DNA from: Phyllobates terribilis
Taxonomy: Eukaryota
Length of the DNA stretch: 64,000 bases
Reading direction: 5' to 3'
Assembly: GCF_046119375.1 (NCBI RefSeq)
Contig: NW_027365894.1
Span: 1 to 64,000, forward strand
The notes under the pieces are model-generated. The model had not been told where the DNA came from. It saw nothing but the letters and a program-made list of their open reading frames with translations, and searched no databases. How positions within the stretch are numbered: the stretch's first letter is position 1; each line of letters opens with the position of its first letter. The position numbers were made by a program, and so were the translations under genes. This document shows, one piece after another, positions 1 to 64,000 of this stretch.

Positions 1-13
1 AGAGCTTCTCCAC

Positions 14-2780
14 ATGGACTTATGTGGACCACTAAGTACTCAGAGTAAGGGAGGTAATCACTACATTTTCGTTATAGTTGATGACTATTCTCGCTACACC
101 TGGACTCTCTTCTTAGACAAGAGCGAAACCTTTGAAACGTTTTGTACTCATGCGCTTTTCTTAGAAAAGAGTTTGAGGCTCCCCATTTGTACAATTTGTT
201 CTGACAATGGAACCGAATTCAAGAATGGAGAGTTCTTAGCATTTTATGATGAAAGGGGTATATATCATAATTTCTCTATTCCTAGAACCCCTGAGCAAAA
301 TGGAGTTGTTGAGTGCAAGAATAGGACTCTACAAGAGATGGCACGTACAATGCTACTCTCTAGTGGTGTCGCTTCATACTATTGGGCACAAGCTATGAGC
401 ATAGCATGTTATATTACTAACCGAGCCTTGTTAAGGCCTATCCTAGAGAAAACCCCATATGAGTTTCTCAAAGGACGTGCACCGAATATCTCTCACTTAC
501 GAGTGTTTGGTTGCAAGTGTTACGTCAATAACAATGGGAAGGATCTCTTGTGTAAATTTGATGCTAGGAACGACGATGCTATCTTTCTAGGTTATGCTTC
601 TTCTAACAAGGGCTATAGAGTGCTCAACCTGAGGACTCAGAGGGAAGAAGATAGTATTCATGTGAAATTTGATGAAAGACAACTTGATAGCACAAAGGAA
701 ATGAATGACGATCCATTTGTTAGCCTTGATCTACCTCCAGCTTCTCCACACACTCCTCAAGCTCCACCTTCTACAACTTCTAAAGGTATAGAAAGTGACA
801 ATGACGATTGTGGTGGTTGCGCTTCTCGACCTTTGGCTCCAGAAGTAAGCAATCCAAGTGACGAAGCTATTCCAGAGGACAACACTCATAATATAGATCA
901 AGGAAGTGGACCATTCAACAATGATCAAGCTACACCTTAATCATCTCTCTCAGGTCAGGTAACACCCTCAGTTACTTCAGCTAGACCTTCTAGCTCTCAA
1001 GCGGGATCTAGAAGTGGTCAAGCGCAACCTGACAGTGCTCAAGAGGGACCAAGTGACCAATCTGATGGAAATAGAAGCTTGTCCAAGACTACAACGATGA
1101 AGCTACCAGATAATACTGAGGTCACAGTGCGGGATTACCAATAAATGAAGTCCCATCCTGTTTCAGCGGTCATATCTCAGTTCGAAAAAGGTACCCAAAC
1201 TCGGTCTAACATACTTAACTTTCTTGCTTGTAGTGCTTTTGTGTCTTTAGAGGAACCAAAGAACATACAAGTCGCGCTTCAAGATCCAAACTGGATAATT
1301 GCTATGTCAAAAGAGTTAGAAAAGTTCAAGCACAACCAGGTATGGCGTCTAGTGCCCCGGCCAGGTGATAGAAGCATTATTGGTATGCGCTGGGTATTCA
1401 GGAACAAACGGGATGATAGTGGAGCAGTGGTTCATAACAAAGCTCAACTTGTTGCACAAGGATACAATCAACAAGAAGGCATTGATTATGATGAAACATA
1501 CGCACCAGTTGCTCGGCTAGAGGCAATTCGCTTGTTGATAGCTTTTGCCGCACACAAAGGATTTAAGCTATTTCAAATGGACGTGAAGACCGCTTTCCTC
1601 AATGGTGATTTGAACGAGGAAGTGTACGTCAAGCAACCACCAGGTTTTGAAGATTCAGCTTGTCCTGATCATGTGTACTTCCTAGACAAGGCGCTTTATG
1701 GTCTTAAGCAAGCCCCTCGCGCTTGGTATGACTGTCTATCAAAGTACCTACTTGCTAATGGATAAAAAAGAGGATTGGTGGACAAGAGCCTCTTCATCAG
1801 GGAAGCAAAGGGTGATATCCTTATTGTCCAAATATATGTTGATGATATTATTTTTGTTTCTACTAACTTGCAACTTGTAGAGGATTTTAAGAATACCATG
1901 AGCCTCAAGTTCAGCATGAGCATGATTGGTGAGCTCAAGTACTTCCTCGGGCTTCAGGTGAACCAGTTGGAAAATGGCTTTGAAATACATCAACAAAAAT
2001 ACATCAAAGAGCTCCTCAAGAAGTATCAAATGGAAGGAAGCAAACCATGTCCTACACCCCTCTCAACCACTACAAAACTGGATAAAGATCTTATGGCTGA
2101 GAAGGTAGACCAATGTATGTATAGAGGTATGGTTGGCTCCCTTATGTATTTAACTGCTTCGAGACCTGATATTGTATTTGTTGTTAGTGTTTGTGATCGC
2201 TCTCAGTCAGACCCTCGCGCTTCTCACCTAACTCATGTAAAGCGCATCCTTCAGTATCTTAAGGGGTCTGACGATTTATGTCTTTGGTACTCCAAAGGAG
2301 GCAATCTTTCTCTTGTTTGGATACACCGATGCAGATTATGCAGGTTATTTAGCAGACCGTAAGAGCACAAGTGGGATGGCACAGTTCCTTGGATCATGTC
2401 TTGTATCGTGGGGATCCAAGAAGCAGAATTGTATTGCAGTTTCAACAACAGAAGCAGAGTACATAGCCACGGCGCAAAGTTTTGCTCAAGTACTGTGGAT
2501 AAAGCAACAGCTCGTTGACTACGGTATTAATCTCGACACTATTACTATCTATTGTGATAATACCAGCGCAATATGTGTCTCCAAGAACCCAGTACATCAC
2601 ACACGAACTAAGCACATTGATGTACGGCATCACTTTCTACGTGATCATGTGGAGCGCAAGAACATCGAGCTTACTCATGTATCTTCAGAAGGGAAAATAG
2701 CAGATATTTTTACTAAAGCACTTAATCGATAGGTCTTCTTAAACCTTCGGGTTCAGCTTGGCCTTATGCGACTCCATTAG
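14..2780 (+). pseudogene. Disrupted copia pol (integrase core, RT, RNase H)
   Basis: IN motifs DLCGP, IVDDYSRY, SDNGTEF, PEQNGVVE; RT motifs [28 protein letters not shown]; RH motifs GYTDADYAG, KHIDVRHHF, ADIFTK. In-frame stops at 938, 1763 and 2730, and a frameshift near 2315. Confidence 0.95.
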
Positions 2781-3673
2781 CTTTGAGGCAATGGATCTGT
2801 ACGTATTTCCCTATTTGACAAGAATTAGCGAGCTTAGTATCAAGGTACGAACTATGGTAGCTTGCGCTTGATAGCTTTGAGTCTTTCATGCTTTATAGTT
2901 GTTCATTAAAATGAATTAGTACTGAAGTTGTCTTACTTGCTTAGCTCAATTTTATATAATCTTAGTCAATGCATGCTCTTCTTTGCCAAAAACTTGACAA
3001 TGGTGATCGTCTTCTACCCATATTACATGCCTAAGAAATGATCCATTGCATAGGTGTCCCTAGCCTGACTAAATGTAACGCTTCTCTTGTCCTTTATTGA
3101 ACTCCACATTAGAGAAGTATTCATTTGGTGACATAAAGCTCAATTACCATATTACATGTATATGCACATACGTACACATCAACTTGAGTGATTGAATGCT
3201 CTAATGTCCCCTATATGAAATGTGCATCTTCCTGTTCATGAATTTCTTTACATTGTGGTTTGAAAATTGAGCTTCGCTAGATTATTCAGCCAGAGGTGGA
3301 ATTTGTTGAGCTCATTATTCTAGCGCGTTTCTGTGTTGAGATTCATTGCGCTTCAAAGCGCCACTGGTTGGTTTATCTTCAAATTTGGGTTTGCTTAATT
3401 GTGAAGCAACGGCTCTTTCCACTTTTTGAAGTAACGGCTACATATATGGTCGTTGGAGCCTAGCGCGTCAAATCTGCGTTCTCATTGGACCGTTGGACTT
3501 CTTTTTCTGCCGTTGGTTCTGATTGGTCACCTGTTTGGTTGAGAGTGAAGGCCGAGCGCATATAAATACCAGGTATTTGTCCCCAATTCATTTACCCTAT
3601 TTTCTACCTCTTGCCTCTATCTCTCTCTCAAACTCCGCTCAAGCTTCCCCATCCCTCTAGTTCACACTTTCAA

Positions 3674-5337
3674 ATGGAAAATGTCAATCTAGCCGATCTT
3701 GACCCAACTACCCGTGCAAAGATTGAGTTGTTGTTAAAAGCTCAGTCTTCCACATCTAATCCATCCATCTCTATACAACCTTCACAAACTGAGCCTCCCC
3801 AAACACAACTTGCCGACCCAGTTATCTCCACAGAGAACCTTAGCCCCACAAAAGAGCCTACTATCCCAGACGCTCCACTCTTCTCCCATGAGCCCAAGGT
3901 TGATCTTTCTCTCACTGCCAAAGATCTAGAACTTGTTGGCTATGACGTTGAGCAAGAACTTGCCCAGCCCACTACTGAAGCATCTACTCAGGCCGTGTCT
4001 CATTCTACCCTAGCGAAGGGTAAGGGTGTGCTTGAAATTGACACTCCTTCACAGTTAGGTACTCAGACAAGGCCAGGTATACAGAATCTTACTTCTCCTC
4101 AGCAACTTCTGGCCTCTATTCCTTCTGACTCAGATGAAGATGAGGATTACCACATTCAAGCTCGTCCAGGCCATGATTCTCCACTTCCTTTAACCACTTA
4201 GAGAGCCGATCGACAGAGTGACGTGCTTCGCCGTAAGAGTCGAAAGCGAAAGGCATCTCTTCCTCCTCCTCCGACTAAGGAAATTGAGTCATCAGACGGT
4301 TCCGAACATGAATCGCCACTGCATGAGGTTATCTCGGAGAAAGGAACCTCTACATGCTCTAAGCGCGCCAAAATCATTGGCGTCAACGACTTTCCCCCAA
4401 TTCCATCAGGTATCGCCAAGCGCTCATTCTTATTTCCCGAAATTGTGATTCCTGATCTTCTCATAGAGCTCCAAGGATCATCACACATCATGCGCTTTGC
4501 TACCTGGTTAAGTTTTCAAGGATGGGACAAGTTGGAAACGGAACCAGCGCAATGTAACGATTCGATGGTGTATCAGTTTTACGCAACAATGAAGTATCAG
4601 CCAGCCAATCCTGAGTATGAACAAGTATGGTTCATTTGGCGTGGAAATCCAGAGAAACGTTCTTGGTGAAGGACCTAGTGAAGGCAATCGGGCTCACCGA
4701 GCAGTCCAACGGATTCGGGCACTTGTATAAGAAAAACTGGCCCGCATGAGCCAAGCAGCTCAAAGAAGCAGTTTTTGGTCCAAATGTGCCAAAGCGCGCT
4801 CTCACCGTTGACATGCTGAAGCCTAGTCGAAGATTTCTCCCACCATTTTATCATCACCAACATTACACCAAGGGATTACGACAGGGATAAGGTAACCATT
4901 GCAGATTGTTGTATTATGGCGGCTGTAATTTCGAACCAAGTGGTCAATACTGCTCAGATAATGGTGAGCCACTTAGTTCTCTACCGTGCAGCTACTTCTG
5001 GTCCCTTGTCGTTCCCTCACATCGTCTGCAAAATGCTCAAGGTTGATGGCCTCTACGATCGCTCTCTCGCTGACTAAGATTGCTCTACATTCCTCACCTT
5101 CGATGTTATATGCGCCATTCTTCTGCCTAAACCTGAAGGTACACACCCTTCTAGCTCGCGATCTGATCTGAGTCCTCGCGCTCGTCCTTCGTCTGCTTCT
5201 ACAGATTTTTCAAGCGTTATTGCTCACTAGAAGCGCATCACGAGCGGGTCGAGAAACAGCTGAGTGTACTGATCGAGCAAGTTACGAAGATGGTTACTAT
5301 GGTTCAGGAGAAGTTCAAATCTGAGGACAGGCAATAG
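3674..5337 (+). pseudogene. Sirevirus env-like extra ORF (Pro/Ser-rich N-terminus, basic NLS-like RRKSRKRK, conserved central domain, C-terminal coiled coil), disrupted
   Basis: ORFs 3611-4201 and 4223-4669 share a frame (TAG at 4199). After a frameshift near 4650 the frame reads ...RFLHHFIITNITP...SFPHIVCKML... and a further slip leads to ...HERVEKQLSVLIEQVTKMV..., stop at 5335-5337. Confidence 0.75.
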
Positions 5338-5642
5338 CTGTTGGTGTTGTGATGGTTGCGCTTTTACGCGCTTTCATTGATTTCTTTTTCTCTCTCTACT
5401 TTGTTAAGATGTTTGTAAACTAGCTCTCTAGGTTATCCTACCTATTTTTGTGGCAGTTACTAAATGATCAATGCAAGTATGGTTTTTGACTTTTATATCT
5501 CTGAGAGCTTTGCTGACTTGACTCTTTGCTACTTAAGTTGCTTTTTGTTTGCTATCTTGCATTGTTTGACTTATTAGCTAGCAAGCGCACCCTCCTATCT
5601 TTCTTACCGTATGACTATGCTTTTGATTTTTTCGATGTTGTC

Positions 5643-5877
5643 AAAAGGGGGAAGAAAATAGGCACATCCTTCTTTGATTAAGGGGGAAGTATGAGATCGT
5701 GCTTGGACTTAGGGGGAATTTGAAAACTGTGTTGGTTAAGTACTTGGTAAGGTACTTCGACCTAATTCCGAATCTGAATACTTGATTAACTTGTTGTTTA
5801 TTGTCTCTATATTAATCATTATAGAAAGTATTTTGAGCTTACCTGTTCACAGTTTGTCATCATCAAAAGGGGGAAAT
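5643..5877 (+). other. Multiple polypurine tracts upstream of the Sirevirus 3' LTR
   Basis: AAAAGGGGGAAG (~5643), AAGGGGGAAG (~5680), AGGGGGAA (~5711) and terminal AAAAGGGGGAAAT (5865-5877), followed directly by TGTTAG. Confidence 0.85.
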
Positions 5878-7088
5878 TGTTAGTTGAGCTTTGATAGTCT
5901 TATTAAAGCTTAATCTATTTCTCTTTGTTTTGATGATAACAAACTAATATGTTTAATCTCTTAGTGTTTTTAAGCTTTCCAGGTTAATGTAATATCTGCT
6001 GGGATGCGCTTAAGTCACTTAGAGATGCGCTTCAACTAGTTTCAGTCGCGCTTAACACCAAGCGAAGAAAGCAAGTTTCGCAAGCGGTGTTTAATAATCC
6101 CATTCAAGTCCAGAAGTGAGTATAGGCAAACTTCTAAGGCATAGAAGATGCGCTTGAATGAAGTTGAAGAAGTGTTGATCATGAGGTTCCACCATAGCAC
6201 AGGGTGTACGCTGTCACAGAAGAGAACTGCCAAAATGAAAGGGAAGGCTGGTGAGCGGGAGAATTCAAGTTGCGTGCACAAGAGGTGTGAGAAGGACTTG
6301 AAGGCTTTGAGACGCATATCCAGGGATCGCCAGTGTGGAGGAAGTTAGTTAGCGCAGTGGACACGGATTGCTGAGGTGGTGTGCGTCAACAAGTTGAAGA
6401 ACAAAACCAAATTAATCCAAGCGGCTGATTATCTCTTGCAATTTGATCAAGGCGCACGGATTGATGAGGTGGCAATGTGCTAAGTCTAAGTTTGTTACAC
6501 GAAATTAAGTTAGAGTTATAGCTTAAGTTTTGTGTATAAATAGTGGATTGTTGCATTGACTCTAGGTATTACAAAGTGAGGAATTCAGAGAGAATCTAGG
6601 AGAGCTTAAGTGTTTACTCAGTTGTAATCAAGAGAGGTGAAGTGCCATTGTTCTAGAGATGAACTCAAGTGTTGTAAGGAGAGAGTTTACGAGTGAGCTT
6701 CTAGAGTTGAAGCGAGAGTTGTAATCTTCTTCTGTCAATACAAAGTAGTGGTGAGTTTTCTCCCGAGTCAATTAGTGACTTAGGGTTCTCACCGTTTGGA
6801 AACTCTTTGTGTGCAAATCTTAGTGCGCTTTAAACACTTAAAGCGCGCTCTTATTGTTGTCTGAACTCTTACGCGTTTAAGGACTTTAGTAAATCAATTA
6901 CTAAGTGTCCTACACTGGTCAAGCGCATCTCCAAGTATAAAGCGCAATTCTATACTTGAGAAGCGCATCTAAGACTTAATGAACCTTAGAAGACATTGAA
7001 TAATAGTGGCTTAATAAACACGAACCTATAGAAGGGGTCCAAGAATTGAACCATTCCCGAGGTGCTCTTTTGATCAACCAAATATCCA
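5878..7088 (+). repeat. 3' LTR of Sirevirus 1 (~1.2 kb)
   Basis: Starts TG right after the PPT; TGTATAAATAG TATA box at ~6533-6543; inverted-repeat arm TTTTGATGATAAC at ~5928. Ends at CA (7080 or 7088), where copia RT homology on the minus strand begins. Confidence 0.75.
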
Positions 7089-10000
7089 TTCCTCTATAAG
7101 TTGTTTCATTGGTTGTGGGTCCACTTAAAACAACATCTAGCTCAGTCGATGTTGAGACAGGGGTGTGCAACGGCTTACTTGTGTCCGTGCCATATTTCTT
7201 GAGTATCTCCCTTAGGTATTTTTGTTGATAAATTTGAATGTCATCATCCTTTTTCACAACATGTAAGTCGAGAAAGAAGTTCAGTTCCCCTATCATGCTC
7301 ATGTTGAACTTGCTGCTCATGACTTCCTTGAATTATCTACAAGGGACATGTTAGTGGCACCGAAAATAATGTCATCAACATATACCTGTACTACTAAGAT
7401 GTCACCTTTATGTTCTTGAATGAAGAGCGTCTTTTTTATTGTCCACCTTTGATAGTTGTTGGATAGAAGGTACTCATAGAGATAATCGTACCAAGCTCTA
7501 GGAGCTTGCTTCAGTTCATACAATGTTTTGTTAAGAAAGTATACGTGATTTGGGAGTTGAGTATCTTCGAAGCTAGGTGGTTTATTGACATACACTTCCT
7601 CATTTAGATTATCATTAAGGAAGGCAATCTTGACATCCATCTGAAATGGCTTAAACCCCTTGTGAGAAGCCAAAGCGATTAATAAATCGAATGGCCTCAA
7701 GATGAGCGACTGGAGCATAGGTTTCATCGTAGTCAATTCCTTCTTGTTGATTGTATCCTTGAGCGACTAGTCTTGATTTGTTCCTTACTATAGAACCATA
7801 TAATCTAGCTTGTTCCGGAACACCTAGCGAGTTCCAATGATGATTTGATTTGAGGGATTCGGAACTAGAGGCCAGACTTTGTTTCGTTCAAATTCATGTA
7901 GCTCTTGTTGAATTGCTACTACCCAATCAAGATCAATGATGACCTCCTTTATATTCTTAGGTTTTATGAGATAAACGAAGGTATGAAAGAACATAGGTTG
8001 GTTACAGAGGAACGTGTTCACACGCCTGAGTCAAGAGGAGTCGGTATATTCGTAAGAGGATGAGCGCCTTGTTGTTGAAAACTAAGAATTGGATAATCAG
8101 TTTCAGGTAAGGGGGTTTCTGTAAGGGAATTACCAGTCCTTATAGGTTCATCATTCTCCCTATTAGTGTGAAGGTCCATGGGAACTGAGGGAGTAAAGGC
8201 GGGAGCGATTGAATTCAGCCCAAATGGGATCGGCCACGTTGTGTTTTCTGGAACAGCTTCTTTAGGAAAGGGGTCCTTAGTGAAGGAGGTTGAGGAAGAA
8301 AGAGTCTTTTCATCAAACACTACATGTATACTTTCATCGACTGCCCTTGTCCTCTTATTGAATACCTTATATGCCTTGCTGGAAGGAACATATCTAAGGA
8401 AGATAGCTTCATCACTTCTTGCATCAAACTTCCCGAGGTTGTCTTTCCCATTGTTATGCATAAAGCACTTGCAGCCAATAACTCTGAGATGTGATATGCT
8501 ATGAGGGTGACCTCTAATCAGCTCATAAAGGGTGTTTTCCAGAATAGGTCTAACCATGGTCCGGTTGATGATGTAGCAGTCTGTATTAACAGCCTCGTCC
8601 CAAAAGGTAGAAGTTAAGCCACTTGAGATTAGCATTTCTCTAGCCATCTCCACTAGAGTCCAATTCTTCCTTTCTACAACTCTGTTCTGTTGAGGGGTTC
8701 TTGGTTTTGAAAAATTATGACTTATCCCTCGTTCTCTGTAGAAACTTAAATATTTCCATTCTCAAACTCATTTCCATGGTCGTATCAAATAGCTTGAATG
8801 AGTAGAGACAATGAATTTTCAAGCAGGGAACGAACTCAGAGAAGCGAGAGAACACCTGATCTTTTGAGGGCAAGAATAGTGTCCAAGTGAACCTTGAGTA
8901 GTCGTCAATGATGACAACCATGTAGCGAGCTCCATCAGGGATTTGAACTTGCATTGGACCACAGAGATCCATATGTAACAACTCTAGAGGCCTTTTAGAC
9001 GTGACATCGCTTTTAGATTTAAAGGAGCATTGAATTTGTTTCCCCCGCACACATTTAGCACAATGTGACATGTTCTTAGGCTTGATTGGAGGGATCTCGT
9101 GAAATAGTTCCTTTGAGTGAACCTTGTGAAAGAAATGTAAGCTAGCATGGCCTAGTCGTTGATGGCATATAGATGAGTGATCTTCAATGGAAGCAAGATA
9201 CGATGGCTATTAGGAATGTAGCTTGAGTAAAAAAGGTATGTGTTGTTAACTCGTTTACCTTTTAGGATGATCGTGTTAGCTGAGTTCCTTGAAAAAATCT
9301 TGTTGTAGTGAAAGTGACTTTGTTTGGGCCCTTCATCACATATTTGCGCGATGCTCAACAAGTTGAAGCGCAAGCTATCAACAAAATTCACAATTTGTAC
9401 TTCAATATTATCATTCAGATGGACCTTTCGTGTCCTTTTATTCCACCATACTTCTCATTTCTGAAGAAGATGTTGCTGCCTTCAGATTCTTGAAACTAGA
9501 GCAAATTTTCTTTGTAGCCAGTCATATGGCATGAGCAGTCGCTATCAATATACCACTTATACTTGCTACTCGCTTCAACCCATAACAGAAAGATTAAACC
9601 TTTGGAACCCATTGAAGCTCATCTTTTTTGGGTTTATTAGTCTTTGGGTTCTCTTGGCTTTGGAAATAAGAAGCGCGGTTAAAGGCATTTGTAGATGAGC
9701 AATCTCATAGTAAAAAGCATCATTCAATCATTCACTTCATGTTGGTTGTGGTTAAATGACCTATAACGCCTGCTATCCTAGACTTGTTTCTTTCTATAAT
9801 CATGTATAGTATGACCATTATTTCCACAGTATCTACACCAAGAGTTATATTGAACATAAGCTTATTTGCTTTCTAGGACAAAAGGGCTTATTTTTCTCAC
9901 GTTTAAAATTGATATTCTTAATTGAGTTCCCATGGGCTTGATTAACATACATAGTGTGAGTCTTTTCACCTCTAAACTAAGTTCTAGTTCCCTTAGGAGG

Positions 10001-11300
10001 TCATGCTAAGACCTTAACCTTTTCTTCTAAGTATTAATTCTTACTTCTACAGGTTTGAAGGGCTTAATCTAACGTCTCATCTCTCTCAGTTAATTCTCTA
10101 GTTAATTTTTTTGAGCCGTGAAGAAGGTAGGGGATTCATGTTCAGGGTCACAACCTAATCCAGGTCTAGCATGAACAAAGACAGTTTGATTAACATTTTT
10201 TCATTTACAGAATCAGTCAATGTTTCACGCTTGTGATCTCCCTTGAGACTGCTTTCCTTTGCAACCCTCGTAGGAATTTGTAATTAAGCTCAATTCCCTA
10301 AATTTTAGAAGCGCTTTTCCTTTTCAGCGAGTCTATTAGAAAAGTCTAAGCTTTGATTACGAAGTTAAACTTCATCCTCATATTCAATAGCTTGTTTTTT
10401 CAAGTGTTTCATTATCATCAAGCAACTTTTAATCACATTAACAAGTTCATCTTTACCTAGAATATTAAGCCGACTAATGAAATCACTAGATAGATGTACC
10501 TGAAAAGTAGCTTTGTCGGAGTTATCCATGAGACATATGCCTTGAAAGCCTTCGTGAAGATCAAATTCATCATCATCTTCTCCCTACACCGAGAAAAGGG
10601 CCTTCTATTCAGCAGGTTCCACCTTCGCCTTAGTGTAAGTCTTAACAAGGCGGCTCTTCTCTTGACAGTTGTAGCACGTGTAGTCTTTGAGGTCCCTCTT
10701 TGAGTTAGAAGTCGTGAAGCTTTGTTCTTGAAGAACTTATTTACCATCTTTTTCATCAAAGAAATCTCTAGGTCATTGCCATCAACAACCTCTTCATTTT
10801 CCATCTTCTCTAGAACTCTAGTGAGCTTCAACGCAGTCCCTTTCGATTCCTTGACCACGATATCCATTTGGTTATCAACTATTTCCTGGTAAAAGAATTT
10901 TCGAAGATATCCCTTATTATAAGGGACTTGCTTTCATTTGACATAAGGTATATTCTTCTTGTCAACTCATACTTGTCGCTCATTCCGTAGATCATGACCA
11001 GATATTGTCCCCATTGAGGAATGGTGACGCTAGCAGCGCTTAGCTTGTCAACTAAGATTGTGAATCTGGATTGACAGGCAGACACGCTTTCACCAGACTT
11101 CAAACTGAAGGCATGAAATTTCCTCTGAAGGTTGAATTTGCAGTTGTTCTTCATGTTGTCACTTCCCCTATTGGTGGAGATGATTGCAGCCCACATCTCT
11201 TTGGCCGTTGGGATGTTGATGACTTTTTCAATGTCGGTTCTTGTGAGTCCAATGAGGATAAGTTGGCGAGCTTTGACATTTTCTCCATCTTGATATAGTG
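7089..11300 (-). pseudogene. Heavily disrupted copia gag-pol
   Basis: Many frameshifts and stops, but recognisable [33 protein letters not shown] and YVDDIIFG motifs in the ORF track. Confidence 0.9.
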
Positions 11301-11516
11301 CTTGGGTTGTCAGTCCTTTCTTTCTCTGATGGTTGCAGGGATCTCCTCATCACCAAGCTCTATCATTTTCCAACATTGAAAATCTTGAGTCTGGATGTAT
11401 GTTGTGTGAACTCCCAACCACCAATCAACTCTCCTTCTTGAAGCTGGTGTGGCTTGTTGATGGATACGCCAAGAGTGAACTCGTCGTGCTAGATCATCTA
11501 TTCAGACTTGGATCTT

Positions 11517-11528
11517 GCTCTAATACCA
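11517..11528 (-). promoter_or_regulatory. Primer-binding site (tRNA-iMet 3' end, one mismatch)
   Basis: Minus strand TGGTATTAGAGC versus canonical TGGTATCAGAGC, 2 nt after the LTR-terminal CA at 11531. Confidence 0.9.
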
Positions 11529-11530
11529 AT

Positions 11531-12274
11531 TGTAGGATCGTAAAGCGCTTATTCTAGGGAACTGAGGCGTCAGTTCCTTAGAGCGGAATATAAGCTTTGA
11601 ATGGTTTGAACACACTAATTCTGAGACACACACTCTTGTATTAAAGATTGATCACAAGATTACAATTTGAGATGAACACACAATTCTAGACTCGACTCAC
11701 AATTCTCTCTCTCAAACATGTACATTCTCTCTCTCAATAATCTTATAAAACAATTATTCTTAAATGATTATAAGACAAAAACTTGGAATGACAAGCACGA
11801 ACGTTTTCCTGAAACAAAACTACAAAAATATTCTAGCTTATCCTAAATTTGAACAATACAATGTATCTGAATAATAAAATCTTCAAAGAATCGCAACCAC
11901 TTCCATAAAGATATTCTTTCCAAAGATAGGAACTGGCGGACAAACTTTCCTTATTTGTACGCTCAGTCCCCTTCAGCATGATGCTTCGGTTTCCTTCGCG
12001 CTAGTAACAAACAACAACTTCTAATGCTTCCATTTCCTTCTACTCTTACCTTCGGTCCCCTTTAGCACTTCCAGCACGTTCTTTCCTCCTTAGTTCCTTT
12101 AGCTAATCCAAGATTTCTAGCTACTTTGATCCTTAGCATAAATCTAATTAAAGCTCATTCATGATCCTATATTAGCTCACTCAAGGTAGATGTTAAATAT
12201 GATAAGTGTTCGTCATCATTAAAACTGAGGAGATGGTGGTTAGGAACTGAGTCACCAGTTCCCAAAACCCAACA
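11531..12274 (-). repeat. 5' LTR of Sirevirus 2 (744 bp)
   Basis: TG...CA termini, adjacent PBS, TTTTAATGATGACGAAC inverted-repeat arm near the LTR start. Confidence 0.82.
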
Positions 12275-12339
12275 CTTTAATAATGCATAAGTGCTTGTGT
12301 TCAATAATTTCATAGGTCCTTTTGCTCAAGAGAAACACA

Positions 12340-14015
12340 CTACGACGCCGGCCATATAGAGAGGCCATGAGGATGAAGAGCTTGCCCGTCTCCAGAACCT
12401 CCTAGTTGAAAAGGATTGGCTCATTGCTTTCATCGAGTCATCCCGGGCGTCCACCTCAATTTATGCGCACGACGGACACACTCATATTTCACTAGCGGTC
12501 AACAAAGAAAAGTTTCCCATCTATGTGCATTTTGAATATGAGCCCATTTATGACCAATATGGTGATGAAATACCCTTATTTTAAGATTATCGTGTGAAGG
12601 GAGCATTGTATGATGATTTTGGTGGCGATGGACCCTTGTAGGATGATTATGGTGAAGAGGGAGATTTGTATGATGTTTATGGTGAAGAGGGAACCTTGTA
12701 TGATGATTATGGTGATGAGGTAGCTTTGTATGATGATTATGGGGCCGAGGGATCCTTGTATAATGATTATGGTACCAACGAGCCTCTTTCATATCTTTTT
12801 TCACTCATTTAGTTGGAGGACGTGATGCTACACGAACCACTCCACTCCATGGTGCTTGAGGCACCCTTGCCTTGGGTATGCACACCTCTCTCACCGCTCC
12901 ACTCCATAGTTCTTGAGGTGCCCACGTCTTTGGTATGCACACCTTTCTCGGTGGCACCTCCATTCTCCTTTATGCACCATTTGCCTTCACCAATGAAGCT
13001 TCCTTTCTTCATTTGATTTTGATAAGGTGATGCCATGTCTACCTCCGGACATGGTCTCCTCACCGTCGTATGCTGAGACCAAGTTGATTGTCATCTCCTC
13101 CCTCACATCTCATCCCGAGACTCATGACCAAGCTCGATTGCCATCTAGGAGAGAGTGAGGGTTTATCTCATCATCTTTCACAACTATGGGGTTCCTTTTC
13201 TCTCAATTGGTTAGTACGCTCCCCCACTCTAACTTCGTCTTTAATAAGGGGAGAGACACCAAATCATCCTCATTTTTTACCGTGAAGCGAGGACGCTTCG
13301 CATATAAGAAGGGAGTGGGGAATGATATTATTGGACCACAACCCTCCCCAAATCAGATTAAGACTATCCACACCATGGTCAATGAGGTTTGAGTCCATCT
13401 TAGTGTACCCTTGTTTGAGCGTACAAAGTGTGTACGTCTGAACCACTATCTTCGTGTTTCTCTTAAACTCTAGCTATTTTCAATTATGCTTACGTGTATT
13501 AGAATAATGCATGTCCTTAGCGTTGTGTAAAGACTATGTGGAGGGGGGGGGGGGGGGGTCTTTTCCCCTTGTTTCAATTAGCTTACATTATTTTGGAAAA
13601 TATTGAAGTGAGCATAATTCATTCTCTTCCAAACCAGGACACAACACCCTATCAAACCCTCAAAATCATCTCTCACAATCCTTCACTCAAATACCACATT
13701 CATCACTTCCCTCTCTTGCTCACTCTCACACAACCCTCACCTGCCCGTCTATAACTTCCGGCTCACTTAAGGTTTTGGTCTGAAATTTTGTGGAGATAAA
13801 GCAGACATGTGGATTTGTCTCCTCCCTTTGGAATCTCTCTATTTAGATCTCTTAGTAAGGAGAACAAGTTCCATCAAGACGGGTCATCGAATCACCGGTT
13901 CTCATAGATGTTCATCTAAGACGCCTCATGATCTATTTCCAAACCTTTAAATCAATTCATTTGGAGCTTTGAGGAGAGAGAATGACCCAAATAAAGACGA
14001 ATCAACATCACATCA
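12340..14015 (+). mobile_element. Degenerate gypsy-like (possibly CRM-related, non-autonomous) remnant: acidic ORF fragment, PPT and LTR-like segment
   Basis: Degenerate + strand frame GHEDEELARLQNLLVEKD...EPIYDQYGDE.... Purine tract AAGAAGGGAGTGGGGAA (~13306-13322) followed by TGAT (13323) resembles the CRM 3' junction. The right boundary is a guess. Confidence 0.4.
12546..12776 (+). repeat. 30-bp tandem repeat, ~8 units, encoding LYDDYGEEGx-like decapeptides
   Basis: Units start at 12546, 12576, 12606, 12636, 12666, 12696, 12726 and 12756; consensus TTGTATGATGATTATGGTGAAGAGGGANCC; two in-frame stops. Confidence 0.92.
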
Positions 14016-14097
14016 ACTAGTTGTTGTCCAAATGTGTGTTCTTGAGCTTGAGGAATATAAAGCTTAAAGCTACATCTGTTTGGGACCTATTAATGTC

Positions 14098-15941
14098 CAA
14101 GTTGTTGGTGCCACTTTAGGATGCACAAACCGGATGTGCAAGGATAAAAGGAAAAAAATTGATCCCCGGAAGGACGTTGGAATGCCTTAGTTGCGTGCTA
14201 ACATATGGTGAATAGTGGCATGTCCAGGTTGGGCATGCAACTGTTCACATTTTCAAAAACAAATAAAAACCGCTTTTAAAAACTAGAAAACTTTTATTAA
14301 TTAACCACGATATTACTTAGTCTCATTACAATCTTACTTGGACCATATAAAACAATATTTACACGTTTTGATTAGTTGGGCCTTAATGGGGACATATAGG
14401 CCCAATTGATGAATAAATTGTTCATGAATTCGTCTTAGGCCCAGTACAAGTTTAATTGGTCGTATATAACTAGGTTTACAAGTTTAAAATTATTTGGGCG
14501 TTATAAAACTGACATAAGGCCAGTCAAGCTTACTCGGTCGTTATAACAAAGCTTATAAGTTTCAAACCATTTCAACCTTAAAAAATCCATGTAGGACCAA
14601 TCACTTCTTTAATCGAATTTTTATCAGTGTGCAATATAACTTATCATTGTTCTTTTACTACGTCGAGTCCGAATATGAGATTATCAACTCTAATGAGTAA
14701 TTGGGCCTAATAGTCCCATTAAGGCCCAACTTCTTTTGATTCGAGCTTTCATCCATGTACGAGGTAACTTGACCTTGTTCTTTCACTACGTCGAGTTTAA
14801 ATACGAGATTATCAACTCTAATGAGTAATTGGGCCTAAAAGGCCCAGTTACTTATTTGTTCGAGCTTTCATCCATGTATGAGGTAACTTAACCTTGTTAT
14901 TACACTACGTCGAGTCTGAATACGAGATTATCATCTCTAAACTATTTTTTTATTCGAGCTTTCATCCATTTACGAGGTAACTTAACCTTGTTCTTTTACC
15001 ACGTCGAGTTTGAATACGAGATTATCGACTCTAATGAGTAATTGGGCCTAATAAATCCAATAAGGCCCAATTACTTTTTTCACTCGAGCGTTCATCCGTG
15101 TAAGAGGTAACTTAACCTTATTCTTTCACTACGTCAAGTCCGAATACAGGATTATCAACTATGATGAGTAATTGGGCCTAACAGGCCCAGTAAGTCCCAT
15201 TAAGACTCGACGTAGTGAAAGAACTAGGTTAAGTTACTACGTACATGGATAAAAGCTCGAATAAAAGAAGTAATTGGGCCTTAATAGGCTTATTAGGCCC
15301 AAATACTCATTAGAATTGATAATCTCGTATTCGTACCCGATATAGTGAAAGAACAATGATAAATTATATCACATATCAATAAAAGCTTGATTAAAGAAGT
15401 GATTGAGCCTATATGAGATCGTTAAGGTCCAAATGGTTCGAAACTCATAAGCTTTGTCATAATGGGTCAAATAACCTTGTATTGGACCTACGTCAATTTT
15501 CTAAGGCCTAAATGATTGTAAACTCGTAAACTTGGTCGTATATGACCAATTAAGCTTGCAGGGCCTATGACGAGTTCAGGAATACTTTATTCATCAATTG
15601 GGCCTATCTGGCCTCCTGTTAAGGCTCAAATGATCAAAACGCGATAAATGTTGTTATATATGGTCCAAGTAAACTTGTAACTAGCCTAAGTAATATTGTG
15701 GTTAATTTATAAAAGTTTTGAAATATTTTAAAAGCATTTGTTTTTGAAAATGTGAAAAATTACATGCCCAACTTATTTTATTTTATTGTGGCATACCCGA
15801 AATGGGTATGTCACATGTTAACACGCCTAAGTTAGATGTGCTAACATCCTTCCGGGAGTCATAAAATATATTTTTTTCCTTTTTTCCTTGTACACTATGT
15901 TTATTTGTACTAAAATTACACACAACTTAAACGTGTTATTT
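14098..15941. mobile_element. Foldback/MULE-like non-autonomous DNA element with long inverted arms and internal tandem repeats
   Basis: Approximately 14100-14795 aligns to the reverse complement of ~15205-15941 along its whole length. Internal 94-130-bp repeats contain CTACGTCGAG. Exact termini and TSD are not resolved. Confidence 0.75.
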
Positions 15942-16972
15942 GAAGTCTTTAGAAGAAGAAAAATCCGTTTAAACTCTTCCTATCAATCAATATATGTCCT
16001 TTCTAGTAATAAAAGATTAGAAACGACTATACTAGTGAACAAATGTAATACTATTCATTTGTTCCTTTTCACCTGAATAAGATACAAGGACAAAAGATCT
16101 TCATCAACGACCAATTTATGGCGCGGTTTATAGTGCAAGTCGGATGAATGAATGTGCATGCAATATAGTGTGCATGTGAATTCAACATTGTATATTTTGA
16201 AAATACAAATTGTTGAGCTTTTAGCATAATAGTAAGTAACAATACTGGAGTGTTTTTTAGACATTGGAAGCAAGTAATCACATACGTGAGGTATCTTCTA
16301 TCCTTATAGTGTCAAGCTTTACATAAGGAAACGATAGAAGCATCCTCCCGACTGTCTTCTTCTTGTCAGTTGTCTCCACCGCTCGCCAAGTATTGTTTCC
16401 TTATATGAATGTCCGTTCCTTATTCCTCTTGATTTTTCTCTCTTTCTTCACTTAGTTTACAAATATTCTCTAGTTAGTTTAGTCATAATTTCGTGTATGA
16501 TCATAAAGCACTTGGAAATTATGAGACCTATAGTTTATCATTATCAAAACAATATGGAACAATCGTTGTTTCAATAGAAACGGTTGCATTGAACGTGCAT
16601 GTAAATTATTATGTTTGTGTCTCCCATATTTTTATACATCGTGCAACTTGTAAGAGTAAATCACTAACTTATAGCGTAACCAAGTCGATAGTCTTATAAT
16701 ATGCATGTAAATAGATTATTTAAATACTCGTATCATATTTTTAATAATAATAATATTTTTTAAAATAAGAAATTTTTAAACTTTGAATTTTGTGCCAAAA
16801 AAGTAGTAGAAAATTATAGAAAAATGACATTATAACGTAGGTTTGCCGAACACCATTTTTCTAGAAAACTACATTGTGATAAAAAAAGTGTCAGTATAAT
16901 GAGTTTTAACGAAGAAAGCCTAAACTTCAAAGCAAATCCGAAAACAAACTTTTGAATGACATGTATTGTAAT

Positions 16973-17624
16973 TAGGGTTATCAGAACCTGATCCGATCCG
17001 AAAAGTCCGAAAACCCGTCTGAATCCGAACCGCCAAAACCCGAAAAAACAATTCAAAAAGCTAATAATGCTTATCCGAATAAGCCCCCCCGAAACCGATT
17101 AAACCCTAACCCGAAATAGCCCAAAAAAACCCACAATCAACCCGAAAATCCGGTATAACCCGGTCCGATGTAATCCTAAAATCCGGATAACCCGATCTGA
17201 GATAACCCAAACTTGTCCATAATAAACCCTACAATGTCCGACTAGAACAAAATCGTTAACTCTTGTTATTTTATTATTCAGTTTAATAGAGAAGCCTAAC
17301 TTTGTACTACTATTAAGTTAAAGAATCATACTCGAATTAAACCACGCTGAATTGACCCAATCAAAACTTGATCCTAATTGACCCGACCTAAAAATGATCT
17401 GAATGGTCCGATCAACACCAATTTATTTGTCCGAAACCCGAATTAGTCCGGCAGAAAATTATCCGATAAACCCGATCTTGTCCGAAATTTTATATCCAAT
17501 CCTACCCGCTCCTATCCGATATAACCCGGTTTTAATTATTACAATATCTTGACTTGAACCAAATTGATCCGATTCCGAATTATCCAACCCAAATCCGAAC
17601 TGACCAGTACGATTAACACCCCTG
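16973..17624. mobile_element. hAT-type MITE with ACCCGA/ATCCGA subterminal motifs
   Basis: Left end TAGGGTT, right end reverse complement CAGGGGTG; flanks ATTGTAAT / ATCGTAAA (6/8 match, decayed 8-bp TSD); dozens of CCGA motifs. Confidence 0.65.
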
Positions 17625-17716
17625 ATCGTAAAACTAAAATACGTTCATTTTTGTTTTTACATCACTTGCTCAACAATTCTAATACTATAGGACAACTAAT
17701 CGGTTCAAAATCTCAG

Positions 17717-17864
17717 TGCTATGATATGAGAGAGTAAGAGATGAGAGAAGAGACTTGACTTCTTATTAGGTCACCAATAGGAGCCTTATATAGAGGTTAC
17801 AAGGAGAATCTAGGGTTTCTAGAATGTACATCCATAATATAATATAATATAATATAATATAACA
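17717..17864 (-). repeat. Bianca 3' LTR (148 bp)
   Basis: TG...CA termini, (AATAT)n microsatellite, adjacent PPT. Confidence 0.97.
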
Positions 17865-17982
17865 CTCCCCCTTGGATGTACATTATATACTGCCTCATTA
17901 AAAACCTTGTCTTGGAAAAACCCAATGGGATAAAAACCAAGACTAAGGGAAAAAGAGTGCAGTCACAATGCTCCCCCTTAAT

Positions 17983-20900
17983 TTAGTAAATGTCTCTCAA
18001 ACGACGCATCCCAATCTTGTGTAGAAGTTGTTGGAAGACTTTGCTGGGTAATGATTTAGTAAACATATCTGACAGATTCTTGCTTGACTGGACTTGTTGA
18101 ACATCAATCTTGCCTTGGACTTGAAGCTCATGAGTGGAGAAAAACTTTGGTGATATGTGTTTAACCCGATCGCTTTTGATGTAGCCTTCTTTGATTTGAG
18201 CGATACATGCTGCATTATCCTCATATATGGTTGTTGGGCTTGCTGTAATCGTTTCCATCCCGCAAGACGTGTGAACATGATTTATAAGTGACCTAAGCCA
18301 TACACATTCTCTTCCAGTTTCATATAATGCAATTAATTCTGCATGGTTTGATGATGTGGCCACTAATGTCTGCTTTGTTGAACGCCAAGAGATAGCCGTC
18401 CCGCCGTACATGAATAGGTAACCTGTTTGTGAAATGGAATTGTGTGGATCAGATAGGTAACCGGCATCACTATACCCAACAAGCTTAGCATTTTGCCCCC
18501 TTTCTGGTCTTTGAAAGTATAAACCCATGTCACTTGTTCCACGCAAGTAACGTAAGACTTGTTTGATTCCACACCAATGCCTTTTGGTTGGGGCTGAACT
18601 ATATCTTGCAAGCACATTCACCGCAAATGCTATATCTGGTCGGGTATTGGTAGCAAGATACATTAGTGCTCCTATTGCACTGAGATATGGTACTTCAGGT
18701 CCCAATATCTCTTCATTCTCTGAACGAGGGCGAAAAGGATCTTTTTCTACATCAAGTGATCGCACTACCATTGGTGTACTTAATGGATGTGATTTATCCA
18801 TATTGAATCTCTTTAAGACCTTTTCAACATAATTTGATTGATGAACAAACACTCCATTATTTGTATGCTCGAACTGTAAGCCGAGGCAATATTTAGTAGT
18901 TCTGAGGTCTTTCATTTCAAATTCCTTTTTTAAGTAGTCTGCTGTTTGTTTGATCTCTTCTGGAGTTCCTATGATGTTCAAATCATCAACATAAACAGCA
19001 ATAATGACACACCCCGAATTTGACCTTTTTATGAAGACACAAGGACTTATTTCATTTGTTATGAATCCTTGTATTCGTAAGTATTCGCTTAATCGATTGT
19101 ACCACATACGACCTGATTGCTTTAGTCCGTATAGTGATCTATTCAACTTGATGGAGTGCATGTGGCGTGGTTTTGAAATCAGTGCTTCTGGTAATTTCAG
19201 TCCTTCGGGAACTTTCATGTGTATATCTGTATCTAATTTTCCGTATAGATATGCGGTTACCACATCCATTAGTTGCATTTTGAGCTGTTCAATGACAGCT
19301 AAAGCAATTAAGAACCTAAGAGTGGTTGCATCCACTATGGGTTAATATGTATCAACATAATCTACTCCCGGTTTTTGTGTAAAACCTTTTGCGACTAGTC
19401 TGGCTTTATACCTTACAACCTTGTTGTTTTCATTTCGTTTCCGTACGAACACCCACTTGTAGCCGACTGGTTTTATACCTATAGGCGTTGGAGCTATTGG
19501 TCCAAAAACACCTCGTTTATTTAGAGAATCTAACTCTGCATGAATTGCTTCTTTCCAACTCATCCAATCATTTCTATGTCGACATTCTTCCATGGTTTTC
19601 GGATCATTATCATCCTCATCCATTATTTCCATCGCGATTGAATATGCAAAAACATTATTGATGACCGTGTCATTTCGCGGCCAACCTAGCCCATTGCTAG
19701 CGTAGTTAATTGACATTTCAATGTTTTCTTCAACATCGATGTTTTCGCTTTCATCACTATTTGGTGTGACTTCTTCGGGGGTCTTGTTTTCATGAATGTT
19801 TGTAGTCGGCATGTTTACAACTCCTGTTGTTGTTACTTGTCCTTTCCTCTTCCGGGGATTGACATCCTTGGAGCCTAGTGGTCTTTCACGCTTCTTGCGT
19901 ACCTGGGAGTCACTTGCAATTTGTTTCTTTTGGTTTCCGATTTGTACTTCGAAGCGAGCTGGTGCATTTTCAGCAGGTATATGTGATTTTGTCACTTTCT
20001 TGGCATCTGTAAACGCATCGGGTAGCTTATTTGCTACATTTTGTAAGTGTATGATCCTTTTGACTTCATATTCACTTTCACTAGTCCTTGGGTCTAAAAA
20101 TGACAAAGAGGTTGCGTTCCACGCAATCTCTTTCCTAGCTATCTCCTTTTCTTTTCTCCCTAGCGTTGGAAATTTTGTCTCATCAAAGTGACAATCTAGG
20201 TACCGAGCTGTAAATTGATCTCCTGTCAATGGCTCCAGTTATTTGATGATTGATGGAGATTCAAACCCAACATATATTCCTAACCTTCTTTGTGGCCCCA
20301 TTTTTGTTCGTTGTGGGGGAGGAATAGGGACATACACCGCACATCCGAAGACCTTTAAGTGAGAAATGTTAGGTTCTCTTCCAGAGACAAGATGTAATGG
20401 GGAGATGGTATTGTAAGCGGTTGGTCTTAGGCGAAGCAATATTGCACCATGTAAAATTGCATGTCCCCATCCTGATGATGGTAATTTTGAGCTCATAAGC
20501 ATTGGGCGAGCTATTAGTTGTAACCGCTTAATTAATGATTCTGCAAGTCCGTTTTGTGTATGTGTGTGGGGCACTGGGTGCTCAACCACGATGCCAACCG
20601 ATTGACAATATTCAACAAATGACTTGGATGTAAATTCTCCCGCATTATCTAACCTTATTCTCTTGATTGCATGGTCAGGGAAATGTGGCCTTAATTTGAT
20701 AATTTGGGCTAAAAGTCTTGCAAATGCAACATTCCAAGTTGATAGCAAACTTACATGTGACCAGCGTGTTGATGCATCAATCAACACCATGAAATATCTA
20801 AATGGTCCACATGGCGGTGTTATTGGTCCACATATGTCCCCTTGAATCCGCTCAAGGAACATAGGAGATTCTGCGTTTACTTTTGTTATTGACGGTCTTG

Positions 20901-21513
20901 TTATTAGTTTGCCAAGAGAACAAGCCGTGCATACGAGGTCACCCTTTGATAGGATTTTGTGCCTTTTAAGTGGGTGTCCATGTGAATTTTCGATGATTTT
21001 CCGCATCATTGTTTCACCTGGGTGACCAAGTCTATCATGCCACAAAGAAAATAATTTGTGATCAACTAACTTCTGGTTAGTTGTATTATATGATTCGATT
21101 GGGTAGATCATTGTTCCACATAATCCAGATCTATAAGTTCTCAATCTTTCTAAGACTTGCTTCTGGCCAGTTTGATGAGATGTGAGTAACAAGTACTCAT
21201 TTCCATTTTCTTTCATAGTTTCAATGTGATAATCGTTTTCACGAATGTCTTTGAAACTCAACAGGTTTCGTTGTGACTTGCTCGAATATAGAGCCTCTTT
21301 TATATGTAAGAGTGTTCCTCTAGGTAAAAGGATAGAGGCTTCGCCAGAGCCTTCTATAATATCGCTTGTCCCAGAAATAGTGTTAACACTGGTTTTTCTC
21401 ATTCGTAATTTGTTGAAAAACTTCTGGTTTTTCAAAATAGTATGAGTTGTAGCGCTATCGATGAGACATATCTCTCCTTTATTGACTTGAAGAATTTCAC
21501 CGGGTTTGCTCAT
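17983..21513 (-). pseudogene. Bianca pol (PR-IN-RT-RH) with its own ATG; single frame broken by two in-frame stops
   Basis: PR CLIDSATTH, IN WHDRLGHP...GDICGP...DNAGEF, RT MDVVTAYLYG...YVDDLN, RH GYSDAGY...DMFTK. TAA at ~20239 and ~19342 where Tyr/Ser are expected; all segments share one frame. Confidence 0.95.
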
Positions 21514-21894
21514 TCTATACAAACAAGAAAACAAAGTATTAATAATTCAAATTACTACTCTTCAGCTAACTGAACAAAATAAAAAAAAGTTTTGCCAAGT
21601 ATACGACTTACAGTAACACTTGTACTTCGAATTGAATTAATATATTAAATTAGAAAGATTAACTCATTAACATACAACTAAAATATACTAAAGACGTTCG
21701 AAAAAAGAAAAAAAAATCATATCAAAATATTATTCTAATAGCAAAAAGTCACTACACTTGCAAATAAAACTAGCTAACGGAAGCAAAAGAAAGATCTCTA
21801 AAAGGATAATTCCGAGAGGTCCTTCTATCTTATTACAACTGGAAAAAAGAAGAAAAATAAAATAAAATAAGGAAATCTAAGTAGTCACTAGTAT

Positions 21895-22959
21895 TTAATC
21901 CATGAAGAATTTTGCCTCTTCAGGAGTGAAGTCACCGAAGACAGTGTTCATTTCGGGCAAACTTTCATCATTTCCAAGGTTGTCAAAGAAATCAGATGTT
22001 TCCAACCCGGTGTTGTGTGTCTCAAGATTTGTGTCATCAGGGTTGGCATTTGTGAAGTTCATTTCCACATTTCTACTCTTTTCTTGTAAAGAGTCCTGAT
22101 ATGCTGCCATAAGATGCGTTGGTGCACGACAAGTGCGAGACCAATGTCCTGTCCCTCCACATCTATAGCACACATTTTCCACTTGAGTTGCTGACTTCTT
22201 TTGTTTGCTTCCAATGCTCTTCTGGACATTTGAGTCACTCCATGTGTGGTTGCGGTTTTCTCCACGCCCTGATCTACCACGACCGCGGTAGCGACCACGA
22301 CTCGGGTTTCTTCCACGCCCTCTACGGGAGGAGGAGGCGTTTGCTTCAGGCAATGCTTGAGACTAATCAGGAAGTGGTGCTGAACCTGTGGGGCGAGTTT
22401 GATGATTGTTCAAGAGAAGCAGGTTATTCTCTTCAGCTACGATCAAGCAAGAGAGAAGCTCGGAGTATGTTTTGAAACGACGCTCCCTATACTGCTGCTG
22501 GAGTATGAGGTTGGATGCATGGAAAGTGGAGAATGTTTTCTCGAGCATATCTTCATCTTTGATTGTTTCCCCACAAAGTCTTAATGTTGAGACAATACGA
22601 AACATTTCAGAGTTGTATTCCGAGACCTTCTTGAAATCTTGTAACCTTAAATGCATCCATTCGAACCTTGCACGAGGCAGGATGACTATTTTCTGGTGGT
22701 TAAACCTATCCTTTAGGTTTTTCCAGAGTTCAGATGGACTCTTGACTGTAAAGTATTGAGCCTTCAAATCCTCATGAAGGTGATGCCGAAGTAGAATCAT
22801 TGCCTTCGCGCAATCCTGCGGGGATGCACCAGATTCCTTCTTGATTGTTTCTCCCAGGCTATTGCTGGTCAAGTGAAGTTCCGCGTCAAGGACCCATGTT
22901 AAATAGTTTCTTCCGGAAACATCAAGAGCGGTGAATTCCAACCTCGCAAGGTTTGTCAT
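21895..22959 (-). pseudogene. Bianca gag with RG-rich region and CCHC zinc knuckle; one in-frame TAG
   Basis: ORFs 22363-22959 and 21895-22353 share a frame; CYRCGGTGHWSRTC knuckle; ends with its own stop ~380 bp before the pol ATG. Confidence 0.93.
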
Positions 22960-24176
22960 CTATGATACATACACAAAACAAAATAAAATAAATGAGTTTG
23001 GTAGAAGATATTCTTATACTGTAATTTCGGTACTCACGTAAATCAATTTCATCAAACAAACTCACGTTATATTTCAAGTAAATGAAAGTTACTCAACAAG
23101 CAAAAATGCAATATTGAATTGTGAACGTAAAATCATTATTGTTAAGATATGCAAATAAAATCACATAAAATTTATCTTATATATAAGATTCTTTTAAAAT
23201 TAATATATATATATATTTTTAATCTAGACCTTAACCGATATTCCTTAAAACATGTTAGAAAAACCATACATATAACCTAACGCGGTTGTTTGACGCCGAA
23301 CACAAACATGTTCCAAATAAGCATAAAATACATGGTTAATGGTCACGTAAACCACTCTAATTGGGCTAGGTGAGTGCGAGCAAGCGGTGGCATAATTAAC
23401 AATGTTTAAAGACTGCGTTGCATGTAGTGATTAGGCTTTAATTTCATCTCTACTTTCCCGTTTTTTTTCTTCTCGAAGTCAACTCTTTTATCACTTCAGG
23501 GATGTTTGATTCATAAATTGAATCTCTTCCGGGATCTATTGATATTACTCCTGGTATCAAAATCATTTCTGGAATTGTCGTATGCATAAATAGGGAGAAA
23601 AAAAATAGCTTGTTTATCACTTCTGGGATTTTTCATTATCACTTCGGGGATTAATTTGTATATCACTTCTGGGATTTTTCATTATCACTTCGGGGATTAA
23701 TTTGTATATATTAATAGAATGAATTGATGTCACTTCTGGGATCTGGGAATTGTTATGTATATAAACGGGTATATAAAAAAAAACTGAAGGAACTATAAGT
23801 AAAGAAGTGACATATTTAAGTCAGAAATCCTCACAAGTCACAATCTAAAAATAATAATAATAAAATATCACTGCAAACATTTCGGCAAATCCTAGCAATT
23901 TGTGAAACAATAGAAATTTCAACATTTACGTAAACGGAGAGGATAAATCTTAAGAACTAAATTAGACACCATAAATTGATGAAGAGAGCCGTAGATTGAA
24001 TTATCAAAATATAACATGCAAAAGCAATTTGATGAAGAGAGCCGTATAAGACTATAAAAATTATCAAACGTGCCGATTGGTACGAATCTCAATCAAGTAT
24101 TAAGCACGAGTGATCAATATTTGATGCGTATAAGACTATAAAAATTAAGAATGAAAATCTACCTTGAATCAAGAGT

Positions 24177-24188
24177 GTGCTGATAACG
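24177..24188 (-). promoter_or_regulatory. Non-canonical PBS CGTTATCAGCAC (complementary to a tRNA anticodon arm, probably tRNA-Ile)
   Basis: Abuts the LTR-terminal CA with no TGG. Its reverse complement GTGCTGATAACG matches the recalled plant tRNA-Ile(AAU) anticodon arm GUGCU-AAU-AACG except at the wobble position. Confidence 0.75.
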
Positions 24189-24331
24189 TGCTATGATATG
24201 AGAGAGTAAGAGATGAGAGAAGAGACTTGACTTCTTATTAGGTCACCAATAAGAGCCTTATATAGAGGTTACAAGGAGAATCTAGGGTTTCTAGAATGTA
24301 TATCCATAATATAATATAATATAATATAACA
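24189..24331 (-). repeat. Bianca 5' LTR (143 bp)
   Basis: Near-identical to 17717-17864 and followed on the minus strand by CGTTATCAGCAC. Confidence 0.97.
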
Positions 24332-24736
24332 CTCAGTTATTTTTTTCGTTTTGTAAGATTATCTATAATGATAAATATGTTTTTCTTTTCTGTTTAGAAA
24401 TAGTTAATCAGTGTAGCTTTATACAAAAAAATGCTTTGATTATTTACCATTCCATCTGTTTTTGAATTTTATTCATGATTTCATTTTGCTACTACAATAT
24501 GTCATTTATTTCCCCAAAAAGAATGTGAAAGTGTTTTTATCAAAAAGGTATCGACAGAAAATGTACAATAAAAAGTTAAGAAAATTCTATTTGTTTATTT
24601 ATTTTGCTTAAAAAATAAAGGCGTAGTCTATAACCGAAAAGCACGATATTCTGAAATTTCTGTTGAACATAGAAGAGCGTGGAACAGCAACATGAGTCCT
24701 CTCTGTGCACTCATCTCTATTCTTCACTCTTTCCAA

Positions 24737-24743
24737 TATAAAA
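24737..24743 (+). promoter_or_regulatory. Putative TATA box of SS2
   Basis: TATAAAA followed by a pyrimidine-rich leader, ~300 bp upstream of the ATG. Confidence 0.5.
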
Positions 24744-25042
24744 TCTTCTCTGCCAATCTGCCATTACCATACCACACCATTCCCAGGTGAATCTTGATTT
24801 CTTCCCAATCAAACCAACAATTTCCATTGATCAGACAACAGAAATTCATCTCTTGTCCAGCAACGCAATTCCAAATTTGCTTCATGTCTAGTGGGTCCAG
24901 TCACAACAAGACCCACAGCCTGTTAATACCACCAAATCCCTAACAACAAACCAGGTTTCATACCAATTCTCTCACTCTTCCCCTTCCCTTCTGTGTGTAG
25001 ATGGTACTGGGTTTTCTGTGAGGCAAAACGTTGAACACATTG

Positions 25043-28000
25043 ATGGCGTCTCTAGGTTCTTTCTTGTTTCAACTCGATGGAGCCTCAGCCACGGAGGGAT
25101 CTTCTTCCGCAAGGTCTCCTGTTCTGGCGACGATTCGGCGAGGGAAGCCACTGGAATCACTAAGTTTTAGAAATTCGGGAAATGGGGGTTTAAGAGCTAT
25201 GAATGTAGCTAGCGAACGATCAGTTCGATTGTTTAGAAGAACAGGGAGTGGCTCTCAGATGATCGCACGGTTAAAGGCTGCCGGAAAAGATTCTGTTGGT
25301 GGTGATAAAGAGATCGATACGGAGGATTCTGTTCAAGAAATCATTCAGAAAGGGAAAAGGGTTTTGGCTGTTCAAAAGGAGCTTCTTGAAGAGGTATCGA
25401 ATGGTATTTCTATCTGAGTTTACAGTTCATTCTTTAATTCAGCATTAACTTGTGATTATCTTCTTGGATTCTTAGTTTCTGATAGAGAATATAAACAAAA
25501 CCAAGCTTCTGAAGGTCATCATGAATCATGAGTTATTACCAATATCGTGTTTGGTATTAGTAGTATTGCTGGTTTGGGTGTTTCTAATAGCGTACAACTA
25601 TTTTCAGATTGCTGAAAGGAGGAAACGTGTTGCTTCTATAAAGAGTGATATGAACAATCAAGAGAGCGGAAACTCTTCTATTATTTCCACCATTTCTGCT
25701 TCAAGCATTGAAGACTCGGTTGACAGTCGATTTTTGGATGAAGAATTTGTATTTGAATCTGCTCCTTCTATTCCTGTCAAGCTTCCTGAAACCCCAACTT
25801 CCAGTTTCAATGCTAATACACCACCTGAGCTGGTTGAAGTTAGTATGAATTCATCGCATCTGGGTTCAGTTGTAGGAGATGAAGTGATGAACACGACTCC
25901 AGATTCTCTGTCTATGGATTTTGACAGTTCTGAGCGTCTAATAAAGATTGATCATCTATCAACGTTCGAGAACTTACTTGGTAGTATGTATGAGCCTGCA
26001 CCTGTAGATGAGAATCCAGGCCCACTGGCTGGTGAAAATGTGATGAATATCATATTGGTTGCTGCAGAATGCTCTCCTTTTTCTAAAACTGGTATTATTC
26101 ATTACCTTTCAGGTAAAGTATATTTGTTTAATATACTATCAGCAGTTAAAAATGATGAGTTTTTTGTAGGTGGGCTTGGAGATGTGGCTGGATCTTTACC
26201 AAAGGCTTTGGCTCGCCGTGGACATAGGGTCATGGTAAGTGTTTGAGGATGCAGTTTTGAATACTCAAATTATCATTATGTATAAGTGTAAGTGATGACT
26301 TGTTTTTTATTACAAACTCCTTAGGTTGTGGTACCAAAATATGGAGATTATCATGAAGCTCAAAGAGTGGGAGAGTTAAGGAGGTACAAGGTGGCTGGCC
26401 AGGTAATTAGCTGAAGTTAGATTTGAACTATATTCTACTCAATGAAAGATGATAAGAAACGGTATAATATGTTCTGCAGGACATGGAAGTTGCGTATTTT
26501 CATTCCTATATCGATGGTGTTGATTTCGTGTTCATTGAAAGTGCAATGTTTCGCGGGATTGAGAGTAATATATATGGAGGAAGTAGACAGGTACACACAG
26601 ACTAATCTTTTAAACCCCCAATGAAATCTTTTTTAATTCATAATTCTTCAATATTTCTTACTTGATTAATCAACTTCACTTGGGACTCTTGTAATACATA
26701 TGCAGGATGTTTTCAAAAGAATGGTTTTGTTCTGCAAAGCTGCTATTGAGGTACGAGTTACATACCCAAATAATCACTCAGTTTTCATTGCATCATCATC
26801 TCATTTGGATCTTGATCATGATCTTGACCTTTCTGCAATTTAGTGTTCTCACATTGTTGTACTTTTTTGTTGGTCAATTTAGTGTGTTTTATACTTAATT
26901 CTAATTAATTTCAGGTCCCTTGGCATGTTCCTTGTGGAGGTATCGTCTATGGAGACGGAAACTTAGTGTTCATCGCAAATGACTGGCATACAGCTCTGTT
27001 ACCCGTGTATCTCAAGGCCTATTATCGTGACAACGGACTCATGACATATACAAGATCAGTCCTTGTCATCCATAACATTGCTCACCAGGTCCTTTTTCTC
27101 TTCAGATTCTCATTTTAACCATCAAAATTCATTCACAAATATTTGTCATTATAGAATTTTCAAGCCAATTTACATATAACTCATTGAACATTGTATGGAA
27201 CTTGGTTCATTCACAGGGCCGAGCACCGATGGACGATTTCCCCATCGCCGATCTCCCGGATCACTGGCGAGAAAACTTCCGATTCTACGACCCAGTCGGA
27301 GGCGAGCACTGCAACGTCTTCGCGGCGGGCTTAAAAGCCGCCGACCGAGTCGTTACAGTTAGCCACGGATACGCGTGGGAGCTCAAAACGCAAGAAGGCG
27401 GTTGGGGCCTCCACAACATCATCTCCGAGTGCGATTGGAAATTCCGAGGAATCGTCAACGGCGTCGACACAAACGAGTGGAGCCCGCAAACCGACATCCA
27501 TCTCCAATCCGACGGATACACGAACTACTCCCTCGAAACCCTCCGTTCGGGCAAGTCCCGTTGCAAATCCGCCCTCCAAGACGAACTCGGCCTACCCCGT
27601 CGCGACGACGTTTTAATGATCGGTTTCATCGGACGCCTAGACGGGCAAAAAGGCGTCGATATTATCGCGGACGCGATCCCGTGGATGATGAGCCAAGACG
27701 TTCAGTTAGTAATGCTCGGAACGGGTCGACCTGACCTCGAACAAATGTTGAAGCGGTTCGAGGGGCAATATAACGACAAGGCGCGAGGGTGGGTCGGGTT
27801 CTCGGTTAAAATGGCTCATCGGATAACCGCGGGGGTTGATATTTTGTTAATGCCGTCGAGGTTCGAGCCGTGCGGGTTGAACCAGCTTTACGCGATGAAT
27901 TACGGGACTATACCGGTTGTGCACGCGGTTGGTGGGTTAAGGGACACGGTTTTGCCGTTCGACCCGTTTAACGATACGGGTTTAGGGTGGACGTTCGATA

Positions 28001-28173
28001 GGGCCGAGTCGGGGAAGTTGATCGACGCGTTGGGAAACGTGTTGGTTACGTATAGAGAGTATAAAGAGAGTTGGGAAGGGATTCAGAGAAGAGGGATGAG
28101 TCAAGATTTTAGTTGGGATCATGCGGCTGAGATCTATGAGGAAGTTCTTGTTGCTGCTAAGTATCAATGGTGA
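25043..28173 (+). CDS. SS2: Soluble starch synthase II, plastidic (GT5); join(25043-25393,25608-26091,26170-26234,26325-26402,26480-26590,26706-26750,26915-27088,27217-28173), 754 aa
   Basis: All introns GT-AG and the frame is preserved (2265 nt). KTGGL motif across the exon 2/3 junction, [38 protein letters not shown]; C-terminus AAKYQW; N-terminal transit-peptide-like region. Confidence 0.96.
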
Positions 28174-28765
28174 TTAGAATAATGATGTATGTTCATATAG
28201 AATTGCCAGGGATTTGGACTTGAAGGTGTTTTTATGGATTTGTTCTTAATGTTTCAGTCATTACTGGTTTATTACTTGTTGAAGTTGTAGGTTAAGGCAA
28301 CAATGTCATATACATAATGTGAAACCAGTTCAAAAGAGATTGTACCGCTTGTTTATGCAAAGTGTACATTTAGATTATAAAAGACAAATACAAAGCTAAA
28401 TTCAATAGTGACTTATAACTCAAGGTGTAGTCCTTTTTCGATAGTGAGTTAAAACTGTAGTTCTCATGAAGATTTTCCAAATAGAATAATGTAACATTGT
28501 TGAGTACATTTTCTTTTTAAATCACTTGTTTTGATATTGATTAGGCTTTGCATCAGACTGACATATATTGATCCAAAATGTTCAACCAATATGTATGTTT
28601 TTGGTATGTGAATATCAGGAATGACTTGTTTTAGAAGAAGTTGAGTTATGAAAAAGCATTTTAACATTATCACGGATTTATTGTCTGGTTGAAAAACATT
28701 AACTTTCTAGATAATTTTAGTTCCTTTAAGACATCAAAATAAAAACATTTTATGTTATTCAAATG

Positions 28766-28803
28766 TTTTTTTTTTTTTTTTTTTTTGGGGGGGGGGGGGG
28801 GGG
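28766..28803. repeat. T21-G17 homopolymer tract
   Basis: Directly visible. Confidence 0.9.
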
Positions 28804-29095
28804 TTGGGTTCGATATTGTGAGTTACTATGTGATATTTTAACATTTTTTATGTTGCATGCATTATCTCTTTTTTGTCAATAATTTTAAGAGCTTTCTCTT
28901 ATTTTTGATGGATTCTAGTTTCTGGTTTGAGTTCATCGATTGCTTGATTCTTTCAGTCCTACGTGTTTGTTTAATGTTTTTTATTTATATTGTGTTGTAT
29001 ACACATATTTTTTACAAAAATATTTATTTCTTACCGTTTATACATACATTATAACGTGCATACATACGTTGTCGATAATTTGACTCAATTAATAG

Positions 29096-29595
29096 CGTTG
29101 GAGTCCGGGTAACTTCGTGTAGACAACACTCTACGCGAGGGCTTGGGATGCTTTGGAGATTGATGTGAATTAGTTTTCGTGTAGCTGATGATGATCTTCG
29201 TATATGTTGGAACTTCGAGTTGCTTTGAGCTTCGTGTTGTCTTTGGCTTCGTGTACCTGCATTTCAAACCCAGAGGAGGGAGACCTCTGGATTTGACTCT
29301 CCGACGCTCAAGTTAGATTTCATTCGTGAAAACATTCTATGCGAAATATAGTTAATATAAATTGTGTGAGCCAGGGAAGAAGAGAAAAGGAGAAGTGTTC
29401 GCGAAAGTATTATGATGATTGCGTTCTGTGTAAGGATGTATACGAAGTATAAAGGGGGAGCTCTCAAATTACTACTAATAGCCGACTAAACAGTCATTAG
29501 TCGTTTTCACCTTTTAATCCCATATTTATAGGCCTGAGCCTATATTGGGCCGAGCCTTCCTATATTCTTATGGGCCCTCCTTAGGGGGTCCAACA
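29096..29595 (-). repeat. Retand 3' LTR (500 bp)
   Basis: Roughly 90% identical by eye to the split 5' LTR; outer terminal TG mutated to CG on the + strand. Confidence 0.92.
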
Positions 29596-29946
29596 TCCAC
29601 CCCCCTAGGGTTTATATGTATCCACACGTAAAGCGTAGTTTCACGTTGGAACCCTTCACATTAACCTGAATGCGTATAAACATGGGTCCATGTCGGTTGC
29701 CACGTGTCTGCCTCTGGTTGGGGGGGCTTTTGACTCCTCGATTGTATTATAAAAATGGGGTCTGACGCACGACTCTTCACTTTCTTCACCACTCACCCCT
29801 TTTCTGCAGCGTTTTCTCTCTAATCGTCCATCTTCTCCGATGATCTTCTCCTGGTCCTACGTCTGTTCTGGTTGCGCTGGCTCGTTGTTGGCATCGCGGG
29901 TTTTCCGTCCAACCTCCTACATCCCCTGCTCGTATCTCCGGTCGCC

Positions 29947-32515
29947 ATGTCAGGTTAGTTTCTCCTCCCTGGTTTAACATCTTCTTCTTACTTTATCGTT
30001 TGCATTTCTTATTCCGGCATATGATTCCGGCGAGGATGAGGTGGGGTTGTTGAGGCGGGGGAGGAAAACACCGGGAGCGGGGGGGGGGGGGGGGATCCAT
30101 CCCTACCTTTTCCGGACACTTTAAGGGGGGGTTTGTCCCTCGTCCCCCGTTGCCGCCTATTTCTTTTCCGGGCGCTTGGTCTTCCCGCTGTCACATCACG
30201 ATTGTCTTTTCAAATCCTTCCCTGTCAAATCTTTGCTCCCGACGTTTCAATTTCTTCACGCCTTTCGAGACGTCAAACAGGACAATTCCCCTTTTACCCC
30301 CCGTCTTTTGGTCTTCTTTAATTAAAACAAGCATCCAAGTTTTTTCTCGGGATTGATAAATGTTCTTTTCACGGATGTTTTAGTTTTTCCTCAAATAACA
30401 TTTCACGAGAATATCTTATATTTATCAAGCTCCTGAGAACTAACTGATGCTTAATTTAGGTTCTAATTCTTCGGACACTTCGAGTTCTACATCCTCGTCT
30501 AACGCCTCCTCATCTAGTACTAATCATGATGTTGCCCATATACATGTTGCCTTTGTGCAAGGTGAACAAGCTTTAGCAGCCCTCAGACCAGGAAACTCCA
30601 CTCTCGCGAAGCCCCTTGTCGAAATCCCAGAGGGCTACAAAGGCACGTGTCCACCCGTGCAGATTTACACTGGACGCATCAAGGGCTATAGACCAAAAGA
30701 CTTGGGAAATGAATTCGCAGGGGAGCGCTCCATTCTAAATCTCGCAAAGCTTCATAAGATCGCTAGTCTATATCCCTTTTTGAAAGGCACCATCTTGGCG
30801 CTTCTCGAAGAACGATGCAAGATGGCGTTCAACTACAACGACTGGTTCGCGATTAGTAAGCAAGCGATGGAGGGTGCCTTTCGTCTTCCCCTTCTTCCGT
30901 GGGTTAAATGATACTTGGAGGGGAATCGTTTTAGTCCCACTCAACTCCATCCGATGTTCTGGCGGGCAGTCACGGTCTATACAATGCGATCCCAGGACAT
31001 TGGTGCAAGACCTTCAGCTTCATGTTTTAACTTCGTATACTCGCCAAAGAAAATTACAGGCAAAGAGGGTTTATATTCTATGCGTACATCGGTGGAATTG
31101 GCATGGAAAATGCCTACGAATGAGACAGTGTGGAAGAAGCAGTGGTTCTTGACCCGTCTTCCCCCAGAAGACTCCTTCGCGTACCAAATTTAAACGAGTT
31201 TATATTTTTTGAATATATTTGTGGATAAGGACATTAAACGCAAGTATCTCGAAAAATACACGCACTATCCTTCCTCTTCTCTAAGAGTTTTTGTTCGTGA
31301 AGTGACCCACAAACTTTGTGAAGAGAGGGGACTCAGCCCTCCTCATCCTCCTCCCGGTTATCTTCACTACTACTTATTTTCAAAAAAAGGTTTTTACTAT
31401 TGTCTAATGTTTATTGTTATTGCGCAGGTGCGAGTTATTTCTCCCTCCTGGATTCCTTGCCCAACGTGGGCGCTAGGCGCGGCAAGAGTAAAGCAGCAAG
31501 TGTGGAAAAGTCGGGCGATGCTGGAGTGGAATCCGAGGGTGTTGATGGTGCTCCTCGCGAACAGAGTCTTGCAACCGACTCTCAACCTCATCCCAAGCCA
31601 CCATCTGGCGGCGGTGCTTGGGTTTTGCACAACAGAAAGGAAACCGAGGGTCCGTCCCCCAAGAAAAAGGGTTCTCGAGCCAAAAAGGTTCGTGAAGTTT
31701 GATCAAGTTCAAAATGGGAAGGCCCTCCCGACGATGTGATTCATTCCATAGAGTTTGTTTCTGTATTAATGGTGCCCGATCTTCTTCCTCCTCTTCCCTC
31801 GGTTATCCAAGACGAATTGGACAATGGGGTTGTTTCTCGCGAGCAACTACTGCTTCTGGTGGGTTTTTGTACTTTCGCATCTAACCTTATAAATTTTTAT
31901 ACTAATTAACCCGTTATCCAGGCTAGGCAACTCATTTATAAGGCAGCCTCGCATGATTCGGATGAGGAAAACCACAGCGACGTCATAGAGTCCCTTCGCG
32001 AGGATATGAAGAAAGTTACGAAGGAGGCTGAAGAGGAGAGGAAGGATAGAATTCGCACTGAGGAAGAGTCTGCTTGTGTTTCTAAGGAGTTGGATATTCT
32101 GCGGGCCCAGCATGCTAAGGAGATTGCCGACCTGAAGGGCAAGAACGCGAGAGAGGTAAGGGACGCTCGTTTCCAGTCCATCCATGAATATGTAAGCGGT
32201 TATCACGGGGCTTACCGTGCCTCCTACGACGGCAGCTACCGCATCTCTCTCTACCATATCATGACCAAGGCTCAGCTAGAGAAAAATGGGATTACGGAGT
32301 TTGTGTTGGATAAGGATGATCGCATGGGATATGAGTCATTTCCTCCGCCATATATCCCTCCACCTGCGGGCACTTTTGTCGATGATGGTGAGGACCCCCT
32401 GGAAGCTTGGGACGTTCGCGCTTTTAACCTTGGTGATGGGGTGGTTCCTGAAAAGCCCAGTTCTTTCCCAACCCTGCTGATGTCTTCTTCGCGACACCGC
32501 CTCCTACACCGCTGA
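29947..32515 (+). pseudogene. Spliced antisense accessory gene of the Retand element; join(29947-29953,30460-31356,31428-31858,31922-32515): Ser-rich N-terminus, Transposase_28-like domain, NLS, coiled coil
   Basis: Three GT-AG introns with matching phases (1, 1, 0); TATA-like TATAAAAA at ~29747; QLHPMFW and WKKQWF motifs; PSPKKKGSRAKKVR; three in-frame stops (30909, 31191, 31700). Confidence 0.72.
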
Positions 32516-32986
32516 CCTCTCCAAATCATACTGAGTGAATCCTCTTAATCATGATGACTTGAGAATTTTTGTTTGCTTGTACTTTGGAAGTTTGTATTTG
32601 TATTTTGCTTTTGAATCTCAACTTGCTACACTCTACCCCCTTGCTTTTTCGTGTTCTTCACACGAAACAGTAAGTATGGATTTTGCTATGAATTGCATTA
32701 CCCTTTGGAATATAATATCTTTCCTTACATAGGTCCTTACAACTTTTGAAAAGAAATAATGCGGTTATTGTGATTATTTAGTCTATCTTGTCTCTGATAT
32801 ATCGCGTTGCTTGCATTCGTCTCATTAAGTTCTTCGTGTTATCCTGATTTTTGTTGTGAGTGCGACGTCTTCTTCTCTGTACGCGATGTTTCATTTGGTG
32901 AGGTTTTTGCAAAACATGCATTATTTTTTCGTGAACATGGAAAATTGGGAAGAATGTTTTACCTTTTACTTCTTTTCGATTGATTG

Positions 32987-33145
32987 TGCTCCTATTGGAG
33001 GCTTTTGCTTCACTCTCTCGTGAAGGCTTATCTGATAAATGCTCCTATTGGAGGCTTTTGCTTCACTCTCTAGTGAAGGCTTATCATATCAATTCTCCTG
33101 GGCCAGGGAGGCTTACTTGGCATTGCTCCTCATTGGAGGCTTATA
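32987..33145. repeat. 53-bp tandem repeat (2 full and 2 partial units) in the Retand 3' region
   Basis: TGCTCCTATTGGAGGCTTTTGCTTCACTCTCT.GTGAAGGCTTATC at 32987 and 33040. Confidence 0.85.
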
Positions 33146-33489
33146 AGGCTTTTAGAGTGCTTCGCATGAAGAAGGTTTTGTTATTCTGAGAACAAAGTTT
33201 ATTTTGTCAGAATTACCAAAGTGTTATATAAACGTGTGTTTTTTATGGTGGGTATACCGTACCTCAAAACTCGCGTAATGAATTATTCTAGAGTTAGCTT
33301 ATTCCTCCGTTTGACGGGGTTTTATTCAATTTCTGATAACGACTGTATAGTTAGTATTGTCGTTTCGCGATAACTTAGATTCGAATGTATTAGGTTAGAA
33401 GGTATACCTGACGGGTATGGCTTCAAGGATAATACCTCCGTAACCGCATCACGTTCCATGAGTTCGCGATGCGGTTACAGGTAAAGTCT

Positions 33490-36400
33490 TTTAGCCTATC
33501 TGCTCACAGGGCTACTTCGTCATCCACAATGTACGACCCCTCCCAGCTCGGGTCCAACTTACCGCCCTCGGTTTTGCACAGAACGAGATCACCCTTCGCG
33601 AAACCTCTTGCCTTAATAGACTTGTTATAATATTTAGCGACCCCGGCTTTGTAATTAGCGGCTCAAATAGTAGCCATGGCTCTGATTTCCTCGCGTAGCT
33701 GGAGTTCCATCTGCATTTTTTCACCGTTCGTGATGCTATCAAAGTGCATCATTCTATCGTTGGGGAAGAGATGTTCCACTGGGACGACTGCCTCTTTTCT
33801 GTAAGTCAACACGAATGGAGTTTCGCCCGTTGCCTTTTTACTGGTAGTACACCAGCGCCCTCCATTTCCATCGCACACCATCTAATCGTTTCTTCAGATC
33901 GGTGACTATACTTTTGTTCACAACCTCCACTTGGTCGTTGCAATGGGGGTGTGCTACCGACGCGAACTTGAGGCGAATGCCGAGGTCATCGCACCACTGT
34001 ACAAGCTTTGGAATGTTGAATTGCGACCCTCTATCTGTGACTATCTCCTGCGGTAATCCGTAACGACAAACAATGTTCTGCCAGAGAAATTTCTTAATAT
34101 TGGCTACGGTTGTATTCGCGAGCGGTATGGCCTCAATCCATTTTGTGAAGTAGTTTTTTGCTACGATGATGAACTCCAACTGTCCCAGTGATTTTGGCGA
34201 GAAAGGGCCTAGTAAATCCAAACCCCACACCGCGAAAGGGCAAGGACCGACCATGATCTGCATTTCTACCCCCGGCTGATGGGATGCCGGTGCATGACGC
34301 TGACATGCCTGACACTCGCGTGCATACTTAAGTGTGTCTTTTCTCATGGATAACCAGTAGTGTCCTTGGCGTAGGGCCTTGTACACCAGCGCCCTCCATC
34401 CGGCATGCATTCCACAAAGACCAGCATGCAGTTCTACGATCATATTTCTACCATCTTCTACCGATAGACACCGCAACTCCCTGCTCATGAACCCCCTTTT
34501 GTACAATTCGCCCTGGTTGATGTAGAAACGCGCGACCTGTACTTCTAGTTTGCGCCTCTCCCAAGGATTCTCCCGGGCAACATCGTCAACTAGATATTTC
34601 ATGATCGGACCGCGCCAGTCGTCAATGGCCATATCTATAGCCATTATTTCGAATAGTTGCCTTATAGCCCTTTCATTACTTCGTCGTGTCCATACGGGTT
34701 TAGAATCTCTACTTTCTTCCTTCAGCCTTAATCTTGATGTCATCTTCGCGAGATTGTCTGCTTCCTCATTCTTATCGCGAGGGATGATCGTGAGCAATAA
34801 TTATTTGAACAGAGAGAAGAGGGTCCCAGCCCTTGCGAGATATTTTGGAGGTTACCAATCTTGGCTTTGTATATTCCCTGCATCTGTTGTACGATTATCT
34901 CAGAATCGCAAAAACACTATACTCTCTCTACGGATATTGCTAACGTGATCTCCATCCCTGCTATCAACGCTTCATATTCAGCCTCATTGTTGGTCGCGGC
35001 AAAGTTCAAATTAATTGCATGCTTATGAACTGTCCCTTCTGGCGAGATGAGAGCTACGCCTGCCCCACAACCTTCTACGTTTACGACTCCGTCCATGTAT
35101 AACTACCATATCTTCTCATTAGTATCACTGATAGCTTCGCGAAAACTGGTCTCGGCAATAAAATCTGTTAATGCTTGTGCCTTGACGGCTGGCCTTGGTC
35201 TGTATTCAATGTCAAATTCGGACAACTCAATCACCCACTTCGTGAGTCTTCCGGAAGTCGTTGGCCTATGGAGGAGGCTGTATAAAGGGAGATTAGTTAA
35301 TACTTGGATGGTGTGGGCTTGGAAATAGGGTCTCAATCTACGCGATGCAACCACTAACGCAAAGACAACCTTTTTCTACTAGGGTGTAGTGCTCTTCAGT
35401 GGTGAGTAGTGCTTTGCTCACAAAATAGACAAGTTTCTCAGATTCGCGAGTTAATACTGCGCTTACTGCCTTCTCATTGGCTGAGATGTACAACTGTAGG
35501 CTCTCACCTGGGATGGGGGAAGATAGTGTTGGAAATTGGGTGAGGTGTTCTTTGAGCTTCGCGAACGCCTCTGAACAGTCATCTGTCCACCGGAATTTTT
35601 TTGGCCTCCTCAGCACATCGAAAAATGGCAGATTTCTTTCAGCGAGCTTTGCGCAGAATCTTCCCAAGTAGTTCACGGATCCGATGAATCTTTGAACTTT
35701 GTTGATACTTCGTGGCGGCTCCATATCAAGAAGCGCTTTGACCTTCGCGGGATTTACTTCGATCCCACGATTGCTGATCTGAAATCCCAGGAACTTTCCT
35801 TCCGTTACTCCAAATACACATTTCTTGGGATTCAGGCTCATCCCGTACTTACGCAAAGTATCAAACACCTCTAACAGATCGCTACATGATCTTCTTGTTT
35901 CTTGCTCTTAACGACGACATCGTCCACGTATGCCTCCACGGTTTCCCCCATCATTCCCCTGAAGATCTTATCCACGAGGTGCTGGAAAGTAGCCCCCGCG
36001 TTATTCAGCCCAAATGACATCACTTATAGCAGAAGGTGCCCTTGTCTGTGATGAAAGTCGTGTGTTCAGCGTCGGCGGGGTTCATGGGTACCTGGTTGTA
36101 CACTGAGTACGCGTCAAGAAAACTTAATGCCTCATGTCCAGCAGTGGAATCGACAAGCTGGTCGATGGCAGACAGCGGATAACTGTCTTTCGGGCAGGCA
36201 TTGTTCAAGTTTGTAAAATCTACGCACATGCACCATTTCCCGGTATCCTTCTTGGGTACCATTACAACGTTCGCGAACCATGTGGGATACTGAACGGGCT
36301 CCACAAATCCTTCCTTGAGGAGCTTCTCTAACTCCGTCCTCGCGGTTACGTTTTTAGGCCTTGCTTGTTTCCGTTTACGCTGTTGTTTTGGCACTGAGTC

Positions 36401-38550
36401 TGGGTGGATGGCCAAAGAGTGGTTCATGACTTCTGGAGGAATTACTTTGAGATCGCGAGGTGTCCAGGCAAAGACATCACGCGATCCAGACAAAATCTTC
36501 ACAATTTCTCTCATCACCGAGGGTTGCAACCCTCTTCCGACAAACAACTTCTCGTGGTCAGATTCAAATGACGCAATGGTGTCTTTCGCGAGGGGTACTG
36601 GAACTTTGGGCTGAGTGTCTAAAAAGGACGGTGTTCGCGGATCGAACTCTGCTTCTTCCTCATCACCAGGAGAGCTTACGTATACTTGGCTAGTGTGAAC
36701 TGCTTTCTGCTTGCCCTTATCTACAGAGTGATAGCAAGTTTGACTCTCCTATTGGTTTCCGCGTGCAATTACTGTGCCGCAGACTATCGGAACTTCACAC
36801 ATAAATGACTGATCGAGACACTTGCTTCAAATCTGGTTAGCGAGTCGGGGCATATGAATCGCGTTGTAGGAGGATGTCATGGGAATGACAAGGAAATCAA
36901 CAGAAAATTGTCTTCGTGGACCTCTTGTATCTCCGAGAATCATCTCCAGGGTGATCACCCGGATGCCTTCACCGAATCACCTGTACACCCTACGAGGTTG
37001 CACTGCGTTGGCTTTAACTGGATTTCATCAATGCCCAGCTTCTCGAAGGCATCCCAGTACAAGATATCCGCTGCGCTGCCAGTGTCGAACATGACTCTCT
37101 TCACGATCTTTGTGTCGAGTTGTATGCGGATCACAAGTGGATCTGCATTTCGCGTGGCCCACTCGTTTATATCTTTTCGCTGAACGTCACTTGATACGAC
37201 TCTCGCTTTTCTTCTCTCACGAGAATAAGGGGCCTTCTTGACAGGGGAGTGGCATTGGATGACCTTCGTTGCTCTGCCCTACCCGCGAGTTTGGGGATGT
37301 GCCTTCCCGAGATGGTACCCACGAACCCATCAAGCTGAGGGAAATGCTGGGCCGGGCCGCGATTGGTTTGCTCACGACGTGGTGGGTTTGCCCCGGTTCG
37401 TTGTGCGGCCATCACTCTTTGATCTTCCATTTTTGCTTCCCGTCTGATAGAGCGACACTCTGAGGAATCATGATTCGTGGTGTTATGCCTTTCGCACCAC
37501 ACAAGTCTTTGTTCAATTGCTCTCTTTCCCTACTGGCTACCTCCCTGGGTGACATTGGCCATAATATTTTGGGTTTTGGATCTCCCTTGTTGATCTCTTG
37601 GCTGCATGATGTTTGCTCGTGTATCATACTCCTGCTTCCTCGATCGGTTCTAATCATGATGTCTCTTCGACCCCCAGGATTGGTTGCCTCTCCGACCCTG
37701 GCTGCGCGAGCCTTGGCCGGTTATCATCTCACCCTGAATCTGTTCATAGGCCTTTTCCAACATCCCCTCATACGTGATTCCCTTCTTTCTGCTCATTATA
37801 TCCTTGAATTTTGTTCCGTCACACAAACCGCAAAGGAACGTGTAGCATGCCATGTCGTCTTTAAAATCACTGGCATGAATAACAACGGTTGTGAATCTTG
37901 CCACATAATCAGCCAGGGACTTGTCTGGGCCCTGTTGGATGCCTGTTGTATGTTGCATTACAACTTCTTACTTTCCTGAGGCACTTAAATGTGTGAGGAA
38001 CCTACTTTCAAGATCTGCGAAGCTGTTTATAACACCCTTGGGTAAGCCTAGAATCCAGCTCAGAGCTGATGCGGATAGAGTGTTTGGAAAACCCTTGCAC
38101 ATCGTCGCATCGTCAGCGTTGCTTGCGAGCATGCGGTAACGGTACCGGCTGGCATGTTCAGTGAGATCTTCCTTACCCGTGTAATCTTTCACCGCCGAGT
38201 ATTTGAAGTCTCCGCGCACGGTTGCGCACGTTATATGCTCTGCAAAGATTATGGACGCCTCGCGAGGTTGCCTTGGAGCATATATGGGGAAGTAGGGGTT
38301 ACGAGGGAAAGAGGGTGGGCCATTAGCGTACATAGGTGTTCTCGCGTGAGGCTCATGGTATGGCTGTTCATGAGACAGCTGGAACTGTGGTGGAAATCGT
38401 GGCCGCTCTATACCACGCCTGTGCTCTGGACTGTATGGTGTGCGGTCATAGTAATTGTACGTATCCATGTATGTATCACGAGAGTAGTAGTCGGAGGGGT
38501 GCTCTAGTTCGTGCCTCTGTCACGGCGGGATCCGTCTGAGGAACGGACAT
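33490..38550 (-). pseudogene. Tat gag-pol (gag, PR, RT, RH, archaeal-type RNase H, integrase), disrupted
   Basis: Gag YTGKEDLTEH...MCKGFPNTL; PR MFDTGSAADILY; RT FLDAYSVYNQV...; RH GRLTKWVIEL; aRH ATNNEAEYEAL (~34960-35000); IN GLDLLGPF, TDRGSQF; C-terminal GKLDPSWEG. Confidence 0.93.
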
Positions 38551-39179
38551 GGTTCTCCATGTATTCTCTCTAGTCCTAGAACTCTTCAAATTCCTCTTAA
38601 GACACCCACGCAAAGTTGGGGCGCAGAGTGGTGGTTGATTGTTCTCCGTGGACACTGTCACTTGGAAGGCCTTCTAGTCTTACCATCGCGAAATGATTGT
38701 CTTAACTTCGTGAGAAAATTCCCACAGACGGCGCCAGTGTTGGAACCCCGGGTAACTTCGTGTAGACAACACTCTACGCGAGGGCTTGGGATGCTTCGGG
38801 GATTGCTGCGAATTAGTCGTCGTGTAGCTGATGATGATCTTTGTATAGGTTGGAACTTTGAGTTGGCTTTGAGCTTAGTGTTTTCTTTGACTTCGTGTAC
38901 CTGCGTATCAAACCCAGAGGAGAGAGGCTTATGGATTTGACTCTCCGACGCTCAAGTTAGATTTCATTTATGAAAGCATTCTATGTGAAATATAGTTAAT
39001 ATAATTTTTTTGCCAAAGATAAATAATTGCATTAATTACAAGTGTCGACAATCATGCTTACAAGAGTCGTCTAGTCATAGCACGTCCCCTCCTACCCTTA
39101 ATTTTAAGACAAACAAGACATCTAAATTTACAAATGTCAATAATCCTCCTAGTTTCAACTTCAAGGTCTACAACCTTCC

Positions 39180-42100
39180 TTTTGAAAATCACCTCATTCC
39201 TAAGGATCCAAGTATGATAAATGACACAAGAAAGGCAATGAGTCGACTTTGGTAGACATTGTTGCGCTTTCTAGAACAGGCACCAAACTATCTCCACCAA
39301 TCCAGCAAGTTGTCCAGTCGGGTCTGGACCTTCTGTCATGCCAGAACCTTATCCAGAATTGCAGCAATAATCGGGCACTGAAACCATAGATGCTCAGCAG
39401 ACTCTATAGCAGCCAAACACAGGCGACAACTAGAGGTCGGAACAATACCCCAAGAGAAAAGTCTACCAGCAGTAGGAAGTCTATCCCAAGTAGCCAACCA
39501 GCAAGTGATACCCCACTTCCTAGGCACAATCCCATCCCACAACACCTCACACCAATCCACAATAGCACAAGGAGGATGAAAAATATCATAAACCCGTACA
39601 TTGTCCATCTTCAGAGGACGTCCCCGCTCAAACAAGTCAGGCAAAGTATTTGTATGATTAAGGATCACAAACCTGTCTTTCGACCCTCATGAGACTCCTC
39701 CAAAGCCAAGAGCTACCCGCTTTCGGAACAGAGCACCAGACACTACCATGGATCACCAAATTACGCTTAGCCCAAGCAGTCCAGAGATTCTCCTTACCAG
39801 AATGTATATCGAACACAAGTTTCATCAGCATAGTGTTATTCCAAGAAAGCAATTCCTTGAAATTAAGTCCCCCTTCCTTCCATCTTCTAGTGACACTCTT
39901 CCACGCAACAGGGGACTTCTTGCTAGCAACTAATCCTACCCACATAAAACTCCGACACATCCCTTGAGCAAGTTTAATGATTGCTTTAGGGAGAGCAAGC
40001 ACTTGCATCCAGAAAGTCAAAATGCTCTCAAGGACAGCTTTGCATACATGCATCCTGCCAGCATAAGACAAAACTCTAGCATTCCTAGAGTTAATAGCTA
40101 CCTACATCCTCTCAAGTAGAGGTCAAAACTCAGAGACCTTCAGCTTCTTGCAACTCAAAGGGATACCAAGATATCTCACAGGCCATCTCCCAAGGCCAAA
40201 GGCCATAAACTCTGCAATAGCTTCCTTCCTTTCACTACTAACACCATCAAGGAAAATCCTAGACTTTTCAGGGTTAGTAGACAGACCAGATTCGGCAACA
40301 AAGGAGGAGAGGAAATCCTTGATCATCTTCAGGGTAGAATCAGTCGGTTTACAGAACAGAAGCAGGTCATCAGCAAAAATAATGCTAGAGAGGCCAATCT
40401 GCTTACAACGAGGATGGAAAGAGAAAACCCTGGTCTTTCTTAGTACAGACAACTTCCTCTAGAACACTTCCATCACCAGGACAAACAGATAAGGTGAGAG
40501 CGGACCCCCTTGTCTAAGTCCTCGCCTACCCTGAAAGAACCCTTTGGACTCACCATTAACCAACACAGAGTAAAAAGGAGAACAAACACTAGCCATAATA
40601 AGTTTCACCAACTGGCAAGGGAAGTTAAAGAAATTGAGACACTTTTCCATGAAATCCCACGGTACACTGTCATAGGGCTTCTGCAGGTCCACCTGAATCA
40701 AACATCTAGGAGATATAGTTATACTACCATAGCCTTTAAACAAATCCTGAGCCACGCAAATATTCGATGTGATGGACCACCCCGCCATGAAAGCTCCTTG
40801 ATTCTGTCCCACAATCACATTCAACAACGACTGAATTCTTTCCACCATAATCTTAGAAATAGCTTTAAAGGTAGTATTACATGACGAGATAGGCCAAAAC
40901 TGCTTAATAGAGAAAGGTTCCTCAACCTTTGCAATGAGGAAAATGAAAGTAGCATTCACTTGCTTAAGCATACGACCTCTCCTAAAGAAGTCCTGAACCG
41001 CTGCAACAGCGTCATCTCCCACTAGCTTTTAAAGAACCAGCTACCAAACCCATCCGGCCCAGGATACTTCGTATTACTGCTCCCGAAGAATCCCTTCTTA
41101 ATTTCATCCCGCCCTGGTTGTGCACAAATCAATGGATGAGTCAAACAATCAATAAAAGGCCCCGGTATGCCCTCAAAACACTGAGAGACTGGAGGTAAAT
41201 CAGTCCCCCAAAAGATTAGAATAGAACTGAACAATCTCAACAACAATATCCCCTGGATCCGTGATCATTTTTCCCGCATCGTTAGTCAACGAACCGATTG
41301 TATTTCCGGCATGTCTGGTCTTAATGTTCCTGAAAAACATAGGCGAGGTTTCCTCCCCATACCTAAGCCAATCCAGCTTAGCTCTTTGTCTCACAAAGCA
41401 CTCCAACTGTAACAACCGCAATTCAAGCTCCTTCTTAGCACTCTGAACTCTCAGCTGCTTCTGAATGTTACTGAAATCATCATGGAGATCAACATGTGCT
41501 TCTCTCAGGTCTTTGGACCCCTCCTCAACCATAATCTCAAGATGCCTGAACCTCCCTTTTTGCCAACCTTTAAGAGTAGTCTTAACATACTTCAACTTAG
41601 TAGCAAGAATAAACCGAGGATTACCAGAAACAACACCATTGCAATGCTTTTTAACAAGATCAGAGAAATCTTCCTCTTCTGTCCAGAAACTCCTAAATTT
41701 AAAAGGAAAAGCTTTGACAGAAATCCCAGGATCGACGCAAAGAATACCTGGCGAATGGTCGGAACAACCAAGATAATCAAAGAAGACATTAGTAGAAGGA
41801 AAGGCGTGACACCATGCAGAATTAGCCACGAATCGATCCAGCTTACACGCCACTCTCTGAGTGCCAGATTATTGGTTACTCCATGTGAATTGAGCACCAC
41901 TGTAGTCTAGGTCAACAAGATCATTCGCAGAAAGTACCGCCTCCAATTCATCTGTACCACACTGAAATCGTCTAGTAAAACTCTGCTTATCGGCCACATC
42001 CAACAAGCAATTAAAGTCTCCCAAAACAGTCCAAGGAAAACTCCGAATATTAAGATCGTTCAAATCCCGCCATAAACAATCTCTATCCTCTCTAGCATTC

Positions 42101-42441
42101 ATACCGTAAATAAATAAAGCCAGAAAAGCAATCTCATCGGAAAGGCTTCTAATAGAGCAATCTATGAATTGACTAGCGCACCGTAAAACAATAAGACTAA
42201 CCTCCGCCTTATTCCAAGTCACCCAAATTCTACCTATCTCAACCAGAGTACTATTAGTTACAAAATCTCATCCATTCATCAACTGATGAGCCTCATCAAC
42301 TTCCTTTTCCTTTCTCACTTTGGTCTCAAGTAGCCCAATAACATGAATCTTATGTCGTGCGACGAGCTCCTTTATTAACTTCAACCTAGAGGGAGAGCCA
42401 CATCATCTAGTATTCCAAGCACAAATGGTTGTATTAACCAT
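39180..42441 (-). pseudogene. LINE ORF2 (AP endonuclease, RT, zf-RVT), multiply disrupted
   Basis: APE GLLETKV, VLGDFN, KLDRF, SDHSP; RT PGPDGF, GLRQGGPLSPYLF, FADDL, RYLGIPL; C-terminal CRLC...EHLWFQC. Confidence 0.92.
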
Positions 42442-43922
42442 TAGAACCACGTTTGAGCCTGCTACCGACTTTAACCGAGGAACGGGTAATAGTCCCCTTA
42501 GAAGACTTAGAGGAATTATCTTTCTGCGTGCAGGCCTTAGAGGAATTCACATCAGGAGGTTGCAAATCCACATTTGCAGTTCCTTCAATTTCTGCTGTCC
42601 AATTTCTGCTGCAATTCTAGGTGCTTCATCAGAGACAACATCAGTAAATACCACATCAGGAGGTTGCAAATCCACAACTGCAGTTTCCTTCAATTTCTGT
42701 TGTCCAATTTCTGATGCAATTCTAGGTGCTTCATCATAGACAACATTAGTAAACACCTCTGACTGTCCAATTTCTGCTGCAAGAACATCAGTCCCGGATA
42801 CATTGACCTGCTGCTTCACCTGAGGTAATGGTTGTTGTTCTGCAGGGATTATGACAGTAGCTGCACATGCCACAACCAATTCTGTTTCCTTCAAGTCAGC
42901 ATCAAGCAAAACCTCGGACTGAACCACCTCTGCTGCTAAAACCTCAGTCCAGATACATTGATTTGTTCTTCAATTCTAGGTGATGCCACATCAGTAGAAA
43001 TGCGTGAAAGTGCACTAACCTTAGGAACCTTGCAACGCTTGGTTACATGACCAAACACCCGGCACTTATCACATACAAACGACACCCATTCAAACCATAT
43101 TCTCTGGATATATTCACACCCTGTTTTTCTTTGAAGAACGATATCACCCTTCAAAACATCTTCAACACAAACAGAGATCGGTATACGCACAAAATTGGAC
43201 TTTGTCTTAGATAAATACAAGTCATCTCGGCTAATCGACACACCGATCATACTACTAATAACATTGATCATTCTTTTTGTCTTGAAGATTGGGTTAATGT
43301 GCCAAAGACGAACCCAAACCGGAATACTTTCAAAGTTATTCCAAGAAAACCGCATACCGATCTCCCAACGCTGCAACGCCAAAGGAAATATCCCCAAGAG
43401 AAGCCATGTATTATAGTTCAAAACTGCAAGTAAATCTGTTTCAGATGTGAATTCGAACCTCCATATGCCATTGTGTCTAGCCTGAATTTGCACATCGACC
43501 GTCGGCCAATAACTCTTGACGAACGCATACATCTCAGTCACCGTCGCGCTAGCCCCAGTGATACCGCCCATCAGAATGTATTCGAATTGCTCTTGAACCC
43601 TACACACCTCCTCTTCATCAAAGGTATAAACTTTACGATCCAAAAGCTCGATCTGCTCCAATGATTGATAGATCGAGCAATCCATGACTGTTTCATCGTT
43701 ACAAATCACCGCAGGGCCATCATCCATGCCCAAACAAGTATCACGGAGCCTTTCCTGCAAAATTGAAGTCCTATCGTCTCCGCCAGGCAACTCCAAACCA
43801 GCACCAATCGAAGCGCAACCCTGTGCGACGCCCTCCCCTAACGACCGAAGGCCGGCGTGGCCCACCGGAGGCATAACTTCTGGCGCACGCAACCAACGCG
43901 AGAGAAGAGAAGAAAGGAGCAT
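42434..43922 (-). pseudogene. LINE ORF1 (DUF4283-like region, CCHC knuckle, repetitive acidic C-terminus)
   Basis: IPVWVRL, CDKCRVFGHVTKRC; stop at 42936 and a frameshift near 42580. The ORF1 stop overlaps the ORF2 ATG (ATGGTTAA). Confidence 0.85.
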
Positions 43923-44486
43923 GATTAGGGTTTGTGCTGATATGATACTTTACTAATTGATTCCTACATTATTTTTATAGTTAATATAAATTGCGTGAGG
44001 CAAGGAAGAAGAGAAAAGGAGAAGTGTTCGCGAAAGTATTATGATGATTGCGTTCCGTGTAAGGATGTATACGAAGTATAAAGGGGGAGCTCTCAAATTA
44101 CTGCTAATAGCCGACTAAACATCATTAGTCGTTTTTACCTTAAAATCCCCTATTTATAGGTCTGAGCCTATATTAGGTCTCGTTCTCTTCCTTGATGGAC
44201 CGAGCCTTCCTATATTCTTATGGGCCCTTCTTAACAGATACAAATAGTATGTTAAAGTTAATTTAAAAACCTTCTAGAGAATAAAATATCTTTGAAGCGA
44301 TTTAATAATTCAAGAATTTGTCATCCAAAAAAAAACTTTTTCTAGCTAATTTTCGTGTTCGCTTGCATTTCTAGAGAAAGCTCATTTTCTGAATATTGTA
44401 ACAGTAACCCCGTCAAAAGGTGCTCCCATGGCGAAAGTCAAATGAATCAAGCCACGTATCCTGCCTTTCCTTTCTCTCTCTGTTCC

Positions 44487-44569
44487 TCACCAACCTCCAT
44501 CGACGACCTTGCGTGACCTACTACACATTACACAATTACTCCTCAGTCCTCACGATGTCACCAACCTCC
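44487..44569 (+). promoter_or_regulatory. Duplicated AC-II (ACCAACC) R2R3-MYB-type elements in the CM promoter
   Basis: Exact 12-bp repeat TCACCAACCTCC at 44487-44498 and 44558-44569, upstream of a shikimate-pathway gene. Confidence 0.6.
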
Positions 44570-44613
44570 CCCTCTAAAAATCTCCCGGTCTCGCCACAAT
44601 TTGCGATAAAAAA

Positions 44614-46962
44614 ATGGAGACCGTGCTTCTAAAACCCTCGCTTTCCTATTCTCCGTCCTGTCAGGCTATATCCTTCACAAAATCGTCGCCAACCGCCGGT
44701 GAGAATTTGAAATCCCTTGACTTCCGATTCCGTGGTCAGACCTCCTCCTTCGCCTTGATCGGAAACGGTCGACGATCGCGCCAGATTTCCGTCTCTGCTA
44801 CTAATTCTAGGTATATACCTAATTCGGTTCTTCTTTGATATGGTTAATGGTCTGAGACCTTGAATTTTCATGTATACAGACTCTCTGATTTCAGTAGATA
44901 TGATTAAGTGATCAACTCTTGTTCATTATTATAAATCTTAACTGAATTGTTTTTGGTCTGGCATTTATGACATCCATCACGGAAATGGAAATTTGTCAAA
45001 AAGGTAGAGCTACCATTTCACAGGCTTCTCGTGAGCTTGATAATATGGTTGTGAACTAAGACGATTTATTACTGCTCGTGGTATATAATATATGACTTGG
45101 TTTCTGATTTCACCATGGAGTTTAAAAACAATGTGTCTAAATTTGGTGTACTCTATAAAGACATTTGGCTTGAATGCGAATTGAAATGGAAATTTCACTG
45201 TACTTCCATGTCTGATTATGACCTCTCTGGACAAAAATTGATTGAACTGGATGTTTACTGATCTAGGTATGTATTAATGTATGAGTTGGTTTCTGATTCA
45301 GCAAATGAATTTATAAATACATTTGGCTTGTGTGCAGTTTAAATAGTAATTTCATTGTTCTTCATGTACTTTTTTTGTTAGCACACCTGCTAAACAAAGG
45401 ATGGATGAGAGTGAGAGCTTGACTCTAGACTCTATTAGGTCCTCATTAGTACGCCAAGAAGATAGCATAATATTCAGCCTATTGGAGAGATCACAATATT
45501 GTTACAATCCCGAAACTTATGACCCTAGTGCGTTTCCTCTGGATGGATTCTATGGCTCTTTAGTTGAGTATATGCTCAAAGAAACCGAAAAGCTTCATGC
45601 TCAAGTACTCTCTCAACTCTTACAACAACTTTCTGGAATACTTAAGTATGTTATACTGTTCTATCGATTATGGTATCATTAGATGTTGATCTGTTTGATG
45701 ATAACCATTTTCAGGTGGGTAGATACAAGAGCCCAGATGAACATCCATTTTTCCCAGATGATTTGCCCGAACCGGTATTGCCACCTTTGCAGTACCCAAA
45801 GGTAATACTCGTTTACCTTAAGTTTAGGGATCCGTGATTATAATGTAATAAAATTGAGGTCGTATTCATTTCAAAAATTTATTGATTTTGGTGGATTCCT
45901 GATTCATGCTCTAATTCTTCAACCTTTGCAACTTCCAAATTCAGGTTCTACATTCCATTGCTGATTCTATTAACATAAACAAGAAAATCTGGGCTATGTA
46001 CTTCAAAGATCTGCTGCCAAGATTAGCCAAGGCAGGTAATGATGGAAATTTCGGTTCAGCTGCTGTATGCGACACTATCTGCCTGCAGGTAATATAACTC
46101 AAATCCTTAATTTAACAATCAATTTCTTAAATGTTGATTCATATTCTAAGATGCTTCCAATACCCTACAGGCTCTCTCCAAGAGAATCCATTATGGTAAA
46201 TTTGTGGCAGAGGCCAAATTTCGAGCATCATCTGATGATTACATGGAAGCTATCAAAGCACAAGTATGTACAGAATATCATCACATTACTCTTCTTGGAC
46301 AATCTTTCAAAATAAATAAGGCAAAAAATATTAAAAATAACCCACCCTTTGATCAAGTGTTAAATAAATAACTCAACCTTTCAAAATATATGGAAATAAT
46401 TCTATATTTTTCAAACTGAATTCACGTAAATTACCTCTTCAATTGCATAGGTTGCATTGCCCTAAATTTGACAAACTGTTTTCACATATTATGTTTGAAC
46501 ATGCATATATGAATATCCAATTTCACTTTTAAAAAAAGAAAGTATTTGGATTTACATACATAATCGGTATTTCAAGTTTGTCATGTCATTAAGATGACTT
46601 GAATATTTCCAAGACTTAATGTTATATTCATATATTTAAAAAGATGGGTTATTTATTTAATACTTGATATGTTTGCCTAAGACATAACTTTCTAAGATAT
46701 CATTTTCTTGGGTCCGGCTTTGCAGGACGCGGTTCAGCTAATGAAGTTGTTGACATACGAGGCAGTAGAAGACATGGTAAAGAAGAGGGTGGCAATGAAA
46801 GCTGAGATCTTTGGACAGGATGTACCTATTAACCCGGAGAAAGAGGAAGCAAAGCCGGGGTATAAGATCAAGCCAGATATTGTAGCTGATTTATATGGTG
46901 ATTGGATCATGCCTCTTACTAAAGAGGTTCAGGTTGAGTATTTACTTAGAAGATTAGATTAA
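44614..46962 (+). CDS. CM1: Chorismate mutase, plastidic (CM1/CM3 type); join(44614-44810,45382-45604,45715-45801,45945-46088,46171-46263,46726-46962), 326 aa
   Basis: GT-AG introns, frame preserved (981 nt). [56 protein letters not shown]; Ser/Arg-rich transit peptide. CM1 versus CM3 paralog identity is not resolvable. Confidence 0.95.
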
Positions 46963-47783
46963 GCAGTGGGGATTAGTAGTTTATGATTATGATTGACTTG
47001 ATTAATCAGGAGTTTATTGATTATTCAAATAGTATATTGTTAAATAACGTTTGTGGGAGGATTTTTTACTTGGTACATGCAAATGTGACTGGTTTTTGAC
47101 ATCTTAATCCTGTGTCATCTTTGAATTTAACTTAAAACAAAAAAAAAACATAGAAGAATCGAAGGGCTTTTTAAGTGGTGTTATATTTGCATAGGCAAGA
47201 AGAGAGTTAGATTTGTACACAATATAATAAAGTCAACGAAAGTGAAAACTCTCGAACATTTGACAAACTCAGATGTGTCGGTATTAACGGTGACTCACTT
47301 CGTGGTAGAGTCCGCCCCAGATAATTGCGAAGATTATACCGATTCCCGAAATGTCTTTCTGGATATTCCTAAGGTGTATAAACATGTGAATGGGTATCCT
47401 AAACTTGAGTCGAAACATATTTTTGGCAAAAGAGTAATGAAAACGAGCATAATGTACTAGATTTAGAGAAAGAAATTTCATTATAATGTCATTTTTTACA
47501 TAAAAGTGGTGTGACTGATATAATAAAAAAGCTAATTATGAACCGTATGTCATTATAATTGCACTTGTCAAACATGCCCCTTCATCAATGTCAAGTGCAT
47601 TAAACCATCAATGGATGGATGGTCTATTGCAGTAAAAAAACGCCCTGATGATAAGAGCCAACAGACACAGTAAGAGGGCCTGGCATGCTCTCTCTGGCTT
47701 TTTACCATTTTTAGCAAAACAAGTACAATCCAACAATATTTCACTGACACATTGCATATTCTTCCCTTTCGGGTAGAATCAAG

Positions 47784-49228
47784 CACTACTAGAAATTAGC
47801 CTTTTAGCGACGGTATTGCCTTCCATCGCGAATTCTAATAAGTAGCGACAGATTTCGCGACGAAAAGTTCAACCGTCGCGAATTTTAATAAAAACATAGA
47901 ACCACGAGCTTAGCGGCGGAAAATCCATCGCTAAATCCGTTGCTAATCTTTGTGGTCAAAATCCTCTCTAATTTTTTTGGTGGTTAGCGACGGATTTGGT
48001 AATCCGTGGCTAATATTTGATTTTGGTGGTGGTACCCTGCCTAATTTTATAGGCGATACCCTACCTAATTTTAGTAGTGATTAGCGACGGATTACAAAAT
48101 CCGTCGCTAAATTAGGCGGTTAAAACCCCCACCTAATTATATTCAATTTTTTTATTTCAAAATTAGGTGGTAAAAAAACCCGCCCAAATTAGCGACGGTT
48201 TTGGTAATTCGGCGGTCTTAAAGCCCACCTAATTTTTTTTTTCGAATTTTTTGTTTCAAAATTAGGCGGTCAAAAACCCCGTCCAAATTAGCAACGGATT
48301 TGGTAATCCGTCGCTAAATGTGGGACATGGCATCGCTATTAGCCACAAATCAGGATATCCGTCGCTAATCCGCCAAATTCTATTTAAGGCGCCCCGATTT
48401 CCTCATTCACCTAAAATCACTTTCACCCCTCCGAATTCGCTTTCTCGCCACGCCTCTTTACCGGCTCTCCTCTCCTCTATTTTCCGGCCACCTCAGCGGC
48501 TCTTCACCGGCTTGTCACACCTCTTCACCACCTCCGGTGACTTCTCCTTCAACGTCTTATCCCCACGCGACTTCTCCTCTGGTGGCTTATCCTCCCGCGG
48601 CTTCTCCTCCCACGGCTTCTCCCCCAACGACTTCTAGATTTTCATTTTTTTTGGTTTCCAACTTGTTATTTTTCAGTTTTTTGGTCTCTAACTTGTAAGT
48701 TACTTTCAATTTAATGTTGGATTTGATTTGAATGTTAATGTTGGATTTGGTTTTGATTTGGATGTTAATGTTGAATTTGATTTGAATGTTAATGTTGCAT
48801 TTGATTTGAATATTGTGTTCGGTTAAACTTGCTACGGATTCCGTCAGTTAAACTTGCTACGGATTCCGTCGAAAACAGAGGAAATTGGCGAAATTGTGTG
48901 GCGGAACAGCAAAGGATTCCGTCGCTAAATTGCTCACAGGGGTCGGAGACGTTTGACTTTGGCGACGGATTAGACACAGAAATCTGTCGCTAATTCCGTC
49001 ACCACAATGTCGTCCTTTTGTCTTGCCGGGGAAACGTGATTAGTGATGGAAATATGTCGCTAATTCTGTCGCGGATTTGGCGACGGACCCATCTAGATCG
49101 TTTTGCGATGAAAATTAGCGGGACGGACGTGGTCTGTCGCAAATCCGTCGCTAACCTAATGTAGCGACGGATTTACCTTGTTTAGTTGACGGAAAAATCC
49201 GTCGCTAAAGAAGATTATTCTAGTAGTG
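47784..49228. mobile_element. Non-autonomous CACTA transposon (1445 bp)
   Basis: TIR CACTACTAGAA at both ends; 3-bp TSD AAG (47781-47783, 49229-49231); many TAGCGACGGA/TCCGTCGCTA subterminal repeats; no transposase. Confidence 0.96.
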
Positions 49229-50297
49229 AAGGTAGCCGACTAACATCTCTCCAACACGAGATCTGATTACTCCCCCCTAACTCTTCTTTCTCCTTAATCC
49301 TCATTAAACCCTCACGGATAAATCACTGACTTAAGCTTCGAAGAGTCAAAACCAGGGTACAAACACCCTGGGCTTGGCTTTGCAGGTAGAAGAAGGAAGG
49401 TCAAATTCCGGCGGTTTTACTCAAGATATCCACCAATGCCAGCTTAGAGGGGTTCCCATCCCCAGATCTTCCCAAGGAGAACATCTAAATACCTGTCTGT
49501 GGTTGCGTGTTGGCCCCAGACGCCTTGTGGTATAAACAAATATAATCATTATGATATCATTATCAATTATAAGTAGGTTTTTTCTATCAAATGGAGGAAG
49601 TTTCTAATGAAATTATACCTTAAAATGCCAAACTTAGCAGCGAAATAATGCAATCCAAATAGTGAACACAGGGTATGAATTCGTGAACTTACTAAAAAAA
49701 ACAGAAAGTGATGAAAAAATGACGCGGTGGTAATTTTGTAAATAACTCAAAATTTCTTTTCTCCTTTTTTTTTTAGATTCACAAATTCATTATTCATGGT
49801 TTAAAACTCTTTATTCATTATTTGGATAGCATTTTTCGGCCACAAAATTTCCGCATTTTAAAATCTAATTTCAGTAAAATTTAATTCAAATAATATATAA
49901 TACTCTTATATTATAATGACATTATATTTCAAAAATCTCATTTACAATGACGTTAGTGTGGGTGTATGGATGTACTAAATAAAAACCTCTAAAAAGAAAC
50001 GTTTTTTTAATATTAAAAATCACAATATATTCCATTTACATGCTCAAATACAAAATTAGAGGTGATTAGATGAAGGTTTGAAAACGAGTCCAAGAATCAC
50101 ATGGGTAGCCCCAAAATCTTATCAAAGCTTTGCTGTACACCCAAATTTAAAAAAAAAGCCAAATTCAAAAAATAAAATAAAAATTTCAGCACAGCTCTCA
50201 ATCCAGCTTTATTTAGCTATTTCAGCTCCTCTGTTCTCTAGCAACTTCTACAAAACACCAAAAGCAGAACAAAGAAAAAATCTCAAACTTCTTAGCA

Positions 50298-52458
50298 ATG
50301 GAGCTCGCGAGATTAGGTGTAAGGTCTTCAACAATGGCGGTTCTTCTAGCGTGCGCCTCCTTCCTCTTGTTCGTTCCAGAAGTTTCCGCCGTCCGATACC
50401 TAGTCGGCGGTAACGTCGGCTGGTCTCCCAACAATAACTACACTCTTTGGGCTAAAGACAAGCATTTCTACAAAGGCGACTGGCTCTGTAAGATTCTCTA
50501 CTCCTATTTGTTCTTCTTTCTATTTCAGATGATTTAGTTTGAATTTCGAAGTGGTTTATGCAATTGGAGCATGTTAAGATCTGCATTTGGCTTAGTACTG
50601 TGCAGATCTAGGCTTCTGATTTCTGCCGAAATTTGTTGTATGATTCGGAAGTTTAAAAGTTGATACTGAATGCTCTGCTGGAATTAGGTTAATTTTATGC
50701 GTTTGTTATCTGTTTCTTGTGGTTCTGAGCTGAAAGGAATCACTTCAAGTGACAAATTTGTGCTCAATAGTATGCTCTTTCTTTAGGTGGCTTAGTTGTT
50801 TACTTGAACAAGTTTTGGAAGTTTATTAGGTTAGATAGTCTTGCATGTGAGATGACAGATAATGCAGATGAGAATCTTGTATTCCAGCTGTTTGATTTGA
50901 TTTTCATGGGGACATATTAGTTACATGAGGATAGAACAAAGACAATTCTTTTTGCAAGAAGAAAAGGTAGAATCCTAGGGGACACAATAATAAAAAGAAG
51001 CATTGAAGTTTGAATTATTTAGTCTAGATTGAGGGGTTATTATGATGGATCATCTAAGTTCTTCACCCTATGACACCATTATTTGATACAGTGTTGAAGA
51101 TATAATTGTGTAAAAAGTACTATACCTTTGCATAAGAGCGCAAACACTTCAGTTTTTTCCTTGCAGGATGTTCTTTTTTCAATTTCAATGGCCTTACATT
51201 TTAAGTGAATAGTTTAATCACTGACAAAGCAGTGGTTAATTTATACTACAACAAGCATCATTTATTAACATGTCAAATGCTTCAGTAGGAAGCTTCCCAC
51301 CTCTGATCTGGCTGTCTATAATAACCAAGATCCATGGAATAAGCAAGAGTAATTACTTCTTACTATATAAAAAAACACTCTCCATACTATATTATAATAT
51401 CATGGCCTGGTTCTCTTTCCTAATCATCCCAACAATCAATCATATCTACAAATTTATATGTTAATACATTTTCAAAACAACTCTATTTCTTGCATAGATT
51501 GCTTTGAAATGTAAATCAAGTTACACCAAAAACAATTACTTAAATTATGCCGCTCAAATAGACCTGATAATCGGGTCGGTCAGGTCAGGTTCGGGTCATT
51601 TCGGGTCGAACTTTTACTGGGTCAGAACAGGTCGGGTTATAACATGTTTAATGTCGGGTCGGGTTAACGGGTAGGTTGATGTGGAATTTTTTCCCCACTT
51701 TTTTGGAAGTTTTTTTTATAAGAAAAGTAATAAAAAATATTTTCTAAATAAAGAAAAACATTTATTTAATCAAAATAAAATATTTTTTAAATATTTTTAT
51801 ATATATTTTATGCTTATATTCTTGACCAACAGCAGGTCGGGTCATACTCTGACCCAGAAATCTCTCGGGTCATTAGGTCGGGTCAAAATCGGGTTCATGT
51901 AAAAACAGGTCGGGTTTATATGACCCAAAAAAGGTCGGATCAGATCGGGTTTGCGGGTCGGTCGATTTTTGCCAGGTTGGCGCTCAAAAAATAAAAAAGA
52001 GATATTATTGTTTACTTTAGTCTTTTTGGCCCATCGACCCTCTCTTCATTTTTAATTACAAATTAAAACCTCTAAGCACTTATGTTTTTACCATTAACAA
52101 TCTTTTTCCATGGGTAGTTTTCGTGTACGACAGGAACCAGATGAACATCCTAGAGGTAAACAAGACGAACTACGAAAGCTGTAACACGGACCACCCAATG
52201 ACGAACTGGACACGTGGCGCCGGGAGAGACGTGGTCCCACTCAACATGACCAAAATGCGTTACTTCGTGAGCGGTAAAGGCTTTTGCTTTAGCGGCATGA
52301 AACTAGCCGTTGACACCAAGAACCCGCCTCCTCCACCCTCAGCCGCCCCTGTCAAAGCCGCTGCGACAACCGTTGCATTTTCTTACAATTCCCATTTCGT
52401 CCTTTCCGTCGCGTTTGCTATTGCAGCGGTTTGGGATGGGTTACTGAGGGTTATTTAG
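50298..52458 (+). CDS. ENODL: Early-nodulin-like phytocyanin (lamin-like, non-copper-binding), signal peptide and probable GPI anchor; join(50298-50487,52118-52458), 176 aa
   Basis: Hydrophobic N-terminus, YLVGGNVGW, GDWLFFVY across a phase-1 intron, two conserved Cys, GMKL, Pro-rich linker, hydrophobic C-terminus. Confidence 0.93.
51559..51980. mobile_element. hAT-type MITE in the ENODL intron
   Basis: Perfect 8-bp TSD CGCTCAAA (51551-51558, 51981-51988); imperfect TIRs TAGACCTGATAA / CCAACCTGGCAA; CGGGTC subterminal repeats around an AT-rich core. Confidence 0.9.
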
Positions 52459-53096
52459 GAATTTGGAGTTAGCCATCACTCAAGCCAGCAAAGCAGGCAG
52501 CATTTGTTTGATTTGATCAATTGTTTGATTTCTTGGTACTTAACTTTTTCTTTGGGGCGTTAATTTAGTCGGATTTGGTGGTGTTGATTTGTGCATTATT
52601 TCAAGGATTTGGTTGTCAAATGTGGGTGGGAAAGAGAAGTGGCAGAGAATTTTAAAATCTGTTGTAAGTTCTTGTTGTCGGGTTTGACTTCAAATACATT
52701 GCTAGTTCTCTGTATCGTTTCAAATGTTTCTATAATATACTTAATTTGTTTGTTAAGGAAAACCATTTTATTGTCACAGATTGTTTCATAGAAGCAATTA
52801 AGTATTGATTATTTCCAGTTTGATTTACTAGAGTGTCATTTATTGGGCTTGTATCATGACTCATGAGTGACACTGTGCTTATGTGAGTATACGTACAAAG
52901 ATTGAGATGGTATCAAAGATGTGAATCTATTAAATTTGACGTGGTTTGATGTGAATCTATTAAATTTGACGTGGTATTAAAGGTGAGATTCAACTTTATG
53001 TCCATGAATTTGTTGAGTTATTCTATAAAGAGACTGAGATGCCAACCATACTCGTTCAAAGTTTTGCATCTACATACACGACCTCTTAAATGAATA

Positions 53097-53345
53097 CTCC
53101 TTCCGTCCCATATTGATGTTTCCATTTGTTTTTGACCCATTTGCCGAGACACGTTTTGTGCTCGAAATATATGTCAATAAAAATTATAAAATTTATATGT
53201 ACTTAAAGTACTTATTGAGACGAACAAAACAAGATCAGACATGACTATATTTTTCCGTATATATCGAGAGAAATCAAGAAAATTCCTTAAAAGTATGAAT
53301 TGTGTACTAAAATGAAATGAGAATATCATTTTGGGACGGAGGGAG
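53097..53345. mobile_element. Stowaway MITE (249 bp)
   Basis: TIRs CTCCTTCCGTCCCA / CTCCCTCCGTCCCA with TA duplications on both sides. Confidence 0.95.
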
Positions 53346-54256
53346 TACTATATATATGGGATTGTGGGTCCAAATTCCTCACTAAGCAAGAAATCAGTGC
53401 TCTAGTTTGCTAACTTGATACAAATGCTGTGTCATACATGGCTTGCACGAACGCTGTTCTTGATTCTGTTGGAACGAAAATAAGCACGCTAATAGCAACT
53501 TGACACGTAAACAAGCACCCTAACGACTTCTGAGCGCGCCTCACCAGTTGCTGGATCAGCTACCACGTGTATGGCGGATCTGTTTCCGTTTGTTGCAACT
53601 TGTGCTCGGTAGTTTCCTTCATTTAAAACGTGCGCTAAAGCAAATAAGGTTGAAACCGCGTCCTTTGTCGTTTTCCGACAAATAAGAATTTCCAGCTCAA
53701 CTACTCGCTTCTCTTGCCTTTGTTTTTCCAGCTCGCCTAACTCGTTGAACCAACTAGCTTGAAAACGTTGAAGCAAGACTTCTATATAATGTAAACGTAT
53801 TAAGCGAACTTCACGCTGTGTAAGCTACACTTGTAAGCTGCCTTATATATCCTATAAATTCTGTCTACATTTTATTTTCAATAATGATTAAGTTTATAAA
53901 CATCAAAACTACTAGAGAAACTTAAGCTAACTCTGTTCAATTAACAATATCACTAAAACACTTGGTACAAATCTCTATGTCACATCTTAGGCCTTTACCA
54001 TAAAGTGTTAAGATTTAGCTCAAATAGCACAATCAAGAAGCTTTATGGAATATATAAGGGGGGATTAGGGGCAGAGAATCGTGCAGATTTAGAGGAAGAA
54101 ACAAGGGAGAGAGCATGTTACATTCTTTAATATTTTTTTTTACAATGATTGTCTCTGTGACACACCACCAATACGAACTCAGAAATAACTAGTATATTTA
54201 ACTCACACAGTTTTTCTTTTAACAAGCAATATAAAAGAAGATCTAACACGAAATTC

Positions 54257-54610
54257 CTAAATCATCATAGCGATAATCTTTACAAACTCCTTAATCTCTA
54301 AGGAGTCATTGAGAGGAGTCGGGAGATAATGTGTAAGAGTTCCACAACTAAGTAGATCTACTATTGCTTCAATGTCCTCTTCATTCCAATGACTTTTGAC
54401 AATAAAATCCGCTGCTGCATTGACTTCTCTATGAGTGAGGGAGCTCTTGTACTCCAAATTTTTTTTGAGATATTCTTTAGTGTCCTTGATTATGTTGGCT
54501 ATTTCCCAAGGGACCTTCCAAGTATTTCTAATTACTTGAATGACTGTTGTGTTGTCACCTTCCAATACAATCTTCTGAAGACCCAAGGCAAAGGCATTTA
54601 ACTCGCCCTG
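54257..54610 (-). pseudogene. RNase H-like (RVT_3) fragment, probably the 3' end of a LINE
   Basis: LGLQKIVLEGDNTTVIQ and HREVNAAADFI motifs typical of plant non-LTR RNase H; no upstream RT seen. Confidence 0.7.
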
Positions 54611-54869
54611 TTAGAAAATTTTTAGTTCACTCATGATGAACAAATGTTTTCTTTCTTTAATATGTGACAAGTAAACTATTTTTACTCGGATGTGCGTAGG
54701 ATCTAATAATTTTCCTAACATTCCCTCGAGACAAAGGAATATATACACTAAACATCTTTTATGAGGGCGTCATGTAGCAATGGCCTATACATAAGTCCAT
54801 CTCCAGTGTTGTATTATAAATACTGATGGAGTTTATTATATTATTCTAGAGTCTTATTTTTATTTTTGA

Positions 54870-56430
54870 TTTATCTATCTATATATAATACTAAAAAGAA
54901 CATGAAAATATCCCATTTGTGAACGTCTCATTGATTTGGAAAAATATATCTTCTCATTAATTTCGTAGACCAAGAGACACAAATCAGTAGAACCTGACTT
55001 AGAGGGCAGTTCTACACGATCCAACCATTGAATACGAGCTTCTGGATGTCAGGAACAATCCCTATAAACTTCATCCCATCAAATTTCGTTATTCATCGAT
55101 CTGAACAGATTAAATCAAGTCTCACAACTCCTGCAAAGTCTTCCTCTCTTTTGCTTTCTCTATTTATAATCACCTTCTATTCTTTCTCTTAACTATAAAA
55201 AAGCCACTTTCCCCTCTTAAATATGAAAGCCTTCTTAAAATATGACTTAAGTGGCATACCATTTAAACCTATTAAATGATAACTAATTAGATCCAAATTA
55301 ACTAAATAGTTATTTCCCATATAGGAGGGAAACGCAACATCATCCTCATCATAATCATTACAACTCACTAGTAGACTTTAACATTTATGTAGAAGTAAGT
55401 GTACATGTTAAAATATTCAAAAAGACAAATAACTTCAAACATTCGAGACCTAATATACGTAAACATAACCCCCGAGTTTATTGGTGGAAAAGAATTGCGG
55501 AGACTCGTTAAATATTGATATCAAAAATATAAGATATCAGGTATAAGTATTGATATGAATATCAAGATATGTGAATTAAGGTATCAAGTATGTGGATAGA
55601 TATGTATGCTAATTTGATATAATAATTTATAAGGAGGTATCAAAATAATAATCTAACCCCACATCAGATATTATTTTGATATATATACTCTCATACCAAG
55701 TACCAGATATCGGTTTGGTATCGATATTTGAATATATCAAATAAAGATATGGCTATGACCAGTGGCGGATCCACGATTTGAGTTCAAATTTAACATGGTA
55801 AAGATTATTTTAGTGAATATACATATAGTATTATCAGATAGAATATAAATTAGTACAAATTCTTTCATCCGTGATGATAGACCTGGAAAAAGTTAGAGGT
55901 CTTTCTTTAGTGTGAATACCTAAAATATTAGTTAGGTCATAAATTAGTAGAAAATATTCATATTCGAGAGCAGACACAAAAAACTGATTAAAATTATCGA
56001 ATCAAATTTAGTATAAATAAATATAAAATAATATATTTAAAAAATATACTTGTAATATTATTAGGTAGACCATAAATTTCTATAAACTATTCATTTTCGG
56101 ATACATGCGCAATAAGAAAAATGAACAAATTCATCAATCTTATCGCGTAGGAAAAAAAATTAAGAGGTCTCTTTTTAGTGAAAATACCTAAAACATTATT
56201 AGTTAGACCATAATAATTAAGAAATATTCTTATCCGATGACAAACACAATAAAAAAAATCATCAATTTATTTTAAATTTATTAAATTAGAGAATCAAAGT
56301 TTACATAACGAGATTTAAAAAAATGGGTACGATTGATATATCATATCCGTATCTGATATTAAGATATCAATATCAAACACCCCTAAGTAGATGTTTTAGG
56401 TTCAATTCGCGTGTCATGCACGCTATTTAT
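54870..56430. mobile_element. Cluster of decayed DNA-element remnants (Helitron-like 5' end, hAT-like TIR, CAGTGGCGGATCC MITE end)
   Basis: TCTATCTATATATAATACTAAAAAG at ~54875; CAGTGGCGGATCC at ~55760; GATATCAATATCAAACACCCCTA at ~56363-56385; GCGTGTCATGCACGC hairpin at ~56409-56423. Partner ends not found. Confidence 0.35.
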
Positions 56431-56989
56431 TCAATATTTTTATATTTAAAATATAATAATTTATATATTGTAGTTTTTAAATATACATAGATAATGTTAA
56501 TTATATCATATTGAATCACAATATAATTAAATATCTTTCTCATAAATAATAAATAGTGATTGTGTTATATAATACTTTCTTTATAATTGTGGTTGTTGTG
56601 TATTATTTATTTTAATCATTTTCTATTTTTCTTTATAGAATATATTTTTAATATGTTGGATTTTAATAATGATAGATTTTTTCTTGTATAAAATAGCAAA
56701 TTTTGATTCTAGTTAAGAAATAAAAATATGGTATTCTAAAAAATAATACGTAAAAGATACTCTAAATTGCATTTTTCCTTTTATTAAGTCAGGGAATCCT
56801 AGTCATATGACTCTAAAGAAAATGTTTATAATTTTTGTCACATGTATGCTAAATTGAACGTCATATAATTATAGTAAAAAATAACAATATTCTTAAAATT
56901 TAACACATATAAAAAATAACTCAAAATGAATGAGAATATTACATGGTGTTACATAGATGCACCATGTGAGTCTCATTAACTTCCATTTT

Positions 56990-57199
56990 GCCCTAGGGGC
57001 AATAGCAGAGTGGTAAATGAGCAGTAGATCTCCGAGTTCTGCAATATTCCACCGCAGGTTCGAAACTCATGAACTGCGTAGATTGCGTTGTTTTCTAATT
57101 TACTATGCTAATGAGTGATGGACTAGCTGTCTTAGCGGGGGAATTAGTGGGCTCGCTAGTAGCGACCCGCCATCCTCGATAGCCCCGACAAAAAAAAAA
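56990..57199 (+). mobile_element. tRNA-derived SINE
   Basis: A box TAGCAGAGTGGT (57003-57014), B box GGTTCGAAACTC (57057-57068), ~120-bp body, A10 tail (57190-57199). No clean TSD. Confidence 0.72.
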
Positions 57200-57396
57200 T
57201 GCACCTTGAGCAGCCATACAATGTGATAAACTCGTGGCCTTCATACAATGTGAGAAACTCTACCAACACCCTATCGAAAAACTCCCACTTCTCCTCGGCC
57301 TCCTCATACTCTTTTACCTCCATCGTTTACCGCTTTGCATGCCATCCAACCTAGCATGTGACTTTAGAGCAACAGCCCAAAGGTATCCTCACCCAT

Positions 57397-60300
57397 TGAT
57401 GCGGATAAATCCAACACTCGCAAGCGAACGAGTTCGGTTATAGTATCAAGGTGTCAAACACAGGGACTATGTAGTATCAATTGTTATGCCAATGAATAGA
57501 CTAAGCCAAAGATCACGGAGTGAATAGTTTATGACCGAATTCAAACTAACAAGTAACACGAAGTTATCAATAGAGAAAGACTTCCAAGGTTAGGATCCCC
57601 ACTATAATGTTTCAATGAGATTAAGACGATATATGGTTAACTTCCAAATTGAATGTTGTTCTAAGGACCAACTATCTAATGTCAGCACTACCTCTTCTCA
57701 GACGATAAGTGCACGTGCCTAGATTTGACTAGCAATCACTCTCGTGCAAGGCTATCCTAAACTAGACCCTTTACGCTTCTTAGAGATCAAATGACAAATA
57801 AATCAACTTCCGCTCTCACGCTCCGCATAATCTATTCAATCATCGATCAACTACGATAGTTAAAATTCCACTAGAGAAATTAGATCACTCTCATGCAAAT
57901 AATTCTCAAGTTCTCCCTAGGGATCTAACATGAATTGACAAATGTAAACTCAAATAATCAATCCCTAAAATCAAAATCTCCCCTCGGACTCAAATGATAG
58001 TAGGATTTCCTATTACAATAGTATTAGGGCAATAAGCATCCTAGGAGAGAATCAAACTTCATTCAAATGATCAATCAACCAAAAATCATCATAAAAACTC
58101 ATCTACTCCGTCATAGGGTTCACCCAACCATGGAAATTGAAACTTAGCTAGACATGGAGAAGGAAGAAATCAAATTCATTGTAATAAACAACATACCATT
58201 CAACTTCAATCCAATCCAAGTTATCCAATCCACAAGCTTTCTCTTAGGGTTTTTTAGATCTCCCTAAGTTTTCTAATCCCCAAAAAGGTCTACCCAAGAG
58301 TCCCCAAGTAATTTTCTATTTATACCTAGGTTAGAAGAGGAAGAATCATCCTGACGCGGCCCGTAACTAGGCCGAGTCTCAGGCCGAGTTACATGGAAAT
58401 TCAGCATTTCGGAACATGTTTACAGCCCACAACTCGGTCCACAACTCGGCCTGAGTCAGGGGCCGAGTCTCACTCTGCGAAGGGTGATTCTATGGTGTTC
58501 TGACTCGAGCCACAGCTCGGCCGAGTCTCACTCTGCATAGGCTTCACTTCAATCTTCTTTTACTCGTTGCACCACACATTCTTGACCCCGACATTGCACA
58601 TCCAAGTCATCCACATGAGCGTCCCCAAGATATAGTCCACGATCATAAAAAAACGCCTCCAATTCATCCTGAAAACACATAACGCAAAGGTATACTCCGA
58701 ACACTAGAAATCTAAACGAAAAAGAAACAAACCTATCGAAAATAAAACAAAACCAACCTAATGAGAAGAAATAAACATGCCCTAAACTAGCCTAAATGCA
58801 AGTTATCAAATTCCCCCAAGCTTGAACCTTGCTTGTCCCAAGCAAGCAAATGTCAACGAATCCAAGTAATATACAAAAGAGGTATCTATTCAAGTGACAT
58901 ATGATTGATAACAACGAAAGATCAAACAGAAAACAAATCCCTTCCTAGCATGCTTCTCAATCAATGACTGGAAAATATTAGTTCCTCAACTCTAGATCTT
59001 ACCGGATTAATAGAACATGTCACTCTTACTCATATATGTAGGTATGTGTTTCACTCAATGTTATAACTCAACTTTGAATATTAACTACCATAAGCTTGCA
59101 ACCAAATCTAGATCTCCACTGCTAGGTAGAATGCAAAACACAATCATGAGACATACAAGGGGTTGTAATGGGGCCAAGGTACTCTATAAGGCATGGATGA
59201 AATTTTTGGTCATGTGATGCAAAATCTAGGAGATGAACTTCATATGAAAACAACACCAACTCAAGTGATATTACAATAAGCACAAATACACAACCCAACC
59301 CAAGATCTATCAAATTGTCTATTTGTTGCTCCTTTTCTTCTCTTTCACTTATTTCTCTTTTTTTTCTTTTTTTTTATATATCTTTTTTTTAAATGATGAA
59401 AGAGAAGGGAGCAAATTGGATATAAACAACAAGACAACACTATATAATCAAACATCGTTAACCACCCCATCATCTACCATTCCCCCAAGCTTGTCTCACA
59501 ACCACACCAAGTAAATAGAAGTTCAATCCCCTAGATAGGTAGGATATAAATATAAGCTCGGATTACTTTTGTGGAGCTAACAAAGAAAGGCTATAAGGCT
59601 CAAAGGGCTACAAGAGAAGGATATCATCAAGGGTAGTCAAGGATAATATGGGCTCATAAAAATATAATGTCTCAATCAAATGTGATGTTTTTAGTCCTAT
59701 ATGCAGTTTCAAAGAGATTTTAGAAGCAAGTTTCTAGAGATAACAAACAAAGAGAGTTCACTCATGAGAAATAAGAGGACTTTGCAAATGTAGTCCATGA
59801 AAGGCAAACAAGCTCACTAGGACAATTATCTAGAGTTTCGGTTCTAATGTATCTTAATCAAAGTCCACATGCTCAGGTTAATGTCAAAAGTGTGATCAAT
59901 CATACCATCATCATAATGCAATTGTAATATTAACAACTAAAGCATATTAAAAGGATTCACAGTCAATGCACCATTATAAGAACTCACAAAGGAACATGCA
60001 GGGGAAACGTGATAACCGACACAAAAGAAAAAAAATCAAAATCAAAAAGAAAAAAAATGCAATTCTAACCAACCTACATGCAATGCAAAACAGAAAATAC
60101 TCCCCTTCCACAAGCTTAAAACTAACATTGTCCCCAATGCATAATTAAAAAGTAAAAGGAAGAGAAATACTTACTAGGAACTACTCTTGCGAAGGTGGTT
60201 TAGGAGGAGGTCGATCCTTGAGAGAAAATCTCCCCTCATTAGGTAGACGGAGAAGATGGACACTATCCCCCGGATCAAGATCCTCCTTCAACCTCAAATT

Positions 60301-63300
60301 GGATGGAAGAGTCTTCAACTTCACTTTTGGTGCCTCTTGAGTCTCCTCCATGGGGGAGACGTCTTCACTAGATAGGGTCTCAAATACGGTCTCATGCACC
60401 TCATTACCAGATTCAAATTCTAAGAGCACATCAGCAAGTAGCTCTAGATTGTCATCTTCGGTCACACTCTCAGTCAAGCAATACTCCAACAGATCATCAA
60501 TCAAAATGGCCATCAACGATTCTTGAGTTGCTTTTTCAACCACATCCAAGCTATAAACATCATCCTCAAAAACAGGCTGCTTCACAACCTTAGGAAGGTT
60601 GAATTCCATTTTTTCTTCCCCAATATTGAAAGAGAGAACACCCTGTTTCACATCGATAAGAGCACCCGCGGTAGCTAGGAAGGGTTGTCCCACTATTATT
60701 GGAATAGGAGAATCAGCGAGAATATCTAGGACAATGAAATCAATCGGATGTAGAACTTGCCGATCTGGATTGGAATGTCCTCCAAAATACCAACCAGACG
60801 TGTTGTAGATCTATTGGCCATAAGTAAGGTCATCTTCACCGGTCTAGGCTCTCCTAAATCAAGCTTCCTGCATATGGATAGAGGAATGATGCTCACACTA
60901 GCACCCAAATCACATAAAGCCTGGTAGGTACTCCTCCCTATCACCATAGGAACACTAAAGCTGCCCGGATCTTCAAGATTAGGGGGCAACTTGTTTTGGA
61001 TGATAGCGCTACATTCTTGGTTCAAAGCAATGGTGTGGTAGTCATCAAGGTTCCTCTTGTTAGATAGGATCTCCTTCAAATATTACACATAGGTTGGCAT
61101 TTGCTTGAGAGCTTCGGTGAAGGGAATGTTGATGCAAATTTTCTTCAACACCTCCACAAATTTGCCAAATTGGTGTTCTAGATGAGCTTGGGCTCTCCTT
61201 TGTGGGAAAGGAAGAGGAGGCTTGTAAGGTGGTGGTGGCACATACTTCGGCTCTTCCTTCTCCTCTTTCTCTTGAACCTTTGCTTCCTCGGGATCATCAA
61301 TAGCAACATCTTTCTTCTTAAGATCTACCACTTTAGGATCTTCAAGTGGCCTTCCACTCCTCAAGGACACAACATTAATTTGCCCTTTTGGATTGGCCTC
61401 AGTTTGGCCCGGAAGATGACCATGGGGTCTAGGAGCATTCGTGGCATATTGAGCATGCAAGCTATCATGACTATCCAGTTTCTTGTTTATGTTCTGTAGC
61501 TCCTTCATAATCAGCTGAAGCGTAGATTCATCGGATCGTTGAGAACTCTCTTGATGTTGTTGTGGAGGGGGTCTTGGTTGGAAACCATGGGGGTATCTCG
61601 GAGCATTCTGATTTCCCCCCCAAGCTTGGTTTTGATTCCTCCAACCAGAGTTATAGGAATTTGAGTATTGATCATTCCTAGGAACCCGATTGAAGTTGTT
61701 CATGTAATTGGCCTCTTCTTCTTGGGGAGCATCTTGAGAAGCATAAATTTGGCAAGATGATATGGTATGATCACCTCCCCCACAAAACTGGCAAACCACA
61801 TTCGAGACAACTTGAGAAGAACTTCCCTCCTTCTTACCCTGAGACTTGCTCATCTGTACTTCAACTGCTTAATCTCATGAGCCATAGCTTCCATTCTGGG
61901 TTGTTGGAAAATCTCATCATCAACCTCGTAGAGACCACCTGTTCTCTTAGAAGTAGGAATAGAACGAACATCATTATAATAATGAGTGTGTTGGGCAATT
62001 TCCTCAATCTTCTCCCAAGCTTCATCAATATGCATCTTCATGATAGTACCTCCAGATGAGGCATCAATGAGCAGCCTATTAGCATTGTCCACGACATTGT
62101 AGAAGGTGTGCAACAACACCCACTTATCTTGTCCATGATGAGGACAATACAACAAAAGTTCTTTAAAACGCTCCCAACCTTCATACAGAGATTCCACATC
62201 CTTCATCTGAAATGAACTGATCTGATTCCTCATCTCTGCGGTCTTCTTTGGTGGGAAATACTTGGTTAGGAATGCTTTAGCTAGCTCATCCCAAGTATTG
62301 ATAGTGCCATGAGGGAAAGCCTGGAACCATGCTTTAGCTCGGCCTCTAAGGGAGAATGAGAAGGCACGCAAATAAAGCGCATCCTCAGATACATCATGAA
62401 TCTTCACTGTATCCATAAGTTCCAAGAAAGTGTTGAGATGTTGGTGAGGATTCTCGGACGGTAGGCCTCCAAATTGATTTTGCTGAACCATATTAATCAG
62501 AGATGGCTTCAGCTCAAAGTTACGAGCAGCTATTGGAGGCCGGACCACACCAGATGTGGGTCCTTGGTGACGAGGCAGCACATAGTCACCCAAAGTCAGC
62601 GGCTCTGGAGGAATATTTTGCACTTGAAGCTGCTCGAGTTGGTGTTGTAGATCCGCCAATTGTTGTTGTTGCGAGCCATCAACTCTTGTTGTTCCTCCAT
62701 AGCTCGGGCTCTAGTCTCTCTTTGCTCTCTTAACCCTCTATGAAGAGCACGCTCGGGCTCAGGTTCGTAGTCGCGTAGTGTACCACTGCTCAGAGCTCTT
62801 CGCATCAGCTAGGAGAACAAATCTGAAACCAAATACACAAGAAACAAATTAAAAAACAAAATGAGACTCAATCTATTGGTTGCTCAAATCAACCAATACT
62901 AGCGATAGTCCCCGACAACGGCGCCAAAAACTTGATGCGGATAAACCCAACACTCGCAAGCGAACGAGTTCGGTTATAGTATCAAGGTGTCGAACACATG
63001 GACTATGTAGTATCAATTGTTATGCCAACGAATAGACTAAGCCAAAGATTACGGAGTGAATAGTTTATGACCGAATTTAAACTAACAAGTAACACGAAGT
63101 TATCAATAGAGAAAGACTTCCAAGGTTAGGATCCCCACTATAATGTTTCAATGAGATTAGGACGATATATGGTTAACTTCCAAATTGAATGTTGTTCGAA
63201 GGACCAACTATCTAATGTCAGCACTACCTCTTCTCAGACGATAAGTGCACATGCCTAGATTTGACTAGCAATCACTCTCGTGCAAGGCTATCCTAAACTA

Positions 63301-64000
63301 GACCCTTTACGCTTCTTAGAGATCAAATGACAAACAAATCAACTTCCGCTCTCGCGCTCCGCATAATCTATTCAATCATCGATCAACTACGATAGTTAAA
63401 ATTCCACTAGAGAAATTAGATCACTCTCATTCAAATAATTCTCAAGTTCTCCCTAGGGATCTAACATGAATTGACAAATGTAAACTCAAATAATCAATCC
63501 CTAAAATCAAAATCTCCTCTCGGACTCAAATGATAGTAGGATTTCCTATTACAATAGTATTAGGGCAATAAGCATCCTAGGAGAGAATCAAACTTCATTC
63601 AAATGATCAATCAACCAAAACTCATCATAAAAGCTCATCTACTCCATCATAGGGTTCACCCAACCATGGAAATTGAAACTTAGCTAGACATGGAGAAGGA
63701 AGAAATCAAATTCATTGTAATAAACAACATACCATTCAACTTCAATCCAATCCGAGTTATCCAATCCACAAGCTTTCTCTTAGGGTTTTTAGATCTCCCT
63801 AAGTTTTCTAATCCCCAAAAAGGTCTACCCAAGAGTCTCCAAGTAATTTTCTATTTATACCTAGGTTAGAAGAGGAAGAATCGTCGTGACGCGGCCCGTA
63901 ACTCGGCCGAGTCTCAGGCCGAGTTACATGGAAATTCAGCATTTCGGAACATGTTTTACAACCCACAACTCGGTCCACAACTCGGCCTGAGTCAGGGGCC
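57397..64000 (-). mobile_element. Athila (Ty3/gypsy) non-autonomous element retaining gag and protease only; 5' LTR runs off the window
   Basis: 3' LTR 57397-58808 and 5' LTR from 62933; about 22 substitutions and 2 single-base indels over the shared 1067 bp (manual count). PBS TGGCGCCGTTGTCGGGGAC after a short spacer (~62908-62926). PPT TTGGGGGAATT at 58809. Internal region only ~4.1 kb. Confidence 0.93.
60181..62805 (-). pseudogene. Athila gag-protease, frameshifted, fused to a 3' remnant
   Basis: NFELKPSLINMVQQNQFGG, AFSFSLRGRAKAWF, WERFKELL, CQFCGGGDH; protease ALCDLGASVSII; GQPFLATAGALIDV. Homology stops at PKVKLKTLPSNL, just before RT. Confidence 0.9.

Follow-up and report, generated by a model that had tools for sequence, protein, structure and literature searches.

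Conserved splice signals suggest a separate spliced pol mRNA in Bianca-type copia retrotransposons

Gag and Pol expression in related elements

Bianca retrotransposons carry gag and pol in two open reading frames (ORFs) separated by a gap with a mean length of 172 bp, an arrangement that has been called a 'unique strategy' (PMC6317226), and a primer-binding site (PBS) of the half-tRNA-Ile type has been described for them (PMC6317226). Some Ty1/copia elements set their Gag:Pol ratio by splicing: EVD, BARE1 and Drosophila copia have a single gag-pol ORF and produce a spliced gag-only RNA (PMC5580714, PMC12786077). In these elements Pol is made as a fusion from the unspliced RNA, whereas in Bianca, where a fusion is impossible without a further splice, both proteins would need splicing. 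The Ty3/gypsy element Ogre resembles Bianca in having ORFs around an AT-rich spacer that ends in a splice acceptor (as related in PMC6317226); however, splicing of the Ogre spacer restores one polyprotein, while in Bianca no donor common to the families was found where the spacer begins, and pol has its own ATG. Among retroviruses, a spliced pol mRNA without Gag is a hallmark of the foamy viruses (Spumaretrovirinae), in which it is produced with a suboptimal 3' splice site (PMC3705302). Plant LTR elements have been said to be generally intron-less, with exceptions such as Ogre and EVD (PMC12786077).

No LTR retrotransposon with a dedicated spliced pol mRNA was found in the literature searched, nor was a report of a Bianca splice donor with two acceptors, although subscription papers and long-read transposon annotations may differ in this respect. 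The word Bianca is absent from the accessible portions of PMC5580714, PMC12786077 and PMC9097378, and Bianca splicing goes unmentioned in those of PMC5659011, PMC6696364, PMC11782641 and bioRxiv 10.64898/2026.08.14.744799. The first-pass annotation of this locus, which proposed that one donor and two acceptors supply separate gag and pol mRNAs, could not say whether this had already been published for Bianca. The separated ORFs had been, with their mechanism left open (PMC6317226); the donor, acceptors and leader intron, which the available text of that paper does not name, are described in this analysis.

A Bianca element with candidate splice signals

The window, meaning the whole 64,000-nt stretch of DNA that was analysed, contains a complete LTR retrotransposon on the minus strand, running from 24331 to 17717. 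The 5' LTR (24189..24331, 143 nt) has TG...CA ends and a TATATAA at 24264, the 3' LTR (17717..17864) is 148 nt long, and the two differ by 2 substitutions and one 5-nt repeat unit. A 5-bp target-site duplication, CTGAG, flanks both LTRs on the outside, and a polypurine tract, GGGGGAG, occupies 17865..17871. Directly after the 5' LTR lies the PBS, CGTTATCAGCAC (24177..24188), putatively of the Bianca half-tRNA-Ile type; the motif CGTTATCAGCAC also adjoins the LTR in relatives, and it presumably pairs with tRNA-Ile. The gag ORF (21895..22959) has 354 codons, including a CCHC zinc knuckle, and ends at its own stop (21897-21895), while pol (17983..21513) has 1176 codons, begins at its own ATG (21513) and encodes protease, integrase, reverse transcriptase and what we take, from motifs in the translation and without a Pfam match, to be RNase H. 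The Pfam domains of the element are, in order, PF14223, PF00098, PF22936, PF13976, PF00665 (31.5 bits, slightly below its cut-off of 32.6) and PF07727.

The LTR pair with TG...CA ends, the 5-bp target-site duplication, the polypurine tract and the domain order gag, protease, integrase, reverse transcriptase are those of a Ty1/copia element. The two ORFs around a non-coding region, here 381 nt long, and presumably the PBS type are shared with the Bianca elements of PMC6317226 (mean gap 172 bp), and the Bianca assignment is made by such described features, the trees having comprised homologues that carry no lineage labels. In relatives with an intact gag end the spacer is about 125-290 nt. Both ORFs of Salsa-1, a Bianca element of tomato (352 and 1173 aa; PMC11044480), match the window Gag and Pol in size. 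With foamy viruses the proposed scheme would share a Gag-free spliced Pol and a common 5' donor, and the suboptimal foamy acceptor is thought to set the Gag:Pol ratio (PMC3705302). The acceptor lies inside gag in foamy viruses but past the gag stop in the window element. Spumaretrovirinae have an env gene, and their integrase follows the reverse transcriptase. The window element differs in having no env, for which the 119 nt between the end of pol and the 3' LTR leave no room, in having a CCHC knuckle and in placing integrase ahead of reverse transcriptase; it is not a member of that subfamily, and any resemblance would be convergent.

The splice signals reported in the first-pass annotation are present in the sequence. 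The donor motif CAAG|GTAGAT (24157..24166, GT at 24162-24161) lies 26 nt after the 5' LTR and 14 nt after the PBS. The gag acceptor (22960..22985) consists of a U-rich tract and CATAG, directly followed by the gag ATG (22959), and the leader intron between this donor and acceptor (22960..24162) is 1203 nt long, about 70% A+T, and contains 23 upstream ATGs. Beyond the gag stop, the AT-rich, non-coding spacer of about 380 bp noted earlier measures 381 nt (21514..21894; 75% A+T, 49% T) and ends in a second U-rich tract with TATAG|A, a putative pol acceptor (21515..21540) that stands 1 nt before the pol ATG. The spacer holds 8-12 stops in each frame, which upholds the earlier view that Gag-Pol is not easily reached by frameshifting or readthrough; frameshifting and simple readthrough are in fact ruled out. 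Nor does the element have the single continuous gag-pol ORF of EVD and BARE1, since gag is closed by its own stop and no frame of the spacer is free of stops. Additional acceptor-like AGs occur in the spacer at 21839, 21688 and 21570, together with a GTAAGT at 21611, 98 nt before the pol ATG; the first-pass annotation had listed the GTAAGT and an extra acceptor at slightly shifted positions (the correct ones being 21611 for the start of the GTAAGT and 21839 for the end of the acceptor AG). If used, the AG at 21570 would likewise give access to the pol ATG without an intervening ATG, and from the AG at 21839 a different ATG would be reached first. The motifs are not unique, as the window copy has 8 strict acceptor-like sites between 24162 and 21500; the three named splice sites rise above chance because they are conserved across families (see below).

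The window copy is a recent yet broken member of its lineage. Three in-frame stops were overlooked in the first-pass annotation, whose signals are otherwise as claimed: one at gag codon 199 (22365-22363) and two in pol, at codons 425 (20241-20239) and 724 (19344-19342). Neither full protein can be made from this copy; therefore, the claim must be judged on the lineage. In related copies in run X1 (window 17983-22959), most contig depth differs at the three premature stops, and these breaks look private to the window copy despite its near-identical LTRs.

Several other features of the window were observed. Inside the leader intron, two 46-nt tandem copies (23610-23701) with a recurring CCCAGAAGTGA-like motif might serve in packaging or regulation. 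At 14108-15921 lies a nested inverted repeat of 1.8 kb, which has internal tandem units of about 130 nt and is foldback- or Mutator-like by shape. On the plus strand, a starch-synthase-like gene (25043-28173; Pfam PF08323 and PF00534 on two ORFs) lies head to head with the element, its likely first ORF beginning about 710 nt from the 5' LTR, so that the element occupies the upstream region of this gene.

Conservation across the lineage and loss of the leader intron

A search with an alignment of 40 Gag sequences yielded 83 related loci. Metagenome contigs contributed 80 (the best 80 of 195 confirmed) and prokaryote assemblies 3, and clustering at 80% gag nucleotide identity sorted them into 26 families. 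The window, whose identity to any of these is no higher than 77%, makes up a 27th cluster. Because the loci were fetched via gag, gag-less retro-copies could not turn up among them. Named Gag homologues come from eudicots and monocots. The plant Bianca sequence in public bacterial assemblies (L081-L083) and in one bacterial protein record (P0015) is most likely host-plant contamination; the 3 prokaryote assemblies concerned gave 3 pol matches, two on known contigs and one on a short new contig. Scans of viral contigs returned no Bianca, and two weak 41% matches (E 2e-4) were set aside.

All 19 scorable families have an AG no more than 9 nt before the gag ATG (62 of 65 copies, including two intron-less copies), and 13 of 15 have one within that distance of the pol ATG (30 of 35 copies). 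The gag count omits eight clusters (8, 9, 15, 18, 19, 21, 24 and 25) that are missing upstream sequence or the ATG; by eye, clusters 21 and 24 have a TAG 4 nt before the gag ATG. Measured against positional controls 20-100 nt upstream of the same ATGs, both signals are strongly enriched (gag, 16/16 families with 100 nt upstream against a control rate of 0.224, P 3e-12; pol, 13/15 against 0.163, P 3e-10), although these P values overstate independence because the families share ancestry. A stricter filter demanding a T-rich, AG-free stretch of 20 nt was passed by 11/16 families for gag (control 0.099) and 10/15 for pol (control 0.090). A peak of T with a trough of AG, followed by a peak of AG, is the usual profile of a 3' splice site. 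Here, the T fraction at positions -20 to -11 is 0.62 for gag and 0.69 for pol, and the frequency of AG per nt is 0.015 and 0.007, respectively; AG then reaches about 0.10 per nt at -10 to -1 before gag and pol alike. It is very likely that the pol site is a working acceptor. The acceptor trinucleotide before gag is TAG in 16/19 families and AAG in 3/19, while among the 15 families scored for pol it is AAG in 7, TAG in 5 and GAG in 1. AAG is a weaker acceptor than TAG. The pol AG is absent in the remaining 2 families (L014 and L032) and in 3/8 copies of family 12.

At the other end of the proposed introns, 12 of the 14 families with a locatable PBS have an AG|GT no more than 150 nt past it (shuffle rate 0.23, P 5e-7), with one of these passes (L072) depending on a PBS with 3 mismatches; family 16 and L009, which has a 22-nt leader, lack the motif. 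Several leader donors are weak, scoring 0.5-2.8 bits under a splice-donor matrix that gives the window donor 2.8. The segments from donor to gag acceptor range from 118 to 1530 nt and are 70-85% A+T, compared to 56-68% in gag, and ATGs are scarce in exon 1 (5 in 947 nt versus 20 expected at the intron rate, in 8 of 9 families with L033 omitted). The conserved donor and two acceptor/ATG motifs, which the first-pass annotation had seen in a single element, are a real, lineage-wide feature.

Two loci have very short leaders, L009 (22 nt, positions 1-130) and L015 (29 nt, positions 1-100), with no intron-bearing relative for comparison: L009 resembles a spliced junction without a donor, and L015 retains GAG|GTAAGA 16 nt before a decayed gag start. 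In addition, family 1 (L002-L062) has a conserved GAAG|GCAT about 26 nt past the PBS, upstream of the donor used in L069, which could be a minor GC donor.

Splicing of the leader has left a trace in DNA. In L069 (family 1, on a 90-kb contig) the leader is 82 nt long compared to mostly 237-254 nt in its relatives, and in L042 (family 12, on a 12.8-kb contig) it is 127 nt compared to mostly 342-376 nt. The missing 158-170 nt and about 245 nt, respectively, correspond exactly to the segment from the donor GT to the gag acceptor AG, with the gaps placed by pairwise alignment with cheap long gaps. An exact GT...AG gap was obtained with 4/4 references for L069 and 2/4 for L042; of the other two L042 references, L048 carries a substitution close to the donor and gives a gap 3 nt off, and in L039 the donor is mutated. 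The junctions overlap microhomologies of 2 and 4 nt. Possible deletions sharing the microhomology number 1280 and 340; each leader offers a single GT...AG option among them, and it is the one observed. The simplest reading of these alignments is that L069 and L042 arose by reverse transcription of spliced RNA, which keeps the PBS, and the donor-to-gag-acceptor intron is almost certainly spliced and retro-copied. L069 has lost the leader intron and retains the spacer and protease region, and at least some gag-spliced RNA therefore extends into pol with the spacer unspliced. Other leader-length variants exist, for example in family 16.

Routes to Pol

The Pol of these elements appears to be made as a separate protein. 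In 35/36 loci and 15/15 families, the protease Asp is preceded by an in-frame ATG at a distance of 8-30 codons (control 0.40). Among 51 long Pol homologues, 34 start 8-31 residues before this Asp and 7 start after it; of the rest, 1 is a chimera, 4 are continuous Gag-Pol frames and 5 are gene models whose N-termini differ (3 of these with Gag). Correspondingly, 107 of the 120 Gag homologues listed (from 141 longer ones found) have at most 400 aa, and none exceeds 815 aa.

One possible alternative is that the spacer is an intron, as in Ogre (PMC6317226), and that the pol acceptor is spliced to a donor near the end of gag, yielding a Gag-Pol fusion from a subset of transcripts. The spacer is intron-like in composition (75% A+T, 49% T), three annotated gene models (P0251, P0252 and P0259) fuse gag to pol close to the pol Met, and donor-like sites occur late in gag in parts of two families, AAG|GTAATG in 3/8 copies of family 12 and AAG|GTAAGA in 2/3 copies of family 16, which under the splice-donor matrix score as well as or better than some leader donors. 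However, in the 520 nt that precede the pol ATG, taking in late gag and the spacer, no donor motif common to the families was found, and families 2, 4, 8 and 13 have no donor hit there in any copy, although weak non-consensus donors are possible. A fusion would have no need of a pol ATG conserved in 15/15 families, and its reading phase would have to co-vary with the acceptor, whereas the distances from acceptor to pol ATG occur in all three phases. Furthermore, not one of the 120 longer Gag homologues listed is over 1000 aa, pol sequence is attached at differing, inconsistent points in the 6 of 240 listed Gag homologues that include any, and L069 has kept its spacer. Expression of Pol through a spacer intron is considered unlikely.

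It is also conceivable that ribosomes reach pol on gag-containing RNA, by internal entry or re-initiation in the spacer, with the AG before the pol ATG being incidental. Such entry has been proposed by the authors of Salsa-1, whose main text does not contain the string 'splic' and who report an internal ribosome entry site (IRES) between the two ORFs (IRESpy probability about 0.6), which is a prediction only (PMC11044480). The conserved ATG of pol would suit this route, and in Tca2 pol is expressed from a gag-pol RNA by an unexplained bypass (PMC2194720). On the other hand, it leaves unexplained why pol is preceded by a U-tract, an exclusion of AG and an AG profile matching those of the gag acceptor, which is supported by intron loss, and in relatives the pol ATG has a further 2-9 ATGs within the 150 nt ahead of it. 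Taken together, this makes internal initiation quite improbable. A promoter located within late gag or the spacer, from which a short pol transcript would carry a small 5' intron ending at the pol acceptor, is very improbable. Tca2 has a minor junction promoter (PMC2194720), and the GTAAGT at 21611 in the window could supply the donor of such an intron; yet among the 35 loci scanned this site, which had been offered in the first-pass annotation as an alternative donor, is a hit in the window only, and no spacer donor is common to the families.

A separate, spliced pol mRNA remains the preferred explanation. Bianca-type copia elements probably make Pol from its own spliced mRNA that skips gag, in the manner of foamy viruses. 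The pol acceptor, the ATG belonging to pol itself and the lack of a shared late-gag donor point to a junction between the leader donor and the pol acceptor, which in the window would run from 24163 to 21514 across an intron of 2648 nt (the gag junction being 24163 to 22959). Of the alternative-acceptor model put forward in the first-pass annotation, the donor-to-gag splice now has two exact intron-loss copies behind it, while the pol-only mRNA is one that we infer. Neither predicted junction was seen among the 15 of 45 joints listed for run X1, whose contigs span all 30 bins. Among the fetched loci, no gag-less pol hits were found, as four odd rows proved to be three truncated gag starts and one fragment on the opposite strand, and none of these loci showed the leader donor joined to the pol acceptor.

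Four distant relatives (P0287, P0288, P0289 and P0291) have a continuous gag-pol frame, which the first-pass annotation regarded as counter-evidence when present in intact relatives. These are intact single-ORF Gag-Pol proteins of 1459-1574 aa with a Bianca-like Gag. Their reverse transcriptase-RNase H identity is 50-54%, compared to 55-81% for the other rows (at least 61% in all but two), and their branches are long; support for placing them outside the split clade is weak (82/51, in a tree of 21 rows without the long-branch outgroup). They suggest a fused ancestor and are possibly a sister lineage that is still in the fused state.

Under the preferred model, a single LTR transcript would give rise to three RNAs. 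The unspliced genomic RNA would yield little Gag by scanning because of its many upstream ATGs (23 in the window intron). RNA spliced from the donor to the gag acceptor, a splice backed by the exact intron-loss copies, would be translated into Gag, and RNA spliced to the pol acceptor would be translated into Pol from its own ATG. An excess of Gag could result from competition between the acceptors, the gag acceptor being nearer and mostly TAG and the pol acceptor often the weaker AAG. Since loss of the leader intron removes the donor, intron-less copies would presumably be unable to express Pol, and this need for the donor would explain why the intron persists despite the retro-copying of spliced RNA that bears a PBS. 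Pol would also require a route into the particle that is independent of fusion to Gag.

On balance, we lean towards a broader reading in which the whole angiosperm Bianca lineage dropped the Gag-Pol fusion that its single-ORF relatives have and arrived independently at foamy-style expression, leaving the genomic RNA untranslated. One donor beside the PBS would then serve two competing acceptors, and Gag-free Pol would have to be packaged via RNA or through a new contact with Gag. What is new here is the proposed foamy-type pol expression in a copia element, of which one half is supported by DNA and the decisive half is one that we infer. This model offers an answer, testable by two junctions, to the question of Bianca pol expression left open in the classification of PMC6317226, and it runs counter to the general view of plant LTR elements as intron-less (PMC12786077). 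In addition, copies with exact intron loss provide a genome-only record of packaged spliced RNAs. If true, the model leads one to ask how Pol gets into the particle and how its protease is activated, and it would represent a convergent answer to the Gag:Pol ratio problem across a lineage of plant copia elements.

Follow-up and report, generated by a model that had tools for sequence, protein, structure and literature searches.

What the antisense TRP28 open reading frame (ORF) of Retand retrotransposons is for was left as an open question in PMC7264820 and PMC11963269, and PMC7264820 called for a search for antisense and spliced transcripts. The question was taken up at one locus of a window of 64,000 nucleotides (the whole stretch of NW_027365894.1 analysed), in which the original prediction had placed a four-exon antisense gene inside a Retand element. 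The contig is plant DNA within an animal (Phyllobates terribilis) assembly, which corrects the reading of its source. The element had the following parts:

29096..29595, minus strand: 3' LTR, about 500 bp, matching the split 5' LTR at 90.8% and 86.5%
29596..29609, minus strand: polypurine tract, a minus-strand purine run adjoining the 3' LTR
33946..34446, minus strand: integrase (INT; zinc finger and core), by domain match
34744..35108, minus strand: additional archaeal-type RNase H (aRH) between RNase H and integrase, by tblastn with the sister-copy domain (Pfam RVT_3 in sisters)
35295..36259, minus strand: reverse transcriptase (RT) and RNase H (RH), broken, by domain match
36434..38690, minus strand: gag and protease region, broken, with approximate boundaries
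38721..38736, minus strand: putative primer binding site (PBS), a stretch beginning TGG and adjoining the 5' LTR
38738..44233, minus strand: 5' LTR, outer end cut short, interrupted by a 5-kb L1-type LINE (about 39004-43975)

The minus-strand order of RT (35776-36259), RH (35295-35589), aRH (34744-35108) and INT (33946-34446) was that of Ty3/gypsy with an additional RNase H, and was identical by Pfam in L034. Placement in Retand was upheld by the aRH between RH and INT, the antisense 3' ORF, and the sizes of the LTR (about 500 bp) and of the POL-3'LTR spacer (about 3.9 kb), both inside the Retand ranges of PMC11963269 (315-1194 bp and 2.9-6.6 kb). The extra ORF sat 3' of pol in antisense, and gag started shortly after the PBS; in Ogre the extra ORF is 5' and on the sense strand. 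The outer end of the 5' LTR was lost in the window copy, so that the TSD was unreadable.

The antisense gene and its surroundings were resolved as follows:

29699..29708, plus strand: G-box/ABRE-like GCCACGTGTC, about 45 nt upstream of the TATA box, missed by the original prediction
29748..29755, plus strand: TATA-like box of the antisense gene, TATA[AT]A in 42/44 copies
29947..29953, plus strand: coding part of exon 1, a micro-exon of 7 nt, phase 1, with the ATG at 29947 (kept in 25/25 own-genome loci and in 14/14 less decayed copies)
29954..30459, plus strand: intron 1, 506 nt, GT/AG conserved, sister lengths 454-564, without codon periodicity
30460..31356, plus strand: exon 2, Ser-rich stretch and globular TRP28-like domain, homologues with PF04195, stops at 30909 and 31191, pN/pS 0.21
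31357..31427, plus strand: intron 2, 71 nt, phase 1, place and phase common to families B, C and a third family
31428..31858, plus strand: exon 3, low-complexity linker and basic NLS-like cluster (31652-31693), stop at 31700, pN/pS 0.28
31859..31921, plus strand: intron 3, 63 nt, phase 0, with an in-frame stop within; the junction before Ala-Met also occurs in family C
31922..32540 (end approximate), plus strand: exon 4, long helix or coiled coil with an acidic, Pro-rich tail that is conserved, a frameshift near 32450, pN/pS 0.20, by cross-family alignment

Exon number, micro-exon and intron lengths agreed with what had been predicted: the introns had GT..AG borders and a branch-like CTAAC or CTAAT each, and phases 1, 1 and 0 carried one frame. 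All three predicted in-frame stops were found, in exons 2 and 3. The terminal stop assigned at 32513 was spurious and off-frame, as were the last 20 or so residues, because of the frameshift near 32450; in sister copies the frame ended near 32520-32540. Inactivity of this copy was likewise confirmed, with damage exceeding the earlier count. The window copy is a decayed accessory gene, antisense in a Retand-type plant retrotransposon, and its full spliced product is predicted to be one protein of about 640 residues.

The TATA-like box, TATAAAAA at 29748, was present as predicted. It formed a conserved pair with the G-box, CACGTG occurring in 35/44 copies of families A, B and C and a G-box again upstream of the TATA box in two loci of another plant, L086 and L093; the claim of an own promoter keeps the standing of a prediction from these motifs. 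An ER-stress element around the G-box is no more than a lead, its occurrence being too patchy (ACGT-N12-TTGG spacing in 12/44 copies, 11 of them family A; the exact form CCAAT-N10-CACG in 4/33 copies).

Conservation was read in 30 own-genome loci, the window included, a locus being counted only where the site was covered. Donor GT was kept at 23/25, 25/28 and 22/25 loci for introns 1 to 3, and acceptor AG at 24/27, 23/28 and 19/25. In the 14 less decayed copies, chosen from 147 protein matches mostly by a long open exon-2 frame and not by splice sites, the six splice dinucleotides were kept 14, 14, 14, 14, 13 and 14 times, compared with 4/71 comparison GT/AG in non-coding parts kept in at least 13 of these copies. 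Five of the 14 were stop-free over all four exons in the carried phase. Intron interiors drifted or diverged among sisters while the ATG and the splice dinucleotides stayed.

Purifying selection on the spliced frame was detected in all three long exons (shared-variant pN/pS 0.20-0.28; singletons 1.2-1.5), and close copies gave dN/dS of about 0.1-0.25. Conservation by codon position was 0.88/0.91/0.67 in exon 2, 0.84/0.87/0.64 in exon 3 and 0.85/0.89/0.71 in exon 4, and flat in intron 1. No column of the spliced frame had a stop as its commonest codon; the minus-strand mirror frame had 9, 4 and 6 such columns.

Intron positions were conserved in families B and C and in the third family, which consisted of L158 and L159 only out of 20 loci (the rest being mostly family-C relatives or too broken); of 13 metagenome loci, L089 and L090 were left out of the intron reading. 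Family C, at about 33% protein identity, had all three introns at matching places. The micro-exon measured 7 nt here; family C had one of 13 or 19 nt and the third family one of 16 nt, in phase 1 throughout and in steps of three. The introns were not universal: elements of other plants had intron 2, of equal phase, at a nearly equal place and behind the same domain, but no micro-exon intron.

The gene is very probably real and spliced, as read from the DNA. It is highly improbable that exons 2-4 are instead separate or frameshifted antisense ORFs with GT/AG kept by sense-RNA constraints: the PMC11963269 survey draws separate ORFs, and in most family-C copies the length of intron 2 is divisible by three and the intron is often open, encoding a hydrophobic stretch, but all six dinucleotides, the branch-like sites and the phases were kept where neighbours were not, intron lengths shifted out of frame, including changes common to several copies (in 9/30 family-C loci intron 2 had the same change in length, by 1 nt), exons 3 and 4 were without start context of their own, and the micro-exon varied only by threes. 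A membrane-anchored, env-like reading of a 530-aa family-C frame was rejected, its hydrophobic stretch being intron 2 read through.

An antisense gene with its own promoter was already known; the exon structure and the motif link described below were not found in print. The literature consulted did not describe introns in Retand antisense genes or TRP28-tied family motifs; Steinbauerova 2011, Gomez-Orte 2013, Kejnovsky 2006, Ohtsubo 1999 and the data tables of PMC13547354 were outside its scope and may bear on novelty. The antisense ORFs surveyed in PMC11963269 (104 in 63 clusters, some TRP28 ORFs shorter than 600 nt) share with this gene a place between pol and 3' LTR, antisense orientation, the TRP28 homology, an Smc-like coiled-coil second part, and the LTR and spacer sizes. 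The survey was based on ORF Finder and mentions neither introns in its text nor an element-wide motif, whereas the ORFs here belong, as exons, to a single gene that has a coding micro-exon. Gene23 of maize Grande (Gomez-Orte 2013, as cited in PMC7264820 and PMC11963269) is similarly an accessory gene in antisense, with an upstream promoter of its own and a nuclear product, but those citing accounts, as far as available, give it no introns, G-box or target motif. If ORFs of this kind are exons, earlier counts of ORFs, lists of domains and constructs for localisation rested on fragments, and translation truly starts half a kilobase upstream, on the micro-exon.

The predicted protein began with the expected Ser-rich stretch (13 Ser among the first 25 exon-2 residues) and carried the basic NLS-like motif (PSPKKKGSRAKKVR at 31652-31693), a cluster present in all families read. 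As to the charged coiled coil, exon 4 of a sister copy was predicted as a single long helix (residues 17-127) with a low-confidence tail. The predicted Transposase_28-like core was weak in the window copy alone (14.2 bits, E 0.053, against a Pfam gathering cut-off of 26.2 bits for PF04195) and was recovered as homology through relatives. Two unbroken sister frames scored 16.6 and 18.6 bits, also below the cut-off, and two others had no match to the Pfam PF04195 profile; family C scored 41.3 bits, and 16/17 phmmer relatives matched PF04195, 11/17 above the cut-off. The protein is, by sequence comparison, a divergent Transposase_28 (PF04195) relative lying below the Pfam cut-off. ESM Atlas linked it at 0.95 to two PF04195 clusters, with a recognition of 2122 that is under the tool's mark of 2300.

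In a 796-aa RefSeq model from Diospyros, a single chain combined TRP28 with a basic linker and a stretch resembling a coiled coil; the BLASTP match of this protein to exon 4 was weak (E 0.003) and of coiled-coil type. ESM Atlas gave leads only, at 0.75-0.78, to full-length TRP28/DUF1633 clusters, and word-index protein searches for longer relatives returned 0, 0 and 1 protein. The sister-copy exon-2 model (pLDDT 77, pTM 0.78) gave no convincing fold match with Foldseek (best E 0.4 in PDB and 0.95 among viral models) or with VIA-align (best Z 2.3 over 48,161 chains); the exon-4 model had no Foldseek match, and a PDB sequence search gave a single match (E 0.25). These searches show a domain without a solved relative; they do not show a new fold. 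In Tat lineages III and V, likewise, a 3' ORF in antisense encodes a globular domain, joined in V by a coiled coil, at an equal position (Ustyantsev 2015, PMC4408406; Neumann 2019, PMC6317226, both as partly available), but in the older Tat lineages and Ogre that domain is PMD (PF10536). When its profile was compared with a shallow alignment of four PMD sequences, the TRP28-like protein showed no likeness to PMD, and no PMD relative was found in PDB by sequence.

The DNA of the element carried a repeated short motif:

29096..39012, both strands: family motif CGCGA / TCGCGA, element-wide, densest in pol

TCGCGA occurred 21 times in the window element against 2.9 expected, and 0-4 times in six neighbouring stretches; CGCGA occurred 33 and 35 times on the two strands. 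Density was 6.2 sites per kb in pol, and intron 1 of the window copy had none. Counts of TCGCGA were 9-25 in 9 family-B loci and 2-3 in 6 family-C loci; in 6 family-C loci CTCGAC occurred 30-41 times vs 8-13 expected, and the third family had a third motif (CGGCTA 14 vs 2.9; CGACTA 11 vs 2.2). In four family-B pol frames CGCGA stood 16-33 times where synonymous permutations gave 4-7; none of the 100 permutations reached the observed count, and total CG showed no rise. Five family-C frames had CTCGAC 4-7 times vs 1.4-2.1, although 3/5 equalled or stayed below the permutation maximum. In an unbiased 5-mer scan the family motifs ranked top (z 5.1-7.5, against a z of no more than 4.6 in four control sets), and three coding sets from other plants had no 5-mer above controls. 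About half of the motif sites shifted between subfamilies while the total stayed at 22-38. Each family had its own CG motif, written even into pol through synonymous codon placement.

Such motifs are a concrete candidate ligand for the predicted protein. The preferred reading, quite possible but a little short of an even chance, is of an accessory protein that recognises the motif of its own element. Antisense transcription would start from the gene's own G-box/TATA promoter and be spliced to give one protein. That the introns survive retrotransposition would be soundly explained by the gene being antisense to the genomic RNA, since only the opposite strand would be packaged and copied. The protein would enter the nucleus (it has the basic cluster, and GENE23 of Grande is nuclear), bind DNA, as predicted in PMC11963269, dimerise through the long helix and find its target in the CG motif of its own family, whose DNA would be kept transcribable by anti-silencing or activation.

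The model for this reading was VANC of the VANDAL DNA transposons (Hosaka 2017, PMC5735166, as partly available), which is also encoded by an intron-containing accessory gene of the transposon and binds a short motif, proper to each family and present in many copies; coiled-coil dimerisation is predicted for VANC21 in the available part of PMC13547354. By this analogy the Retand protein is a candidate VANC-like self-recognition factor, with somewhat less than an even chance of being one, and an anti-silencing effect as in VANC is possible but doubtful. VANC has a DUF1985/PMD-like domain, belongs to Mutator-like elements and has motifs of 8-9 nt in non-coding tandem repeats (PMC5735166, in the part available), whereas the Retand gene has a TRP28-like domain in a retrotransposon with CG motifs of 5-6 nt dispersed mostly in coding DNA, and binding and demethylation are putative. 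The family-specific short motif in many copies was found here; its gathering in non-coding tandem repeats was not. The link between motif and protein comprised only three families of one plant, which share ancestry and are not independent. The wider proposal is rather unlikely as a whole: that the TRP28 gene of almost all active Retand elements would encode a spliced, host-factor-driven, sequence-specific anti-silencing protein, VANC-like, with a CG target present hundreds of times per family and a domain without a solved fold. If true, sequence-specific anti-silencing would no longer be confined to DNA transposons but would reach a retrotransposon lineage that is among the largest in flowering plants.

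Enriched hexamers also occurred in other elements of the window (AAGCGC 35 vs 8.5 in 1-17000; GGCCGA 11 vs 0.9, most of them lying in the LTRs that belong to the 57396-64000 element), and motif studding is therefore not unique to TRP28 carriers. Decay of the CpG type was not significantly lower at motif CGs than at other CGs in family B (47/682 vs 242/2772, p = 0.12) or family C (15/115 vs 165/821, p = 0.08) and was equal in family A (70/354 vs 171/887), so that this indirect test gave no sign of lasting hypomethylation. Enrichment in elements where a TRP28 gene was not found or not sought, and the missing methylation footprint, suit a different role, possible though on the unlikely side, in which the product of the spliced gene helps the life cycle in the manner of retroviral accessory proteins (import of the integration complex into the nucleus, export of RNA, or tethering to the target site) and the motif has some other origin, for instance recognition by Gag, by integrase or by a CG-box factor of the host. 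Such roles are proposed in PMC7264820, and a basic NLS-like cluster with a long helix suits an adaptor. However, the near equality of the motif on both strands fits recognition of DNA better than of RNA, and a fixed host factor explains poorly a motif that varies among families with differing TRP28 proteins.

The gene could also restrain its own element, its protein repressing the LTR promoter or its antisense RNA interfering or pairing with the genomic RNA, which would limit copy number as with the antisense genes of HTLV. A motif-binding protein could equally repress or activate, the separate G-box promoter permits separate timing, and PMC7264820 discusses a regulatory role of antisense transcripts and dsRNA. 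Restraint is nevertheless improbable, in that selection acted on the protein frame and not on RNA alone, and a pol-less 4.5-kb element retaining gag and the antisense gene is easier to understand as a benefit to the carrier (a weak point).

It is very improbable that the protein is an ASY2-related scaffold, of the chromosome axis or of meiosis, which steers the element into germ-line chromatin; this reading leaves the family motifs unexplained. A Transposase_28 region is part of the ASY2 model as well, so the likeness may be circular. Products of ATLANTYS, an Arabidopsis Ty3/Gypsy element, combine a globular domain with a long helix, resemble ASY2 structurally and were found from long-read transcripts (10.1101/2024.04.02.587720; PMC13547354); the text of these sources, as far as available, gives neither strand nor exon structure. 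In predicted models, the Retand protein had the same two-part build.

The features listed for the antisense gene in the original prediction, three in-frame stops included, were each found in place; its last residues and stop codon were off-frame owing to a frameshift near 32450, and in sister copies the frame ended near 32520-32540. The claim that intron positions are conserved in sister copies was upheld. In an alignment of 30 of the 42 DNA matches from the same assembly, the ATG was present in all 25 copies covering the site, and splice dinucleotides were retained in 19-25 of 25-28 covering copies. Most losses came down to single substitutions, G-to-A or the like, in copies that had decayed. 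Variable positions in exons 2, 3 and 4 were third codon positions exactly in the frames predicted by splicing, and intron 1 had no codon periodicity in this alignment. Purifying selection on the spliced frame was also borne out: pN/pS of variants shared by at least three copies was 0.21, 0.28 and 0.20 in exons 2, 3 and 4, against 1.3, 1.5 and 1.2 for singletons. Intron 1 had a pN/pS of 0.7-0.8 across all six frames, and the minus-strand mirror frame had 0.31-0.39, yet was full of stops. The contrast between shared variants and singletons therefore indicates that the protein was selected during the activity of the lineages, and that copies decay neutrally once inserted.

A protein search of the assembly returned 147 matches, of which 14 close (family B) and 6 distant (family C) were taken. 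The family-B copies were chosen mostly for long open exon-2 frames; all six splice dinucleotides were intact in 13/14, with introns 1, 2 and 3 of 454-564, 69-91 and 61-76 nt, and only 4/71 other GT/AG in non-coding parts were equally well kept. Five of the 14, including one whose tail was shifted, had no stop across the four exons when the phase was carried through.

Family C had 32-35% identity in exon 2 and no blastn similarity. Splice sites were read by eye at 30 family-C loci: 25 had an ATG micro-exon, in phase 1 and of either 13 or 19 nt; the intron-2 donor was present in 27 and the acceptor in 30, and the intron-3 donor and acceptor in 29 each, with the Ala-Met junction unchanged. Nine of the 30 loci shared a 1-nt change in the length of intron 2. 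In about 19 family-C loci (L045-L080) intron 2 was a multiple of three, and stop-free in several, so that ORF finders call a protein of 530 aa whose membrane helix is spurious; intron-2 retention may be a real isoform. Both loci of a third family (L158 and L159) had a 16-nt phase-1 micro-exon, and L159 had intron 2. A metagenome scan gave 13 loci of plant TRP28 elements. All five non-redundant loci read had a T-rich phase-1 GT..AG stretch behind the globular domain, joining it to the basic, coiled-coil frame, and none had a micro-exon intron. This stretch lay about 7 residues before intron 2 of the window (alignment at 15% identity), and the two positions are likely near-identical, not exact. 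Several database proteins called as unspliced stopped within a few residues past this position, and a Diospyros RefSeq model spanned all parts in 796 residues.

Exon 2 of the window scored below the Pfam cut-off for PF04195. In a full HMMER search 16/17 relatives matched PF04195 (11/17 above cut-off), and family C passed. The exon-2 domain of a sister copy was modelled over about 235 residues (mean pLDDT 77, pTM 0.78), far exceeding Pfam's 69 positions, and no solved structure matched it in structure and PDB sequence searches. Exon 3 formed a linker, and each of the families read had a basic cluster in it. Exon 4 was predicted as a 110-residue helix; its Pro-rich acidic tail was conserved, with low model confidence.

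The host element was laid out as follows.

29096-29595, minus-strand element: 3' LTR
Adjoining the 3' LTR, minus-strand element: polypurine tract
Between 3' LTR and integrase: 3.9-kb spacer holding the antisense gene
After the spacer, minus strand: integrase, additional RNase H, RNase H, RT, gag
38721-38736, minus-strand element: PBS
38738-44233: 5' LTR, LINE-split and cut short

Ogre and Retand are the lineages marked by an additional RNase H placed between RH and INT (PMC6317226); of the two, Retand is favoured by the antisense gene on the 3' side and by the shortness of the LTR. The copy is an old insertion, because its two LTRs differed at 35/495 aligned bases and its pol was broken. An L1-type LINE (DUF4283 and RT; 39004-43975) had inserted into the 5' LTR and lay between the two copies of a 13-nt duplication.

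The window contig had plant-type content (starch synthase, copia, plant mobile domain-type (PMD) families). Plant-type matches (element DNA, TRP28, PMD) were all on small contigs (C3132-C8465); the large chromosomes had none, and carried an animal-type actin (L106), whose start reads like vertebrate muscle actin. The window therefore very likely comes from a plant whose DNA was assembled together with an animal genome, and the element would belong to that plant, not to the assembly's species.

In families A (the window's own), B and C, TATA[AT]A was present in 42/44 copies and CACGTG in 35/44, spaced 43-46 nt; ACGTG[TG] occurred in 15/258 control windows. The same pair, about 20 nt apart, was found in two elements from another plant (L086 and L093). 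Plant bZIP and bHLH factors bind G-boxes.

A k-mer count gave 21 TCGCGA in the window element (2.9 expected) vs 0-4 in six neighbouring stretches. TCGCGA was also common to family B; family C instead had CTCGAC/CGACGA, and the third family CGGCTA/CGACTA. These family motifs headed an unbiased 5-mer scan. Against 100 permutations of each pol frame's own synonymous codons, family-B frames had 16-33 of their own motif (4-7 permuted; above all permutations in 4/4) and family-C frames 4-7 (1.4-2.1 permuted; above the maximum in 2/5). The other family's motif was not above permutations, and total CG was unchanged. The motif's sites were split almost evenly between the two strands (33 and 35). When subfamilies sharing 74-78% identity were compared, about half of the sites coincided, with counts steady at 22-38; by these comparisons, motif sites turn over.

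Beyond the observed layout, selection, homology, promoter motifs and family motifs, a host factor at the G-box would drive the antisense transcript, which would be spliced like any plant mRNA; introns would be retained because packaged genomic RNA carries them in reverse. The protein would enter the nucleus, probably dimerise, and read the family motif along the element. Such recognition is a tentative reading, judged slightly short of an even chance, and an anti-silencing effect is rather unlikely. VANC, the anti-silencing proteins of VANDAL DNA transposons, are the closest working model; there, protein and short target motif evolve together (PMC5735166). Against self-recognition, three sets from other plants had no comparable standout 5-mer, other elements of the window also had enriched hexamers, and motif sites had no significant reduction in CpG decay. 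An accessory role (import, export or targeting) is rather unlikely as well, and self-restraint less likely still.

An antisense TRP28 gene with its own promoter and nuclear product was already known (PMC7264820, PMC11963269). A 2020 review called for a search for spliced antisense transcripts (PMC7264820), and a 2025 survey of antisense ORFs did not mention introns (PMC11963269). A literature search, with four primary papers and Arabidopsis long-read tables outside its scope, found no paper on this exon structure or on family motifs; neither appeared in the available portions of PMC7730604, PMC13392006, PMC11728184, PMC12844716, PMC5418596, PMC5499772 and 10.1101/2024.09.27.615353. Databases do contain gene models in which proteins of this kind are spliced, so the splicing may already be recorded there without remark.

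Elsewhere in the window, AAGCGC (35 vs 8.5 expected) ran through copia-like remnants at 1-11600, another motif-studded element. A tandem array (14228-15772; units about 120-130 nt, one inverted), a nearly complete Ty1/copia element (17716-24329; 142-nt terminal repeat at 99%) and a starch synthase-like gene (Glyco_transf_5 and Glycos_transf_1; 25476-28173), ending ~900 bases from the 3' LTR, were also present. A 6.6-kb LTR element (57396-64000; 1070-bp LTRs at 97.8%) had gag, no RT in its long frames, and GGCCGA repeats mostly in its LTRs. Between antisense gene and pol, family C had a tandem array of ~171-nt units (L045-L050, about 3850-6000, oriented) and family B two ~97-nt tandem units (L031-L044, about 4100-4500). 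A 4.5-kb element from another plant (L082:2689-7237; 511-bp LTRs) lacked pol and retained just gag and the antisense TRP28 gene. Contig C4644 of the window's assembly (G000:C4644:13113-21480) had seven tandem PMD-domain matches at 1.3-kb spacing.
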